44,612 bases of DNA from Escherichia phage vb_EcoS_bov22_1: sequence record NC_073084.1; one strand, written 5' to 3'. This document shows, piece after piece, positions 1-44,612 of the stretch. A program made the translations under genes and the position numbers. How positions within the stretch are numbered: position 1 is the stretch's first letter; each line of letters starts with the position of its first letter. Below the pieces are notes generated by a model, which ran no database searches, was not told where the DNA came from, and was given only the letters and a program-made list of their open reading frames with translations.

Positions 1-2
1 AG

Positions 3-524
3 TTCGGGCAGCAGTCCGCAGCTATCGAGCAGAAGATGACGTCTTCGTTTAACCACGCTGGTGGTAGCGCCACTTACAGCCTTAAGGCTGGCGTGACGTA
101 TAACGGGACTTACTATGATGCGGGTATGCAGCTTTCCGTTGTGACGTCTGGCAACGCAGTTAAATCGCGTATTGCGTTCAAGGCGGACCAGTTCTACATC
201 ATGCACCCATCTAATGGGTCGCTTTCGTCCGCGTTTATCGTAGACGGCGGGCAGGTGTACATCGACACGGCACGTATCAAGAACGCGTCAATCAACTTTG
301 CGCAGATCACGGACACGCTGCGGTCGAATAACTTCGTTGCGGGGTCGTCAGGGTGGAACCTGCCTAAATCTGGTAACGCGGAATTGAACAACGTAACGGT
401 ACGCGGCAACTTGTTCGCTACTACGGGGAACTTCGGATTCTCCGGCGGGTCCGTTACGATCGACTCAACGGGTGTTAACGTGCCATTACCTGGCGGGGGC
501 AGGGTGAAAGTCGGGACGTGGTAA
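3..524 (+). CDS. C-terminal part of tail-tip host-specificity protein (lambda J-like); 5' end is outside the window and appears to continue from the window end
   Basis: Frame open from base 3 with no upstream stop; stop TAA 522-524; same frame as, and 8-nt overlap (agttcggg) with, the J-like ORF running off the window at 44612. Confidence 0.6.
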   Translation, partial: FGQQSAAIEQKMTSSFNHAGGSATYSLKAGVTYNGTYYDAGMQLSVVTSGNAVKSRIAFKADQFYIMHPSNGSLSSAFIVDGGQVYIDTARIKNASINFAQITDTLRSNNFVAGSSGWNLPKSGNAELNNVTVRGNLFATTGNFGFSGGSVTIDSTGVNVPLPGGGRVKVGTW

Positions 525-530
525 ATGCGA

Positions 531-554
531 AGGGGCCATATGGCCCCTTTTTTA
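531..554 (+). terminator. rho-independent terminator
   Basis: Hairpin aggggccatatggcccct followed by T-run, directly after the stop at 524. Confidence 0.6.
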
Positions 555-1526
555 ATACATGTTAGGGATGACGAGTAACGGGGTGGGTACGGTTATGTTG
601 CGGTTAGGCATCTGGAATTGCTGCCGTGAGTAGTTACCAATCACGCGATTTCGAGCCGAGCTAACCACGTTGCCTGCCATGCGTATCCCGTTCATTCTCA
701 CGTGGTTGTATCCGCTGTTGTTCTCAATAAGCGCGCCGGTATATGAAAGCTGTACGAGGCTGTTACCGATATTCTGACCACCAGTGCCGATATTAATAAC
801 GGAATTGAGAACAAACGGCTTATTCACGGTAGAGAACGTGACCTGCCCCTGGTTGTTCGTCATGGTTATACCGGTCCCCGGTGATGGCGGCGTGTTATTG
901 AAGATAACCAAATCCAGGTCCACTTCGGCCCCTACGTCGTCGATCCCGCCATAAGACGAATTGCGGACGATGATATTACTGCCATCAAATCCTACCGACA
1001 CGTTGCCATTATCCCAGCGCGCGAACGGGATACCGCCCACAGGCAAAGGCATACTACCGTTCACGTGCACGCGCTGCGCGTAGCGGCAGGTCATTAGCCG
1101 GGACACGTTGGAAATCGCGGTGAAGTCTGTCGAGTTCGCCACCAGCAAGCCCGCATTGCGTGACCCCACCGGCAGCACTTCCATAATTATCCCCGCCCAT
1201 TGAGGGAGGCCGCTGTAGGCGTTATACGCGTCCGCGCCTCGTAGAATAATTCCGCTATCCCCGTTGCGTTGTACCGACGTCACGTAGAACGGATCTGGAA
1301 GAACCAGCGTTTGGTCGAATACCTCAATCACTTCGACAGGGCGCGTGAGCGCAACGACAAGATCCGACCCAGGTGTTAGCGGGGTGTTAATGGTCAGCGT
1401 CTTGTCTGACTGGCAGCGTTGATCAAACGTAGTGCAGTATGACGGAGCGCGTAGACCGGCAGTTATCTCCATCACCGTCCTTCCGTCGTTGTAGTCTATA
1501 AGTATTCCAGCGCCCATAATTACCAC
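552..1526 (-). CDS. hypothetical Asn/Gly/Ser/Thr-rich protein (beta-rich; possible receptor-binding or surface-interacting protein)
   Basis: 324-aa ORF; GGGAG RBS 7 nt upstream of ATG at 1526; overlaps and is co-oriented with the upstream lipoprotein gene; composition resembles fibre/receptor-binding domains. Confidence 0.6.
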   Translation of the reverse strand: MVIMGAGILIDYNDGRTVMEITAGLRAPSYCTTFDQRCQSDKTLTINTPLTPGSDLVVALTRPVEVIEVFDQTLVLPDPFYVTSVQRNGDSGIILRGADAYNAYSGLPQWAGIIMEVLPVGSRNAGLLVANSTDFTAISNVSRLMTCRYAQRVHVNGSMPLPVGGIPFARWDNGNVSVGFDGSNIIVRNSSYGGIDDVGAEVDLDLVIFNNTPPSPGTGITMTNNQGQVTFSTVNKPFVLNSVINIGTGGQNIGNSLVQLSYTGALIENNSGYNHVRMNGIRMAGNVVSSARNRVIGNYSRQQFQMPNRNITVPTPLLVIPNMY

Positions 1527-1741
1527 TCCCGAGATTTAACTGATACCGTACCAGAGAAGTTGCCGTCGCTATCCGCGGACAGGCCGGTGAAGCGCATATC
1601 CACATCTCCGGCAGGCACTTTTTGCCCATCGACGTAGCGCAACATGCAGCTACCGTAAGCTACCGTAATGCAATCGCCGTTGTTACGTTCTACCGCACAG
1701 CCGGACAGAAGAACCGAACAAATCACAATTAATGTTTTCAT
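1520..1741 (-). CDS. small lipoprotein (candidate Cor/Llp-type superinfection-exclusion protein)
   Basis: ATG at 1741 preceded by GGGAG; N-terminus MKTLIVICSVLLSGC has a signal peptide and lipobox L-S-G-C; about 73 aa; adjacent to tail-fibre genes. Confidence 0.65.
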   Translation of the reverse strand: MKTLIVICSVLLSGCAVERNNGDCITVAYGSCMLRYVDGQKVPAGDVDMRFTGLSADSDGNFSGTVSVKSREW

Positions 1742-1821
1742 GTTATCATCTCCCATATTTGGTTGAGTTTTAGTATTGCACCGCTCAATCGAGAATGCAA
1801 CCAATCTATGAGGATTTAGCT

Positions 1822-3438
1822 ATGGCAGCGGGTACTTTATCCGTAACGAATAACAGCAAGGCGGTTGTAGGGGTAGGCACAACGTTTACCGCGTTTAAAG
1901 CTGGCGACTTCTTATCGCTGGTAGTGGGGCAAGTCCCTTACACTGTCGCTATTGCATCCGTAGAAAGCGACACGTCTCTTACGCTGGTGTTACCGTTCGA
2001 CGGACCAACGGCAACCGGCCTAGCCTGGGACGGCGTTAAGCGCGATACCATGTCATTGGCAACGATGGGCGTTACCGTACAGGCACAAAAAGCATTGCGC
2101 TTGATGATTGCAGATGAAAACAACTGGCGTGCAATCTTCGGCGACGCTGAAGAAATCACAGTGACGTTACCTAACGGGCAGGTTATGCAGGGCATGTCAT
2201 GGGGCTATCTGTCGCAGCTAATGAAGCAGATCGACCCTGTGGAGATGCGCAACCTGCAACAACAAGCAGCCGCATCGGAAGCAGCCGCGCAAGGATTTCG
2301 CAATGAGGCCGAAGGATTTCGCCATGAAGCCGAAGGATTCAAGGTGCAGAGCCTGGCAATCCTCAACAGCACGCAGGAGGTCCACGACGCCACCAGCACC
2401 ATCAAGGACCAGACGAACCAGATCAAGACGGATACGCAGGCCATCAAGGACCAGACGAACCAGATCAAGACGGATACTGGCGTTATTCGAGATCAGGCCA
2501 ATACAGCGAAGACGGACGCGCAAGCCGCCCGCGATGCCGCGCAGGGGTATCGGGATGAAGCCGAAGACTTCAAAAACGCGATCGACCCTACGCAATTCAT
2601 GAAGAAGTCGCAGAACCTGGCAGACGTCGCAGATAAATCGTCGGCACGCGCTAATCTTGGTCTGGGGTCTGTAGCTACGGAGAACACCGTACCCATCGGG
2701 AAAGGCGGCACTGCGGCGACAACGGCAGCGGCAGCACGCGCTAATCTTGGCGTTGGTGATGATAGTAACGTTAAACACGCAACATTACGTCTGAATGGTG
2801 GGGAGTCATTAGTATTCGATGACGTCGAAAGAAACGGCTTAGTTCTGTCTAACGTATCGTATGGGATTGACAGTTGGGTAGGCTTCACCATGCACAAATG
2901 GTACGCCGACTGGGTGCGCGCAGGCATTGTTCGCGCTGCTAACACTCAAATGTCGGACTACCGGATTCATACGTGGAAGAACGGTGTTTCCGAGGCGCTA
3001 TTCCGCTTCCTGCCGGACGGCAGGCTGATTCAGGGTAACAGCGGCAACCCTTCCGTAAATGAGTTTCAGAAAGCAGCGCTATCGGACCGCGACCTTAAAA
3101 AAGAAATCCAATACACTGACGGCGAGGAAAGCTACAACCGCGTTCGTCAATGGCTTCCGGCAATGTTCAAGTATAAGGAGTCTGACGTACAGCGATACGG
3201 CCTTATCGCACAGGACCTGGCAAGGATTGACCCAGAATATGTGCACTTGCTGCCGGGTTATGCCATTTATGAGGATATCAAGGGGGTGGACGAGGAAGGG
3301 AACGAAGTTGTAGTCGACCGAAAGGAGATCGGGTATACAGACGATGTGCTGTCGCTTGATAGTAACGTGTTGTTAATGGATCTGTGCGCCGCCTTCGTTC
3401 ACCTGTTGCGGAAAGTGGAGAAGCTAGAAGGTAAATAA
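1822..3438 (+). CDS. tail fibre protein with C-terminal intramolecular chaperone (peptidase S74-like) domain
   Basis: ATG 1822 with GAGGA RBS (alternative ATG 1795); internal coiled/collagen-like repeats (EAEGFR, IKDQTNQIKTDT); C-terminal SDRDLKKEI Ser-Lys motif typical of autoproteolytic chaperone domains. Confidence 0.75.
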   Translation: MAAGTLSVTNNSKAVVGVGTTFTAFKAGDFLSLVVGQVPYTVAIASVESDTSLTLVLPFDGPTATGLAWDGVKRDTMSLATMGVTVQAQKALRLMIADENNWRAIFGDAEEITVTLPNGQVMQGMSWGYLSQLMKQIDPVEMRNLQQQAAASEAAAQGFRNEAEGFRHEAEGFKVQSLAILNSTQEVHDATSTIKDQTNQIKTDTQAIKDQTNQIKTDTGVIRDQANTAKTDAQAARDAAQGYRDEAEDFKNAIDPTQFMKKSQNLADVADKSSARANLGLGSVATENTVPIGKGGTAATTAAAARANLGVGDDSNVKHATLRLNGGESLVFDDVERNGLVLSNVSYGIDSWVGFTMHKWYADWVRAGIVRAANTQMSDYRIHTWKNGVSEALFRFLPDGRLIQGNSGNPSVNEFQKAALSDRDLKKEIQYTDGEESYNRVRQWLPAMFKYKESDVQRYGLIAQDLARIDPEYVHLLPGYAIYEDIKGVDEEGNEVVVDRKEIGYTDDVLSLDSNVLLMDLCAAFVHLLRKVEKLEGK

Positions 3439-3443
3439 GGCGA

Positions 3444-3466
3444 AGGGGCCGTATGGCCCCTTTTTT
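3444..3466 (+). terminator. rho-independent terminator
   Basis: Hairpin aggggccgtatggcccct plus T6, right after the tail-fibre stop; near-identical to hairpins at 531 and 29161. Confidence 0.6.
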
Positions 3467-4040
3467 AGTTTGAGTTTTCCCAGTCCATTTTGCGCCGAAC
3501 CAGCGGGCTTTCGTAATATTCCTTCCCCTCCACTTCCACTAAGGGCCAGTCGTTAACAATCACGTACGGTTCCGCAATATCCTCAATCACGCCGTGCGCG
3601 CCATGTTGTCCGAACGATACGCCCACCAGAATAACACCGGCAACGCGACGGGTCAGATATTCGCGAGCGCAACGGGCCTCGACCAGTCCCCGACGTATGC
3701 CGCTGGTGGCCTTAACCTCGTAGGTCCAGACGGCATCGATCACATGCTCGCGGAAGTCGGGGCCGGATTTAACCTTGCGCTTGCCGACCATGATAATATC
3801 GCCGCGGTCAATGGTGTTGGCGCTAAACAGGCCGGTACGCATAAGCAAACCTTGCGGGATGCAACTACGCCCGCCCGCCTGCCCCTCAAGGTACATTCCT
3901 GCAAACATTTCGCCCAACACACCGACCAGTCGGCTTTGCTTGCACGCGTCAGACTTTAAGCGCCATTGATCAAACTCGATGCTTGCTATCATTGCCGCCA
4001 GGTGGAATTGTTTACCTGATATTTCATATTCGCCGTACAT
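3465..4040 (-). CDS. hypothetical protein (possible PD-(D/E)xK-type nuclease fold)
   Basis: 191-aa ORF; GAGGA RBS 8 nt upstream of ATG 4040; GDIIMVG ... EVK pattern loosely fits a D ... ExK nuclease core. Confidence 0.5.
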   Translation of the reverse strand: MYGEYEISGKQFHLAAMIASIEFDQWRLKSDACKQSRLVGVLGEMFAGMYLEGQAGGRSCIPQGLLMRTGLFSANTIDRGDIIMVGKRKVKSGPDFREHVIDAVWTYEVKATSGIRRGLVEARCAREYLTRRVAGVILVGVSFGQHGAHGVIEDIAEPYVIVNDWPLVEVEGKEYYESPLVRRKMDWENSN

Positions 4041-4082
4041 CGTGTGGTCCTCATTGATGCGGGCCGAAGCCCGCGATTAGAA

Positions 4083-4604
4083 TTATTTCAGTGCGCTACG
4101 TACCAGTGTTTTTTCCATGTTACGGAAGTCTTCCGGCGTCATAAGGATTTTGGATCCGTCTTCGCCAGTGAGCACGACCATAGGCTGAACGTCCTGGTCT
4201 ACGACGCCGAAATTGGCGGCTTTGACTGTCATGCCCACCGATGCCGAAGGATGCCACGTCCCCGAGGTAGCGATGGGCCAACCTTTAAGGCTGTCGTATT
4301 GCGCTGCCGTTGTATCGACCTGAATCTCGTCGTGCACGGTCATGTACGACTCGCCCAGCAGGGCGGAATACGCTACCAGGTCGACGATATTGTCCTCCTG
4401 GTGCTTACGGTGCTGACGAACCAGCTTCAGGCAGATCAGGAAGGTCCAGGCTTCTTGCTCGGTAAGATCGCGCCCGGTAAGCGCGTTAAACACGGCGGCT
4501 ACCTGTTTAGCGCTGCGTTCTTCTTTCGCGTTGTCATAGCCGTTTTCTTTCCCGCGCTGTTCCATAGTGGTAGCGGCGTTTTTGCAGTATTCGTATGCTT
4601 TCAT
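4083..4604 (-). CDS. hypothetical protein with a conserved phage helical N-terminal domain
   Basis: ATG at 4604 with AAGGAAA RBS (the longer ORF start at 4730 lacks an RBS and overlaps a motif site); 173 aa. Confidence 0.55.
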   Translation of the reverse strand: MKAYEYCKNAATTMEQRGKENGYDNAKEERSAKQVAAVFNALTGRDLTEQEAWTFLICLKLVRQHRKHQEDNIVDLVAYSALLGESYMTVHDEIQVDTTAAQYDSLKGWPIATSGTWHPSASVGMTVKAANFGVVDQDVQPMVVLTGEDGSKILMTPEDFRNMEKTLVRSALK

Positions 4605-4666
4605 GATGTTTTCCTTTTTAGTGGAGGCGGTATTGCCCCCGACGTGATTAAGATACTGCAACCAAC

Positions 4667-5137
4667 CTATTGGTTGCAAGTAAATTTTGCAACGTTTATT
4701 GCGTAAATTTTCGGGACTAAATCGCTGCACGCCCGACGAATTGCCGCGATGTTCTTCGGGCAGTCTTCAATGATGACCAGTTCCGATACGTCCGCATAGC
4801 AGACCATTTTGAACACAGCGTACGCTTTAAACTCTGGCGGCGGGGTGTCGTCCAGCATGTGGCGCATGAACAACCGGCCTCTAGGGAATACTTCCAATTG
4901 CTCGGCTGTGGTGTCCCAGCATTCTCGCTGCCGGTTGGTCAGATACGCGATCTCGAAGCCTTGCTCTTTGTACATGGTCAGCAGCGGCAGCATATCCATG
5001 TTCAGATCTTCGCGTATATGCGCTTTGTGCCACTTCGCCCAAAAGGTGGATTTTGTTTTTATGCCCGGAACCAGGTCGGCACGCGCATCGCTTGAACCGT
5101 TAATAACGCCATCCAAATCGCAAATCAGTAATTTCAT
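4667..5137 (-). CDS. HAD-superfamily phosphatase (deoxyribonucleotidase or polynucleotide 3'-phosphatase-like)
   Basis: N-terminal LICDLDGV (DxDx[TV] HAD motif I); GAGGAG RBS 5 nt upstream of ATG 5137. Confidence 0.65.
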   Translation of the reverse strand: MKLLICDLDGVINGSSDARADLVPGIKTKSTFWAKWHKAHIREDLNMDMLPLLTMYKEQGFEIAYLTNRQRECWDTTAEQLEVFPRGRLFMRHMLDDTPPPEFKAYAVFKMVCYADVSELVIIEDCPKNIAAIRRACSDLVPKIYAINVAKFTCNQ

Positions 5138-5358
5138 TTCAACTCCTCGATCAGATTCATACGAACAACACGGGCCGAAAAAGCGTCACACACAAGATGA
5201 CAACTGGCGGTCATTACAAGCCAGCCGGTAAGGTGCATGCCAAGCAATTGCTCCGGGCGACTGACCCGCCGCACTTTGTTCTCCCTCGGGTTAATTTGGT
5301 AGCGTTTAACAATTTCGTCCACGACGCGCATACTGCGGTCAACGACTAAGATATTCAT
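5134..5358 (-). CDS. small hypothetical protein
   Basis: ORF with internal ATG at 5358 (track start is GTG 5367); overlaps the neighbouring genes; weak RBS. Confidence 0.35.
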   Translation of the reverse strand: MNILVVDRSMRVVDEIVKRYQINPRENKVRRVSRPEQLLGMHLTGWLVMTASCHLVCDAFSARVVRMNLIEELK

Positions 5359-5824
5359 GTAGCTCACTCTCGCTCATTATTTCAATTTGTGCGCTGCCGA
5401 TGGGTGGCGCTTCGTCAAAGATTATCAATTGCTGGCACTTGTTATTGCTCGGACCGACTTCGCCGGTGACAGCGTGAATGAATCTAATCCGCCAGTCCAG
5501 AAGAATTATCAGGTTTGCAGTCTTCCGGGCAAGCCTCGCCCACTTCGTCGACGTGTCCTGATTCAGTAGCATGACAGTCCGGCGACCGTGCGCTGCGCAT
5601 TCCACCCACGGCAGCGGGTCGGAATACGGCGGATTGCACCACTTCCACCCTTTCAACTCGGACCAGTCCACATCAAGCGCGCTGTGTTCCGCCGTGAAGT
5701 AACGCGGTAGCAGATGGTTTGCATCGCTTGCCGCCATATCGTAACGGAATCGGTACTTCCGACGAAGCGGTTTAAATAAAGCTGGCGGCGTGCGCCAGCT
5801 ATCTTTTTGCTCACTCTTCTGCAT
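5339..5824 (-). CDS. dam: DNA N6-adenine methyltransferase (phage Dam-like)
   Basis: 161 aa with WCNPPYS (NPPY catalytic motif) and short phage-type N6A-MTase architecture; ATG 5824. Confidence 0.75.
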   Translation of the reverse strand: MQKSEQKDSWRTPPALFKPLRRKYRFRYDMAASDANHLLPRYFTAEHSALDVDWSELKGWKWCNPPYSDPLPWVECAAHGRRTVMLLNQDTSTKWARLARKTANLIILLDWRIRFIHAVTGEVGPSNNKCQQLIIFDEAPPIGSAQIEIMSESELHEYLSR

Positions 5825-6269
5825 GATCTGGACCTATTGCGTACAGGGCAATTTTCTTGTCGCTGGACAGAACGCGCCGGACTCGGGCCATATCCGCCGG
5901 ACCCAGCGGTCGGCTATCGGAATAGTAGCTGCCGTTCGCACGCCACGCTATCAGCACCAGATCTTTCCGGTCGATCTTAGACTGGCGGCCCTTCGGGCGC
6001 ACGTATTCCTCGGCCCGTTTGCAATGCTCGCGCAGACCTTCGGCAGTGATGCGGTTTAGTGCAACGCTGGTTGTGTATCCGGTGCGCTGCATAATCCCCA
6101 TCAATTCGAAAAGCAGTTCGAAGCGCTCCTCTAGCTCCTGGCGCACTTTCTTCTCACCTTCATATAGCGCCTGTTTGGTGTCCGCCAGCGCGTTCGCACG
6201 TTCGGCCTGTTCGCGGGCTTCGAGGCATTGCGCGGCCCAGTATGCTTTTTCTTCTTGTAAAATTTTCAT
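5811..6269 (-). CDS. hypothetical protein
   Basis: 152-aa ORF; GGAG RBS 9 nt upstream of ATG 6269; coupled to the upstream gene (stop 6270). Confidence 0.55.
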   Translation of the reverse strand: MKILQEEKAYWAAQCLEAREQAERANALADTKQALYEGEKKVRQELEERFELLFELMGIMQRTGYTTSVALNRITAEGLREHCKRAEEYVRPKGRQSKIDRKDLVLIAWRANGSYYSDSRPLGPADMARVRRVLSSDKKIALYAIGPDHAEE

Positions 6270-6512
6270 TTATTTAATCTCCGTAGTGCGAATCTCTTTG
6301 CGTGGAATAAATTTGCCATCCATCTCCACCCAGCAGACTCCGTATCGCCATTGGGTATTACGTCCTGTTTGCTCGGCATATACGGTCTTGCATCCGTAGC
6401 GTTCCGTGTAGTAAATAGCAGCGGTAGGAACGCAAATACAAACGGCAAACATGAGGGTGAGGATCACCCAAAATCGAAGGTCGCCGTCGTAGTCGAAAAA
6501 TAATGATTTCAT
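6270..6512 (-). CDS. small membrane protein
   Basis: 80 aa with one hydrophobic helix (FWVILTLMFAVCICVPTAAIYY); GGAGA RBS upstream of ATG 6512. Confidence 0.55.
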   Translation of the reverse strand: MKSLFFDYDGDLRFWVILTLMFAVCICVPTAAIYYTERYGCKTVYAEQTGRNTQWRYGVCWVEMDGKFIPRKEIRTTEIK

Positions 6513-6530
6513 CGTGTTGTCTCCAGGTAT

Positions 6531-6557
6531 TAAAAAGGGCGTCCAAACCGGACACCC
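6531..6557 (-). terminator. terminator/attenuator hairpin (minus strand)
   Basis: On minus-strand RNA GGGUGUCC-GGUUU-GGACGCCC then UUUUUA; the stem needs a G-U pair, so it only closes on the minus-strand transcript. Confidence 0.45.
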
Positions 6558-6559
6558 TC

Positions 6560-6588
6560 AATATAATGCAACCAATATTATTATGCAA
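6560..6588 (-). promoter_or_regulatory. sigma70-like promoter (minus strand) overlapping two TTGGTTGCA motifs
   Basis: Minus strand reads TTGCAT-17 nt-TATATT; -35 lies inside the repeated motif. Confidence 0.4.
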
Positions 6589-6593
6589 CCAAT

Positions 6594-6917
6594 TTACGAA
6601 TAAAAATTTGGGTCACGTGCGACGTCTACCAGGTAAAGGTTGCTTATGCGGTTGCCGTAGTGCCCTGGTGTGCGCTGGCGGCACACAACGGCGTAGCCAG
6701 GAGGGATTGTATTTCCGGTTTCAATAATCCACGCCACACGCGCGCCCGATAGCGTCTTGCCGTTGCATTCGATACGTGTTCCGCCATCGGCAGTGTTAAG
6801 GTTGCCAATCTTGCAGCCTGTGGACTTCAGGCGGATGACGCCAGTCTTACTGTCGTAGGAAAAAAGCTGATTGGTCATTGCCACTGAAAAGTCGATGGCG
6901 TCGAATGTAGTATTCAT
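6594..6917 (-). CDS. hypothetical protein (possible degenerate HNH-type nuclease)
   Basis: 107 aa; GAGGAA RBS upstream of ATG 6917; PGHYGNRISNL loosely resembles the HNH core. Confidence 0.45.
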   Translation of the reverse strand: MNTTFDAIDFSVAMTNQLFSYDSKTGVIRLKSTGCKIGNLNTADGGTRIECNGKTLSGARVAWIIETGNTIPPGYAVVCRQRTPGHYGNRISNLYLVDVARDPNFYS

Positions 6918-7609
6918 TTTAAATTTTCCTCGTTAACCGCTATCGCGAAGCCGCGCGGAGTGAGCGAGCGGATTAATTTTGTGCGGGCTGATTTACCACC
7001 GAGGCGACTATACTGTTTCGAGTACCCTTTTTCAACGAAAACAGGTTTCTTCTCTGGCATACGGAAGCCGTTGCCGGTCCATAAGCAGGTCAGCTTCGGA
7101 TATGAATCGCGGGCGTTGATGTATTCCGGGAAGAGCGGGTGTACGTCATCCTCCGGCAGATATCCACCATACTCCCACGGATCAAACGAGTGGTCTGGCT
7201 TGCGCCACTGGGTGGAAAGCACACTGCGCGGATTCTCAATCATATATGGCACCTCGAAGAAGTCACCCAGGTAGGCGGCGATCTTCGCGGTGCGCACCGC
7301 CTTAAGCTGAAAGGCCGGGTCTTTCGCACGCTTGCGCGGGAAAGCTGGCGCGCCGCTCACTGCCAGATCCGTACACGGAGGGAACGCATAGATGATATCC
7401 GGCGTACCGAAATCGCCATTCATCGCGCGGTCTACGAAGTCCAGATCGATAAACTCATTGCGATACCGGATTCCGCGGCCATAAATCCGGTAGTCAAGGT
7501 ACGACCCGTGATCGGCTTCGGAGTAGTTAAAACAGTAGCACTTATGCCCCATCTCGGCAGCACGCTCAATCATCAAGCCGCTGCCGTCGAACAATGACCA
7601 GATTATCAT
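6914..7609 (-). CDS. DNA (cytosine-5)-methyltransferase-like protein (short form)
   Basis: FDGSG (motif I FxGxG), FPPC (motif IV catalytic Pro-Cys), ENP (motif VI); only 231 aa. Confidence 0.65.
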   Translation of the reverse strand: MIIWSLFDGSGLMIERAAEMGHKCYCFNYSEADHGSYLDYRIYGRGIRYRNEFIDLDFVDRAMNGDFGTPDIIYAFPPCTDLAVSGAPAFPRKRAKDPAFQLKAVRTAKIAAYLGDFFEVPYMIENPRSVLSTQWRKPDHSFDPWEYGGYLPEDDVHPLFPEYINARDSYPKLTCLWTGNGFRMPEKKPVFVEKGYSKQYSRLGGKSARTKLIRSLTPRGFAIAVNEENLK

Positions 7610-9030
7610 TTGCGCGCCTTTTTAGCTTTCATGTATTCCATCAAATCGTCCTGAATATCTCGCTTACTGTCACGACGCTCGGCGACCAATTCGTCCAGTG
7701 TCCCGCGCGCCTGGATAATGTAGACGAATACAGGTCTAGGGTGTCCGGCCTGCATCTGGCGAACCGGCCCGATACGTTCAACGATCTGCGAAAAGTGCTC
7801 AAAGTTCCAGGTATCAGAGAAGATTGCCAGGTGATGACCGCCGTCCTGCAAGTTAAGGCCGTGGCCCGCCGATGCCGGGTGTGCAAACATGATGGGGATC
7901 TCGCCCCTGTTCCACGCTTCCATATCCTTATTGCCCTGCTTACCCTTACCCAACGCAACGCCGTGCGGGAATTTCTTCTTGAGACGCGCCAGATCATGCT
8001 TGTACTGGTATGCGACGAGCAACGGTGCGCCGTTCAACTCCTCCACGATACTTTCCAGCGCGTCCAGTTTAGCGTCGTGAATTTTCACCCATTCATCGGT
8101 GCGCTCGCCGTCTTCGTCGACTTTATACACGGCCCCCGAAGCAAGCTGAAGGCACTTAATTGTCTTCGATGCCGCGTTCGCCGCCTCCACTGTTCCGCTT
8201 TCCAGTTCGGCAAATAGCTCGCTTTCAAACTGGTCATAAATCTTGCGCGCTTTCTTCGGCAGGTCCACGACAACCGGAGTATAGATTGGCTTGTCGCACC
8301 CGAAGTATTCAGCCGCGTCAACGGTTAGGGATACATCAGACAGGCGTTGTTGTATTTCTTTCTCAGAGTTCTTTAGCGGGGCGTGCTGCATAGTGAAGCT
8401 GCCAGGCTTAACAGGCTTGCTAATGAACCAGCGATCGGTAAACGCCTTATAGCTACTGCCGAGGCGTTCGCCACCGTCGACAAACCACGTCTGACCCCAT
8501 AAGTCTTTCAGCCCGTTTGGCGCTGGTGTGCCGGTCAGGTTAATCCAGCGCTTGACGTGCTTATGTGCGATCGCCGCCAGTGCGCGTGCGCGCTTACTAC
8601 CCTGCTTGCTTCGGTAGCCTTTCAGCTTAGTCGATTCATCGGCAACAACGACCGTAAAGGGCCATGCATCGCCGTAATAGTCAACCAGCCACTCAACCAC
8701 ATCATAGTTAACACAAACCACGTTAGCGTCGCTCTCAAGCGCTGCGATACGGTCCTTCTCCGGCCCAGTGCCGTCTACGACCAGTAGGGATGAGAACCGC
8801 CATTTCTCCTGCTCCGGGGGCCATGTACCTGACGCGACACGCAGCGGGGCCAGCACCAGTACGCGGTCCTCATGATGGGACAGGACGCCAGTCTGGAACA
8901 TTTTATTCAGCGCCCACATTGTCGCGCCGGTTTTACCGGATCCCATTGTCGCCCAGATATTACATCGCTTATGCTTGAGGATGAACGCGGTTATCAACTT
9001 CTGATATTCGCGGCGTCGGAATCGTGCCAT
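7606..9030 (-). CDS. SNF2/DEAD-like DNA helicase
   Basis: Walker A MGSGKTGA, Walker B/DEAD-like VVADESTK, LTGTP, helicase motif VI-like AGHGLNLQ; start chosen at ATG 9030 (MARFRR), immediately after the upstream stop. Confidence 0.8.
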   Translation of the reverse strand: MARFRRREYQKLITAFILKHKRCNIWATMGSGKTGATMWALNKMFQTGVLSHHEDRVLVLAPLRVASGTWPPEQEKWRFSSLLVVDGTGPEKDRIAALESDANVVCVNYDVVEWLVDYYGDAWPFTVVVADESTKLKGYRSKQGSKRARALAAIAHKHVKRWINLTGTPAPNGLKDLWGQTWFVDGGERLGSSYKAFTDRWFISKPVKPGSFTMQHAPLKNSEKEIQQRLSDVSLTVDAAEYFGCDKPIYTPVVVDLPKKARKIYDQFESELFAELESGTVEAANAASKTIKCLQLASGAVYKVDEDGERTDEWVKIHDAKLDALESIVEELNGAPLLVAYQYKHDLARLKKKFPHGVALGKGKQGNKDMEAWNRGEIPIMFAHPASAGHGLNLQDGGHHLAIFSDTWNFEHFSQIVERIGPVRQMQAGHPRPVFVYIIQARGTLDELVAERRDSKRDIQDDLMEYMKAKKARK

Positions 9031-9034
9031 TTCT

Positions 9035-9253
9035 TTATTCCGCCTTTTTCCAGACTTCGGTTTCACTGTTCCAGTTCCTTTTTGTAGCGTCGTAGTTGGT
9101 GGCGTGTCCGATGTGCACACCGGTAGCCCGGAAGCTCTTAAATTTTTGCCAGCACACCGTCAACGGCAGCGGATCATTCATGCCCGCAATAAACCATACG
9201 CGATCGCCCGGTTTACATTCGCCCAGCTTGGTGAGTCGGTAATGTTCTTTCAT
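9035..9253 (-). CDS. hypothetical protein
   Basis: 72 aa from ATG 9253 with GGAG RBS; preceded by a hairpin plus U-run. Confidence 0.5.
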   Translation of the reverse strand: MKEHYRLTKLGECKPGDRVWFIAGMNDPLPLTVCWQKFKSFRATGVHIGHATNYDATKRNWNSETEVWKKAE

Positions 9254-9265
9254 CGTCATGTCTCC

Positions 9266-9289
9266 CAAAAATGGCGGGACAAGCCCGCC
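9266..9289 (-). terminator. intercistronic terminator/attenuator hairpin (minus strand)
   Basis: Minus strand GGCGGGC-UUGU-CCCGCC followed by AUUUUUG, just upstream of the next RBS. Confidence 0.4.
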
Positions 9290-9296
9290 GTATTAA

Positions 9297-9470
9297 TTAT
9301 TTTTGTTCTGCACGGTAGCGGCGCTGCCGTTCGCGCTCTTTCTTATTGCGGCACGATTTGCACTCTGCCCGATGCCCGTCTGGACTGCGCGCAGTTTTAC
9401 CGGTGTATTTGTGGAACTGGGATAGCGGCTTGACACAGCCGCAATTACTACAACGTTTTTCTTCAATCAT
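9297..9470 (-). CDS. small zinc-ribbon protein with basic C-terminus
   Basis: 57 aa from ATG 9470 (GAGGA RBS); C-x2-C ... C-x2-C; C-terminal KKERERQRRYR. Confidence 0.5.
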   Translation of the reverse strand: MIEEKRCSNCGCVKPLSQFHKYTGKTARSPDGHRAECKSCRNKKERERQRRYRAEQK

Positions 9471-9501
9471 CTCTAAAATCCTCGATATGGCTAACCGGCA
9501 C

Positions 9502-9530
9502 ACTATACCGCTATGCGACCAATTCAGCAA
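9502..9530 (-). promoter_or_regulatory. sigma70-like promoter (minus strand) overlapping motif copies
   Basis: Minus strand TTGCTG-17 nt-TATAGT upstream of the zinc-ribbon gene; embedded in the 3' end of the VRR-NUC ORF. Confidence 0.4.
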
Positions 9531-9789
9531 CCAATAAATCGCAGTCGGATATGTTGTCGATAACGCGAACGTCAGCACCGCGGCGGGCCATTCGCTCATG
9601 TTCACGTACCTGGTGCGGCTTCGGTTTTCCTCCGGGGCGCTTCACTTCGACGAACACTATTTTGCCGTTGATGATAATAATCAGGTCGGGCGCACCCGCG
9701 CGCCCCTCCCATGCCAGTTTTCGGCAGAATCCGCCGACCTCTTTCACCCGTTTCATCAGGTGACTTTGAATCTTGCCTTCCGGTGTCAT
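9511..9789 (-). CDS. VRR-NUC domain nuclease
   Basis: DLIIIINGKIVFVEVKRPGGK (D ... E-V-K core); start at ATG 9789 (MTPEGK), overlapping the polymerase stop; the longer track ORF would overlap the polymerase gene. Confidence 0.7.
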   Translation of the reverse strand: MTPEGKIQSHLMKRVKEVGGFCRKLAWEGRAGAPDLIIIINGKIVFVEVKRPGGKPKPHQVREHERMARRGADVRVIDNISDCDLLVAELVA

Positions 9790-12080
9790 CACTTCCTGTA
9801 CCTGTACATGATGTCGCCTTCGGCGGCAAGTGGGAAGCCTTTCGCCCAAACAGGCAGGTCGCACATCAGCGCGCACAACTCCTCGGTTGTGTAGTCGTCA
9901 GTATCCGGCACTTCGGTTATCAGTTCATCGTGTACGGACAGTACGATCTCATATCCCGCAGCTTCAACGCCAGGCATGGACCATGCGAGGATATCGCGAC
10001 ACAGCGCCTGTACGATGTTTTCCGTGAGTTTGCCGCCGTAGGTGTACTGGAAGCCCCACTGGCGCGTCGTCTGATTCTCACCCTGATATTTAATGCGGGT
10101 GCTGGTGCGCTTCTTGCCGGTGTCTTCGTCAATCTCGGTCGTGACAGACAGCCCGATGCCTGGGTAGCTCATGATGCGCCCCGACGGCAACTCAATTTTC
10201 AACCACCACCCCGCGGCGTTCGGGTCGTCGCGCTCCTCGTCGAAGGTTGGGTCGTGCTTCGCCTTCGTGCGCACAATCTTGAGCGCTTTCCTACCGTCCG
10301 GGCGAACGTTAGCGCCCGCCCAGTATGCTTTGCCCGGATTGCGGATTGCGCACAACACCGCGTCCTCAAGCTCGGCCCAAAAGGCTACCGTCTTCGGGTG
10401 AGCCTCACGCCACATACGTTTGATCGCGTCACAGGTAAGCCATACGTTTTTCGGCAGTATGTAGGTTGGGCGCTCATCCTTCTTGCCAGGCTTCGGCGGG
10501 CGCTTAGCTTCGTTAATGCGGGCGTACTCATAACCGCGTTTCGCCGCCGCCCAAATGTGATCCGGGAATGTACCCTTCATCACGTCCGCCATAGTGTAAA
10601 GGTCGAGGCCCAGGTTTTTAGCGAACTGCAAGAACGCCGCGACGCCGCCACCATAGCCCAGTCCCAATTCACACGCCTTTCCGATCTGGCGTAAGTCTTT
10701 GCGGTTGGCTTTGATGTAATCCGGGTCAAGGCCGAACATCTTACCGGCAGTCTCGCAGTAAATATCGCGGCCCGCCTTAAACACCATGAGCGCTGTTTTC
10801 TCGCCCGCGATCCAGGCAAGTCCACGCCCTTCCACGTTGGAGTAGTCCGCTACGACAAACTTCTTGCCCTTAGCCGGGATAATGCACCCGCGAACGGTCG
10901 AGGCTGTTAGCTTAGATATGTCATACGCCCAGTGCGCGGTCCCGCGTAACAGGGAATTGATGCCGTTGGTGAGCATGTGCGACCGGACCCAAAAAGCAAC
11001 GTCGCTCTCGCCTTCGCGGCGCTTAATCTTCCCTTCGTGATCGTCGCTATACTCGCCGCGTGCCAGGTTTTGAGGCTGGAAGCCTTTACCCGCCCAGCGC
11101 AGCGTGCGCTTTGCGCCACCATACTGAAGACACCCACGGCGGCGACCGTCGGCAGACAGGCCATTAACGAGCGGATTGTACTTAGTCGATGCCGTTGATG
11201 ACGCGCCGAGGCGCATTTCGATAAGCGCTTTGCCTTCGTCGGGGAAGTCCGGGTCTTCAAGCAGGTCGTTAAGTGTGGATTTCTGCGCGTTGTGGATTGT
11301 GAACGCCGGGGCGATATCACGCAGGATTGGCAGGAAGTCATTGCCTGTCAGTTTACCACCAAATCGCTCCCAGGCTTCCTCCTTCAATTCTTCCTTATGC
11401 GCCTGCACCGCTTTGATCGCGGCGTTCGCCAGGTCAACGTCCACATAGAAGCCGCGGTCGTTGATCAACTGGTCGATAAGCAGGATTTCATCTTCCTTCG
11501 GGGTATTACCCCAGTCCGGTATGCGCCAGTAGACCTCCCGCATCGCGATAATATCCAGCGCGGCATATCGCAGAAATTTGGCCCATTCTTCAGGGTGAGT
11601 CTCGCGAGTGTAGCGGCGTATTTTGTAGGTCTTAGGGGTAGGCTTACAGAATCGTTTGATCAGCGCCTTGCCTGCCTTATCCTTCGCGTGCTCTGCGTCA
11701 ACGCCCAGCACCTGACACTGCATATCGAGGCTACCCGGCAGCGCGTGCCGAAAGGCCATAATCATGGTATCTTCGATCTGGCTTACCGGCAGGTCGATTC
11801 CCCACTTCTCACGGATAACCAGGCGGTCAAACAGGAGGCCGTTAGCCATCACGATTTTTGCTTTCTTGCGGGATACCTGACGGAGCGCCTTGCGCAGTTC
11901 ACGCGGCATTGTTGGGGATTCAGTGGCATCCCATGTCTGCACGCGGCCTTCGTCGATGGCGTAGGTGCAAATCATAATCTCGGTGGTTGGGTGCTCTGCG
12001 TAGGCGTACGCCCCTACTTTCTTCAGGTCAACCCCGCTGAATGTCTCGGTGTCGAGAAACAAGCGTTCGAAGTCTTTCAT
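9789..12080 (-). CDS. family A DNA polymerase with 3'-5' exonuclease domain
   Basis: Exo I LFLDTETFS; pol motif A DYSNVEGR, motif B RQIGKACELGLGYGGG, motif C VHDE; GAGGA RBS before ATG 12080. Confidence 0.9.
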   Translation of the reverse strand: MKDFERLFLDTETFSGVDLKKVGAYAYAEHPTTEIMICTYAIDEGRVQTWDATESPTMPRELRKALRQVSRKKAKIVMANGLLFDRLVIREKWGIDLPVSQIEDTMIMAFRHALPGSLDMQCQVLGVDAEHAKDKAGKALIKRFCKPTPKTYKIRRYTRETHPEEWAKFLRYAALDIIAMREVYWRIPDWGNTPKEDEILLIDQLINDRGFYVDVDLANAAIKAVQAHKEELKEEAWERFGGKLTGNDFLPILRDIAPAFTIHNAQKSTLNDLLEDPDFPDEGKALIEMRLGASSTASTKYNPLVNGLSADGRRRGCLQYGGAKRTLRWAGKGFQPQNLARGEYSDDHEGKIKRREGESDVAFWVRSHMLTNGINSLLRGTAHWAYDISKLTASTVRGCIIPAKGKKFVVADYSNVEGRGLAWIAGEKTALMVFKAGRDIYCETAGKMFGLDPDYIKANRKDLRQIGKACELGLGYGGGVAAFLQFAKNLGLDLYTMADVMKGTFPDHIWAAAKRGYEYARINEAKRPPKPGKKDERPTYILPKNVWLTCDAIKRMWREAHPKTVAFWAELEDAVLCAIRNPGKAYWAGANVRPDGRKALKIVRTKAKHDPTFDEERDDPNAAGWWLKIELPSGRIMSYPGIGLSVTTEIDEDTGKKRTSTRIKYQGENQTTRQWGFQYTYGGKLTENIVQALCRDILAWSMPGVEAAGYEIVLSVHDELITEVPDTDDYTTEELCALMCDLPVWAKGFPLAAEGDIMYRYRK

Positions 12081-12247
12081 TGCTTTATCCTCACTACGGC
12101 GTCAGCGCTGCCGATCATGGAGAAGATGCCGTCGGACAGGGCGATCTCTTCTCCATTGTTGCGAATCTCGGCAACTGTGAAATACTCGCCCAGCAATTTG
12201 GACCATACCTGCATTCCGACTTTTACTTCGCTGGCTTTAATACGCAT
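12077..12247 (-). CDS. small hypothetical protein, coupled to the polymerase gene
   Basis: ORF of about 55 aa (below the track size cut-off); AGGA RBS; its TGA overlaps the polymerase ATG. Confidence 0.35.
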   Translation of the reverse strand: MRIKASEVKVGMQVWSKLLGEYFTVAEIRNNGEEIALSDGIFSMIGSADAVVRIKQ

Positions 12248-12260
12248 TTTTCATTGTCCT

Positions 12261-12287
12261 ATTAAAAAGCCCGCATTAAGCGGGCTT
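12261..12287 (-). terminator. rho-independent terminator (minus strand)
   Basis: Minus strand AAGCCCGC-UUAAU-GCGGGCUU followed by U-rich tract, after the SSB stop. Confidence 0.5.
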
Positions 12288-12305
12288 GAATAGTGGGCTT
12301 TGCCC

Positions 12306-13088
12306 TTAACGGCGGCGACGTTTACGTGGCGCTTCGTCTTCGTCGTCGTCCTCATCTTCGTCATCGCGTGGCTTACGACGTTTGCGAGGTTTTTCATCTT
12401 CCTCATCGTCGTCGTCATCGCGGCGCTTGGATTTCTTGGACTTGCGCGGCTTGTCATCTTCATCATCGTCATCACGACGTTTTGACTTTTTGGACTTGCG
12501 CGGTGCTTCGTCTTCGTCGTCGTTGTCCAGGTCTTCGTCGGAACATGAAGACCCGCCACCTCCGAAGGCTTCGCCGTCTTCACGGAATCGCAGACCCAGC
12601 AAGCCAGCCCCGAGACCCTTGCCGTTGGTATTGTTCCACGCCCAGATATCAAGGGACACGTTGCAATAACAACCGGAGTAGATCTCCTGGCCGTCAATCT
12701 CGTCGCCGTCGATGGTCAGACCTTGTTCGGTCTGCTTCTCGCCGAGTGACGTTTGAATGATAGGCTGTTTGAACGATTTGGCGTTGATATACAACATGCC
12801 TTCGAATTCTTCGGTCACTTCGTCACGCTCGTCACCGTCGCGGACTGCGCATTCCTTAGAATCCTGGGCGTAGTGGCGGTCCATCCACTTATCGGCATTC
12901 TTCTCGGATTTCAGCTTGTCGGTGAGCACTGCGCGCGCTGCCGCTTCCACTTTGTCCACCTGCGGATCTTCTTTATCCAGAAGAATCACGGCACGGTATG
13001 CCGGTTTTTGTCCATCCTGTTTAGGGGTATCACGTTCCCAGATTTTCAGGAAGCATACGCGCACATTTTTCAGGTTGACTTTAGCCAT
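12306..13088 (-). CDS. single-strand DNA-binding protein (phage type) with long acidic/basic repeat tail
   Basis: ATG 13088 (MAKVNLKN) with GAGGAA RBS; OB-fold-like body ending in DGEAFGGG; C-terminal repeats DDDDEDDKPRKSKKSKRR; usual partner of the RecB-like nuclease and polymerase A in phage replication modules. Confidence 0.6.
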   Translation of the reverse strand: MAKVNLKNVRVCFLKIWERDTPKQDGQKPAYRAVILLDKEDPQVDKVEAAARAVLTDKLKSEKNADKWMDRHYAQDSKECAVRDGDERDEVTEEFEGMLYINAKSFKQPIIQTSLGEKQTEQGLTIDGDEIDGQEIYSGCYCNVSLDIWAWNNTNGKGLGAGLLGLRFREDGEAFGGGGSSCSDEDLDNDDEDEAPRKSKKSKRRDDDDEDDKPRKSKKSKRRDDDDDEEDEKPRKRRKPRDDEDEDDDEDEAPRKRRRR

Positions 13089-13178
13089 TTTCCAATTCCT
13101 CATTTTCACATGTATCGGGGTTATTGGAAGCCACCCCGTTCGGCTTGGTTGCCAATTTACTTGGTTGCGCCTGAGCGG

Positions 13179-13421
13179 TCAAGCATTTTCATTAAAAAGA
13201 TTTCTGGTCACGTAGTTGGTCGCGTTCTCGATCCAGCTTAACGGCGGGCGGTTGATGTTCTTCTCCACCCAATCGACGGCAGCTTCGCTATAGCCGTCAT
13301 CCAGCCAGCGGGTCGGATGTCGAATCATCCACGCCACCATTAACACGCCTTGCACGCAATGCAGGATAAAGCCCAGCGCGCCGAGCAAAAACATCAATAA
13401 GATTGCGAATACTTTATTCAT
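13179..13421 (-). CDS. small membrane protein
   Basis: 80 aa with two hydrophobic segments; GAGGA RBS; overlaps the 3' end of the nuclease gene. Confidence 0.5.
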   Translation of the reverse strand: MNKVFAILLMFLLGALGFILHCVQGVLMVAWMIRHPTRWLDDGYSEAAVDWVEKNINRPPLSWIENATNYVTRNLFNENA

Positions 13422-14844
13422 TACTTAAGTCCTCGTCGGTAGCTTCAGACCACGCAGGGCGCGGGTCGTCGATTGGTGCTAATACCGGTTTTGCCGGTGC
13501 GCGCGTGATTTTATCACACAACTTCGCCCACACTTTCGGCTTCTCGTCCTTCAATACCTTCTCGGCATCAGTAGGGCTGAGTAATGTTTCTTTGTACATA
13601 ACATCGCGCTTGATCCGGGCCTTCGTGAAGATCTCAATCACTTCGCTCTCGTCCGCCCACTTGCGGATTCCTTCCTTACCGGCAACCATCTTGAGGCCCA
13701 GCGATTCGCCATCACCCGCCATTACGGCCTTGAACACCGCGGACTCGATAGCCTTGATGTGCTGGCGCATTGCGTCAAGACCTTCATATGCCTTGCGCAG
13801 TTCCGCCGCGCTCATAGCGCCGGGGGCCGCTTCTTTCTTGCCACGCTTCGCACGTCGTGCCGCTTTGCGGGCTTCGCGGGCCATATTGCGGTCGTGATTG
13901 GCGCATTCTTCCTCTGTCGCAATACTCACGTCGTCGCCCAGGTCTTCGTCTGTTGCCGTTGGTTGGGTCATCGTGTCGATTGCGGCCTTAGCGCGGGCGC
14001 TACACTGATCCGCAAATCGGCACCACTGGCACGCATCAACGCTCGGTCGGAAGTCGGCACGGGTGAGTCCCTTTTTGCCGCGGGCGTACGCCTCCAGGGC
14101 GGCGATAGCACGCTTGGACGCAAACTTCGCGAATATCTCCAGGGCTTCTACCGAAATATCCCACTCCGACGCCCCGCCGCAATACGGCTGGAAGATAACC
14201 AGGCGCACGGTCGTGATGTCGTACATGGATTGCAGCTTGCGCAGCAGGCCGAGCGCATACAGCATAAGCTGTTTGTTTTCTTTCGCCTCGACCTTATGCC
14301 GCCCCGTCTTCAGGTCGCCAACAATCAGCATGTACGTGCCGTCGGTCTTCTTCATGACCATGACCATATCGGCAGTACCGAACGTCTTAACCCGGTTGCC
14401 GTCGATCTCGAAGCCAGAGTGTAGGACGCGGGTCAGATCGGTGCGCATCTCAAGCTGGACAAACTCCGCCACTTCGAGGAGCGGTCGCCAGTGGTCGACG
14501 TATGCGTCGCACTGTTTCACCATATCGTCGTTGACCAGTACGCCGCCTTTCGGCGCTTTCGGGTGTGCCTTTACCGGTCCCTTTCCTTCGTTCTCGACGT
14601 AGCACCCTTTGTACGTCTTCGCGGTTATCAGCTTCTCACCGGCGATAATGCGGTTTAGCACCACCTCAGATACGGTGTGCATACTCGTACCGTTAATCGC
14701 GGCTTGCCCGGATTCGTTCGGGATATCTTTTTCCACCACCAGGGCGGCTGGGCAACCCATCCATTTTTTAGCTCCGGATGGGCCGAGTAAAGAGTGTTCC
14801 GTGTTGCTACCGGATTGCGTTTTACGTTTTGGTTTAATCGTCAT
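13414..14844 (-). CDS. RecB-family PD-(D/E)xK nuclease, Cas4-like with Cys cluster
   Basis: IVGDLKTG (hhhD-x-K), QLMLYALGL (QxxxY), C-x2-C-x5-C (CQWCRFADQC); 476 aa. Confidence 0.8.
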   Translation of the reverse strand: MTIKPKRKTQSGSNTEHSLLGPSGAKKWMGCPAALVVEKDIPNESGQAAINGTSMHTVSEVVLNRIIAGEKLITAKTYKGCYVENEGKGPVKAHPKAPKGGVLVNDDMVKQCDAYVDHWRPLLEVAEFVQLEMRTDLTRVLHSGFEIDGNRVKTFGTADMVMVMKKTDGTYMLIVGDLKTGRHKVEAKENKQLMLYALGLLRKLQSMYDITTVRLVIFQPYCGGASEWDISVEALEIFAKFASKRAIAALEAYARGKKGLTRADFRPSVDACQWCRFADQCSARAKAAIDTMTQPTATDEDLGDDVSIATEEECANHDRNMAREARKAARRAKRGKKEAAPGAMSAAELRKAYEGLDAMRQHIKAIESAVFKAVMAGDGESLGLKMVAGKEGIRKWADESEVIEIFTKARIKRDVMYKETLLSPTDAEKVLKDEKPKVWAKLCDKITRAPAKPVLAPIDDPRPAWSEATDEDLSNE

Positions 14845-15032
14845 TATTCCACCCTTGAAAATTGAGCAATGTAATAGTCGTGTTTAACATTGGCCCGCTT
14901 CGCGGCTTCGTTCATGGTCGATGCCAGTTCTCGGGCTTGCGTCCAGCAGCAATTCCAGTTTTGATTCATAACAATTTCTGGTTGCTCGTCGCCGGTGATA
15001 CGGCAACGAAATAAAACAAAGAATATAGCCAT
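14844..15032 (-). CDS. small hypothetical protein
   Basis: 62 aa; GGGAGA RBS; coupled on both sides. Confidence 0.45.
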   Translation of the reverse strand: MAIFFVLFRCRITGDEQPEIVMNQNWNCCWTQARELASTMNEAAKRANVKHDYYIAQFSRVE

Positions 15033-15284
15033 TTATTTCGTCTCCCAGCGGTCGATTGTTTTTGCTTCGGATGCAACTGCGAAGCGAACATATTCCAGAT
15101 TGGAATCCGCCCAAATATAAAAGTCGGGGTTAGTAAAGGTGGTGCGCTTAATTTGCGCGGGGGTATTGCGGCGTTTATCTATTACGGCAACGCGTGACTG
15201 AAAGCTGCCGATGCGTTCGAATAGCCAATAGTACGGGCGCTGGTCGCGGGAGTCCACCGCCTCGATTAGCGTGAAGCGTGCCAT
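15033..15284 (-). CDS. hypothetical protein
   Basis: 83 aa; GAGGA RBS before ATG 15284. Confidence 0.5.
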   Translation of the reverse strand: MARFTLIEAVDSRDQRPYYWLFERIGSFQSRVAVIDKRRNTPAQIKRTTFTNPDFYIWADSNLEYVRFAVASEAKTIDRWETK

Positions 15285-15295
15285 TGTCTCGTCCT

Positions 15296-15324
15296 CTAAA
15301 AAGAGGCCCGCAGATTAGCGGGCC
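15296..15324 (-). terminator. intercistronic terminator/attenuator (minus strand)
   Basis: Minus strand GGCCCGC-UAAUCU-GCGGGCC followed by UCUUUUUA. Confidence 0.5.
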
Positions 15325-15332
15325 GGAATATA

Positions 15333-15851
15333 TTAATCTTCCAGTTCGAAATAGGTTTCGACGATTTCTTTTAACTCTGTGTGGAAGTCTTCGACGTCGT
15401 CATCTTCCAGCTTGGCGATTGATTTGATCTCGAACGATTCCAGCAGGTCGTCGAATTCGTCGTTCGCGTCGTCGTCATCACCCCCGGCAATAATAGCGGC
15501 ATACTGTTTGATCTCGTCGCGCATCTCTGCCAGCGGATCGGCATCTTTCTTACCTTTGCCTTTCGCCGGGGCTTTTTTACCCTTCGCAGGTTTTTCGTCT
15601 TCGGCTTCTTCATCGTCGTCATCTTCTACGACTTCTTTTTTGGACTTACCTTTCGCCGGGGCTTTTTTAGATTTAGCCGGTTTTTCGTCTTCGGCTTCAT
15701 CGTCGCCATCTTCGACAACTTCTTTTTTCGCCTTAGACGGCTTCTTGTCTTCCTGTTTACCAACGGCAGCGCCAACGGTTTCATAATGCTTTGCAATGGT
15801 TTCCAGTGCTACTACGCCGCGAGTGATCAGGTTTACGATTTGCTCAAACAT
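15333..15851 (-). CDS. highly acidic protein with Lys-rich tandem repeats; first gene of the leftward early operon (candidate host-takeover or DNA-mimic protein)
   Basis: ATG 15851 with GGAGATATACC RBS (upstream part of the track ORF has no RBS); two ~30-aa repeats KKEVVEDxDDEAEDEKPAKxKKAPAKGKxKK; acidic C-terminus. Confidence 0.65.
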   Translation of the reverse strand: MFEQIVNLITRGVVALETIAKHYETVGAAVGKQEDKKPSKAKKEVVEDGDDEAEDEKPAKSKKAPAKGKSKKEVVEDDDDEEAEDEKPAKGKKAPAKGKGKKDADPLAEMRDEIKQYAAIIAGGDDDDANDEFDDLLESFEIKSIAKLEDDDVEDFHTELKEIVETYFELED

Positions 15852-16088
15852 GGTATATCTCCGATTGGTTAAGTTTAGGTGTCGGCAGTTAACTTCGTCG
15901 GTGGCCTTAACATATTGCCAGGTTACGCGTTCTCCCGTTCGGGTAGTGGACCTGGTTATATAATCACGGTTGGGAATCCTGACACTTCGATCCGGCCCCT
16001 GCGTTGCCCCTCTCCAGTTTGCGTCCTGCATCCTGTCGACGGGGTGAATAATAGATTGGTTGCAGGATGGGTGTCAACAACTAATTTC

Positions 16089-16124
16089 AAAAAAAAAAGC
16101 GCCGAGGCAAAATGCGACGGCGCT
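16089..16124 (-). terminator. rho-independent terminator (minus strand) within the divergent control region
   Basis: Minus strand AGCGCCG-13 nt loop-CGGCGCU followed by U10. Confidence 0.4.
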
Positions 16125-16194
16125 AACCAATAAGAGACAATGAGACGGGAATTATTATTACACGCGTGCGCGCCCGTTTCAATATCCAAAGGAT

Positions 16195-16223
16195 TTGACA
16201 CCGTGCAGTTTTGGGTGTAGTTT
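16195..16223 (+). promoter_or_regulatory. sigma70-like promoter for the rightward genes
   Basis: TTGACA-17 nt-TAGTTT about 30 nt upstream of the 16255 start. Confidence 0.45.
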
Positions 16224-16254
16224 CGTTGGTCATTAACCAACTGAGGGCAGAGCA

Positions 16255-16584
16255 ATGAATGTAAACGACGCAATCGAAATGTTAACGAAGACTGTTTGCA
16301 GTGAGACAAGCCGGTCATGGGCATACACCGATGCCGTAGGGGCTGTGTTATTTGAAATCGAACGACTGCGCAGTATCGAAAAAGAATTGCGCGCCAGGCT
16401 GGAACTACTCAACGGTACAGCAGCAAGCAAGCTGCAAAAACACAATGAAGAAATGGAAGAATACAAAAAGCAGGTTATCCGTTTGCGCGCCGAGGGCAAA
16501 TCCTGGGCGATGATTGCTGAGTTGACCGGAATTAATCAGAGCACAGTTCGCTCCTGGGTACGCAATAATAAAACTTCTAAGTAA
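16255..16584 (+). CDS. helix-turn-helix DNA-binding protein (putative transcriptional regulator)
   Basis: 109 aa; C-terminal SWAMIAELTGINQSTVRSWV HTH; N-terminal coiled coil; first gene of the rightward block. Confidence 0.65.
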   Translation: MNVNDAIEMLTKTVCSETSRSWAYTDAVGAVLFEIERLRSIEKELRARLELLNGTAASKLQKHNEEMEEYKKQVIRLRAEGKSWAMIAELTGINQSTVRSWVRNNKTSK

Positions 16585-16594
16585 GGCCGCGGCA

Positions 16595-18859
16595 ATGAGC
16601 TTAATTAAATTCGCTGTAACAAAACCCGCTAAAAAAGGCGAAAAAGCCAGGGCGGAAAACTTCCAGATGACGACCGATGAGTTTTTCGAATTTATCAAAG
16701 ATGCGAAAGAAATATCCTCGGTGCATATCAACAAGACGGAAGATAAAGCCGAGTATGCGCGCCGCAAGCGTAAGGCCGATGGCATCGTGGCGTATACCAG
16801 TGACGGATTGCGTCGTAAGACCAGTGCGGTGGACCGCTCGATCCTGTTCTTTGATATTGACCGCACCGACACCCGCACCCTGCGCCGCTGCCGTAAGGCG
16901 TTCATCGACGCGGGTCTGGAACACGTATTTCACACCACCACCGGCGACCGCCACCCGCTGAAGGGCGGCACGCGTTGCGCCCGTTTCCTGGTGCTCACTG
17001 ACAAGCCTGTACCGGCTGAAGACCTGGGCCGCGTACAATATGCACTATTACACCAACTGGGTCTGTCAGATGTGGACTTCGACGATTGCACGAAAGACAC
17101 AAACCGCCTGATGTACCTGCCACACCAGCAGTCTGTTATTAAGTGCCACTATGGCAAGCGCGCCAATGTGCGTCGTCTACTCCGTCGGGCGGACAAGCTG
17201 GGGGTGGAAAAAGAGGAAGTACGCCGCGAGCTTACCCAGGGCGACGACGCAGTGGCAGACGGCATTCTGGACTGGTGCTTCCAGGCCGGATTCGAGGAGT
17301 TATCTTCTGGTCGTGGTTATGAAGTGCCGTGTCCTAACGAACATCTGCACAGCGGCGAAGGGTCGACGGCTATCATGGTCAAGGATGGTGAGATCCGTTT
17401 CAAGTGTATGCACACTGGCAACGAGTGTTGCTCGGAACTGAACAGACACCAGCACCTGGCGCTACGTCTTATCGGGATCCCGGACCACCTGAACGTCGAA
17501 CCGCACAACATGTCACGTAAGCAAATCGCCGCCATCCTCCCAGGACTGGACGACGAGGAAGTGGAATCATGCTATGCGCATATCGTTGATGCGGTCGGAG
17601 ACGGCGACGAGTACGGCGTATGTACCGACGCTGACCTGGATAACGAACCGGTCGCACTGTTCAGTAAGCACGACCCTATCATCGAGGGGTTGATTAACTT
17701 TAAATCGACCTGGTATATGGCTGGCGAGTCTAACATCGGTAAATCGTTCTACGTGCTGGGCCAAATGGGCGCTGTTGCCGCGGGTATTCCGTTCGGCGGT
17801 GCGAAGGTCGTCCAGTCTCATTGCTTCTATTTCGACGCGGAAGGTGGCGAAGCCTCCAACCAGCGTAAGGAAGCATTGCAGATCAAATATGAGCACGACC
17901 TGGACAAGCTGCACATTATCGATCTGCAATCACGCGGCTGGGATATCACCAGCAAGTCCGGCTTGCGTGAAGTTATCAGCTTCATCAACCGCACCGCTAA
18001 CGGCGAACCGGTTGGCCTGGTGGCGTTCGACTCACTCAACCAGACGGTTGCGTTGCGGTCCGCCGATGCCAAACCGTTCGACGAGAACAACGCCAGCGAT
18101 ATGGGCGAAGTGGTCAAAGCGCTGAAGGCCATCGCGGAAAATACAGGCGGCAGCGCGGGCGTCATCCACCACCCGGCGAAGGGTGCAAACGGCAGCAGAT
18201 CTCCCCGTGGGTCCGGTGCGCTGCATGGTGCTGTCGATTCTGCGTTCTTCCTGGAGCAACCAGACGACAACCAGCCCGGACAACTGAACCTGTATCACGA
18301 GAAGGCACGTAACGGCATCAAGCAAGCGCCGCGCGGCTTCGTCCTGCTCAAGTGCAAGGTGAAGGTGGATCTCCGCAAGTCCGAGGCGTTCGAGGCACAC
18401 CAGTCCACCAGCACAGGGCCGGACTTCGGCGATGTAGTTGCCGGTTGGGACGTCAAGCCAATTGCATCCACGCCACGCGACGAGACTCTTTACCTCGTAC
18501 CGGTCGCCCTGGCACCGTTCGCCATCGAACAGGCGAAGGCCGCGGGCAAGGCCGCAGTTAAGGAGGAGAACGCCGCAGGACCGCGCAACGAAAAAGAGAA
18601 AGTGCTTTATGCGGCACTGGAAAAACTGATGGAAGATAACCCGGACCATACCGGATTCAGTAAATCGGCAATTGTACGCCAGGCGGGATTGGCAAAAGGC
18701 GGCACATCGACGAAGGCAATCGACGATATGGTCGAGCGCGGCGTGCTCGGTTTTTATACAGATCCGCACACCGGGGCCATCTATGGGTCGTCAAATATCG
18801 TCATCAAAACGAATATACCCATCACGCTTTCGGCGACCGATGACGACCTGAAAGATTAA
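16595..18859 (+). CDS. primase-helicase (N-terminal primase-like domain with Cys/His cluster, C-terminal RecA-like ATPase)
   Basis: 754 aa; Walker A GESNIGKS and RepA/DnaB-like ATPase region; CPNEHLH ... CMHTGNECC zinc-binding-like cluster. Confidence 0.75.
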   Translation: MSLIKFAVTKPAKKGEKARAENFQMTTDEFFEFIKDAKEISSVHINKTEDKAEYARRKRKADGIVAYTSDGLRRKTSAVDRSILFFDIDRTDTRTLRRCRKAFIDAGLEHVFHTTTGDRHPLKGGTRCARFLVLTDKPVPAEDLGRVQYALLHQLGLSDVDFDDCTKDTNRLMYLPHQQSVIKCHYGKRANVRRLLRRADKLGVEKEEVRRELTQGDDAVADGILDWCFQAGFEELSSGRGYEVPCPNEHLHSGEGSTAIMVKDGEIRFKCMHTGNECCSELNRHQHLALRLIGIPDHLNVEPHNMSRKQIAAILPGLDDEEVESCYAHIVDAVGDGDEYGVCTDADLDNEPVALFSKHDPIIEGLINFKSTWYMAGESNIGKSFYVLGQMGAVAAGIPFGGAKVVQSHCFYFDAEGGEASNQRKEALQIKYEHDLDKLHIIDLQSRGWDITSKSGLREVISFINRTANGEPVGLVAFDSLNQTVALRSADAKPFDENNASDMGEVVKALKAIAENTGGSAGVIHHPAKGANGSRSPRGSGALHGAVDSAFFLEQPDDNQPGQLNLYHEKARNGIKQAPRGFVLLKCKVKVDLRKSEAFEAHQSTSTGPDFGDVVAGWDVKPIASTPRDETLYLVPVALAPFAIEQAKAAGKAAVKEENAAGPRNEKEKVLYAALEKLMEDNPDHTGFSKSAIVRQAGLAKGGTSTKAIDDMVERGVLGFYTDPHTGAIYGSSNIVIKTNIPITLSATDDDLKD

Positions 18860-18904
18860 AATTTGCGCGCATTGGTTGCCGTTTTAAGTGTTTTTATCTG
18901 GTCG

Positions 18905-18933
18905 TATTGGTTGCCGTGTAGTGTAGATATAAT
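18905..18933 (+). promoter_or_regulatory. candidate promoter reading into the iteron/hairpin element
   Basis: Perfect -10 TATAAT at 18928-18933 with TTGGTT/ATTGGT 15-17 nt upstream. Confidence 0.35.
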
Positions 18934-18954
18934 GAATAGTTATGCATTGAAACT

Positions 18955-19126
18955 GCATAAACTAAGCGGGACAAAAAGCGGGACAAACAAGGGGCGGGAC
19001 AAAGCGGGACAGCACCCCCGTCCCGCCCCGGATGACGCGGCTTCCAGAGGAGCGGGACAGCGGGACAGCACCCCAGTCTTTCAGACTAGACGGGGGTCAA
19101 CGGCCCCCCTCGTCTGAGACTGAATA
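18955..19126 (+). repeat. structured repeat element, copy A: GCGGGACA iterons plus GC-rich hairpins
   Basis: Six direct GCGGGACA-like copies and one inverted; 10-bp stem GGGGCGGGAC/GTCCCGCCCC; second hairpin AGACGGGGG ... CCCCCCTCGTCT; nearly identical to 36128-36301. Confidence 0.7.
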
Positions 19127-19282
19127 AAATCCGGGGATTGCAAAACACACGGCAGCATGATGCGAAGTGCGGTCGCGGATGAACTAGGCAACCAATGCTA
19201 GTAGCATTATGCTGAGTGAAAAATGCGGTTTGCAGTTGCAGCAGATAGCGATCAACTTTTTCATGCGCGTTATTAATATTGG

Positions 19283-19311
19283 TTGCATCCGCCCAGGCAC
19301 CCTGCTATATT
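19283..19311 (+). promoter_or_regulatory. sigma70-like promoter with paired TTGGTTGCA motifs
   Basis: TTGCAT-17 nt-TATATT, then GGTTGCACACCAACAGGAGG and ATG 19339; the 22-mer TATATTGGTTGCACACCAACAG recurs on the minus strand at 30323-30344. Confidence 0.45.
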
Positions 19312-19338
19312 GGTTGCACACCAACAGGAGGGCGGAAC

Positions 19339-19518
19339 ATGAAAACCGAAATGGTTAATAAGCGCGAAATCAAGATCGGCGATACGGTAGTCCACAACGG
19401 GGAGCTTCGCACTGTGTGCAAGCGAGCGTTTAGCATCGATGGATTTATGGGCCTGCTACTTTGGGGCGACAGCTATCGTTTAGGGCATAAACTGGTTGAG
19501 AGGGTTACGGAACTATGA
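19339..19518 (+). CDS. small hypothetical protein
   Basis: 59 aa from ATG 19339 with AGGAGG RBS. Confidence 0.55.
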   Translation: MKTEMVNKREIKIGDTVVHNGELRTVCKRAFSIDGFMGLLLWGDSYRLGHKLVERVTEL

Positions 19519-19841
19519 AATCGATTATCTGGAATTACGCAATGGCTATGGCGGCGGCACAAGAAGCGGCGGAGTTCGCCGGTGAAGGAGCGGAAGCGGT
19601 CGAAAGACTAGCGGCAGCGTGGTCCGTTGTTCGCGTAACGCAGCAGGCCATCGCCTGTATGCTTGAGCGCCGCTTCGACACGATGGCGGAGATCCAGCCG
19701 TTGGCGAACGCTATCCAGGACTACGCGCTTGCATTTGCCCGTGAGCGCCTGGCTTATCGCTTCGGGATCGGTGAGACGGCAGCGACAAACGTTGCCCGGA
19801 TTAAAGCCCAGCGCGAACTATTCGCCCAGCTTGCGAAATAA
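19515..19841 (+). CDS. hypothetical protein
   Basis: 108 aa; GAGGG RBS; ATGA overlap with the upstream gene. Confidence 0.6.
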   Translation: MKSIIWNYAMAMAAAQEAAEFAGEGAEAVERLAAAWSVVRVTQQAIACMLERRFDTMAEIQPLANAIQDYALAFARERLAYRFGIGETAATNVARIKAQRELFAQLAK

Positions 19842-19850
19842 GGGGCCAAA

Positions 19851-20120
19851 ATGAGCCGTAGACGAGCCAAACAGCTTTCGTGGCATATTCCCCTGCATTG
19901 CATACGAATATGGGCTAAGAATGCGACTGAGGGCGATTCTGTATTATGGTGTTATCGCGATGACGTTAAGCCGTTAACGCAGACTCGCTACTTGCACCAG
20001 TTCGCAGCACAACACGATTTCAGGGTGCGGACTTCCTTGCAACCAATGGGAATACGTATTACATTACGCCGAAAGCCAGCCATTGAGCGGGTAGGCAAAC
20101 ACTGGAGACTGAGCAAATGA
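19851..20120 (+). CDS. hypothetical basic protein
   Basis: 89 aa; AAGGGG RBS. Confidence 0.55.
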   Translation: MSRRRAKQLSWHIPLHCIRIWAKNATEGDSVLWCYRDDVKPLTQTRYLHQFAAQHDFRVRTSLQPMGIRITLRRKPAIERVGKHWRLSK

Positions 20121-20269
20121 CACCAATGCAAATAACGCTAATGGCAGGGTATTCGCAGCAATTCGTAGACCTGTTATCTTGCATAGCGGACTATGAGATG
20201 GACGGCATCGCTACGGTGTGCGATGGCGACACGAAGACTGTCGACGAGATTGAGGAGACTGAGCAATGA
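20117..20269 (+). CDS. small acidic hypothetical protein
   Basis: 50-aa ORF (below track cut-off); GGAGA RBS; ATGA overlaps at both ends. Confidence 0.4.
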   Translation: MTPMQITLMAGYSQQFVDLLSCIADYEMDGIATVCDGDTKTVDEIEETEQ

Positions 20270-20820
20270 AATTACTATTCCGCCGTAAGCACGATGGCCG
20301 CATCCTGAAGCCGATCCAGACCCTTGAGGCGCACGTCCGTTTGCACCACGAAGCAAGCGATCGCGTCTGGTGGGCGAAGAAAGACAAGCTGCCGGAAAAC
20401 TTCGACGTACTCACACACGATATTGCGCGCGGCGATGTGCTGCGTGACCTTCGCGACGGGCAATTGTGGGTTGTGGAGCACACCTCCCAGCTCGGCTTGC
20501 GGTTGAAGTCCGGTATCTTGTTGAAGGGGATGACGTACTTCGGCCTCGTAAATTACGAGCGAGTGGGTCGCAAATACAGCCTTCGGGACCGCCAGCCTCA
20601 TGAGCGCGTGGAGTTCCGCAAGTCGCAGCCCGCGTATGCCACTTACGACGCGAGCAAAGTGATGGAGCCGATCCGCCAGGCCACGCGTGAGAGAGTCAAT
20701 CGCTTTGATGCCGTGACGAATGCACAGCGCCATGCGCAGGAATACGGCGTTGGATTCATCCGTGTCGAACCAGACGGCAGCATGAAGGCCATCGACCCGC
20801 GCTCGGTGATTCTGAAATGA
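20266..20820 (+). CDS. hypothetical protein
   Basis: 184 aa; ATG overlaps the upstream stop. Confidence 0.6.
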   Translation: MKLLFRRKHDGRILKPIQTLEAHVRLHHEASDRVWWAKKDKLPENFDVLTHDIARGDVLRDLRDGQLWVVEHTSQLGLRLKSGILLKGMTYFGLVNYERVGRKYSLRDRQPHERVEFRKSQPAYATYDASKVMEPIRQATRERVNRFDAVTNAQRHAQEYGVGFIRVEPDGSMKAIDPRSVILK

Positions 20821-20957
20821 GTGCGACTATCCGTGATATGCTGATGCACAACCGCTTTGAGATAGGCGGTCGGGTGTTTCGCAATTACTTCGTGGCGCGT
20901 GCCTGGGCGCGCCATATTGGCAAACCAGAGGGGGCAATACGATGCTACACGATTTGA
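20817..20957 (+). CDS. small hypothetical protein
   Basis: 46-aa ORF bridging two genes with ATGA coupling; weak support. Confidence 0.3.
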   Translation: MSATIRDMLMHNRFEIGGRVFRNYFVARAWARHIGKPEGAIRCYTI

Positions 20958-21229
20958 TTTATTGGTTTGGTATGGCCAGCATGTTATGCCTGATCACGGC
21001 AGGGCTTGGCGCGATATGGGTATTCCTGGTATGGCCCGCGGTGGAAGCTGCCAGTATTACCCGCATGACGTTCCAGATATACAAGCGCCGTGGCATCACG
21101 GAGCACCCGACCAGGTTGCGCATGTGGTGGCTATGGTATCGGGATATGATAGGGGGCCGGATGTTCGAGGCCGTCCGATCGGAAGGGTGGGAGTGGAAAG
21201 GCGTCGGCAAGTGGTCCATTTTCGATTAA
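20942..21229 (+). CDS. small membrane protein
   Basis: 95 aa; GAGGGGG RBS; N-terminal transmembrane helix. Confidence 0.5.
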   Translation: MLHDLIYWFGMASMLCLITAGLGAIWVFLVWPAVEAASITRMTFQIYKRRGITEHPTRLRMWWLWYRDMIGGRMFEAVRSEGWEWKGVGKWSIFD

Positions 21230-21247
21230 TTATGCAAGCGTGATATA

Positions 21248-21282
21248 GTCCCAGTGAGCTAAAACTTACTGGGACTTTTTTT
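21248..21282 (+). terminator. terminator-like hairpin with T-run
   Basis: gtcccagt ... actgggac stem followed by T7, ending at the ATG of the next gene. Confidence 0.45.
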
Positions 21283-21573
21283 ATGGATAAGCTAAACGAG
21301 TGGTTATTTGCCATCGCATGTCTGGCTGGCGGCTTCGTAGGCGCACGCATTCATGGTGAGGCTACGAAGGGGCCGCTAAACTTTGTTTTGTATGTTGTAG
21401 TTGGCTTCCTGTGTGCCATATTTGGCGCACCGGCTATCGCTGAGTGGGCTGGTTTGTCGGGTGAGCGCACTGTCGCCGGTTTAGGCTTCGTAACCGCGAT
21501 CTTCTGGATGCCAATCGCCGACCGGATCAGGGAGACTATTGCGTCGTTCCGACTTCCGGGGGGTGCAAAATGA
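21283..21573 (+). CDS. holin-like membrane protein (three predicted TM helices)
   Basis: 96 aa, three hydrophobic helices; upstream of the endolysin; no recognisable SD. Confidence 0.55.
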   Translation: MDKLNEWLFAIACLAGGFVGARIHGEATKGPLNFVLYVVVGFLCAIFGAPAIAEWAGLSGERTVAGLGFVTAIFWMPIADRIRETIASFRLPGGAK

Positions 21574-21815
21574 TTATCTCCGTCCTGTTGTTTGTTATCA
21601 TCGGGGCTTCGTCCCTGTTTAACGTGTATGCGCCGTCCGTCCGGGATGGCATTTTCGGTCGGGTGCTGTATCTGTTAACGGCAATGGTCTGTGTTATCGG
21701 ATTGTTGCAAACAGGAGACGTATCTGATACCACCTGGACCGCGTTAATCTGGCTGTTTGCATTGCGCACGCTGCGTAATGCTGTTTTGAATGGGGTAAAA
21801 CATGCGATTCAGTGA
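21570..21815 (+). CDS. second holin/antiholin-like membrane protein (two TM helices)
   Basis: 81 aa; GGGGTG RBS; ATGA coupling. Confidence 0.5.
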   Translation: MIISVLLFVIIGASSLFNVYAPSVRDGIFGRVLYLLTAMVCVIGLLQTGDVSDTTWTALIWLFALRTLRNAVLNGVKHAIQ

Positions 21816-22293
21816 CAACGGTCTGAGATTTACGGCAGCATGGGAGCAATTCAGCCCAGTGCCGTATTTCGCGACTAAGAAAGAGCAGGCCCGCGGCCTG
21901 TATACCTGGGGCTATGGTCACACCGGCACTAATCCGCCGCGGAGCATTACCCGTGCGGAGGCACTGGAGCTACTCAAGCGCGATGTGGTGTATGCCGAGA
22001 ACTGGGTGAACAAGTACGCGCATAAGAGCATTAACCAGGCGCAATTCGACGCGCTGGTGGACCTGGTTATCAATGCAGGTCAAGGTCCGATCGTACCGGA
22101 TGACGTCGCGAATGATTTCGATGATGCGGTCCGCCTGGGCGACTGGGCTAAGGTACGTGCTACTCTGCCGCAGTTCCGCAAGCAAGGTGGCGAAGTGCTT
22201 AAGGGTCTGGTGCGCCGTGCAATCGGCAGACAGGCGTTGTTTGATGGTAAGCAGTGGGACGTTGCCGAGAAAATCGGGCGTAACGCAGCATAA
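21802..22293 (+). CDS. endolysin (lysozyme, glycoside hydrolase family 24-like)
   Basis: AAWEQF ... GLYTWGYGHTG region resembles the T4-lysozyme-type catalytic core; directly follows the holin-like genes. Confidence 0.75.
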   Translation: MRFSDNGLRFTAAWEQFSPVPYFATKKEQARGLYTWGYGHTGTNPPRSITRAEALELLKRDVVYAENWVNKYAHKSINQAQFDALVDLVINAGQGPIVPDDVANDFDDAVRLGDWAKVRATLPQFRKQGGEVLKGLVRRAIGRQALFDGKQWDVAEKIGRNAA

Positions 22294-22308
22294 TACGAGG
22301 AACACAGT

Positions 22309-22476
22309 ATGTTAAAAAGCATTCTTGATCATAACGCTGACGCGCTCGCAGCGCTGGCTAAAACCGAAGACCCTGGCGCACGCGCTATCATCGCGGACAC
22401 TATCAGCCATGCAGGCGTCTTTGACGCGAAGCTGCCTAGCCCGCCGCCACAGGAAGAATCTGGCCCAGTGACGTAA
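22309..22476 (+). CDS. small hypothetical protein
   Basis: 55-aa ORF with GAGGAA RBS, ends at a terminator. Confidence 0.4.
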   Translation: MLKSILDHNADALAALAKTEDPGARAIIADTISHAGVFDAKLPSPPPQEESGPVT

Positions 22477-22483
22477 ACAATCA

Positions 22484-22510
22484 AGCCCGGTTAATTCCGG
22501 GCTTTTTATT
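22484..22510 (+). terminator. rho-independent terminator
   Basis: agcccgg-ttaatt-ccgggct followed by T5. Confidence 0.6.
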
Positions 22511-22571
22511 GCTTGACTCGCAACCAACACAGGGGCCATACTGCAACCAATCAACTGGAGGAGTAATCAAG

Positions 22572-22652
22572 ATGGCACGTAAAGATATTTGGGTATTAGC
22601 GATCTGGACCACCGCGGCTTTTATCGGCATGGTTATTTGCGAATTGATATAG
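22572..22652 (+). CDS. 26-aa hydrophobic micropeptide (candidate)
   Basis: Strong GGAGGAG RBS 7 nt upstream of ATG; MARKDIWVLAIWTTAAFIGMVICELI is a single TM-like helix; a promoter-like TTGACT precedes it. Confidence 0.3.
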   Translation: MARKDIWVLAIWTTAAFIGMVICELI

Positions 22653-22713
22653 CCCGCCGCCATACGGACCGTGGTATATTGTCCACGGTCCACTAATCAG
22701 GAATTAATTAAAT

Positions 22714-23856
22714 ATGCACCCGCAAACTAAAATTACCGATGAGCAATTGATCGCAGAAATTCAGGCAGGGACTACGGTTAAAGATATTGCGAAGAAATAC
22801 GGGATTGCCCTACGCAATGTTTATATGCGGAAAGCCCGCCTGTCGAAAAAAGGCATTGGACACGGTAACGATGCCGTAATACGCAAGCGCGTTGCCGATG
22901 GGTTTGGGGTTAAGCGCGTATCGGCCCTGGTGCGCGGCAATGGCGAAGAGGTCATGTCGTGGGTCATCACTGAGCAGGACAAAGAGCGCCAACTCGAAGC
23001 CATGCGCGCTGTTGTCGAGGGTATGAACAGCGAAATCACACCGGCAGCGCCAGTAAAAGCCCCGCCAGTACCGATCCAGGCGCTCGACTTGCTCAACCTG
23101 TACACCGTGTCCGACTTCCACCTGGGCATGTTGGCATGGGGCGAGGAGACTGGCGAAGACTGGGATATGGCGATTGCCGAAGACCTGTTCTACCGCTGGT
23201 TTGTCGAAGCCTTCGCACGCGCACCAGACGCAGGCACTGCCGTAATCAATATCCTCGGTGATATGGCGCACTTTGATAGCCTCGATGCCGTCACTCCCGC
23301 CAGCGGGCACGTACTGGACGCGGATACCCGCTACCAGAAGCTGGTCCGCTACATGATTCGCATGGTGCGTAACGTGGTGGAACTGGCGCTGCAAAAACAC
23401 CACAAAGTCAAACTGCTAATCGTCCAGGGGAATCATGACGAGTCTGGCATGATTTGGCTGGCTGAAATGTTCAATACCCTGTACGAGAACGAGCCGCGCG
23501 TCGATGTGGATACGTCCCCGGACGTCTACAAAATGGTGCAGCACGGTAAGACCACACTATTTTTCCACCACGGGCACAAAGCGCGATTCGATGTTATCGA
23601 GCAGGTTATGATCGCTAAATTCAGACAGGCGTTCGGGTCGAGCGAATACAGCTACGCGCACGTAGGCCATTTGCATCACCAGAAGATTGTTGAATCCCGC
23701 AACATGATTGTTGAACAGCACAGGACGCTCGCAGCGAAAGACGCCTACGCCAGTCGTGGCGGTTGGATGTCAGGTCGCAGCGCAAACGTCATCACCTATA
23801 GCGCCAACTACGGCGAAGTAGCGCGCTTAACCATTAGCCCGGAAATGTTGAAATGA
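22714..23856 (+). CDS. fusion of an N-terminal helix-turn-helix domain with an Mre11/SbcD-type calcineurin-like metallophosphoesterase
   Basis: N-terminal TTVKDIAKKYGIALRNVYMRKARL HTH; phosphoesterase motifs DFHLG, GDMAHFD, GNHDE, HHGH, GHLHH in canonical order. Confidence 0.7.
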   Translation: MHPQTKITDEQLIAEIQAGTTVKDIAKKYGIALRNVYMRKARLSKKGIGHGNDAVIRKRVADGFGVKRVSALVRGNGEEVMSWVITEQDKERQLEAMRAVVEGMNSEITPAAPVKAPPVPIQALDLLNLYTVSDFHLGMLAWGEETGEDWDMAIAEDLFYRWFVEAFARAPDAGTAVINILGDMAHFDSLDAVTPASGHVLDADTRYQKLVRYMIRMVRNVVELALQKHHKVKLLIVQGNHDESGMIWLAEMFNTLYENEPRVDVDTSPDVYKMVQHGKTTLFFHHGHKARFDVIEQVMIAKFRQAFGSSEYSYAHVGHLHHQKIVESRNMIVEQHRTLAAKDAYASRGGWMSGRSANVITYSANYGEVARLTISPEMLK

Positions 23857-24065
23857 TCAGACAAGTATTCATGAGCACGCAGGCCACCCGCCTGAAAGAA
23901 CTACGCAAGCAACTCGAAGGCTTGCGCCGATTTGAACGAACGGCAGCGGCAGTAGGAATGTCGATGGACGAGAGGATCGAAATACTGTCGCAAATACGCT
24001 ACACAGAAGGCGCGATAAGAGAAGTACAAAGCATGTTAACCCGATACTACGGGCGCGACGTTTAA
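23853..24065 (+). CDS. small hypothetical protein
   Basis: 70 aa; ATGA overlap with the upstream gene. Confidence 0.45.
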   Translation: MIRQVFMSTQATRLKELRKQLEGLRRFERTAAAVGMSMDERIEILSQIRYTEGAIREVQSMLTRYYGRDV

Positions 24066-24182
24066 ACCGCATAGCCTGCCGATTTGGTGGGCTTTTTTGT
24101 GCCTGTTATAATCCCCCTTAGATGGCAGGGCCGTCTCCTATGTTGCCGATGGTCGGCGCATATGAACAAAAGGGCTTATATC

Positions 24183-24734
24183 ATGGCAGAAATCAAAGTT
24201 AAGGGCCGACGCGCCAAACTGGACGGACGAGTAGCAGTAACCCCGCGCCGTAAACCAGGCGAGCAAACCGAGCATACCAATCTCGGACCTGAAATCGAGT
24301 ACGGAAAGCGCCGTAAAGGCGGCAAATGTGGACGCCCTACTGACTACCGATCCGTTTACTGCGACCAGCTTCGCCGCTATTTTGCCGACGCCGACGCCTG
24401 GCAGGTAAACTACTCCGATAAAGGCGCTGCGCAAGTAATCCCCCGCAACAAAATGCCAACCTTCGGTCGATTTGCCGCGGAAATCGGCGTGGGCGTAGCT
24501 TGCCTGTATCGCTGGGCGCGTGCGCATGAGGAGTTCGCCGAGGCGATGGCTGACGCTATGGAGCTACAAAAAACCTTCCTGATGGAAGCTGGCGGCGTAA
24601 CCATCGCGGCGGGCTTCGCTACGTTCCTGCTTAAAGCAAACCACGGCGTCCGCGACGATGTACCGCTGGATGACGACGAAGATGATAACGGCGACGTAGT
24701 TGTCGAACCTTCCGGCAAAGGTCAGGGTGAATAA
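24183..24734 (+). CDS. terS: terminase small subunit
   Basis: MPTFGRFAAEIGVGVACLYRWARAHEEFAEA HTH typical of small terminase subunits; acidic C-terminus; start at ATG 24183 (AAGGG RBS) not the track start 24084. Confidence 0.7.
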   Translation: MAEIKVKGRRAKLDGRVAVTPRRKPGEQTEHTNLGPEIEYGKRRKGGKCGRPTDYRSVYCDQLRRYFADADAWQVNYSDKGAAQVIPRNKMPTFGRFAAEIGVGVACLYRWARAHEEFAEAMADAMELQKTFLMEAGGVTIAAGFATFLLKANHGVRDDVPLDDDEDDNGDVVVEPSGKGQGE

Positions 24735-26119
24735 TGCGTAACTATGCGGCAGAACACCGCGCACTGGAACGCGCGATCGCAAAGCGTAACCTACCGCCAC
24801 GCCCGACACGCGTTGCGCAGGCCGTCCGCCTTTACCAGCCAGATTGCCTTCCGCACCAGGTCGAACTGCTGCGTGACACGAAGACTAAAATCCTCGGCCT
24901 GTGTTCCGGCTTCGGTGGTGGGAAGTCATGGGTCGCAGCCCGTAAGGTAATCCAGCTTTTAACACTGAACCCTGGTCATGATGGCATCGTAACAGAACCG
25001 ACTATTCCACTCCTGGTTAAAATCATGTACCCGGAATTGGAAAAGGCATTCGACGAGGCGGGCTTCAGGTGGAAGTTCAATAAGCAGGACAAGATCTATA
25101 ACGTGCTTGTGAAAGGCAAATGGACCCGCGTTATTTGCGAGTCAATGGAGAACTACACACGTCTTATCGGTGTTAACGCCGCGTGGATTGTTGCCGACGA
25201 GTTCGACACCACGAAGCAAGACGTTGCAATGGCGGCGTATCACAAATTGCTCGGTCGTCTGCGTGCGGGCTTGGTACGCCAGTTCGTCATCGTGTCCACC
25301 CCGGAAGGCTACCGGGCGATGTACCAGATTTTCGAAGTGGAGAAGGACAGCCAGAAACGTTTGATCCGGGCGAAGACCACGGACAACCACCATTTACCGG
25401 CGGACTTTATAGACACGCTGCGCAGTCAGTACCCAGCTAACCTGATCGACGCGTACCTGAACGGCCTGTTTGTTAACCTTACGTCGGGCGCGGTGTACAA
25501 GATGTTCAACCGCGAGGAGAACGCCAGCACCGAAGAAGTGCAGCCGGACGACACACTGATTATCGGTATGGACTTTAACGTCACGAAAATGGCGGCGGTT
25601 GTGTATGTCAGACGGCAGCGCGTCACCGAAAACAAGGAGTTCCGCGACGAGATTCACGCGGTGGATGAATTTGTGGACCTGTTTGACACCCCGGCTATGA
25701 TTGAGGCGATCGAGGAGCGCTACCCGGAACATTGTGCCGCCGGTAGGGTCGTCGTTTACCCGGATAGCAGCGGCAAATCCCGCAAGACGGTCAACGCGTC
25801 GTCGTCCGATATCGCACAACTGGAAGACGCTGGCTTCGAGGTGGAGTATGACAGCGTTAACCCGCCTGTGAAAGACCGACTGATCGCGATGAATACGATG
25901 ATGTGCAACTCGAAGGGCGTGCGCCAGTATTTTGTCAACCTGGATAAATGCCCTACACTAGCGAAATGTCTGGAACAGCAGGTGTACGACCTGAAGAAAG
26001 GCGAACCGGATAAAACGGCCGGGGTGGACCACATGAATGATGCAGCGGGCTATCCAATTGCGCACCTGTTCCCAGTGATTCGTCCGATCGCCGTTGTTCC
26101 AACTGTAGACTTCTACTAA
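24734..26119 (+). CDS. terL: terminase large subunit
   Basis: Walker A GFGGGKS, Walker B IVADEFD; 461 aa; directly follows terS. Confidence 0.85.
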   Translation: MRNYAAEHRALERAIAKRNLPPRPTRVAQAVRLYQPDCLPHQVELLRDTKTKILGLCSGFGGGKSWVAARKVIQLLTLNPGHDGIVTEPTIPLLVKIMYPELEKAFDEAGFRWKFNKQDKIYNVLVKGKWTRVICESMENYTRLIGVNAAWIVADEFDTTKQDVAMAAYHKLLGRLRAGLVRQFVIVSTPEGYRAMYQIFEVEKDSQKRLIRAKTTDNHHLPADFIDTLRSQYPANLIDAYLNGLFVNLTSGAVYKMFNREENASTEEVQPDDTLIIGMDFNVTKMAAVVYVRRQRVTENKEFRDEIHAVDEFVDLFDTPAMIEAIEERYPEHCAAGRVVVYPDSSGKSRKTVNASSSDIAQLEDAGFEVEYDSVNPPVKDRLIAMNTMMCNSKGVRQYFVNLDKCPTLAKCLEQQVYDLKKGEPDKTAGVDHMNDAAGYPIAHLFPVIRPIAVVPTVDFY

Positions 26120-26129
26120 GGAAACGACC

Positions 26130-27650
26130 ATGACCGTTAACGTTGACAACCAGCACCCGCTCTATGCGCGCATTGCGCCAGAGTGGAAGATGATCCGCGA
26201 TTGTGTAGCAGGGGAGCGCGCCGTGAAGGCGTGCGGCCCTTTGTACCTGCCTCATCCCGCCAGTGGCGACAATACTGACCCGAAAGCACGGGCGCGGTAT
26301 AAGGCGTACAAGCAACGCGCGGTATTCCTGAACGCCACCGCCCGCACACTAAACGCGCTGTTAGGCGTCGCCTTTGCAAAACCTGTAAGTCTGGACCTTT
26401 CCGGGGTGATGGCTGACCTGATTGACGACGTAGACGGCAGCGGTATGCCATTGCCGCAACTTCTGCGCGGTGCTATGTCGGAAGTTCTGCAATCGGGACG
26501 CGCGGGCTTTATGGTGGACTACGACCGCCAGGCTAACTTTGATGAACTGGGTAACGTAGTGCCACAGACAGCCGCCGAGATGGCGGCACACCGACCGCTT
26601 ATCCGCCTGTATACGGCAGAGCAGATCATCAACTGGCGGCAGACCCACGGCGTCGATACGCTAATTGTGCTGAAGGAAACGGACGAAATCAGCACCGAAG
26701 ACCCTGACGATTTCGCAAACCACGAAGTAACAATCTGGACCGAGCTTCGCATGATTGACGGCAAGGCACACGCCCGCCGCTGGTTTTACAACGCGGACAC
26801 GTCCGAAGTGAAGATGGACTTGCCGCGAGGCTTCACCAGAACCGATCTTGTGCCGTTGGTGGATGCTTCCGGTAATGCGCTTACGCAACTACCGTTTTGC
26901 TGGTGCGGTGCGGTGGACAACAACGCAACGCCTGACGCCGCTCCGCTGGCGGATATCGCATCCATCAACATTAAGCACTACAACGCCGAAGCGGACGTCG
27001 CCGAGATCGCGCACATCGTGGGTCAGCCTACCCTGGTTGCGACGGGCTTGACTCAATCATGGGCTGACAAGAACCTGAAGGGAGGCATTGCCCTCGGTGC
27101 GACTAAGGGCGTTATCCTGGGCCAGAACATGGACGCTAAACTGATCCAGGCGGAGGAGCGCAACTTGTCGGTTGCACTGTGTGAGCGTCGCGAATTGCAA
27201 ATGGCTAAACTTGGCGCGGCCCTGGTCGAGAAGGGGACCGCACCTAAGACGGCAACCGAGGCGGCCTACGATGCGCAGACTGATAACAGTATCCTGTCGC
27301 TTATTGCCGGTAACGTTGAGAAGGCTTTCAACCGTGCGCTGCAAATCGTCCAACTCTTCACCGGTGACACCGCCGACCAGCGTGTGACGCTGAATAAGTT
27401 CTACACCGAGATCACGGTTGATGCGCAGCTTATGACCGCGATGATGTCGGGTGTGCAGACGGGTACGGTCCGCCTGGCTGATTTCATCAAGTGGATGATG
27501 GCGCAGGGTGTCATCGACGACTCGCAAACCGTCGAGCAGGTTGAAGACGAATTGCGGAATCAGAATCCATTGCCTCAAATGTCCCCTGATGCGGTAGAAT
27601 CTACCGAAGAAGACCCGGACAAGGTAGCGGACAATGGCGAAGACAATTAA
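26130..27650 (+). CDS. portal protein
   Basis: 506 aa immediately after terL, AAGGAAA RBS; acidic C-terminus; call rests on position and size. Confidence 0.7.
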   Translation: MTVNVDNQHPLYARIAPEWKMIRDCVAGERAVKACGPLYLPHPASGDNTDPKARARYKAYKQRAVFLNATARTLNALLGVAFAKPVSLDLSGVMADLIDDVDGSGMPLPQLLRGAMSEVLQSGRAGFMVDYDRQANFDELGNVVPQTAAEMAAHRPLIRLYTAEQIINWRQTHGVDTLIVLKETDEISTEDPDDFANHEVTIWTELRMIDGKAHARRWFYNADTSEVKMDLPRGFTRTDLVPLVDASGNALTQLPFCWCGAVDNNATPDAAPLADIASINIKHYNAEADVAEIAHIVGQPTLVATGLTQSWADKNLKGGIALGATKGVILGQNMDAKLIQAEERNLSVALCERRELQMAKLGAALVEKGTAPKTATEAAYDAQTDNSILSLIAGNVEKAFNRALQIVQLFTGDTADQRVTLNKFYTEITVDAQLMTAMMSGVQTGTVRLADFIKWMMAQGVIDDSQTVEQVEDELRNQNPLPQMSPDAVESTEEDPDKVADNGEDN

Positions 27651-28737
27651 TCAACATTTGGCGGATCGAATGATTCGCCGTCACATCTTCACCCAGCGCC
27701 TGAGCAATGATCAGGCGCGGAGGGTGCTGGCTATGTGGGAGAAGTTCCGGCCCACTTTACTTGGTAAGCTGACCGAGTTACTTGATGGCAAAAAGTCCAT
27801 GAGCAACAAGGCACTTACCACACTGTTAACTCAACTCGACAAGACCGTCAAAACGGAACTACGCGCCGAGTTTAAAGTGCTGGCGGAGAGCCTTCAGGAG
27901 TTCGCCGACGCCGAGGCTAATTATCTAGCAGACACACTAACGGCAGCGATCCAGCCCGCTGTCGCCGTACCGGCTGTTGAAGTAGTTGGCGTTGTTACCG
28001 GCGCGCAGATTGCAGCGACGGCAATGAAAAACCCGTTCCAGGGTAATACTATGATGCAATGGCCTGATTCCCTTTCCGAGTGGACCAGGACGCAGATCGG
28101 CAATCAGGTGCGCGCCGGATTCATCCAGGGAAAGCCAACGATGGAAATTATCGCGGACGTGAGGCGCGCGCTAGGCGGTCGTAGTGCGCAAGCCATCTCA
28201 AGCGTTGTTAAGTCCGCAGTCAACCACTATGCGGCGACCGCCCGCGAACTAATGGTAAAAGCAAATGACGATATTCTCGAAGGTCGCCAATGGTTATCTA
28301 CATTGGACACGCATACTTCTCCCATGTGCCAGCTACGCGATCGCCTGTTTTATCCGGTTGATGTTACTCCCGATACGAAAGGGAAGCGCGGCGGGAAAGT
28401 GGTGGCTGGATCACAATATGGCGCTGGTCCGGGCAAGCTACATTATTGCTGCCGTTCGACGGAGACGTGGAAAGTCAAAGGTATGGAAGATTGGCCCAGT
28501 GGTAAGCGTCCGGCACTGAAGGCTGACGCAGGCAGATTGCTGAGTGAGCAGGTAGACGCGCAGACTGATTTCTTCTCATGGGTGCAGCGCCAGCCGCGCC
28601 ATATCCTGGAAGAATTATATGGAGTGCAACGCGCCGACCAGATTATGCGCGGCGTGAAAGTGCCGAAGATGTTCACCGATTCTGGTGAACTGATGACTAT
28701 TGCACAGCTTAAAAACCGGGGGTTATGGCGTGATTAA
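27634..28737 (+). CDS. head morphogenesis protein (Mu F / SPP1 gp7-like minor head protein)
   Basis: LDTHTSPMCQ ... HYCCRS Cys motifs typical of the family; position after portal. Confidence 0.7.
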   Translation: MAKTINQHLADRMIRRHIFTQRLSNDQARRVLAMWEKFRPTLLGKLTELLDGKKSMSNKALTTLLTQLDKTVKTELRAEFKVLAESLQEFADAEANYLADTLTAAIQPAVAVPAVEVVGVVTGAQIAATAMKNPFQGNTMMQWPDSLSEWTRTQIGNQVRAGFIQGKPTMEIIADVRRALGGRSAQAISSVVKSAVNHYAATARELMVKANDDILEGRQWLSTLDTHTSPMCQLRDRLFYPVDVTPDTKGKRGGKVVAGSQYGAGPGKLHYCCRSTETWKVKGMEDWPSGKRPALKADAGRLLSEQVDAQTDFFSWVQRQPRHILEELYGVQRADQIMRGVKVPKMFTDSGELMTIAQLKNRGLWRD

Positions 28738-29059
28738 ATATGCAGCGATTGGGCTGGTTATCGGTCTGGCGGTAGGATTCTGGCTAGGTGACTCCTATCG
28801 CGCGGGCGTAGTGGCGGAGGCAGCGCAAGAAGCGCAAGCCCAAGCCCAACGGCAGCAAACTAAAGTTGTTGAGCGCTCCGTGCAGGCAGAACAAGCCCGC
28901 GACGTAGAATACCGGACTATCACGAAAGAGGTTGTTAAATATGTTACGCGCCCTAACCGCCCTGATTGTAGTTTTGATGCTGAGCGCGTGCGGATCAAGC
29001 AACGCGCCGTTGATGCCGCTAACGGAGTCGGCGCTGCGACCGCCGTGCAAGTTCGATAA
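28730..29059 (+). CDS. i-spanin (Rz-like)
   Basis: GTG start 28730; N-terminal TM helix IKYAAIGLVIGLAVGFW, Ala/Gln-rich periplasmic coiled region, C-terminal Cys; contains the overlapping lipoprotein gene in another frame. Confidence 0.55.
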   Translation: MIKYAAIGLVIGLAVGFWLGDSYRAGVVAEAAQEAQAQAQRQQTKVVERSVQAEQARDVEYRTITKEVVKYVTRPNRPDCSFDAERVRIKQRAVDAANGVGAATAVQVR

Positions 29060-29171
29060 CCCGTCCGCGGACCCCGACGAAGATTTGATGATTGACGTGA
29101 AAAATATGGAATGCGGGGCGAAGCTAAGGGCGCAGGTGCTGGAGTTGCAGCAAATAATTAAGGGGCCGTAA
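28941..29171 (+). CDS. o-spanin (Rz1-like lipoprotein)
   Basis: ATG 28941 with AAGAGG RBS; lipobox LMLSAC; Pro-rich mature region; embedded in the 3' part of the i-spanin gene. Confidence 0.6.
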   Translation: MLRALTALIVVLMLSACGSSNAPLMPLTESALRPPCKFDNPSADPDEDLMIDVKNMECGAKLRAQVLELQQIIKGP

Positions 29172-29184
29172 TGGCCCCTTTTTC
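29161..29184. terminator. bidirectional rho-independent terminator
   Basis: aggggccgtaatggcccct plus T-run, lying between convergent genes (ends 29171 and 29186). Confidence 0.6.
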
Positions 29185-29185
29185 G

Positions 29186-29950
29186 TTAGCGCGGAATGCC
29201 GCAAATCTCGTTAAGTGTCTTCACATCCAGCGCCACTGCCGTGGATTTTGGCTTGTCCGGGTACGGGATGAATTGCTCGACTTCAGGCCATGCCTTAATC
29301 AGCTTCTTGTCAGTATTGTGCAGGTCCAGCACACCGGTAACGGTCAACTTGAATGCGTCATACTTCGCACGCAATTCGCGGCGGGCCTGGTCGTTACGGT
29401 CCAGGCGCTTACAGAAGTCATGGTCCGCAGGGTAATCTGCGCGACCGCGAGGGAGATATATCGGCAGCGCTTTCCCGTCCTCGTCCACTTCGCACACTGA
29501 CGCGAGCATAACTGTCTCGAACCCCGGAACGATATCGCCGAGATCAGGCGCGAGCTTATTCATATATTTCTCTTCCCAGTATCCGCGATGTACGCGGTAT
29601 CGGCGACCGTCACCGCTCAAGGACAAGGTGCGAACATTTCCGCCTGCGTTGATTTCGAAAGTGGCGTCGTAAACGCTGCCGATACCTTTCGGGCGGTCGG
29701 TGTTATAACTATATGTCGCCTTGTTGGTGTATACACAGACGCCGTACATCTGCGACTGGTCGTCGCGAATTGCCTTGATATGCTCGCGGAGCGCTGCGAA
29801 CGTGCGAATGCCTTCCGGCATACAGTCCAGCGTTATTGCGTACGCCAGATCGCGTGAGTCCATCATGATTTGTTTGGCTTCGGTTGCGATTTCGTGGTCG
29901 CGCAGGATGTTAGATAGGATCTGATTTTTAATGTCTTTTGTCAGTCTCAT
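29186..29950 (-). CDS. hypothetical protein, reverse-oriented cassette gene 2
   Basis: 254 aa; GAGGA RBS 8 nt upstream of ATG 29950; no recognisable motifs. Confidence 0.6.
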   Translation of the reverse strand: MRLTKDIKNQILSNILRDHEIATEAKQIMMDSRDLAYAITLDCMPEGIRTFAALREHIKAIRDDQSQMYGVCVYTNKATYSYNTDRPKGIGSVYDATFEINAGGNVRTLSLSGDGRRYRVHRGYWEEKYMNKLAPDLGDIVPGFETVMLASVCEVDEDGKALPIYLPRGRADYPADHDFCKRLDRNDQARRELRAKYDAFKLTVTGVLDLHNTDKKLIKAWPEVEQFIPYPDKPKSTAVALDVKTLNEICGIPR

Positions 29951-29989
29951 TTTTGTGTCCTCATTATTGGGGCTTTCGCCCCGATTGGT

Positions 29990-30304
29990 TTAGTTAAATT
30001 TGATGTTGCCGCCGGTTGAGGTTAAGCGAGCACATACAGATTCAACGGCATCGACGCACATGAAATCGTTAAAGGCTTCGACCAGGGCGTTTATGAAAGA
30101 TGCCGGAACCAGGCCGCAAGCCGGATTATCGAATGTCGCGGAGTTGACCGCCGCTTTTGCCGCTTCAGAAGCATTCATGCTCTGGCACAGATTCAGCGCT
30201 TCCGCGTTACGCATTGCGTGAAAGGTAAAGGTATTCGCTACGGTAGCTTTATTGAAACGGGCCATTGCGGCGTCTACTGGAGTTGCTACGGTCATGTTAG
30301 TCAT
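29990..30304 (-). CDS. hypothetical protein, reverse-oriented cassette gene 1
   Basis: 104 aa from ATG 30304 with AAGGAAAA RBS (the track ORF extends to 30364 without an RBS). Confidence 0.55.
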   Translation of the reverse strand: MTNMTVATPVDAAMARFNKATVANTFTFHAMRNAEALNLCQSMNASEAAKAAVNSATFDNPACGLVPASFINALVEAFNDFMCVDAVESVCARLTSTGGNIKFN

Positions 30305-30339
30305 TTTGTTTTCCTTCATATCTCTGTTGGTGTGCAACC

Positions 30340-30369
30340 AATATACTGCAACCAACATCCGCAATGCAA
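30340..30369 (-). promoter_or_regulatory. sigma70-like promoter (minus strand) for the reverse cassette
   Basis: Minus strand TTGCAT-18 nt-TATATTGGTTGCACACCAACAG, matching the promoter at 19283. Confidence 0.4.
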
Positions 30370-30376
30370 GCGAATT

Positions 30377-30404
30377 TTGCGATTATTTTTATCGCTGATA
30401 ATAT
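30377..30404 (+). promoter_or_regulatory. candidate divergent promoter for the scaffold/capsid genes
   Basis: TTGCGA-16 nt-TAATAT; followed by hairpin agcgggtggcccgctt in the leader. Confidence 0.3.
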
Positions 30405-30458
30405 TAAGGCGTGAAGTCAAGCGGGTGGCCCGCTTTGCCACAATCCCAGGGGGATAGC

Positions 30459-31160
30459 ATGAAACTTACTAAAGCAGAATATGACGCGTTGCCAGACGGT
30501 ATGAAGGCGCTTTTTGTTGCCGATGGCGACGGGTATAAATCAACTTTCATGACCGCAGAAGAAGTACAGGCGGAAATTAAGGGTCTGAAAGACAATAACG
30601 CGAAGCTGGTGATCGAGAAGAAAGCAGAAGCTGAACGCCGCGCCGAAGCCGAGTGCCTTGCGAAAGAGAAAGAGGAAGCCGCCGCGCGCAAGAATGGCGA
30701 CCTCGAAGCGATCGATAAGTCCTGGAAGGATAAGTTTGCGAAACACGAAGCAGACACATCGGGAAAAATCGAAGCCTACCGCAAGCAGATCCACGACCTA
30801 ACCATCGGCAGCGCTGCCAAAGACCTGGCGTCGAAGCTGTTCGGTAAGAATGCGGGCATCATGCAACGCCACGTAATGGATCGCCTGACGCTGGAAGACG
30901 GCGAAGACGGCAGCTTGAAAGTGCGTGTCTTGCAGGATGGCAAACCGTCCGCGCTGACTATGGAAGAGCTTGAAAAAGAGTTCCGTAATAACGCCGATTT
31001 CGCATCCGTCCTGGCTGGCACGCCAGCAGGCGGCGCTCCTAGCAAACCGACGCAGGTTGTCGAAGATGTGAAGTCTAAAATTACGATGGGCCATAGCTTC
31101 GGTATCACCGATCTCACCAAACAGGCCGGGGATATCATCGCTAAAATGGGCGACGAGTAA
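30459..31160 (+). CDS. head scaffolding protein
   Basis: ATG 30459 with AGGGGGA RBS; Ala/Glu/Lys-rich coiled-coil composition; immediately upstream of the major capsid gene. Confidence 0.6.
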   Translation: MKLTKAEYDALPDGMKALFVADGDGYKSTFMTAEEVQAEIKGLKDNNAKLVIEKKAEAERRAEAECLAKEKEEAAARKNGDLEAIDKSWKDKFAKHEADTSGKIEAYRKQIHDLTIGSAAKDLASKLFGKNAGIMQRHVMDRLTLEDGEDGSLKVRVLQDGKPSALTMEELEKEFRNNADFASVLAGTPAGGAPSKPTQVVEDVKSKITMGHSFGITDLTKQAGDIIAKMGDE

Positions 31161-31257
31161 GCGGATTGCCCGCGAAAGCGGGCAATTTTGCGAGCGCGTA
31201 AAACTAAGGTAACATTAATGCCACTGGGCGAATGCTCACAACTCAAAGGATTTCGAT

Positions 31258-32358
31258 ATGTCTTTAACAGTGTTCCAGCGTAAACTCGTTACCGCGGTTA
31301 CGCAAATGATCCCCGACAACCTGAACGTTTTCAACGCCGCCGCCAATGGCGCTGTTGTTCTCGGTACTGGTGAAGTGCTGAAGGACGTTATTGAGAAAAT
31401 GTCCGTAGGCTTGATCGCTAACCTCGTTACCGACCGTAACGCCTACGCCCCCGTCGGCACTCCGGCGACCGCGAAAGTGCTGGCGCGTATGCTAACCAAC
31501 TCGGTTAACCTTTCTGCAAAAGTGGGTCCGGTAGCAATCACTAAGGCTATGATGGCTAAGATCGAAACCAACGTTAACAGCGTTGCGGCTGAGATTGCGG
31601 CACAGGCTACTCAAGCGATTATGCTGCACTACCTGAAAGCTGGTATCGGCGCAAGTAAAGCGGCGATCGAAAGCAACGCAGCGGCAAAATACACCCAACC
31701 GGCGCGCGTTGACGGCGTTGGCGGTCGTACCTTCCCGACCCTGGCAGACTTCCCGCTGGCGGCTTCTAAGTTCGGCGATCAGGCGTCTTTGATTAAGTCT
31801 TGGTTTATGGACGGCGTTACCTGGGCAAACTTCATTGCGTACCAGGCACTCCCTTCCGCTGAACAGGTATTCGCAATTGGCGATCTCCAGGTAATGGGTG
31901 ATGGCCTGGGCCGTCGCTTCATTATCTCCGATGCCGCTGCCGATGCTATTGGCGCTGGTAACATGCTGGGTCTGGTCCCTGGCGCGGTTGCAGTTACGAC
32001 CAACGGCCTCGACATGCTGGCGCAGGAAAAAGGCGGCAACGAGAACATTGAGCGCTGGTGGCAGGGTGAGTTCGACTTCAACGTGGCTGTTAAAGGCTAC
32101 CGTCTGAAGGCGTCCGCTCGTACCCCGATCGAAGGTGTACGCTCGTTCAAACTGGACGATATCACCACTTCCGATAACTGGGAACTGGATCAGGGCCAGG
32201 TAGACAACGCACCGGCAACCGTGCAGGATGTTGGCGCTGTGGGCGATGGCGATACTAAAGGCCGTCGTAAGACCCAGGCCGCACAGGCAGTGCCTACCCG
32301 CCACATCAAGGAAACCGCTGGCGTACTGGTTACGCTGACTGCGACTACCGCGTCTTAA
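31258..32358 (+). CDS. major capsid protein
   Basis: 366 aa, AAAGGA RBS, followed by a strong terminator; position after the scaffold gene. Confidence 0.75.
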   Translation: MSLTVFQRKLVTAVTQMIPDNLNVFNAAANGAVVLGTGEVLKDVIEKMSVGLIANLVTDRNAYAPVGTPATAKVLARMLTNSVNLSAKVGPVAITKAMMAKIETNVNSVAAEIAAQATQAIMLHYLKAGIGASKAAIESNAAAKYTQPARVDGVGGRTFPTLADFPLAASKFGDQASLIKSWFMDGVTWANFIAYQALPSAEQVFAIGDLQVMGDGLGRRFIISDAAADAIGAGNMLGLVPGAVAVTTNGLDMLAQEKGGNENIERWWQGEFDFNVAVKGYRLKASARTPIEGVRSFKLDDITTSDNWELDQGQVDNAPATVQDVGAVGDGDTKGRRKTQAAQAVPTRHIKETAGVLVTLTATTAS

Positions 32359-32376
32359 CGGGCGCACATCCCAAAT

Positions 32377-32402
32377 GGGCGGGCTTATGCCCGCCTTTTT
32401 TA
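32377..32402 (+). terminator. rho-independent terminator
   Basis: gggcgggcttatgcccgcc followed by T6. Confidence 0.7.
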
Positions 32403-32416
32403 TAGGAGTGCATACA

Positions 32417-32917
32417 ATGTATGGCGACCCGCAAACCTTTGTTATTTATGCCGCTGCGCGAGGCGTTGAAATTACGCCGAGCGACGCAACGCGACACCTT
32501 ACTATCGTTAATGACTTCCTTAACGGCATAGACTGGATCGGCGAACAAGCAGACCCGACCGGAATTGACGCATGGCCCCGCGTCAACTACCCGTCAGACG
32601 GTAAGCCGGTGCGAAACACGCTTACTGAAGATTTGGCAGTAGTTCCCGCGGGGCAGATTGTAGACTTCGCATCAATCCCTGTCGCCGTTGAGCAAGCCGT
32701 TTACCGGCTGGCAATGTTGGTGGCTGACGAGGTCGATATTTCTCCTGTTGGCAGTGGTAAGGAGACTATCCGCGAGACTGTTGGCCCGATCACGATGGAA
32801 TATGACCCCGCGACGATTGGTAGCGGCGTCTCGTTCCCGTGGTGGGATGGCTTGCTGGGCCACTGGGTGAACGTAGACGGCAACGCAGCGGGTAATTTTG
32901 ACGTATTCCGGGGGTGA
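32417..32917 (+). CDS. head completion / head-tail connector protein (putative)
   Basis: 166 aa from ATG 32417 with TAGGAG RBS; call by position only. Confidence 0.45.
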   Translation: MYGDPQTFVIYAAARGVEITPSDATRHLTIVNDFLNGIDWIGEQADPTGIDAWPRVNYPSDGKPVRNTLTEDLAVVPAGQIVDFASIPVAVEQAVYRLAMLVADEVDISPVGSGKETIRETVGPITMEYDPATIGSGVSFPWWDGLLGHWVNVDGNAAGNFDVFRG

Positions 32918-32918
32918 T

Positions 32919-33089
32919 ATGAATCCTGCATTACTGGCGGCTATTATCGCCGCAAATACTAAGCACCAACCAGAACCAGAGCCGGAACCAGAACCAGAGC
33001 CGGAACCAGAGCCGGAACCAGAACCAGAGCCGGAACCAGAACCAGAGCCGGAGCCACCGGTACAGGAGGATGCTAATGGCGGGCTTTAA
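32919..33089 (+). CDS. small protein with (Pro-Glu)n dipeptide repeat
   Basis: ATG 32919 with GGGGGTGA RBS; MNPALLAAIIAANTKHQ followed by about 17 PE repeats; overlaps the next gene start. Confidence 0.45.
   Translation: MNPALLAAIIAANTKHQPEPEPEPEPEPEPEPEPEPEPEPEPEPEPPVQEDANGGL
32968..33056 (+). repeat. tandem hexanucleotide-type repeat (ccagaa/ccagag/ccggaa units) encoding the PE tract
   Basis: Direct reading: gaaccagagccggaaccagaaccagagccg repeated. Confidence 0.7.
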
Positions 33090-33429
33090 TTACGCAGGAT
33101 TAAAGCGGAAAGTGAATCCGCTGATTAAAAAATTCGGCATGACCGTTACGGTTACGCGTCCGGGATCGGTTGACCGCGTAGATGGCGAAGAAGTGGTCAT
33201 CCCGCCGACCTCGTTTGACGTCATCGGTCTTCGCGAGGAGTACAAGCCTAGCGAGATCGACGGAACGCGTATCGTTGCCGGTGATGTGAAGTTTTTATGT
33301 CGGGCGGTTGAGCAATTGCGGGTGGGCGACCTGGTTAACCTGAACGGCACTGACTACCGGGTCATCAACCCTAACCCACTGCAACCGGCGGGAACTACCA
33401 TGCTGTTTCAACTACAGCTAAGGGGCTAA
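33076..33429 (+). CDS. head-tail joining protein (putative)
   Basis: 118 aa; strong AGGAGG RBS; call by position. Confidence 0.5.
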   Translation: MAGFNYAGLKRKVNPLIKKFGMTVTVTRPGSVDRVDGEEVVIPPTSFDVIGLREEYKPSEIDGTRIVAGDVKFLCRAVEQLRVGDLVNLNGTDYRVINPNPLQPAGTTMLFQLQLRG

Positions 33430-33430
33430 C

Positions 33431-34024
33431 GTGGCTGAAGTCTACTCATTCGCCGCCACTATTGCTACGTGGGTGGATAAGACGAAGGAGAACAACGATA
33501 AGGCGGTGCGGGCGTACGGGATGCAAATACTCGGACGCCTTATTGAGATCTCCCCGGTGGGCGACCCTCGCCGGTGGAAAATTAACAGGGCTTACGCGCT
33601 GGCCCGCCAGCACGCGAACAAGGTGAACGCCGCGCAGCGCCGCAAGAATGGCGGCAAACTGAAGCGCGGGCAGAAGAAGCACGCCAGCGTGCTGGTATCA
33701 TTCAAAACTAAAAACGGCAACGTCACGTTCCGCCAGCGTGGCTGGGCTGCGAAGAATTACACCGGCGGACGCTTCCGGGGAAACTGGCAGGTTACGTTCG
33801 ACCGACCGGCGGTTGGCGCTATAGACCGCGTGGACAAGGCCGGAACGGCAACATTAGCCGCTGGGCGTGAAGTGCTGGCGCATTACGATTCCAGTGAATA
33901 CGGGTCGATCTGGTTTACTAACAACGTGCCATACGCGCAGCGACTTGAGTATGGCTGGAGTAAACAAGCGCCCGCGGGGATTGTTCGCGTCGTAGCGGCA
34001 GAAATTAATTCGAAGGTGAAATAA
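33431..34024 (+). CDS. neck / tail completion protein (putative)
   Basis: 197 aa; GTG start with AAGGGG RBS; call by position. Confidence 0.45.
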   Translation: MAEVYSFAATIATWVDKTKENNDKAVRAYGMQILGRLIEISPVGDPRRWKINRAYALARQHANKVNAAQRRKNGGKLKRGQKKHASVLVSFKTKNGNVTFRQRGWAAKNYTGGRFRGNWQVTFDRPAVGAIDRVDKAGTATLAAGREVLAHYDSSEYGSIWFTNNVPYAQRLEYGWSKQAPAGIVRVVAAEINSKVK

Positions 34025-34446
34025 TGAGCAATACCGCAATCCGCAAAGCGCTTAACAGCGTGGTTGAAGAGTTATCGGCAAGCCTGAGCACAAGCCAGCG
34101 TCCGATTAGGGTTAACTGGGAGAACGTGAGCGGCGACCACGCAAACGGCAGCGGTGTCTACCTGGAGCCGTACCTGCTACCGGCCCCGACCCAGTTTGTG
34201 GGCTTACAGCAGAAGGGTCGGATCTATGCTGGCGTATATCAGGTTGCCGTGGTGTTTCCCGCAGGAACTGGAACACAGTACGCGAGCGAACTGGCGGACG
34301 CCATCGCTACGTCTGATAAGTGGCTGGCGGTGAAGATTTCCGGTGCGTCATTTCAGCTTCAGGACGCGCCATACACCAGTTCAGTGATTGAAGACGTTGA
34401 TCGCGCCCGCATCGTGGTTACAGTACCCTACACCTGTTGCGCCTGA
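34024..34446 (+). CDS. tail terminator protein (putative)
   Basis: 140 aa; coupled to the upstream gene; immediately precedes the major tail gene. Confidence 0.45.
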   Translation: MSNTAIRKALNSVVEELSASLSTSQRPIRVNWENVSGDHANGSGVYLEPYLLPAPTQFVGLQQKGRIYAGVYQVAVVFPAGTGTQYASELADAIATSDKWLAVKISGASFQLQDAPYTSSVIEDVDRARIVVTVPYTCCA

Positions 34447-34507
34447 TTTGGCGCTATTCTGCGCGTGCTGTATCATTAAACCGTATATCTAAACAGGAGC
34501 GTTCATT

Positions 34508-35233
34508 ATGGGTTATCAACTTCCTAACGGGTCTAGCGTCCAGATTGGGTCCGTACTGGGTAGCGGCATCGCTGTTACGGCAGCCACCAACGCCGCCGCG
34601 TCTATCTCCGACCTTACGCAAGGTTGCGTAATTACCTGTGCGTCTTCGCATGGTCTGGTTGTTGGCGACGTTGTTATGTTCACTAAAACCCCGTGGGTCC
34701 GAGCGCTTAACCGCGCATTCATCGTGGGTAAAGTGGACACCAACGACGTTACGCTGGCGCGCTTCGACACCGAAGACGTTACCAAGTATCCTACCGGAGC
34801 GTTTGGTGTAGGCACTCCGGGCGAAGTGGTGAAAGTGTCGAGCTTTATCGACTTCCCGTTTATCACTAACGTTGCCGTGTCGGGTGGTGACCAGCAGACT
34901 ACTACCTTCCAGCCGTTGCAGGTGAACACCGCAATCAGTCTTAACACCACGAAAAACCCGTTGGTACAGACTTACACCTTCACCCACGACGAAGAAGACC
35001 CGATCCGCCCAATCCTGGAAGACCTGGACGACACACAGAAAACCACTGTGATTAAGTTTACGAACCCAGCGGCAGCAAGCGGCAAAGGTGAAATTCGTAT
35101 TTACCCGGCTAAGGTATCTTTCCAGAAGATTCCGTCCGCTGAAGTAAACAACGTGGAAACGGTACAATCCACTCTGACCATGCAGTCAGATATGGTTATC
35201 TACCGCAAGGATCTGGTCGAGGCATTGTCTTGA
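34508..35233 (+). CDS. major tail protein
   Basis: 241 aa, AGGAG RBS, followed by a terminator and the G/G-T chaperone and tape-measure genes. Confidence 0.7.
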   Translation: MGYQLPNGSSVQIGSVLGSGIAVTAATNAAASISDLTQGCVITCASSHGLVVGDVVMFTKTPWVRALNRAFIVGKVDTNDVTLARFDTEDVTKYPTGAFGVGTPGEVVKVSSFIDFPFITNVAVSGGDQQTTTFQPLQVNTAISLNTTKNPLVQTYTFTHDEEDPIRPILEDLDDTQKTTVIKFTNPAAASGKGEIRIYPAKVSFQKIPSAEVNNVETVQSTLTMQSDMVIYRKDLVEALS

Positions 35234-35263
35234 TTTGGTCGCTTAAATAGCGAGTGATAATAT

Positions 35264-35287
35264 GGGGCCAGCACGGCCCCTTTTTTA
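35264..35287 (+). terminator. rho-independent terminator
   Basis: ggggccagcacggcccc followed by T6. Confidence 0.65.
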
Positions 35288-35302
35288 TTGGAGAATACTA
35301 CA

Positions 35303-35665
35303 ATGGCTAAAGCACCACTCTTTACACTTGACCCTAAGCCGACCTTTAAGCTGCCGATTGAGATCCCGCGCCCTGGAGAGAACGAACCCGGCAAGATGAC
35401 GTTTACCGTACGCCACCGCCCGATCGACGAATTTTCGCAAACCATGCAGGACACCGAACGAAAGCTATCGGAATATGACGACAATGACCCGGACGGCTTT
35501 AACGTTATGGTCGAGGCCATCATGCACGTCGCGGAAGGCTGGAATCTGCCAGACGAATTTAACGCGGAGAACGTCCGCCGCCTGGTGGTCAACTACCCAC
35601 GCGCGTTCGGTGTGTTCCACACGTCGTACTATCTCGAACTGATGGGATTGCGTGAAAAAAACTAA
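35303..35665 (+). CDS. tail assembly chaperone (gpG-like)
   Basis: ATG 35303 with GGAG RBS; position between major tail and tape-measure genes; ends just after a slippery heptamer. Confidence 0.65.
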   Translation: MAKAPLFTLDPKPTFKLPIEIPRPGENEPGKMTFTVRHRPIDEFSQTMQDTERKLSEYDDNDPDGFNVMVEAIMHVAEGWNLPDEFNAENVRRLVVNYPRAFGVFHTSYYLELMGLREKN

Positions 35666-35979
35666 TTGAGGCGGCGCGACGCTTTTATGGCCCGCCGCCA
35701 CCCTCCGAAGATTTAGCCGCAAGTTTATGGGGCGCGGCCCCCGAAGATGTTTGTCCGCCTGTTGCGCTATGGCCTGACAACGCGAAGATAGTCGCGGTCT
35801 TCACAGATTGCGCCACGCAATGGCGCACCGGATTTGGTGGCGCATACGGCATCGACTACGGCGTGCTGGAGTGGTTATTTAAGATGCACGGTATCGAAAA
35901 CGAACAGCGCGCGTTTAAAGATATCAAGCTAATGGAACGAATCGCGCTTGATGAGATGGCGCAGCAGAACCCCGCATAA
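35303..35979 (+). CDS. tail assembly chaperone frameshift product (gpG-T-like) via -1 programmed frameshift
   Basis: Slippery A AAA AAC at 35656-35662; the -1 frame is open from there to TAA 35977-35979 with no plausible start of its own. Confidence 0.5.
35656..35662 (+). promoter_or_regulatory. -1 ribosomal frameshift slippery heptamer A AAA AAC
   Basis: X XXY YYZ pattern in the zero frame, two codons before the chaperone stop. Confidence 0.5.
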
Positions 35980-35982
35980 TGA

Positions 35983-36120
35983 AGCGGGACAAAACGGGAT
36001 GTCCCGTTTTGTCCCACCCCACAAATGTGCATATCTAATCACTTCCATTGCATAATCTAAAAGCGGGACAATCGGGACGTCCCGTTTTGTCCCACCCCAC
36101 AAATGTGCATACCTATTCGG
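35983..36120 (+). repeat. two tandem ~79-bp units, each with a 30-bp GGGAC-based palindrome next to a promoter-like TTGTCC-17 nt-TATCTA/TACCTA
   Basis: Perfect inverted repeat gggacaaaacggga-tg-tcccgttttgtccc at 35986-36015; degenerate copy 36065-36093; each followed by accccacaaatgtgcata. Confidence 0.6.
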
Positions 36121-36127
36121 ATTTCGT

Positions 36128-36301
36128 GCATAAACTAAGCGGGACAAAAAGCGGGACAAACAAGGTGCGGGACAAAGCGGGACAGCACCCCCGTCCCAGC
36201 CAGTGCTGCCGCGGTTTTTAGCCGATCGGGACAGGCGGGACAAACCCCAGTCTTTCAGACTAGACGGGGGTCAATGGCCCCCCTCGTCTGAGACTGCATA
36301 A
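36128..36301 (+). repeat. structured repeat element, copy B (GCGGGACA iterons plus hairpins)
   Basis: About 70 nt then about 60 nt near-identical to 18955-19126, with a divergent central segment; in the second hairpin the single C/T difference falls in the loop. Confidence 0.7.
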
Positions 36302-36364
36302 GGTTTGTTTTAAATTCGCTGATACAATATCAATCGGCAACTGCATAAAAAAGGGGACTGCATA

Positions 36365-39007
36365 ATGGCAGATCAAGCAGCAGGCATCACGCTAAAGGTC
36401 GATGCCACACAAGTCAGAACGGCAAATACGGCGCTGGACTCGTTCGCACAGAAGTCCGAGACTACGGAATGGAAAGCTAAGAAATTAAACGACACACTCG
36501 GCAACACGAAAAAGGTGACGGGTGACGCCGCGGGCGGAATGGGGAAGCTGGCGAACGAATCGCAGCGCGCCGCCGATGGCATGACGAAACAAGAGCGACT
36601 TGCCAACCGGTTAGGCATGTCGACCAAAAACCTGGGCTTTGCCTCGCGTAACGCCGCATTCCAGTTACAGGATATTGCGGTAACGCTTGAGATGGGTATG
36701 CCTGTTCACCGCGTCATGCTTCAGCAGTTACCGCAGCTAACTGGGGCGTTCGGTGGACTGGGTAACACGCTGCGTTTTGTTGCGGGCTTCCTCGGCCCAG
36801 TGGGGATCGGCCTTGCTGCCTTGACGGCAACGTTAGGCGTAGGGGTGGCAATTACGTCCCGCGCAGAAAACCAGGTCGCAGCGCTTAACAAGACGCTGGC
36901 GCTGTCAGGTAACATTTCCGGCCTAACTGCAAACCAGATCCTGGTGCTATCCGAGAACGCCGAGCGCATGGGCGGGTCGTTCCGCAAGACGCGTGACACA
37001 ATCCAGGCGCTGGCGGCGGCGGGTGTGAAAGCGGGTGGTGACTTCGGCGCACTGGCGAAGGTAGTGAATGACTTCGCGAAGGTGTCCAGCCAGCCGATCG
37101 AGGATGTGGTCGCGGCGGTGGCTAAGCTGTCTACCGACCCGGTAGGTGGCTTGCGAGCATTGGCGGATAAGTATCACGTCGTAAACGAAGCGCAGATCCA
37201 GCAGGTACAATCCCTGGTGGATATGGGTCGTGAGACTGAAGCGGTGGCGCTGGCTAATAAAACAGCCGCGGCGTCGTTCACCACCATGACCAACGATATT
37301 AAGTCCAACATGGGAACGCTCGAGCGGTCGATGAACATCGTCACATCGGCAGCGAAATCTATGTGGGATGCAATCCTGGATGTTGGACGCGCGCAGTCCT
37401 CGAATGAGTCCGAGATGAAAGCGCGTGAGTCATTGCAGCGACTGACCACGGCTTACTATGCCGAGATGAAAGCGGTAAACGCTGCCGGTGGGGTGATGAC
37501 CGAAGCGCAGAAAGCGCGTATTAACATGCTTTACAGCGAACTGGTAGCCCAGGAAAAAGTAGTGGCGTCGCTAACCCTGCGTAACCGTGCCGAGCGAGAC
37601 AACGCCAGCGCCGCGGAACAATCAGCGAAGGCGAACGAGGAGGCCAACCGCACCGCCCGCGACCGCGCCGCGTTCGAGAAGGAGTACGCGACCAACGCGA
37701 AGCGGCGCGCCGACGAGATCGCCCGCCTCAATTTGCTGAATAAGCGCGGCGTGATTGATGAGAAAGAACTTGCCGAGGCGGTGAAGCAGGTCAACGAGCG
37801 TTACAAAGACCCCGCCCCGAAGAAGGCCGCCGCTGTTCGAGTCGATGCAGGGATGAAAATGCTGGAAGTAGCACGGAGCGAACTGGCACAGCTTCGTGAG
37901 TCTGGAAAGCAGATCGAAGCCAACGCATCGACGCAGACCCGCACGCAACGCGCGCAAGCGGCCTTAAACAAGCTGATCGCGGATAATGAGCAGTTAATTG
38001 CTGCGAGCAAAGAAAGAGCGCTAACGGCAGCCGAAAAGCAGCAGATGGTAGAATTCGGACGCGTGAAGGAAGTGCGCGAGCAGATCGTCGAAGAAGCCAA
38101 ATTGCTGGACGCGAAAGAGAAGCAGGTCAAGGCGCACGCGCAGATCGACGCCTTCGTTAAGAACCAGAACGCCGAGCTAAAAGCCACCGCGGCGGGCTAT
38201 GCGCTTTCCACTCGCGAAGCGGCTAACCTGCGCGAAGAATTGCAGCTAATTGATCGCCTTAAGCGGGTTGGCGCTAGTGATACCGATATTGATCTGGCGG
38301 TGTCTAAGCTGCGCGAAGTGCAGGAAGCACAGACAGGGGCTAACGCCTCGCTATGGGATGGCTTCAGCCGCGGGCTTAAGGATAGCGTGGATGATATGGG
38401 TAACGGATATACGCAGATGGCGTCACTCACAAAATTCACGTTCGGCGCTATGCAGGACACGATGAACAAGTTTTTCGAGACTGGCAAGCTGAACGCAAAG
38501 GATATGGTTAAATCCATCCTTAGCGAATTAATCAAGCTGGCTACATCGCAGGCATTCAAGTCCATCGTTAGCGCTTTCGGTGGCGACGGCGGCAAAAACG
38601 GATTGTTCGGCGCTATCTTCTCGGGCCTAACTAAGAATGCGGACGGAGGAGCGTACGCAGGGGGCAATCTCGCGGCCTATTCGGGGAAAGTGGTAAGCCA
38701 GCCAACCTTTTTCAGTTATGGCGTCCAGGCGTTCGCTAAGGGCGCAGGATTGATGGGGGAGGCTGGACCCGAGGCTATCATGCCGCTTAAGCGCGGCCCG
38801 GACGGAAAACTGGGCGTTGCCGCTGCCGGTGTAGGCGGAGGGATGATTGTAACAACCAACGTTAACATGGGGACCGGTAAGACGGATACCAGTGTTAGCG
38901 GACCAGACCCGCGCACAGCGCAGGCGTTCGGAAAGCAAATCACCGAGTCGGTCAAGGCCGAGATCGTGAAGGCGACGAAACCGGGTGGTGTACTTTACAA
39001 ACGATGA
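36365..39007 (+). CDS. tail tape measure protein
   Basis: 880 aa, largely Ala/Gln/Lys/Glu-rich with Gly-rich segments; follows the G/G-T chaperone; AAGGGGA RBS. Confidence 0.8.
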   Translation: MADQAAGITLKVDATQVRTANTALDSFAQKSETTEWKAKKLNDTLGNTKKVTGDAAGGMGKLANESQRAADGMTKQERLANRLGMSTKNLGFASRNAAFQLQDIAVTLEMGMPVHRVMLQQLPQLTGAFGGLGNTLRFVAGFLGPVGIGLAALTATLGVGVAITSRAENQVAALNKTLALSGNISGLTANQILVLSENAERMGGSFRKTRDTIQALAAAGVKAGGDFGALAKVVNDFAKVSSQPIEDVVAAVAKLSTDPVGGLRALADKYHVVNEAQIQQVQSLVDMGRETEAVALANKTAAASFTTMTNDIKSNMGTLERSMNIVTSAAKSMWDAILDVGRAQSSNESEMKARESLQRLTTAYYAEMKAVNAAGGVMTEAQKARINMLYSELVAQEKVVASLTLRNRAERDNASAAEQSAKANEEANRTARDRAAFEKEYATNAKRRADEIARLNLLNKRGVIDEKELAEAVKQVNERYKDPAPKKAAAVRVDAGMKMLEVARSELAQLRESGKQIEANASTQTRTQRAQAALNKLIADNEQLIAASKERALTAAEKQQMVEFGRVKEVREQIVEEAKLLDAKEKQVKAHAQIDAFVKNQNAELKATAAGYALSTREAANLREELQLIDRLKRVGASDTDIDLAVSKLREVQEAQTGANASLWDGFSRGLKDSVDDMGNGYTQMASLTKFTFGAMQDTMNKFFETGKLNAKDMVKSILSELIKLATSQAFKSIVSAFGGDGGKNGLFGAIFSGLTKNADGGAYAGGNLAAYSGKVVSQPTFFSYGVQAFAKGAGLMGEAGPEAIMPLKRGPDGKLGVAAAGVGGGMIVTTNVNMGTGKTDTSVSGPDPRTAQAFGKQITESVKAEIVKATKPGGVLYKR

Positions 39008-39009
39008 TA

Positions 39010-39045
39010 AAATGGCCCTCACTACAACGTGGGGGCTTTTTTTTT
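39010..39045 (+). terminator. weak terminator-like hairpin with T9
   Basis: gccc ... gggc short stem followed by nine T; may only attenuate. Confidence 0.3.
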
Positions 39046-39645
39046 ATGTCACAAGGTACAATCATACTAGCGACGGGGCGTAGGACCGTATTAGGCACGG
39101 GAACCGCGTTCTTGAGCGAGATCGGTAAGGTCTGCGTATTTGCCCGCATCGACGGCAACGACTACGCACAAAAAATTGAGAAGTTCAACCATAACGAGTC
39201 CATCACCCTAGTGGACCCGTGGGCCGGTCCAAATTATACCGGCGAGGCTTATGAGCTACTCGAAGCATACGACCCGAGGACCAACGAATGGCCATATTAC
39301 TGGCACATGCAATTGCAAGGTGGCGGAGACGTGCAGTTGGCCTTCCGGTCAGAGGAATTGCAATTTGGTAACGGTTACGGTCAAAACATTGCGGATGGCC
39401 CGAACGCCGAAACGAAACAGTTCCCCATGCAATTCATCGGACTGACTACTGACAAGTGGTGCAATCCTAAACTGGTGTACAACTTCCTTCGCGGGCACTT
39501 CGTAAAGCCGTTTGTTGCCACCGCGCCAGATGGCGAAAAAGGTTTATTCGTGGTAGAGCGTTCGAGCTTGTCGTACACTGACAACGGACACCGCACGGCA
39601 ACGGTATCCGCCACCCTCAAGACCGCTATTGGATTCGTAAGATGA
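39046..39645 (+). CDS. minor tail protein (lambda gpM position)
   Basis: 200 aa from ATG 39046; alternative coupled ATG at 39004 overlaps the tape-measure stop; call by gene order. Confidence 0.55.
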   Translation: MSQGTIILATGRRTVLGTGTAFLSEIGKVCVFARIDGNDYAQKIEKFNHNESITLVDPWAGPNYTGEAYELLEAYDPRTNEWPYYWHMQLQGGGDVQLAFRSEELQFGNGYGQNIADGPNAETKQFPMQFIGLTTDKWCNPKLVYNFLRGHFVKPFVATAPDGEKGLFVVERSSLSYTDNGHRTATVSATLKTAIGFVR

Positions 39646-40430
39646 ATAAACTTTATCGCGAGGCGACACGCTTCGACCCATCGGGCCGCGTTCGCCTGAT
39701 TCACATTGACGCGCAGGACGTGGAACCGGGCGACGGCGCGATCGGCGCGGGTCATCACTATTTTCACTATTGCTTTATTCCGCACACTGCCGAGGATATC
39801 GCCGCAGCAGGCGGAGACGAGGACAAGCTAAAGCCCAAGTCTATCTTCTTCGGCGGGCAGGAATTCGAATTTTGGCCCTTCGATCTGTCTGGCCTTAACT
39901 TCTCTACATCAACGGCAGCAGAACCGCAGCTAACCCTCGTTGATATTGGCGGCATTATAACCCGGCTGTCGCTGAATCATGACCAGCTACTGGGCGCGAA
40001 GGTTGAGATCATTGATACGTTCGCGAAGTTCCTGGATAACGGATCGGACCCGGACCCGACGCAAAAACGTGTCCAGGAGTATTACATCGACTCACAGGTC
40101 GGGCGCAATCCGGGCAAGCAGATCACCTTCGCGCTATCCTCCCCCGCGGATATGGAGGGGCAAGTAGTACCCCGCCGCCAGATCATGAACATGTGCGAAT
40201 GGGCGCTCAATGGGAAGTACGCCAGCGGGGATGGTTGCACATGGAACCTTGCACAGCCGGGCATCAAATATTACGACGAGCGCGGAAACGAAGTTATCGC
40301 GATGAATATGGACCGATGCGGCGGCTGTTTGTCCGACTGTTATCTTCGTTTTGGGCAAGGTCTGGCGGACCCTAAAGCGGCGGTGCTGGACTTCGGCGGT
40401 TTTCCAGGGTCCAAATTAATTAAGGGGTAG
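39642..40430 (+). CDS. minor tail protein L-like (tail tip, Cys cluster)
   Basis: 262 aa; C-terminal CGGCLSDC cluster as in lambda gpL; ATGA coupling. Confidence 0.7.
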   Translation: MNKLYREATRFDPSGRVRLIHIDAQDVEPGDGAIGAGHHYFHYCFIPHTAEDIAAAGGDEDKLKPKSIFFGGQEFEFWPFDLSGLNFSTSTAAEPQLTLVDIGGIITRLSLNHDQLLGAKVEIIDTFAKFLDNGSDPDPTQKRVQEYYIDSQVGRNPGKQITFALSSPADMEGQVVPRRQIMNMCEWALNGKYASGDGCTWNLAQPGIKYYDERGNEVIAMNMDRCGGCLSDCYLRFGQGLADPKAAVLDFGGFPGSKLIKG

Positions 40431-40432
40431 TC

Positions 40433-41173
40433 ATGCTAACGAAGAAGGTTAAACGCGATATTGCCGCACACGTTGCGGCATGTCTGCCGGAAGAAGCCTG
40501 CGGGCTGGTCGTCATGGTGGGCCGTAAGCAAGTATTCGTCCCGTGCCTGAACGTCTTCGAAGACCCCACCGGCGCGCGCTCTCGAAAAGATGCGTTTACA
40601 ATTAGTGATATGGCCTGGATGGATGCCGAGGATATGGGCGACGTTGTGCGCGTAGTACACTCGCACCCAGGTCAGCGCGAGTTAACCCCGTCATTGGGCG
40701 ACGTTAATGGATGCAACGGCAGCGGCGTCGTCTGGACCATCACTAACGAATATGGCGACTTTATCGAGATCGACCCGGAAGACCCGCCGCTGGTAGGCCG
40801 CCGATTTGTTCTCGGGGTTACGGACTGCTACGGCCTCGTCATGGCATGGCATAAAAAGCAGGGCGTAAACCTGCCAGACTTCCGCGTACCGTATAACTGG
40901 TGGGAGACAGGCGAAAACCTGTATATGGACAATTGGTATGGCGCGGGCTTCCGGGAGTGTGAGGAGAATACGCCGGGGGCAATGGTCATCATGCAGATCA
41001 GCGCGCCAGTGCCAAACCATGCCGGAATCTACCTTCCAGGCAACCAACTACTGCACCATATCTACGGCAGCCTGTCGAGCGTCATTCCCTTCCGGGCAGG
41101 ATTTTTCCGGGACAATGTGGTTAAATGGGTACGTCATAAAGACCTACCGGGGAATATCACAGAATGGCAATGA
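40433..41173 (+). CDS. tail assembly protein K-like (MPN/JAMM plus NlpC/P60-like domains)
   Basis: EACGLV ... VHSHPGQ ... D (JAMM-like) and TDCYGLV ... H (NlpC/P60-like Cys-His); AAGGGG RBS. Confidence 0.7.
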   Translation: MLTKKVKRDIAAHVAACLPEEACGLVVMVGRKQVFVPCLNVFEDPTGARSRKDAFTISDMAWMDAEDMGDVVRVVHSHPGQRELTPSLGDVNGCNGSGVVWTITNEYGDFIEIDPEDPPLVGRRFVLGVTDCYGLVMAWHKKQGVNLPDFRVPYNWWETGENLYMDNWYGAGFRECEENTPGAMVIMQISAPVPNHAGIYLPGNQLLHHIYGSLSSVIPFRAGFFRDNVVKWVRHKDLPGNITEWQ

Positions 41174-41781
41174 CCACATTTAAATTATACGGCGTTTTAG
41201 GACGTCGATTCGGTAAAGTGCACAAGCTGGACTGCTTTACACCGGGCGAGGGTATCACCGGCCTGTGCGTGAAGTTACCGGGCTTACAGGACTTTCTAAT
41301 GTCGGCACACCTGGACAACATGATGTTCAAAGTGCGCAAGGGCAATCACACTATGACCGGCTACGACGAGTTGGGTGAGTTCCACGGCGACCGCGTAGTG
41401 ACCATCGCGCCGGTTATGACTGGCGCAAAAAGCGGACTGGGCCAATTGCTGGCGGGTGTCGCAATCGTGGTGGCGTCGTTTTATACCGGCGGGCTTGCGA
41501 CTGCCGCTTTCGGAGCTTCAGCGGCGACCGCGGCCGCTATCGGCGCCGCGACGTTTTCGTTTGGGATGTCGATGGCGCTGGGCGGCGTTATGCAATTGCT
41601 GTCCCCGCAACCGAAAGGATTGCAGACAAGGCAGGATGTGGATAATAAGGCGTCTTATGCGTTCGGCGGCCCAGTAAACACGACCGCGCAAGGCACGGCA
41701 CTTGGGGTATTATGGGGAGAGCGTGAGATCGGCGGCGCTATTATTTCAGCCGGAATCGTAACCGAGGATTTGAACGAATGA
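41164..41781 (+). CDS. tail assembly protein I-like
   Basis: 205 aa with Gly/Ala-rich hydrophobic C-terminal half; position between K-like and J-like genes. Confidence 0.65.
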   Translation: MAMTTFKLYGVLGRRFGKVHKLDCFTPGEGITGLCVKLPGLQDFLMSAHLDNMMFKVRKGNHTMTGYDELGEFHGDRVVTIAPVMTGAKSGLGQLLAGVAIVVASFYTGGLATAAFGASAATAAAIGAATFSFGMSMALGGVMQLLSPQPKGLQTRQDVDNKASYAFGGPVNTTAQGTALGVLWGEREIGGAIISAGIVTEDLNE

Positions 41782-44612
41782 CGATTGTCTATGATGTCAC
41801 AGGCCATAAAGGCGGCGGTGGCAAACAGCACACCCCACAGGAGACACCAGATAGCCTGCATTCGCTGGCTAAAATCCGCATCTTGCTTGCGCTGGGAGAA
41901 GGGGAGTTCGAAGGTATTCCAGACCCTAACGAATTACGGCGGCGCGTATATCTGGACGGAACACCGATCCAGAATGCAGACCTGTCTGAAAACTTCCCAG
42001 GCGCGCGTGTGGAGTTCCGCCCCGGAACACAGCACCAGGATGTGATCCACGGATTTTCAGCGGTGGAAAGTGAGCAATCTGTCGGCGTAAAACTGGAAAA
42101 CGGCACGCCGTGGGTGCGCCAGATTAACGACACCAGTTTGGACGCCGTGCGCATTCGCATCGGCATTCCGGCCCTGTACACAAACGAAGATAATGGCGAC
42201 CTGGTGGGCGGGCGCATCGACTATAAGATCGTTGTGTATACGGATAACGCGGACCCGCGTGAGTTCAGATTCGCCGCCGTTGGTAAAACAATGTCGCTGT
42301 ATGAGCGCGACCACCGCATCGAATTACCTCCGAACGTTAACACCGGCTGGCGCGTGGAGGTGCACCGCATAACGGCAGACTCCACATCGGCGAAAGTGGT
42401 TAATGATATCCGGGTGCAGTCCATCACTGAGATTATTGACGCCCGCCTGCGTTACCCGCTAACCGCGCTGTTGTTTGTGGAGTTCGACGCCAAAGCGTTC
42501 CAGAACATCCCGCGCGTGTCCATCAAGTGCAAAGGCCGCAAAGTTCTAATACCGAACAACTACGATCCGATTAATCATACCTATTCCGGGGACTGGGACG
42601 GCACGTTTAAACGCGCATGGACGGATAACCCTGCGTGGCACTGGTACGATATTTGTATTACTGAGCGCTTCGGCCTCGGTCGGCGTATCAAACCGCAAAT
42701 GTTAAACCGGTACGCGCTCTACCAGATTGCGCAGCGCTGCGATCAGTTGGTCAGCGACGGCAACGGCGGTAGAGAAATCCGCTTTAAGAACGATATGTAC
42801 ATCCAGTCGCAGACAGACGCCTGGACCGTGCTTAAGGATTTAGCAGCTATCTTTGCCGGTATGACCTGGTGGGGAAACCAGATGTTGAATATCGTAAGTG
42901 ACCAGCCGGTCGCAGCGGTATCGCACACTATCACCAACGCCTCGGTTATTGATGGCAGATTCGACTACGCGTCCGGTAGCCAGAAAACTCGGTATTCCAC
43001 ATTCGCGGTAGCATACGGCAACCCGAAGAACCACTATGAAGATGCCATTGCTACGGGTCAGCGTGTCGAACTGGTACGCCGCCATAAGATTAACCGTCTG
43101 GATATAACGGCGATCGGCTGTACGCGTGAGTCAGAAGCGCAACGACGTGGGCACTGGGCGCTAATCTCCAACCAGCTTGACCAGCAAGTTAGCTTTAAGG
43201 TTGGCATGGAGGGACTTTTCTTTATTCCGGGTAGCGTAGTCGCGATCGCCGATACAAACATTTCTGGCGGCTTCGAGACACGCGGCGGTCGCCTGTTGTC
43301 GGACCCTGGCACGCGGACGGTGCTGAACACAGACAGCGAAATCACGTTCCGCCCCGGTGATAAATTCCTGGTGCGCACCGATAGCGGAAATGTGGAGACT
43401 CGCGAGATTGCCAGCGTCAACGGCAACAAGGTTACGCTAAAAACCGCACTGGATGCCGACCCGATCCCAGATCAACCGTTTTGCGTGGATGGCAACGATA
43501 TCCAGTTGCAGAAATTCCGCATCACCGACCTGGAATATGACGACTCTACCAGCACTTTCTCGGTGCGCGGGATCGAGTACAACGATAGTAAATACGATGC
43601 CGTTGATAATGGCGCTCGCCTTGATCCGGGCATCTTCACGCAAGTTCCTGATGGCGTAATGAAGGGGCCGGAATCCGTGACCATCACTCCGTCGCAGATT
43701 TCATCGCAAGGCCAGCTAATCACCAACGTGGATATTGTATTCCCGCCGGTGAAGGACGCCGTTGTGTATGAAATCCAGTGGCGACGCACCAGCTTGCAGA
43801 ATATGGAAATCCAGTGGGGTAACGACTGGGTGAATATTCCGCGCACGGCGTCGAATGGCGCGCATATCCCAAACGTGTTTTCCGGTAACTATCAGGCACG
43901 CGTTCGCGCGATCGGTATGGGCGAGATTTCATCACCGTGGGTGTCGTCCGCTATCACGCCGGTGGAAGGTCGTCTCGGAGGTCTTAACGCACCTATCATC
44001 ACCAACGCGATTTCGGGCCTTCATCAAATTTTGTGGAAGTGGAACCACAACAACGCCGCGACGGATATCTCTTACACCGAGCTTGAAGTGCGCAAGACTG
44101 GTGAAACGGAATGGAAGTTTCTTACAAACGTCCCATATCCGGGGGCGGAGTATGCCCAAACGTCGCTGGAGTTCGGGATCTATCAGCAGTTGCGCACCCG
44201 CGTAGCGGATAAAATCGGCAACCTGTCGGACTGGTCTGCCCCATTTGAAGGCCAGGTGAGTGACAAAGTTGACGAGTACATGAAGGGGCTTGACGACGAG
44301 TTCTTGACTTCTGAGGATGGTAAACGCTTCCAGGAAGCGATCGACACCATTCCGCAAGGCATTTATGAAGCCATGCTCACCGACGCACAGCAATTGTTTA
44401 ACGCCCGCACCGAGTACAAGGGTATTTATGCGGAAATCTCGGTCGCGTATAACGTGGCGGCGGACGCCCACAAGGCGGTCGCTCAACTGGAGACGTTGAT
44501 CGGCACGAGACTGGACGATGCTGAAGCGGCGATCCACACGCTGCAGACGGCGCAGAGTACGCACGAACAAGCGTTCGCCCAGTACCAACAAACTGTTGCC
44601 GCTAAGTTCGGG
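41778..44612 (+). CDS. tail-tip host-specificity protein J-like (3' end beyond window, apparently continuing at base 3)
   Basis: ATG 41778 overlapping the upstream TGA; open frame of 945 codons to the window end with no stop; the six-frame track omitted it because it has no stop inside the window. Confidence 0.8.
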   Translation, partial: MTIVYDVTGHKGGGGKQHTPQETPDSLHSLAKIRILLALGEGEFEGIPDPNELRRRVYLDGTPIQNADLSENFPGARVEFRPGTQHQDVIHGFSAVESEQSVGVKLENGTPWVRQINDTSLDAVRIRIGIPALYTNEDNGDLVGGRIDYKIVVYTDNADPREFRFAAVGKTMSLYERDHRIELPPNVNTGWRVEVHRITADSTSAKVVNDIRVQSITEIIDARLRYPLTALLFVEFDAKAFQNIPRVSIKCKGRKVLIPNNYDPINHTYSGDWDGTFKRAWTDNPAWHWYDICITERFGLGRRIKPQMLNRYALYQIAQRCDQLVSDGNGGREIRFKNDMYIQSQTDAWTVLKDLAAIFAGMTWWGNQMLNIVSDQPVAAVSHTITNASVIDGRFDYASGSQKTRYSTFAVAYGNPKNHYEDAIATGQRVELVRRHKINRLDITAIGCTRESEAQRRGHWALISNQLDQQVSFKVGMEGLFFIPGSVVAIADTNISGGFETRGGRLLSDPGTRTVLNTDSEITFRPGDKFLVRTDSGNVETREIASVNGNKVTLKTALDADPIPDQPFCVDGNDIQLQKFRITDLEYDDSTSTFSVRGIEYNDSKYDAVDNGARLDPGIFTQVPDGVMKGPESVTITPSQISSQGQLITNVDIVFPPVKDAVVYEIQWRRTSLQNMEIQWGNDWVNIPRTASNGAHIPNVFSGNYQARVRAIGMGEISSPWVSSAITPVEGRLGGLNAPIITNAISGLHQILWKWNHNNAATDISYTELEVRKTGETEWKFLTNVPYPGAEYAQTSLEFGIYQQLRTRVADKIGNLSDWSAPFEGQVSDKVDEYMKGLDDEFLTSEDGKRFQEAIDTIPQGIYEAMLTDAQQLFNARTEYKGIYAEISVAYNVAADAHKAVAQLETLIGTRLDDAEAAIHTLQTAQSTHEQAFAQYQQTVAAKFG

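Follow-up and report, generated by a model that had tools for sequence, protein, structure and literature searches.

Genes and features of the tail chaperone locus

The window (the whole stretch of 44,612 nucleotides analysed here, from Escherichia phage vb_EcoS_bov22_1, NC_073084.1) carries on its + strand a block of tail genes in which a small chaperone gene, here called G, is overlapped at its 3' end by a second open frame in the -1 register, here called T. Judged by its sequence relatives, the window is that of a Dhillonvirus. Indeed, a megablast search with positions 34500-36400 (a 1.9-kb query) returned 157 phage records, nearly all of them Dhillonvirus (HK578/SO-1-like E. coli siphoviruses), and Escherichia phage vb_EcoS_bov16_1 (MT884013.2) was 100% identical across the entire query. 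The 5' neighbour of G is the major tail (tube) protein gene (34508-35233; PF08813 Phage_tail_3, E=1.6e-32; phrog_584, E=3e-74). In the gap between these two genes, a pattern scan found a terminator-like GC hairpin with a T-run (35264-35287; six GC pairs, then TTTTTTATTG) that may lower read-through into G, T and the tape measure gene; in the records of HK639 and CS16, terminators equivalent to it have been annotated. The 3' neighbour is the tape measure protein gene (36365-39007; PF06791 TMP_2, E=2e-42; PF09718, E=1.6e-13; phrog_24, E=2e-180), whose product is the presumed client of G and of a G-T fusion. It is separated from T by 385 nt of non-coding, repeat-rich DNA and is followed by genes for lambda M-, L- and K-like minor tail proteins. 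The gene order is therefore PF08813 major tail, PF08748 chaperone, -1 frame PF08809 and PF06791/PF09718 tape measure, and both G and the T frame lie between the major tail and tape measure genes, which is where a G/G-T pair is expected.

G (35303-35665) encodes a tail assembly (tape measure) chaperone of 120 aa and 13.96 kDa. It matches PF08748 (Phage_TAC_4) with E=1.4e-23 and 83.9 bits against a cut-off of 21.1, residues 1-120 covering positions 1-124 of the 124 in the model, and it matches phrog_569 with E=1e-40. Its ATG at 35303 is preceded by GGAG at 35290-35293, 9 nt upstream; the open reading frame listing starts the gene at an in-frame TTG at 35288. A PDB sequence search with G found nothing, and the predicted structure of G (pLDDT 67) had no specific match among solved structures, chaperones included. 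The best match in BFVD, both by structure and by sequence, was a protein listed as Edwardsiella phage eiAU Gp15 (36% identity). The function of G was assigned by Pfam family, PHROG and synteny.

The 3' end of G reads ATG GGA TTG CGT GAA AAA AAC TAA TTG AGG. The heptamer A_AAA_AAC that the earlier note placed at 35656-35662 can be read there directly, its 0-frame codons being AAA and AAC, and it is conserved in relatives. The note had also let the chaperone frame run two codons past the heptamer; AAC is in fact the last sense codon, and the TAA stop at 35663-35665 adjoins the heptamer without a gap. On the other side, a TGA in the -1 frame lies directly 5' of the heptamer (35653-35655) and sets the upstream limit of any shift. 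Since these two stops bracket the site, only the 10 nt from 35656 to 35665 can join the two frames, and this joining stretch consists of a canonical X_XXY_YYZ heptamer and a stop codon.

In the -1 frame, 107 codons are free of stops between 35656 and 35976; 105 of them, counted from the CTA at 35662, make up the T extension after a shift (35662-35979, with its TAA at 35977-35979). Translation thus agrees with the earlier proposal of a frame of 105 codons ending at 35979 without a plausible start of its own: there is no canonical start in this frame before codon 70, and the first ATG, GTG or TTG is the GTG at 35863, which would open an ORF of only 38 aa. The extension matches PF08809 (DUF1799) with E=7.2e-21 and 74.7 bits against a cut-off of 26, its residues 25-101 covering positions 1-80 of the 80 in the model, and phrog_680 with E=4e-30. 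The GTG at 35863 falls inside DUF1799, so that a start there would keep the last third of the domain only. The predicted G-T fusion, join(35303..35662, 35662..35979), would comprise 225 aa and 25.61 kDa. A protein homologue search returned two matches for the fusion and one for T alone, too few for deep alignments, and the structure prediction for T (pLDDT 48.8) was left out of the fold search.

The probable shift site and its downstream hairpin

In-frame X_XXY_YYZ heptamers are infrequent in this phage: a crude set of genes with 12,982 codons, from which G itself is missing, has 22 of them, and AAAAAAC occurs three times in the window, both strands counted. The tripeptide E-K-N would be encoded as GAA-AAA-AAC with a probability of about 0.17 under the phage's own codon usage. 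From the whole-window statistic on -1 extensions past stops, only this heptamer frequency was used, the extension lengths being confounded by the fact that most long extensions are the next gene with its own start.

Among relatives the site is strongly conserved. AAAAAAC stands before the stop in 79 of 80 IMG/VR loci; these loci were fetched with the G alignment, and together with T1, HK639, phiES15, TR2 and the window they give 37 distinct 62-nt sequences, prophage diversity being drawn from IMG/VR only. Two peptide patterns served for fetching, and one of them demanded KN at the C-terminus of G, hence the amino acids at this position are partly ascertained but the choice of codons is not. 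T1, HK639, phiES15 and TR2, whose T parts are 35-46% identical, have A_AAA_AAC followed directly by TAA or TGA, identical in arrangement to the site described here. Farther away, Xp10, Acinetobacter phage Silvergun and Ralstonia phage YO028_2 have G_GGA_AAC followed by TGA at the equivalent position. Sabo and phiJLA23 carry A_AAG-type sites, and VAC70 and Snook carry a related A_AAA_G tetramer. In these last two phages, which belong to Webervirus, the A_AAA_G-type site is found one codon before the stop, unlike in the present phage, whereas in every examined relative with an X_XXA_AAC site the stop abuts the heptamer. A slippery sequence within the overlap of the two frames, at a position shared by relatives, is another feature expected of a G/G-T pair, and it is present here.

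Synonymous change is suppressed around the site. In the Dhillonvirus set, only 2-6 of 17 third positions vary over 35650-35700, compared with 53-79% across both ORFs (hypergeometric P from 7e-5 to 3e-4). Such a dip is the mark expected from an RNA element that overlaps coding sequence, and we interpret it, from the alignment, as pointing to one. A candidate for this element is a GC-rich hairpin at 35670-35699, with arms GGCGGCG (35670-35676) and CGCCGCC (35693-35699), that begins after a 7-nt spacer 3' of the heptamer. Its minimum free energy is -17.1 kcal/mol with a z-score of about -1.5, and 15 of 200 shuffled sequences fold equally well. The 85-nt fold from the heptamer has no excess stability (z +0.21), and it is the local hairpin alone that stands out. 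Each of the seven distinct Dhillonvirus sequences forms it at identical columns (segment columns 15-44), as do T1 (z -4.6), many HK639-like loci and one IMG/VR relative (L023) whose G is 62% identical (z -2.3); in TR2, phiES15 and phiJLA23 these columns pair weakly or not at all.

The pairing was also compared across clades. The seven pairs of the hairpin form in 78.6% of cells, while slid registers reach 33-67%, and four of the seven have changed on both sides, for example from C-G to U-A and from G-C to C-G. The alignment behind these figures is codon-homologous and without gaps; it is a small one, with 12 representatives of about four clades, and the structure was derived from one of these sequences. 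Of 500 shuffles, 0 reached the observed covariation score. The hairpin is probably a stimulator of frameshifting, and the stop codon abutting the heptamer may contribute to this stimulation. No clear Shine-Dalgarno-like stimulator was found upstream, where there is only a GGGA/GGGG arising from a conserved Gly codon, 8 nt from the heptamer, and a search of 35200-36500 against Rfam gave no family match and one sub-threshold SraG hit.

These observations bear on the question of whether the frames would be joined by the ribosome or by the polymerase. RNA polymerase might slip on the run of seven A at 35655-35661, one of only two A7 runs in the window, and insert an extra A into some transcripts, from which G-T would be read in a single frame (EKKLIE at the junction). 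Seven A, however, is less than the run lengths on which E. coli RNA polymerase slips efficiently. What is conserved among relatives is moreover the in-frame X_XXY_YYZ pattern together with a hairpin at a ribosome-pausing distance. Fusions of this kind are known to arise by polymerase slippage on A/T runs (PMC5009743), but the T1 site has only six A, and the GGGAAAC of Xp10, Silvergun and Ralstonia YO028_2 contains no homopolymer run at all. Given that the heptamer pattern is kept while the length of the A-run varies (A7 here, A6 in T1, GGGAAAC elsewhere), ribosomal slippage is favored over transcriptional slippage, and we consider the latter improbable. The two routes predict distinct junction peptides, EK-N-LIEAAR for the ribosome and EK-K-LIEAAR for the polymerase.

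Conservation and extent of the T frame

The T frame shows the signs of a coding sequence. With 19 distinct Dhillonvirus-type sequences aligned over the G-T region, the numbers of variable sites at codon positions 1, 2 and 3 are 37, 25 and 89 for G in the 0 frame and 43, 26 and 86 for T in the -1 frame. The frame is open over 103-108 codons in 78 of the 80 IMG/VR relatives. The two exceptions are a locus in which T is cut to 41 codons (L061) and a locus without the T domain that has AAAAAAT followed by TAG (L067). An antisense ORF inside T (35685-35852) was considered and rejected as a shadow ORF. Codon-position bias cannot tell it from T because the third positions of the two coincide; the matter was settled by two relatives (L020 and L023) in which the antisense ORF meets stops and T stays open.

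The domain is widespread. A tblastn search with the 107-aa extension matched 1153 phage records, 799 of which cover at least 80% of the query, and in the loci that were opened the match begins inside the upstream chaperone CDS, 10 nt from its 3' end. T also has 1060 matching proteins among 1.84 billion cluster representatives. Of these 1060 DUF1799 representatives, the top-ranking 150 are 38-150 aa long with ragged N-termini, and none of these 150 is an in-frame fusion of chaperone and T. Where T ORFs happen to extend upstream, KKL or GKL precedes the conserved region, which is the X_XXA_AAC_U heptamer as read in the -1 frame. In addition, the 213-position profile of PHROG family 17368 matches G with its first half and T with its second, as would be expected if some members of this family are annotated as fusions; the comparison was made at the level of the profile.

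Another possibility is that T is translated alone, from a non-canonical or downstream start, either the ATT at 35665, which overlaps the G stop and where termination could be coupled to reinitiation, or the GTG at 35863. Existing records lend this some support, as those of SO-1 and HK578 put the start of a CDS at the base equivalent to 35665, the P0003 protein begins MEAARR, and bov16_1 and CS16 have an annotated fragment from the GTG. The ATT is nevertheless unconserved, its place being taken by AAA in T1, AGG in HK639 and ATC in phiES15, and in these three phages the protein similarity nonetheless starts at the heptamer; 799 of the 1153 records cover at least 80% of the query. There is also no Shine-Dalgarno-like sequence at a proper spacing 5' of 35665, the GTG would drop two thirds of DUF1799, and the called N-termini are ragged across the family. 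An independent start for T therefore appears slightly less probable still than slippage of the polymerase. Finally, the -1 frame might be open by chance or be a remnant in decay, with G as the sole product. This would fit the two exceptional loci (L067, with AAAAAAT and TAG and no T domain, and L061, with only 41 codons of T) but is scarcely credible in view of the Pfam match to DUF1799 (E=7e-21), the bias of variation to third positions, the frame kept open in 78 of 80 relatives and the presence of the domain in 1153 phage records and 1060 cluster representatives.

Proposed frameshifting, known systems and annotation

Taken together, the data make it very probable that ribosomal -1 frameshifting at A_AAA_AAC, probably assisted by the hairpin, yields both G and G-T, which would have a chaperone role like that of their lambda counterparts. 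Most ribosomes translating G would stop at the TAA at 35663-35665 and release the 120-aa protein. A minority would slip one base back on the heptamer (35656-35662), the Lys and Asn tRNAs re-pairing from AAA-AAC to AAA-AAA; alternatively, the Asn tRNA alone might slip when the A site is occupied by the stop codon. Slipped ribosomes would then read CTA ATT GAG and so on in the -1 frame until the TAA at 35977-35979, giving the 225-aa G-T fusion with the DUF1799 domain in its C-terminal part. The GC hairpin 7 nt past the heptamer, and possibly the adjacent stop too, would probably pause the ribosome over the slippery site.

The G/G-T frameshift was first shown in lambda and has been found across long-tailed phages (PMC5009743 and references in PMC5313236). 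In lambda, the -1 shift takes place at G_GGA_AAG (Levin et al. 1993; Xu, Hendrix & Duda 2004, 2013, 2014, as cited in PMC5009743 and PMC5313236). There, the tape measure protein is the binding partner of G and G-T, and the major tail protein that of the T domain; G and G-T are made at a ratio of about 30:1, and the virion contains neither (PMC5009743). By analogy, G and the G part of G-T might coat the tape measure protein in this phage, and the major tail protein might be recruited by the T part; tail assembly would require a fixed, low ratio of G-T to G, and neither protein would be expected in the virion. In E. coli, A_AAA_AAC shifts ribosomes weakly relative to A_AAA_AAG (PMC5009743); weak shifting is still compatible with the low proportion of G-T that would be required. 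A literature search found no proteomics or genetics of G/G-T in Dhillonvirus.

The likeness to lambda is one of arrangement. As in lambda, two overlapping ORFs lie between the major tail and tape measure genes, the second is startless and in the -1 frame, an X_XXY_YYZ heptamer is found near the end of G, and the predicted short and long products share an N-terminal chaperone part. The differences are several. The lambda heptamer is G_GGA_AAG, not A_AAA_AAC; here the 0-frame stop and the upstream -1 stop abut the heptamer, while in lambda five sense codons lie between the slip site and the G stop; a GC hairpin follows the slip site here; and lambda T and H overlap, whereas 385 nt separate T from the tape measure gene in the present phage. 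Moreover, comparison of G and T with lambda G and T by hhalign gave probabilities of 0.1% and 1.3%, with shallow profiles of 6 and 4 sequences. Since similarity to lambda G and T was undetected, we use "G-T-like" for the same strategy and gene position and not for the same protein family. Our analysis of the sequence suggests that the locus would work like lambda G-T but belongs to the Phage_TAC_4 and DUF1799 families, not to the lambda families.

Closer parallels exist. T1, TR2, HK639, phiES15, Snook and Scapp have the same two Pfam families in the same order, with T parts that are 31-46% identical; in T1-like and other phages with Phage_TAC_4 and DUF1799, however, the tape measure gene lies within about 40 nt of T, compared with 385 nt here. 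The GenBank record of Klebsiella phage Snook contains a joined CDS described as "tape measure chaperone, frameshift product", and Serratia phage Scapp has two "tape measure chaperone" entries, of 129 aa and 236 aa, both matched by the G model. A G/G-T-type frameshift, as the earlier note had suggested for this locus, thus agrees with the synteny, with the startless T, with the conserved heptamer and with an annotated precedent in Snook. In other genera, a frameshift has been predicted for gp12/gp13 of Acinetobacter phage Loki, where AAAAAAC is adjacent to the chaperone stop (PMC5313236), and for ORF22/23 of Edwardsiella phage eiAU, a relative of SO-1 (PMC3025963).

Outside phages, E. coli dnaX undergoes a -1 frameshift at A_AAA_AAG with a downstream hairpin and an upstream Shine-Dalgarno-like element (PMC5009743). 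The site described here resembles it in its A-rich heptamer, the Lys tRNA in the P site and the GC-rich hairpin a few nt downstream. It differs in its A-site codon, AAC (Asn) instead of AAG, and in its outcome, as the shifted product of dnaX is shorter and that predicted here is longer.

The direct contact between heptamer and stop leads us to a more tentative proposal, which we regard as possible but rather unlikely. The signal in the Phage_TAC_4/DUF1799 family might be a compact cassette consisting of X_XXA_AAC and an abutting 0-frame stop, to which several lineages add a GC hairpin 7 nt further on; the arms of this hairpin are the codons for residues conserved in T, E/R-A-A and P-P. The shift would then occur while the ribosome waits on the stop, with the P-site Asn tRNA slipping in competition with the release factor. 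If this were so, the efficiency of termination would set the ratio of G to G-T, and the mechanism would differ from that of lambda, whose slip site and stop are five codons apart. The heptamer, the abutting stop and the hairpin across T1-like, HK639-like and Dhillonvirus phages form in any case a natural series for studying how weak shifting at A_AAA_AAC is tuned.

The mechanism proposed for this locus is well known, and the frameshift changes no open question; it would make Dhillonvirus follow the near-universal siphovirus rule for tail-length assembly. The present G-T instance is left out of this phage's database record. A joined G-T CDS was likewise absent from all five Dhillonvirus records opened, and the chaperone G is labelled "hypothetical" in them. 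The T frame is treated in different ways: it appears as a 38-aa fragment from the GTG in CS16, as the same fragment together with the antisense ORF in bov16_1, and as a separate CDS from the ATT at the last base of the G stop in SO-1 (gp16) and likewise in HK578, while in UDS3lw G alone is annotated. These fragments and shadow annotations would be replaced by the single CDS join(35303..35662, 35662..35979).

Repeats between T and the tape-measure gene

The stop codon of T, the -1-frame extension of the tail-chaperone ORF G, is separated from the start of the tape-measure gene by 385 nt of repeat-dense non-coding DNA (35980-36364). This gap, unusual in such a gene cluster, contains a direct repeat of about 69 nt in two copies, each with an internal GGGACA...TGTCCC palindrome, as well as six GCGGGACAA units, a motif found 10 times in the whole window against 0.5 expected. 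In the record of the Dhillonvirus HK578, a terminator is annotated at the first of these palindromes. The second half of the gap also carries a long hairpin, CAGTCTTTCAGACTAGACGGGGG...CCCCCCTCGTCTGAGACTG, and this half, hairpin included, is duplicated at 18945-19125, shortly after the helicase-primase gene (16595-18859). The record of SO-1, another Dhillonvirus, names the two repeat stretches 'region A' and 'region B'. Candidate roles for these repeats are an origin, regulator binding sites or a small RNA.

Transcription into G and annotations within T

A strong terminator-like hairpin with 6 GC pairs and a T-run lies at 35264-35287, between the major tail (tube) protein gene and G. The records of HK639 and CS16 each carry the annotation of an equivalent terminator. 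Such a predicted terminator would result in less transcription into G, T and the tape-measure gene than of the tube protein gene.

Two ORFs are annotated inside the T frame in the identical GenBank record (Escherichia phage vb_EcoS_bov16_1). The antisense 'hypothetical protein' (35685-35852, minus strand) is a shadow ORF, since its frame is interrupted by stop codons in the relatives L020 and L023. The 38-aa ORF with a GTG start (35863-35979, plus strand) is a fragment of T, namely the tail end of DUF1799.

Exceptional relatives and other loci

Only one of the 80 relatives, L067 (IMGVR_UViG_3300010279_000018), has AAAAAAT followed by TAG instead of AAAAAAC at the slip site (locus position ~1820); unrelated sequence stands in place of its T domain, which would suit a prophage that has decayed or been rearranged. 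In another relative, L061, the T frame is cut off at 41 codons.

Elsewhere in the window, the minus-strand gene at 6913-7609 carries in-frame A_AAT_TTA and T_TTA_AAA heptamers 2-3 codons before its stop, past which the -1 frame stays open for 106 codons; most likely this open frame is simply the gene that follows (6593-6917), which would have a start of its own. A small predicted plus-strand ORF (32898-33089), located between the genes for head-tail connectors, encodes a long Pro-Glu dipeptide repeat of about 22 PE units (…QPEPEPEPEP…).

Follow-up and report, generated by a model that had tools for sequence, protein, structure and literature searches.

One of the two cis regions of P4, crr, is built of long tandem direct repeats. 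In the lambdoid ori-O system, the DNA-binding domains of the initiators and the repeats have been exchanged together among related phages, giving rise to replicon specificity types. The P4 alpha protein acts on its iterons, and in RSF1010 the proteins RepC, RepA and RepB' act on iterons and on ssiA/ssiB; both mechanisms are summarised in PMC4234260. RepB' primes on ssiA/ssiB (PMC8567376). For pRN1, the origin is a stem-loop located just downstream of the prim/pol-helicase-wH gene (ORF904); it functions when relocated, and comparable arrangements in some phages were pointed out by the authors (PMC4234260). An origin that works in a new position would allow a second copy elsewhere.

Herein, we analyse a non-coding island, denoted region A, that separates the tail chaperone gene from the tape-measure gene in a Dhillonvirus. 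The window, i.e. the whole stretch of 44,612 nucleotides that was analysed, holds a second, related element, region B, next to the primase-helicase gene gp48. Region A is most likely a duplicated and expanded copy of a replication-origin cassette, rather than a regulated tail promoter.

Gene context and conservation of region A

The chaperone G open reading frame (35303–35665) ends past a slippery A-run, and the T extension lies in the −1 frame. From the stop codon of this extension (35977–35979) to the tape-measure (TMP) ATG at 36365 the gap measures 385 bp, and it holds no conserved ORF, as single-base indels among close relatives exclude one. The figure of about 385 bp of non-coding DNA given in a first-pass annotation of this sequence was thus accurate. 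The following features are discussed below.

35980–36364, + strand: region A, non-coding, separating the tail chaperone G/T from the tape-measure gene
35986–36015, no strand assigned: palindrome 1, a perfect 14-bp inverted repeat with a 2-bp centre
36026–36055, + strand: first TGCATA/TGCATAA pair (36028 and 36049, 21-bp spacing)
36065–36093, no strand assigned: palindrome 2, a degenerate copy (GGGAC at 36065 and 36074, GTCCC at 36079 and 36089)
36106–36133, + strand: second TGCATA/TGCATAA pair (36106 and 36127, 21-bp spacing), the second member of which opens the duplicated module
36127–36301, + strand: module copy A, 175 bp, homologous to 18954–19127
36248–36296, no strand assigned: long imperfect palindrome/hairpin within module A
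36297–36364, + strand: 3' part of region A, nearly invariant (94% identity) and unchanged in 7/7 sequences

Two such repeat regions are already on record, and the observation itself is not new: in the entry for Sodalis phage SO-1 (GQ502199), "region A" and "region B" are annotated as mutually similar repeat_region features without a function. Discussion of these repeats, or a mapped replication origin for a Dhillonvirus or its relatives, was not found in the literature searched.

A comparison with related genomes, proposed in the first-pass annotation, places the island at the same site in about 157 Dhillonvirus records at 80–100% identity. Motif cores are kept across these phages and spacers vary freely. 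This pattern argues against a duplicated repeat that is selfish or neutral (MITE-like, or left over from recombination) and functionless at the tail position. Such a reading is highly improbable, albeit in line with the presence of the second copy elsewhere, or its absence, in related lineages (see below) and with the 78-bp units being the least conserved segment among five Dhillonviruses (82% identity). In the same comparison, the hairpin (98%) and the 3' part are conserved above the flanking coding DNA, and no copies of the island were detected in the E. coli genomes and plasmids searched.

Repeats and palindromes

The first-pass annotation described two tandem units of about 79 bp, each with a GGGAC palindrome. 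The units (35992–36060 and 36070–36138, 69 nt aligned) are 83% identical with a period of 78, and both the perfect palindrome and its degenerate copy are found where they had been placed. Palindrome 1 comprises four half-sites in the order → → ← ← (GGGAC 35986, GGGAT 35996, GTCCC 36001 and GTCCC 36011) with 10 bp spacing inside each half-site pair. Its GGGAC cores are kept among relatives and its spacers are variable; a third inverted copy is present in HK578 and WF5505. GGGAC/GTCCC occurs 15 times in the 385 bp of region A, compared to a genome mean of 1.4 per kb.

The TGCATA motif is likewise invariant among relatives, with varying neighbouring bases. Only two segments of the window match the ARG-box consensus, one of them being 36026–36043; one-mismatch DnaA boxes were found at three sites of region A and nowhere in region B. 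An ARG-box or DnaA-box reading of the TGCATA(A)/TGAATAGTTATGCA motif is suggestive, but over the whole genome such matches do not exceed chance, and we do not assign the motif to either class. Promoter spacers beside a Cro-like gene in Kagunavirus contain a similar motif, GTGAATAGT, which makes a phage repressor an equally good candidate. Short AT-rich 30-bp windows (70–73% AT) flank the repeats at 36030, 36300 and 18930.

These boxes bear on the proposal that the regions are another kind of DNA cis site, i.e. pac, a centromere-like or partition site, or a cer-like recombination accessory site using host ArgR. ARG-box-like sequences are present in both regions, and Guernseyvirinae-like modules hold two such boxes 21 bp apart. 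The centromeres of phage N15 provide a precedent, being dispersed repeat sites inside late operons. Still, the ARG-box count does not exceed chance, the phages are virulent, no partition or recombinase genes were seen, and gp47 is merely a 109-aa HTH protein. A cos or pac site was rejected, as headful packaging has been reported for Dhillonviruses, the genomes of which are oriented from terS (PMC9022532). We thus regard this proposal as very unlikely.

The duplicated module and its position in related lineages

The features at the second locus are as follows.

16595–18859, + strand: primase-helicase gp48, 754 aa, the proposed repeat-binding initiator
18931–18948, + strand: AATGAATAGTTATGCATT, an ARG-box-like palindrome bordering module B on its 5' side
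18954–19127, + strand: module copy B (region B), with six direct GGGAC and one inverted, and a hairpin at 19074–19122

The module was reported in the first-pass annotation as 36128–36301 duplicated at 18955–19126, which is correct to within a base (36127–36301 and 18954–19127). Identity is 99% over the first 71 nt (36127–36197 versus 18954–19024) and 79% over 113 nt (36189–36301 versus 19015–19127). Module A starts with four direct GCGGGACA repeats (36141, 36153, 36169 and 36179) and an inverted GTCCC (36193); a GCTGCCG-containing spacer, two further direct repeats (36228 and 36237) and the hairpin follow. In the genome, GCGGGACA occurs 15 times against 2.0 expected, a count reached by 0/100 shuffles, and 13 of the 15 copies fall in regions A and B. 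The repeats are spaced by 9–16 bp, about one helical turn, as in iteron-type origins. Both regions have the same orientation.

Region B begins 95 bp 3' of the gp48 stop codon, so that a predicted DNA-binding domain is encoded beside the repeats. Its position is constant in every lineage with the module, including "region B" of SO-1, and module B is likely the primary copy. The layout, direct and inverted short repeats followed by a long hairpin, recurs downstream of the primase-helicase homologue in Dhillonvirus, Eiauvirus and Guernseyvirinae-like phages as well as in numerous metagenomic contigs. In 35 IMG/VR loci and in eiAU, 37P2 and TS6, no repeat cluster other than the one directly 3' of this gene is found within ±10 kb. 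The repeat itself differs by lineage (GGGACAA, CGGACAA, CCGACAA, GGGATAA, GGGGAGAA, GGGATGA, ACTCGCAA, CGCCCCG and others). No module was found at this position in Jerseyvirus and Kagunavirus, whose helicase-primases are about 28–33% identical, or in the L034–L037, L040, L042 lineage.

The second copy is more mobile. Klebsiella phage 37P2 has it at another location, and TS6, phiEap-2 and AH01 lack it; therefore it is not tied to the tail genes, and region A is not essential to this replicon type. According to the first-pass annotation, adjacent chaperone and tape-measure genes in relatives, with no loss of function, would speak against a role of the island. This condition is closely approached in 37P2, where the T extension directly abuts the tape-measure gene. 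Searching the phage collection for the L041-type module returned single copies in phiEap-2 and AH01, and the L039-type module gave no match. An IMG/VR scan for CGGACAA pairs as signs of second copies yielded mostly chance matches among the matches listed.

Promoter and terminator signals

In the first-pass annotation, the right arm of each palindrome was read as the −35 element of an operator-controlled late promoter. The literal hexamers are present at the 17-nt spacing given (TTGTCC 36009–36014 and TATCTA 36032–36037; TTGTCC 36088–36093 and TACCTA 36111–36116), but a promoter is not supported. TATCTA, which is part of the ARG-box match at 36026–36043, and TACCTA are both without the critical T at position 6 of a −10 element. 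Among seven Dhillonviruses the "−10" hexamers vary (TATTTA, TACTTA, TAGTTA), and so does the "−35" (CTGTCC, CGGTCC, CTGGCA), which is the flank of the GTCCC repeat. Moreover, every related lineage has its repeats where the primase-helicase gene ends, at the 3' side, and a sigma-70 consensus scan identified no promoter inside the island.

A better candidate for a tape-measure promoter is located in the 3' part of region A. This segment contains the invariant, extended −10-like TGATACAAT (36320–36328), two copies of ACTGCATAA and the ribosome-binding site AAGGGG upstream of the TMP ATG. As judged from sequence, TGATACAAT is probably a small promoter of the tape-measure gene itself. The adjacent CGGCAAC (36335–36341) matches ACACGGCAGCA, which is found after module B and in other lineages.

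In its general form, transcriptional control would imply that a phage protein, the gp48 winged helix or another, uses the GGGAC arrays as operators or enhancers to repress or activate a downstream promoter (tape-measure in region A, middle-gene in region B). The palindromic half-site arrays look operator-like, and in every lineage the module is located upstream of a good sigma-70 promoter of the next operon, e.g. TTGACA-17-TATTGT in L039. The only canonical terminator on the + strand in this area (35264–35290) is located after the major tail gene and upstream of the island, and a re-start promoter would be useful behind it. However, the repeats are found 80–250 bp upstream of the candidate promoters and not over them. 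They occur at only two sites in the genome, whereas TTGGTTGC, with 20 copies, marks most intergenic promoter regions. The shift or loss of the second copy in relatives and a specificity that follows the C-terminus of the replication protein (see below) also speak against control of transcription, and we consider it unlikely.

The conserved hairpin

The hairpin of module A is composed of, in order, CAGTCT, TTC, AGACT, AGACGGGGG, TCAATGG, CCCCCC, TCGTCT and GAGACTG, and its 5' arm is able to pair with the proximal or the distal AGACT. Folded as DNA, the segment 36248–36296 gives z = −4.6, and 0/200 shuffles are as stable. In other lineages, equivalent hairpins with unlike sequences are found at the same position in the module, and 10 of 12 sequence-distinct versions fold better than shuffles.

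A structure that is the most conserved local segment within Dhillonvirus, and that is kept between lineages while the sequence diverges, could alternatively function in mRNA. The hairpin, perhaps with the palindromes, would then serve in put-like antitermination, in attenuation or termination, or in transcript processing or stability, and thereby set tape-measure expression. The module is probably transcribed, both copies being co-oriented with transcription and in transcribed contexts; the alternative pairing (a/a'/a') recalls a switch, and the annotators of HK578 and WF5505 named the first palindrome a terminator. Conversely, neither region gave a match at E ≤ 1 when the whole window was scanned against Rfam, the hairpins are not followed by a U-tract on the + strand, and a terminator scan returned only weak − strand matches in the island. 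Minimum free energies appeared to favour the − strand, but the G·U counts are symmetric (17 pairs on the + strand, 15 on the − strand) and reveal no strand bias; we count these measures in favour of neither strand. With the complementary strand folding equally well or better, a double-stranded DNA palindrome may fit better than a strand-specific RNA. As an RNA element would also leave unexplained why lineage-specific repeats covary with a DNA-binding domain, this alternative appears quite unlikely.

Covariation of the repeats with the C-terminus of gp48

The gp48 protein consists of an AEP primase with a Zn ribbon (about residues 1–335), a RepA-like helicase matching AAA_25 (residues 357–531) and a predicted C-terminal winged helix (about residues 666–737, nt 18590–18805). 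A single weak sequence match was obtained in the PDB, to RSF1010 RepA, and the fold matches of the winged helix are generic, with Foldseek E-values of 5e-3 or weaker. Searched on their own, the C-terminal 150 aa provided one partial protein match, and the only good match of gp48 among plasmids is a phage-sized record.

Comparison between lineages shows that the repeat class goes with the C-terminal domain of gp48 and not with the enzyme core. L033 and L041 have cores that are 95.7% identical, C-termini that are 42.5% identical, and different repeats; the same holds for L046 and L044 (97.7% against 54.2%). Conversely, L039 and L051 share the same repeat, with 78% identity in the cores and 84% in the C-termini. 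The start of helix 3 and the wing residues agree inside a repeat class and differ between classes. Repeat and putative initiator domain thus covary among relatives, as in iteron-type origins. Part of this covariation could reflect the exchange of one contiguous segment, as the C-terminal coding region adjoins region B. This confound is mitigated by the second copies that Dhillonvirus, 37P2 and eiAU carry at a distance, each of which has the repeat of its own lineage; this points to a link with a trans factor and not only to adjacency.

Two other candidate binders had been put forward in the first-pass annotation and fare less well. The small HTH protein encoded at 16255–16584 (gp47, 109 aa) does not track repeat specificity, and the product of 22714–23856 is a metallophosphoesterase/exonuclease. 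gp47 was rejected as repeat binder because the small protein upstream is non-homologous across lineages of one repeat class; in some lineages the HTH is replaced by unrelated proteins.

A model for a proposed origin cassette

A cis replication site, listed in the first-pass annotation as an alternative, is the best-supported reading of the island, with origin activity being what we infer from the data above. On balance, we lean towards region B being a replication origin and region A being a second origin or a cis element similar to P4 crr. The cassette would consist of a short lineage-specific repeat array (GCGGGACA here), direct and inverted, together with the adjacent imperfect palindrome of ~50 bp. 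In the proposed sequence of events, drawn up by analogy with P4 alpha, RSF1010 and pRN1 ORF904, the winged helix of gp48 would bind the repeats and gp48 would oligomerise; its helicase would then open the neighbouring DNA so that the palindrome can extrude, and the primase domain would begin DNA synthesis at the palindrome. Region A, composed of the module and two extra 78-bp units with four palindromic half-sites each, may act as a second co-oriented origin at a distance of 17.2 kb from region B or as a cis enhancer that loops to region B. The GC skew reaches its minimum, at about 16 kb, where transcription diverges; the skew merely follows gene orientation and therefore says nothing on the origin.

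A wider generalisation is speculative and, in our estimate, falls well short of probable. Virulent enterobacterial siphoviruses (Dhillonvirus, Eiauvirus and Guernseyvirinae-like phages) may share one "three-in-one" IncQ-like initiator of AEP primase, RepA helicase and winged helix, with origin specificity set by a swappable cassette of winged helix, repeats and hairpin. Some lineages would carry a second co-oriented copy in the late operon, in this phage at the junction of chaperone and tape-measure genes, and two-site firing or looping would be coupled to late gene dosage or expression.

These phages are widely used in phage-therapy and defence-system work, e.g. in the BASEL collection. If correct, the origin model would provide candidate origin positions and a candidate origin-recognition domain with a specificity readable from sequence, and explain the odd gap in an otherwise canonical tail operon. 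The about eight natural pairs of repeat and winged-helix specificity would help to engineer phage replicons that are compatible or orthogonal and to predict cross-interference when phages co-infect. Should the origin reading be wrong, the element would remain a candidate protein-binding array that is strongly conserved and lineage-specific.

Comparison with known systems

The lambdoid ori-O system provides a parallel to the mosaic pattern of repeat class and gp48 C-terminus in its co-exchange of binding domain and repeats. In lambda, however, the origin is located inside the O gene, and O is neither helicase nor primase but recruits host DnaB through P.

RSF1010 oriV has ssi hairpins beside iterons. 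A hairpin is present at the phage locus too, and gp48 shows fold and family resemblance to the RepA-type helicase and RepB'-type AEP primase. The functions are distributed over three separate proteins in RSF1010, as opposed to one fused polypeptide in gp48, and RepC does not correspond to a simple C-terminal winged helix. The phage hairpin has no recognisable sequence similarity to ssiA/ssiB, and priming at this hairpin is putative.

The similarity to P4 ori/crr and alpha is closer in overall design. In both cases a single protein joins primase, helicase and a C-terminal winged helix, the short repeats are found in both orientations, and two separated cis regions have the same repeats. As in P4, one of the two regions, which are 17.2 kb apart in the phage, has long tandem units. 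The enzymatic domains are different: P4 alpha combines a Toprim primase with an SF3 helicase, whereas gp48 has an AEP fold and an AAA_25/RepA-like helicase. P4 also has no conserved long hairpin beside its iterons.

The latter element finds its counterpart in pRN1. Although this is an archaeal plasmid without iterons and with an SF3 helicase in place of AAA_25, it shares with gp48 the AEP primase and C-terminal winged helix in one protein. A stem-loop directly 3' of the primase-helicase gene, with structure kept over sequence, is what is observed for region B and its homologues, and region A would correspond to a relocated copy.

Setting and anatomy of region A

Region A lies in the tail operon of this Dhillonvirus genome, to which Escherichia phage vb_EcoS_bov11C2 (bov11C2) and three sibling isolates showed 100% identity over the query. 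The relevant features are:

16595-18859: gene upstream of region B, encoding gp48, a 754-aa "replicative helicase-primase" (phrog_3228, AAA_25)
18954-19127: region B, a copy of the shared module
35303-35665: tail chaperone G ORF (Phage_TAC_4), its 3' end just past a slippery A-run
35977-35979: stop codon of the T extension (-1 frame)
35980-36364: region A, the non-coding island
35986-36015: perfect inverted repeat, 14 bp with a 2-bp centre
35992-36060 and 36070-36138: tandem units (83% identity, period 78)
36065-36093: degenerate copy of the inverted repeat
36127-36301: shared module, copy in region A
36248-36296: imperfect palindrome of ~50 bp, 3' of the module repeats (CAGTCT, TTC, AGACT, AGACGGGGG, TCAATGG, CCCCCC, TCGTCT, GAGACTG)
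36320-36328: TGATACAAT, extended -10 with one mismatch
36365: start of the tape-measure gene (TMP_2, Tape_meas_lam_C)

The tandem units, both palindromes and the module duplication described in the first-pass annotation were all recovered, the two module copies being 99% identical over the first 71 nt and 79% over the remainder. The window holds 15 copies of the core repeat GCGGGACA, where 2.0 would be expected; 0/100 shuffles reached 15, and 13 of these copies fall within regions A and B. Region A holds 15 GGGAC/GTCCC half-sites. Each 78-bp unit carries four, oriented -> -> <- <- at a spacing of 9-10 bp, and 3' of them a TGCATA...TGCATAA pair spaced by exactly 21 bp. The shared module consists of four direct repeats, one inverted repeat, a GCTGCCG-bearing spacer and two further direct repeats.

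Some 157 phage records, almost all of them Dhillonvirus, carry the island at 80-100% identity. In its less conserved parts the spacers and the number of copies change but the cores, GGGAC and TGCATA, are retained, a pattern typical of protein-binding repeats. The final 68 bp, which hold TGATACAAT, CGGCAAC and the tape-measure ribosome-binding site, are almost invariant.

Identity of the window to five other Dhillonviruses, by segment
G gene: 95.5%
T extension: 94.7%
78-bp units: 82.0%
Module repeats: 88.4%
Hairpin, region A: 98.0%
3' part of region A: 94.1%
Tape-measure gene, first 536 bp: 88.9%

Single-base indels among close relatives hit every candidate ORF, and the 385-bp gap therefore holds no conserved reading frame. 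At the end of the chaperone G ORF sits the slippery run GTGAAAAAAAC (35640-35665). The -1 frame stays open through a further 105 codons, to 35979, this being the G/GT programmed frameshift that is expected here; in several GenBank records T is given as a small ORF of its own. GC hairpins of nearly the same sequence (GGGGCC-N4-5-GGCCCC) occur at four places, 524-554, 3437-3467, 29162-29184 and 35265-35287, with a T-run after each, and constitute one family of predicted intrinsic terminators. The last, a short way upstream of the island, separates the major tail gene from the chaperone gene.

Further repeats were noted elsewhere. Six or seven tandem 18-bp units (AACCAGAACCAGAGCCGG) with a 6-bp sub-periodicity occupy 32950-33074, in an apparent gap between one annotated gene, which ends at 32917, and another, which starts at 33076; they would translate as Pro-Glu repeats and could be an unannotated coding extension or linker. 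In two early-region proteins encoded on the minus strand, long degenerate tandem repeats rich in GAC/GAA codons (12322-12540 and 15539-15718) translate into acidic, low-complexity stretches rich in Asp/Glu. The 547-aa ORF 1795-3438 contains an exact direct repeat of 37 nt (2399-2435 and 2441-2477, spaced 42 nt), which duplicates 14 residues in frame.

An excerpt of the Sodalis phage SO-1 GenBank record labels the chaperone-tape-measure gap "region A" and the stretch after the helicase/primase gene "region B", as mutually similar repeat regions. The first palindrome is labelled a terminator in the HK578 and WF5505 records, and the searched literature yielded no paper discussing regions A and B. 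The island has been annotated only superficially before, and the observation itself is not new.

A common module downstream of the helicase-primase gene

The helicase-primase was followed into eiAU, Klebsiella phage 37P2, Salmonella phage TS6 and 42 IMG/VR loci. In all lineages but one, a non-coding module of common layout begins a few to ~100 bp past its stop codon. The module opens with one or two TGAATAGTTATGCA boxes, after which come three or four direct repeats and then one or two inverted ones. A spacer containing TTGCCGA or GCTGCCG separates these from two more direct repeats, and beyond those lie a long hairpin, TTATTCA, ACACGGCAGCA and, last, a good sigma-70 promoter for the next operon. 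There is no other such repeat cluster within ±10 kb of the module. In Jerseyvirus, Kagunavirus and one metagenomic lineage, no module follows the gene.

The repeat is GGGACAA in Dhillonvirus and CGGACAA, CCGACAA, GGGATAA, GGGGAGAA, GGGATGA, ACTCGCAA or CGCCCCG in other lineages; several of these differ by single bases, as would be expected if one homologous DNA-binding domain had diverged in specificity. Lineages whose repeats differ retain the TGCATA(A)/TGAATAGTTATGCA motif, which is therefore probably read by a conserved factor. It resembles the ARG box and the DnaA box, neither likeness being statistically compelling; the only two ARG-consensus matches in the window are divided between the two regions. 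In Kagunavirus Golestan (377-850 and 4129-4249), (GAGT)n and CGAAA repeats occur upstream of the helicase-primase operon, and a similar motif, GTGAATAGT, occupies spacers of divergent promoters next to a Cro-like gene. This is a hint that a phage repressor, and not host ArgR, may bind the TGAATAGT box of the modules.

Phage 37P2 carries two module copies of its own version (1573-1855 and 10891-11207; repeat ACTCGCAA/TTGCGAGT). In eiAU, a large gap (42121-43015 plus 1-221) separates T from the tape-measure gene. Within it are an ORF on the reverse strand, numerous TGCAACCAAC motifs, repeats of CGCCCCG and an GACGGGGG...CCCCTCGTC hairpin. The 900-bp gap after the helicase-primase gene (26895-27791), the eiAU region B, repeats about 60 bp of this sequence; it has the repeat block in common with region A, but no hairpin was found in it. 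The eiAU record begins and ends inside the T-tape-measure gap with a 16-bp overlap, probably an assembly join.

The hairpin, and the promoter and RNA readings

The first-pass annotation proposed an operator-controlled late promoter for the tail genes. The strings TTGTCC, 17 nt, then TATCTA or TACCTA are literally present in the island. As promoter elements they do not stand up: TTGTCC is simply the flank of a GTCCC repeat, the -10 candidates have no T at position 6 and differ from one relative to another, and a sigma-70 scan of the island found no promoter inside it. The tie to the tail genes also fails, as the second 37P2 copy lies between a spanin gene and a head gene, outside the tail operon, and the 37P2 T extension abuts the tape-measure gene; TS6, phiEap-2 and AH01 have a single module copy each. 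The most likely identity of the island is a cis element for replication rather than a late promoter.

A bound protein might still act in transcription on the promoter that is always found 3' of the module, which we regard as unlikely. The motif TTGGTTGC (ATTGGTTGCA) marks intergenic promoter regions (20 copies in the window, 1.8 expected), and region A contains none, which counts against the first-pass promoter. Copies lie at 1797, 4658/4670, 6568/6585, 9527, 13145/13161, 16056, 18872/18907, 19188, 19279/19310, 20039, 22520/22543, 30334/30348 and 41040, nearly all intergenic, often in pairs 12-35 bp apart and mostly oriented as the downstream gene. The copy at 19279 gives TTGCAT-17-TATATT, and that at 18907 stands 15 nt ahead of TATAAT (18928-18933), directed into the region B module. 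The motif, probably the phage's own promoter or regulator motif, is also abundant in eiAU regions A and B.

All 12 sequence-distinct versions from the equivalent module position form long imperfect hairpins, and for 10 of them at least 195 of 200 dinucleotide shuffles fold less well (z from -2.2 to -5.4). Between lineages the arms covary (5' arm/proximal partner/distal second copy of the partner: AGTCT/AGACT/AGACT, TCCTC/GAGGA/GAGGA, TCATC/GATGA/GATGA, TCTCC/GGAGA/GGAGA), and compensating changes separate the two 37P2 copies. G.U-type pairs are equally common on the two strands (17 vs 15), so that the data single out neither strand nor RNA as the functional form, and they fit a DNA palindrome at least as well; we regard an RNA-level role for the hairpin as unlikely too.

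Recognition of the repeats

The most variable part of the helicase-primase is its last ~100 residues. In a mosaic test, the locus pairs L033/L041 (core 95.7% identity, C-terminus 42.5%) and L046/L044 (97.7% and 54.2%) differ in repeat class, and L039/L051 (78.1% and 84.0%) share one. Residues at the third-helix start and in the wing are alike within a repeat class and unlike between classes. The C-terminal coding region adjoins region B, which confounds this covariation. Second copies that lie far off, 17.2 kb away in Dhillonvirus, 9.4 kb in 37P2 and about 16 kb in eiAU, nonetheless bear their own lineage's repeat, which argues for a trans-acting, lineage-specific reader despite the adjacency.

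The small protein encoded just upstream of the helicase-primase was rejected as reader: it is a Cro-like HTH protein in some lineages, an HTH_23 protein of no relation to this in Dhillonvirus, and a protein without HTH in further lineages that have a repeat class in common.

Comparison with known replication origins

On balance, we lean slightly towards region B being the phage replication origin, with region A a duplicated, expanded copy; binding, unwinding, priming and origin firing are all inferred. The cassette is most likely an iteron origin with a cognate multifunctional initiator. In P4, crr is a second cis site made of long direct repeats bearing the same iterons, and the two 78-bp tandem units of region A recall it.

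Three known systems are close precedents. The P4 iterons are bound by alpha, which also unwinds and primes, and the pRN1 origin is a stem-loop directly downstream of the gene for a prim/pol-helicase-winged-helix protein and is functional after relocation; its authors remarked on phages with similar arrangements (PMC4234260). In RSF1010 the work is divided: iteron binding is by RepC, unwinding by RepA and priming, at the ssiA/ssiB hairpins, by RepB' (PMC4234260; PMC8567376). The middle of the helicase-primase is a RepA-like helicase (AAA_25 match), RSF1010 RepA being its only, weak, PDB sequence match, and the activities of RepB', RepA and RepC are therefore all predicted in one polypeptide, whereas RSF1010 spreads them over three. 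P4 alpha and pRN1 ORF904 share this general plan. Unusual points are the fused AEP-RepA-winged-helix protein, the layout of iterons plus hairpin, the cassette-like swapping of specificity and the second cassette copy inside the tail operon.
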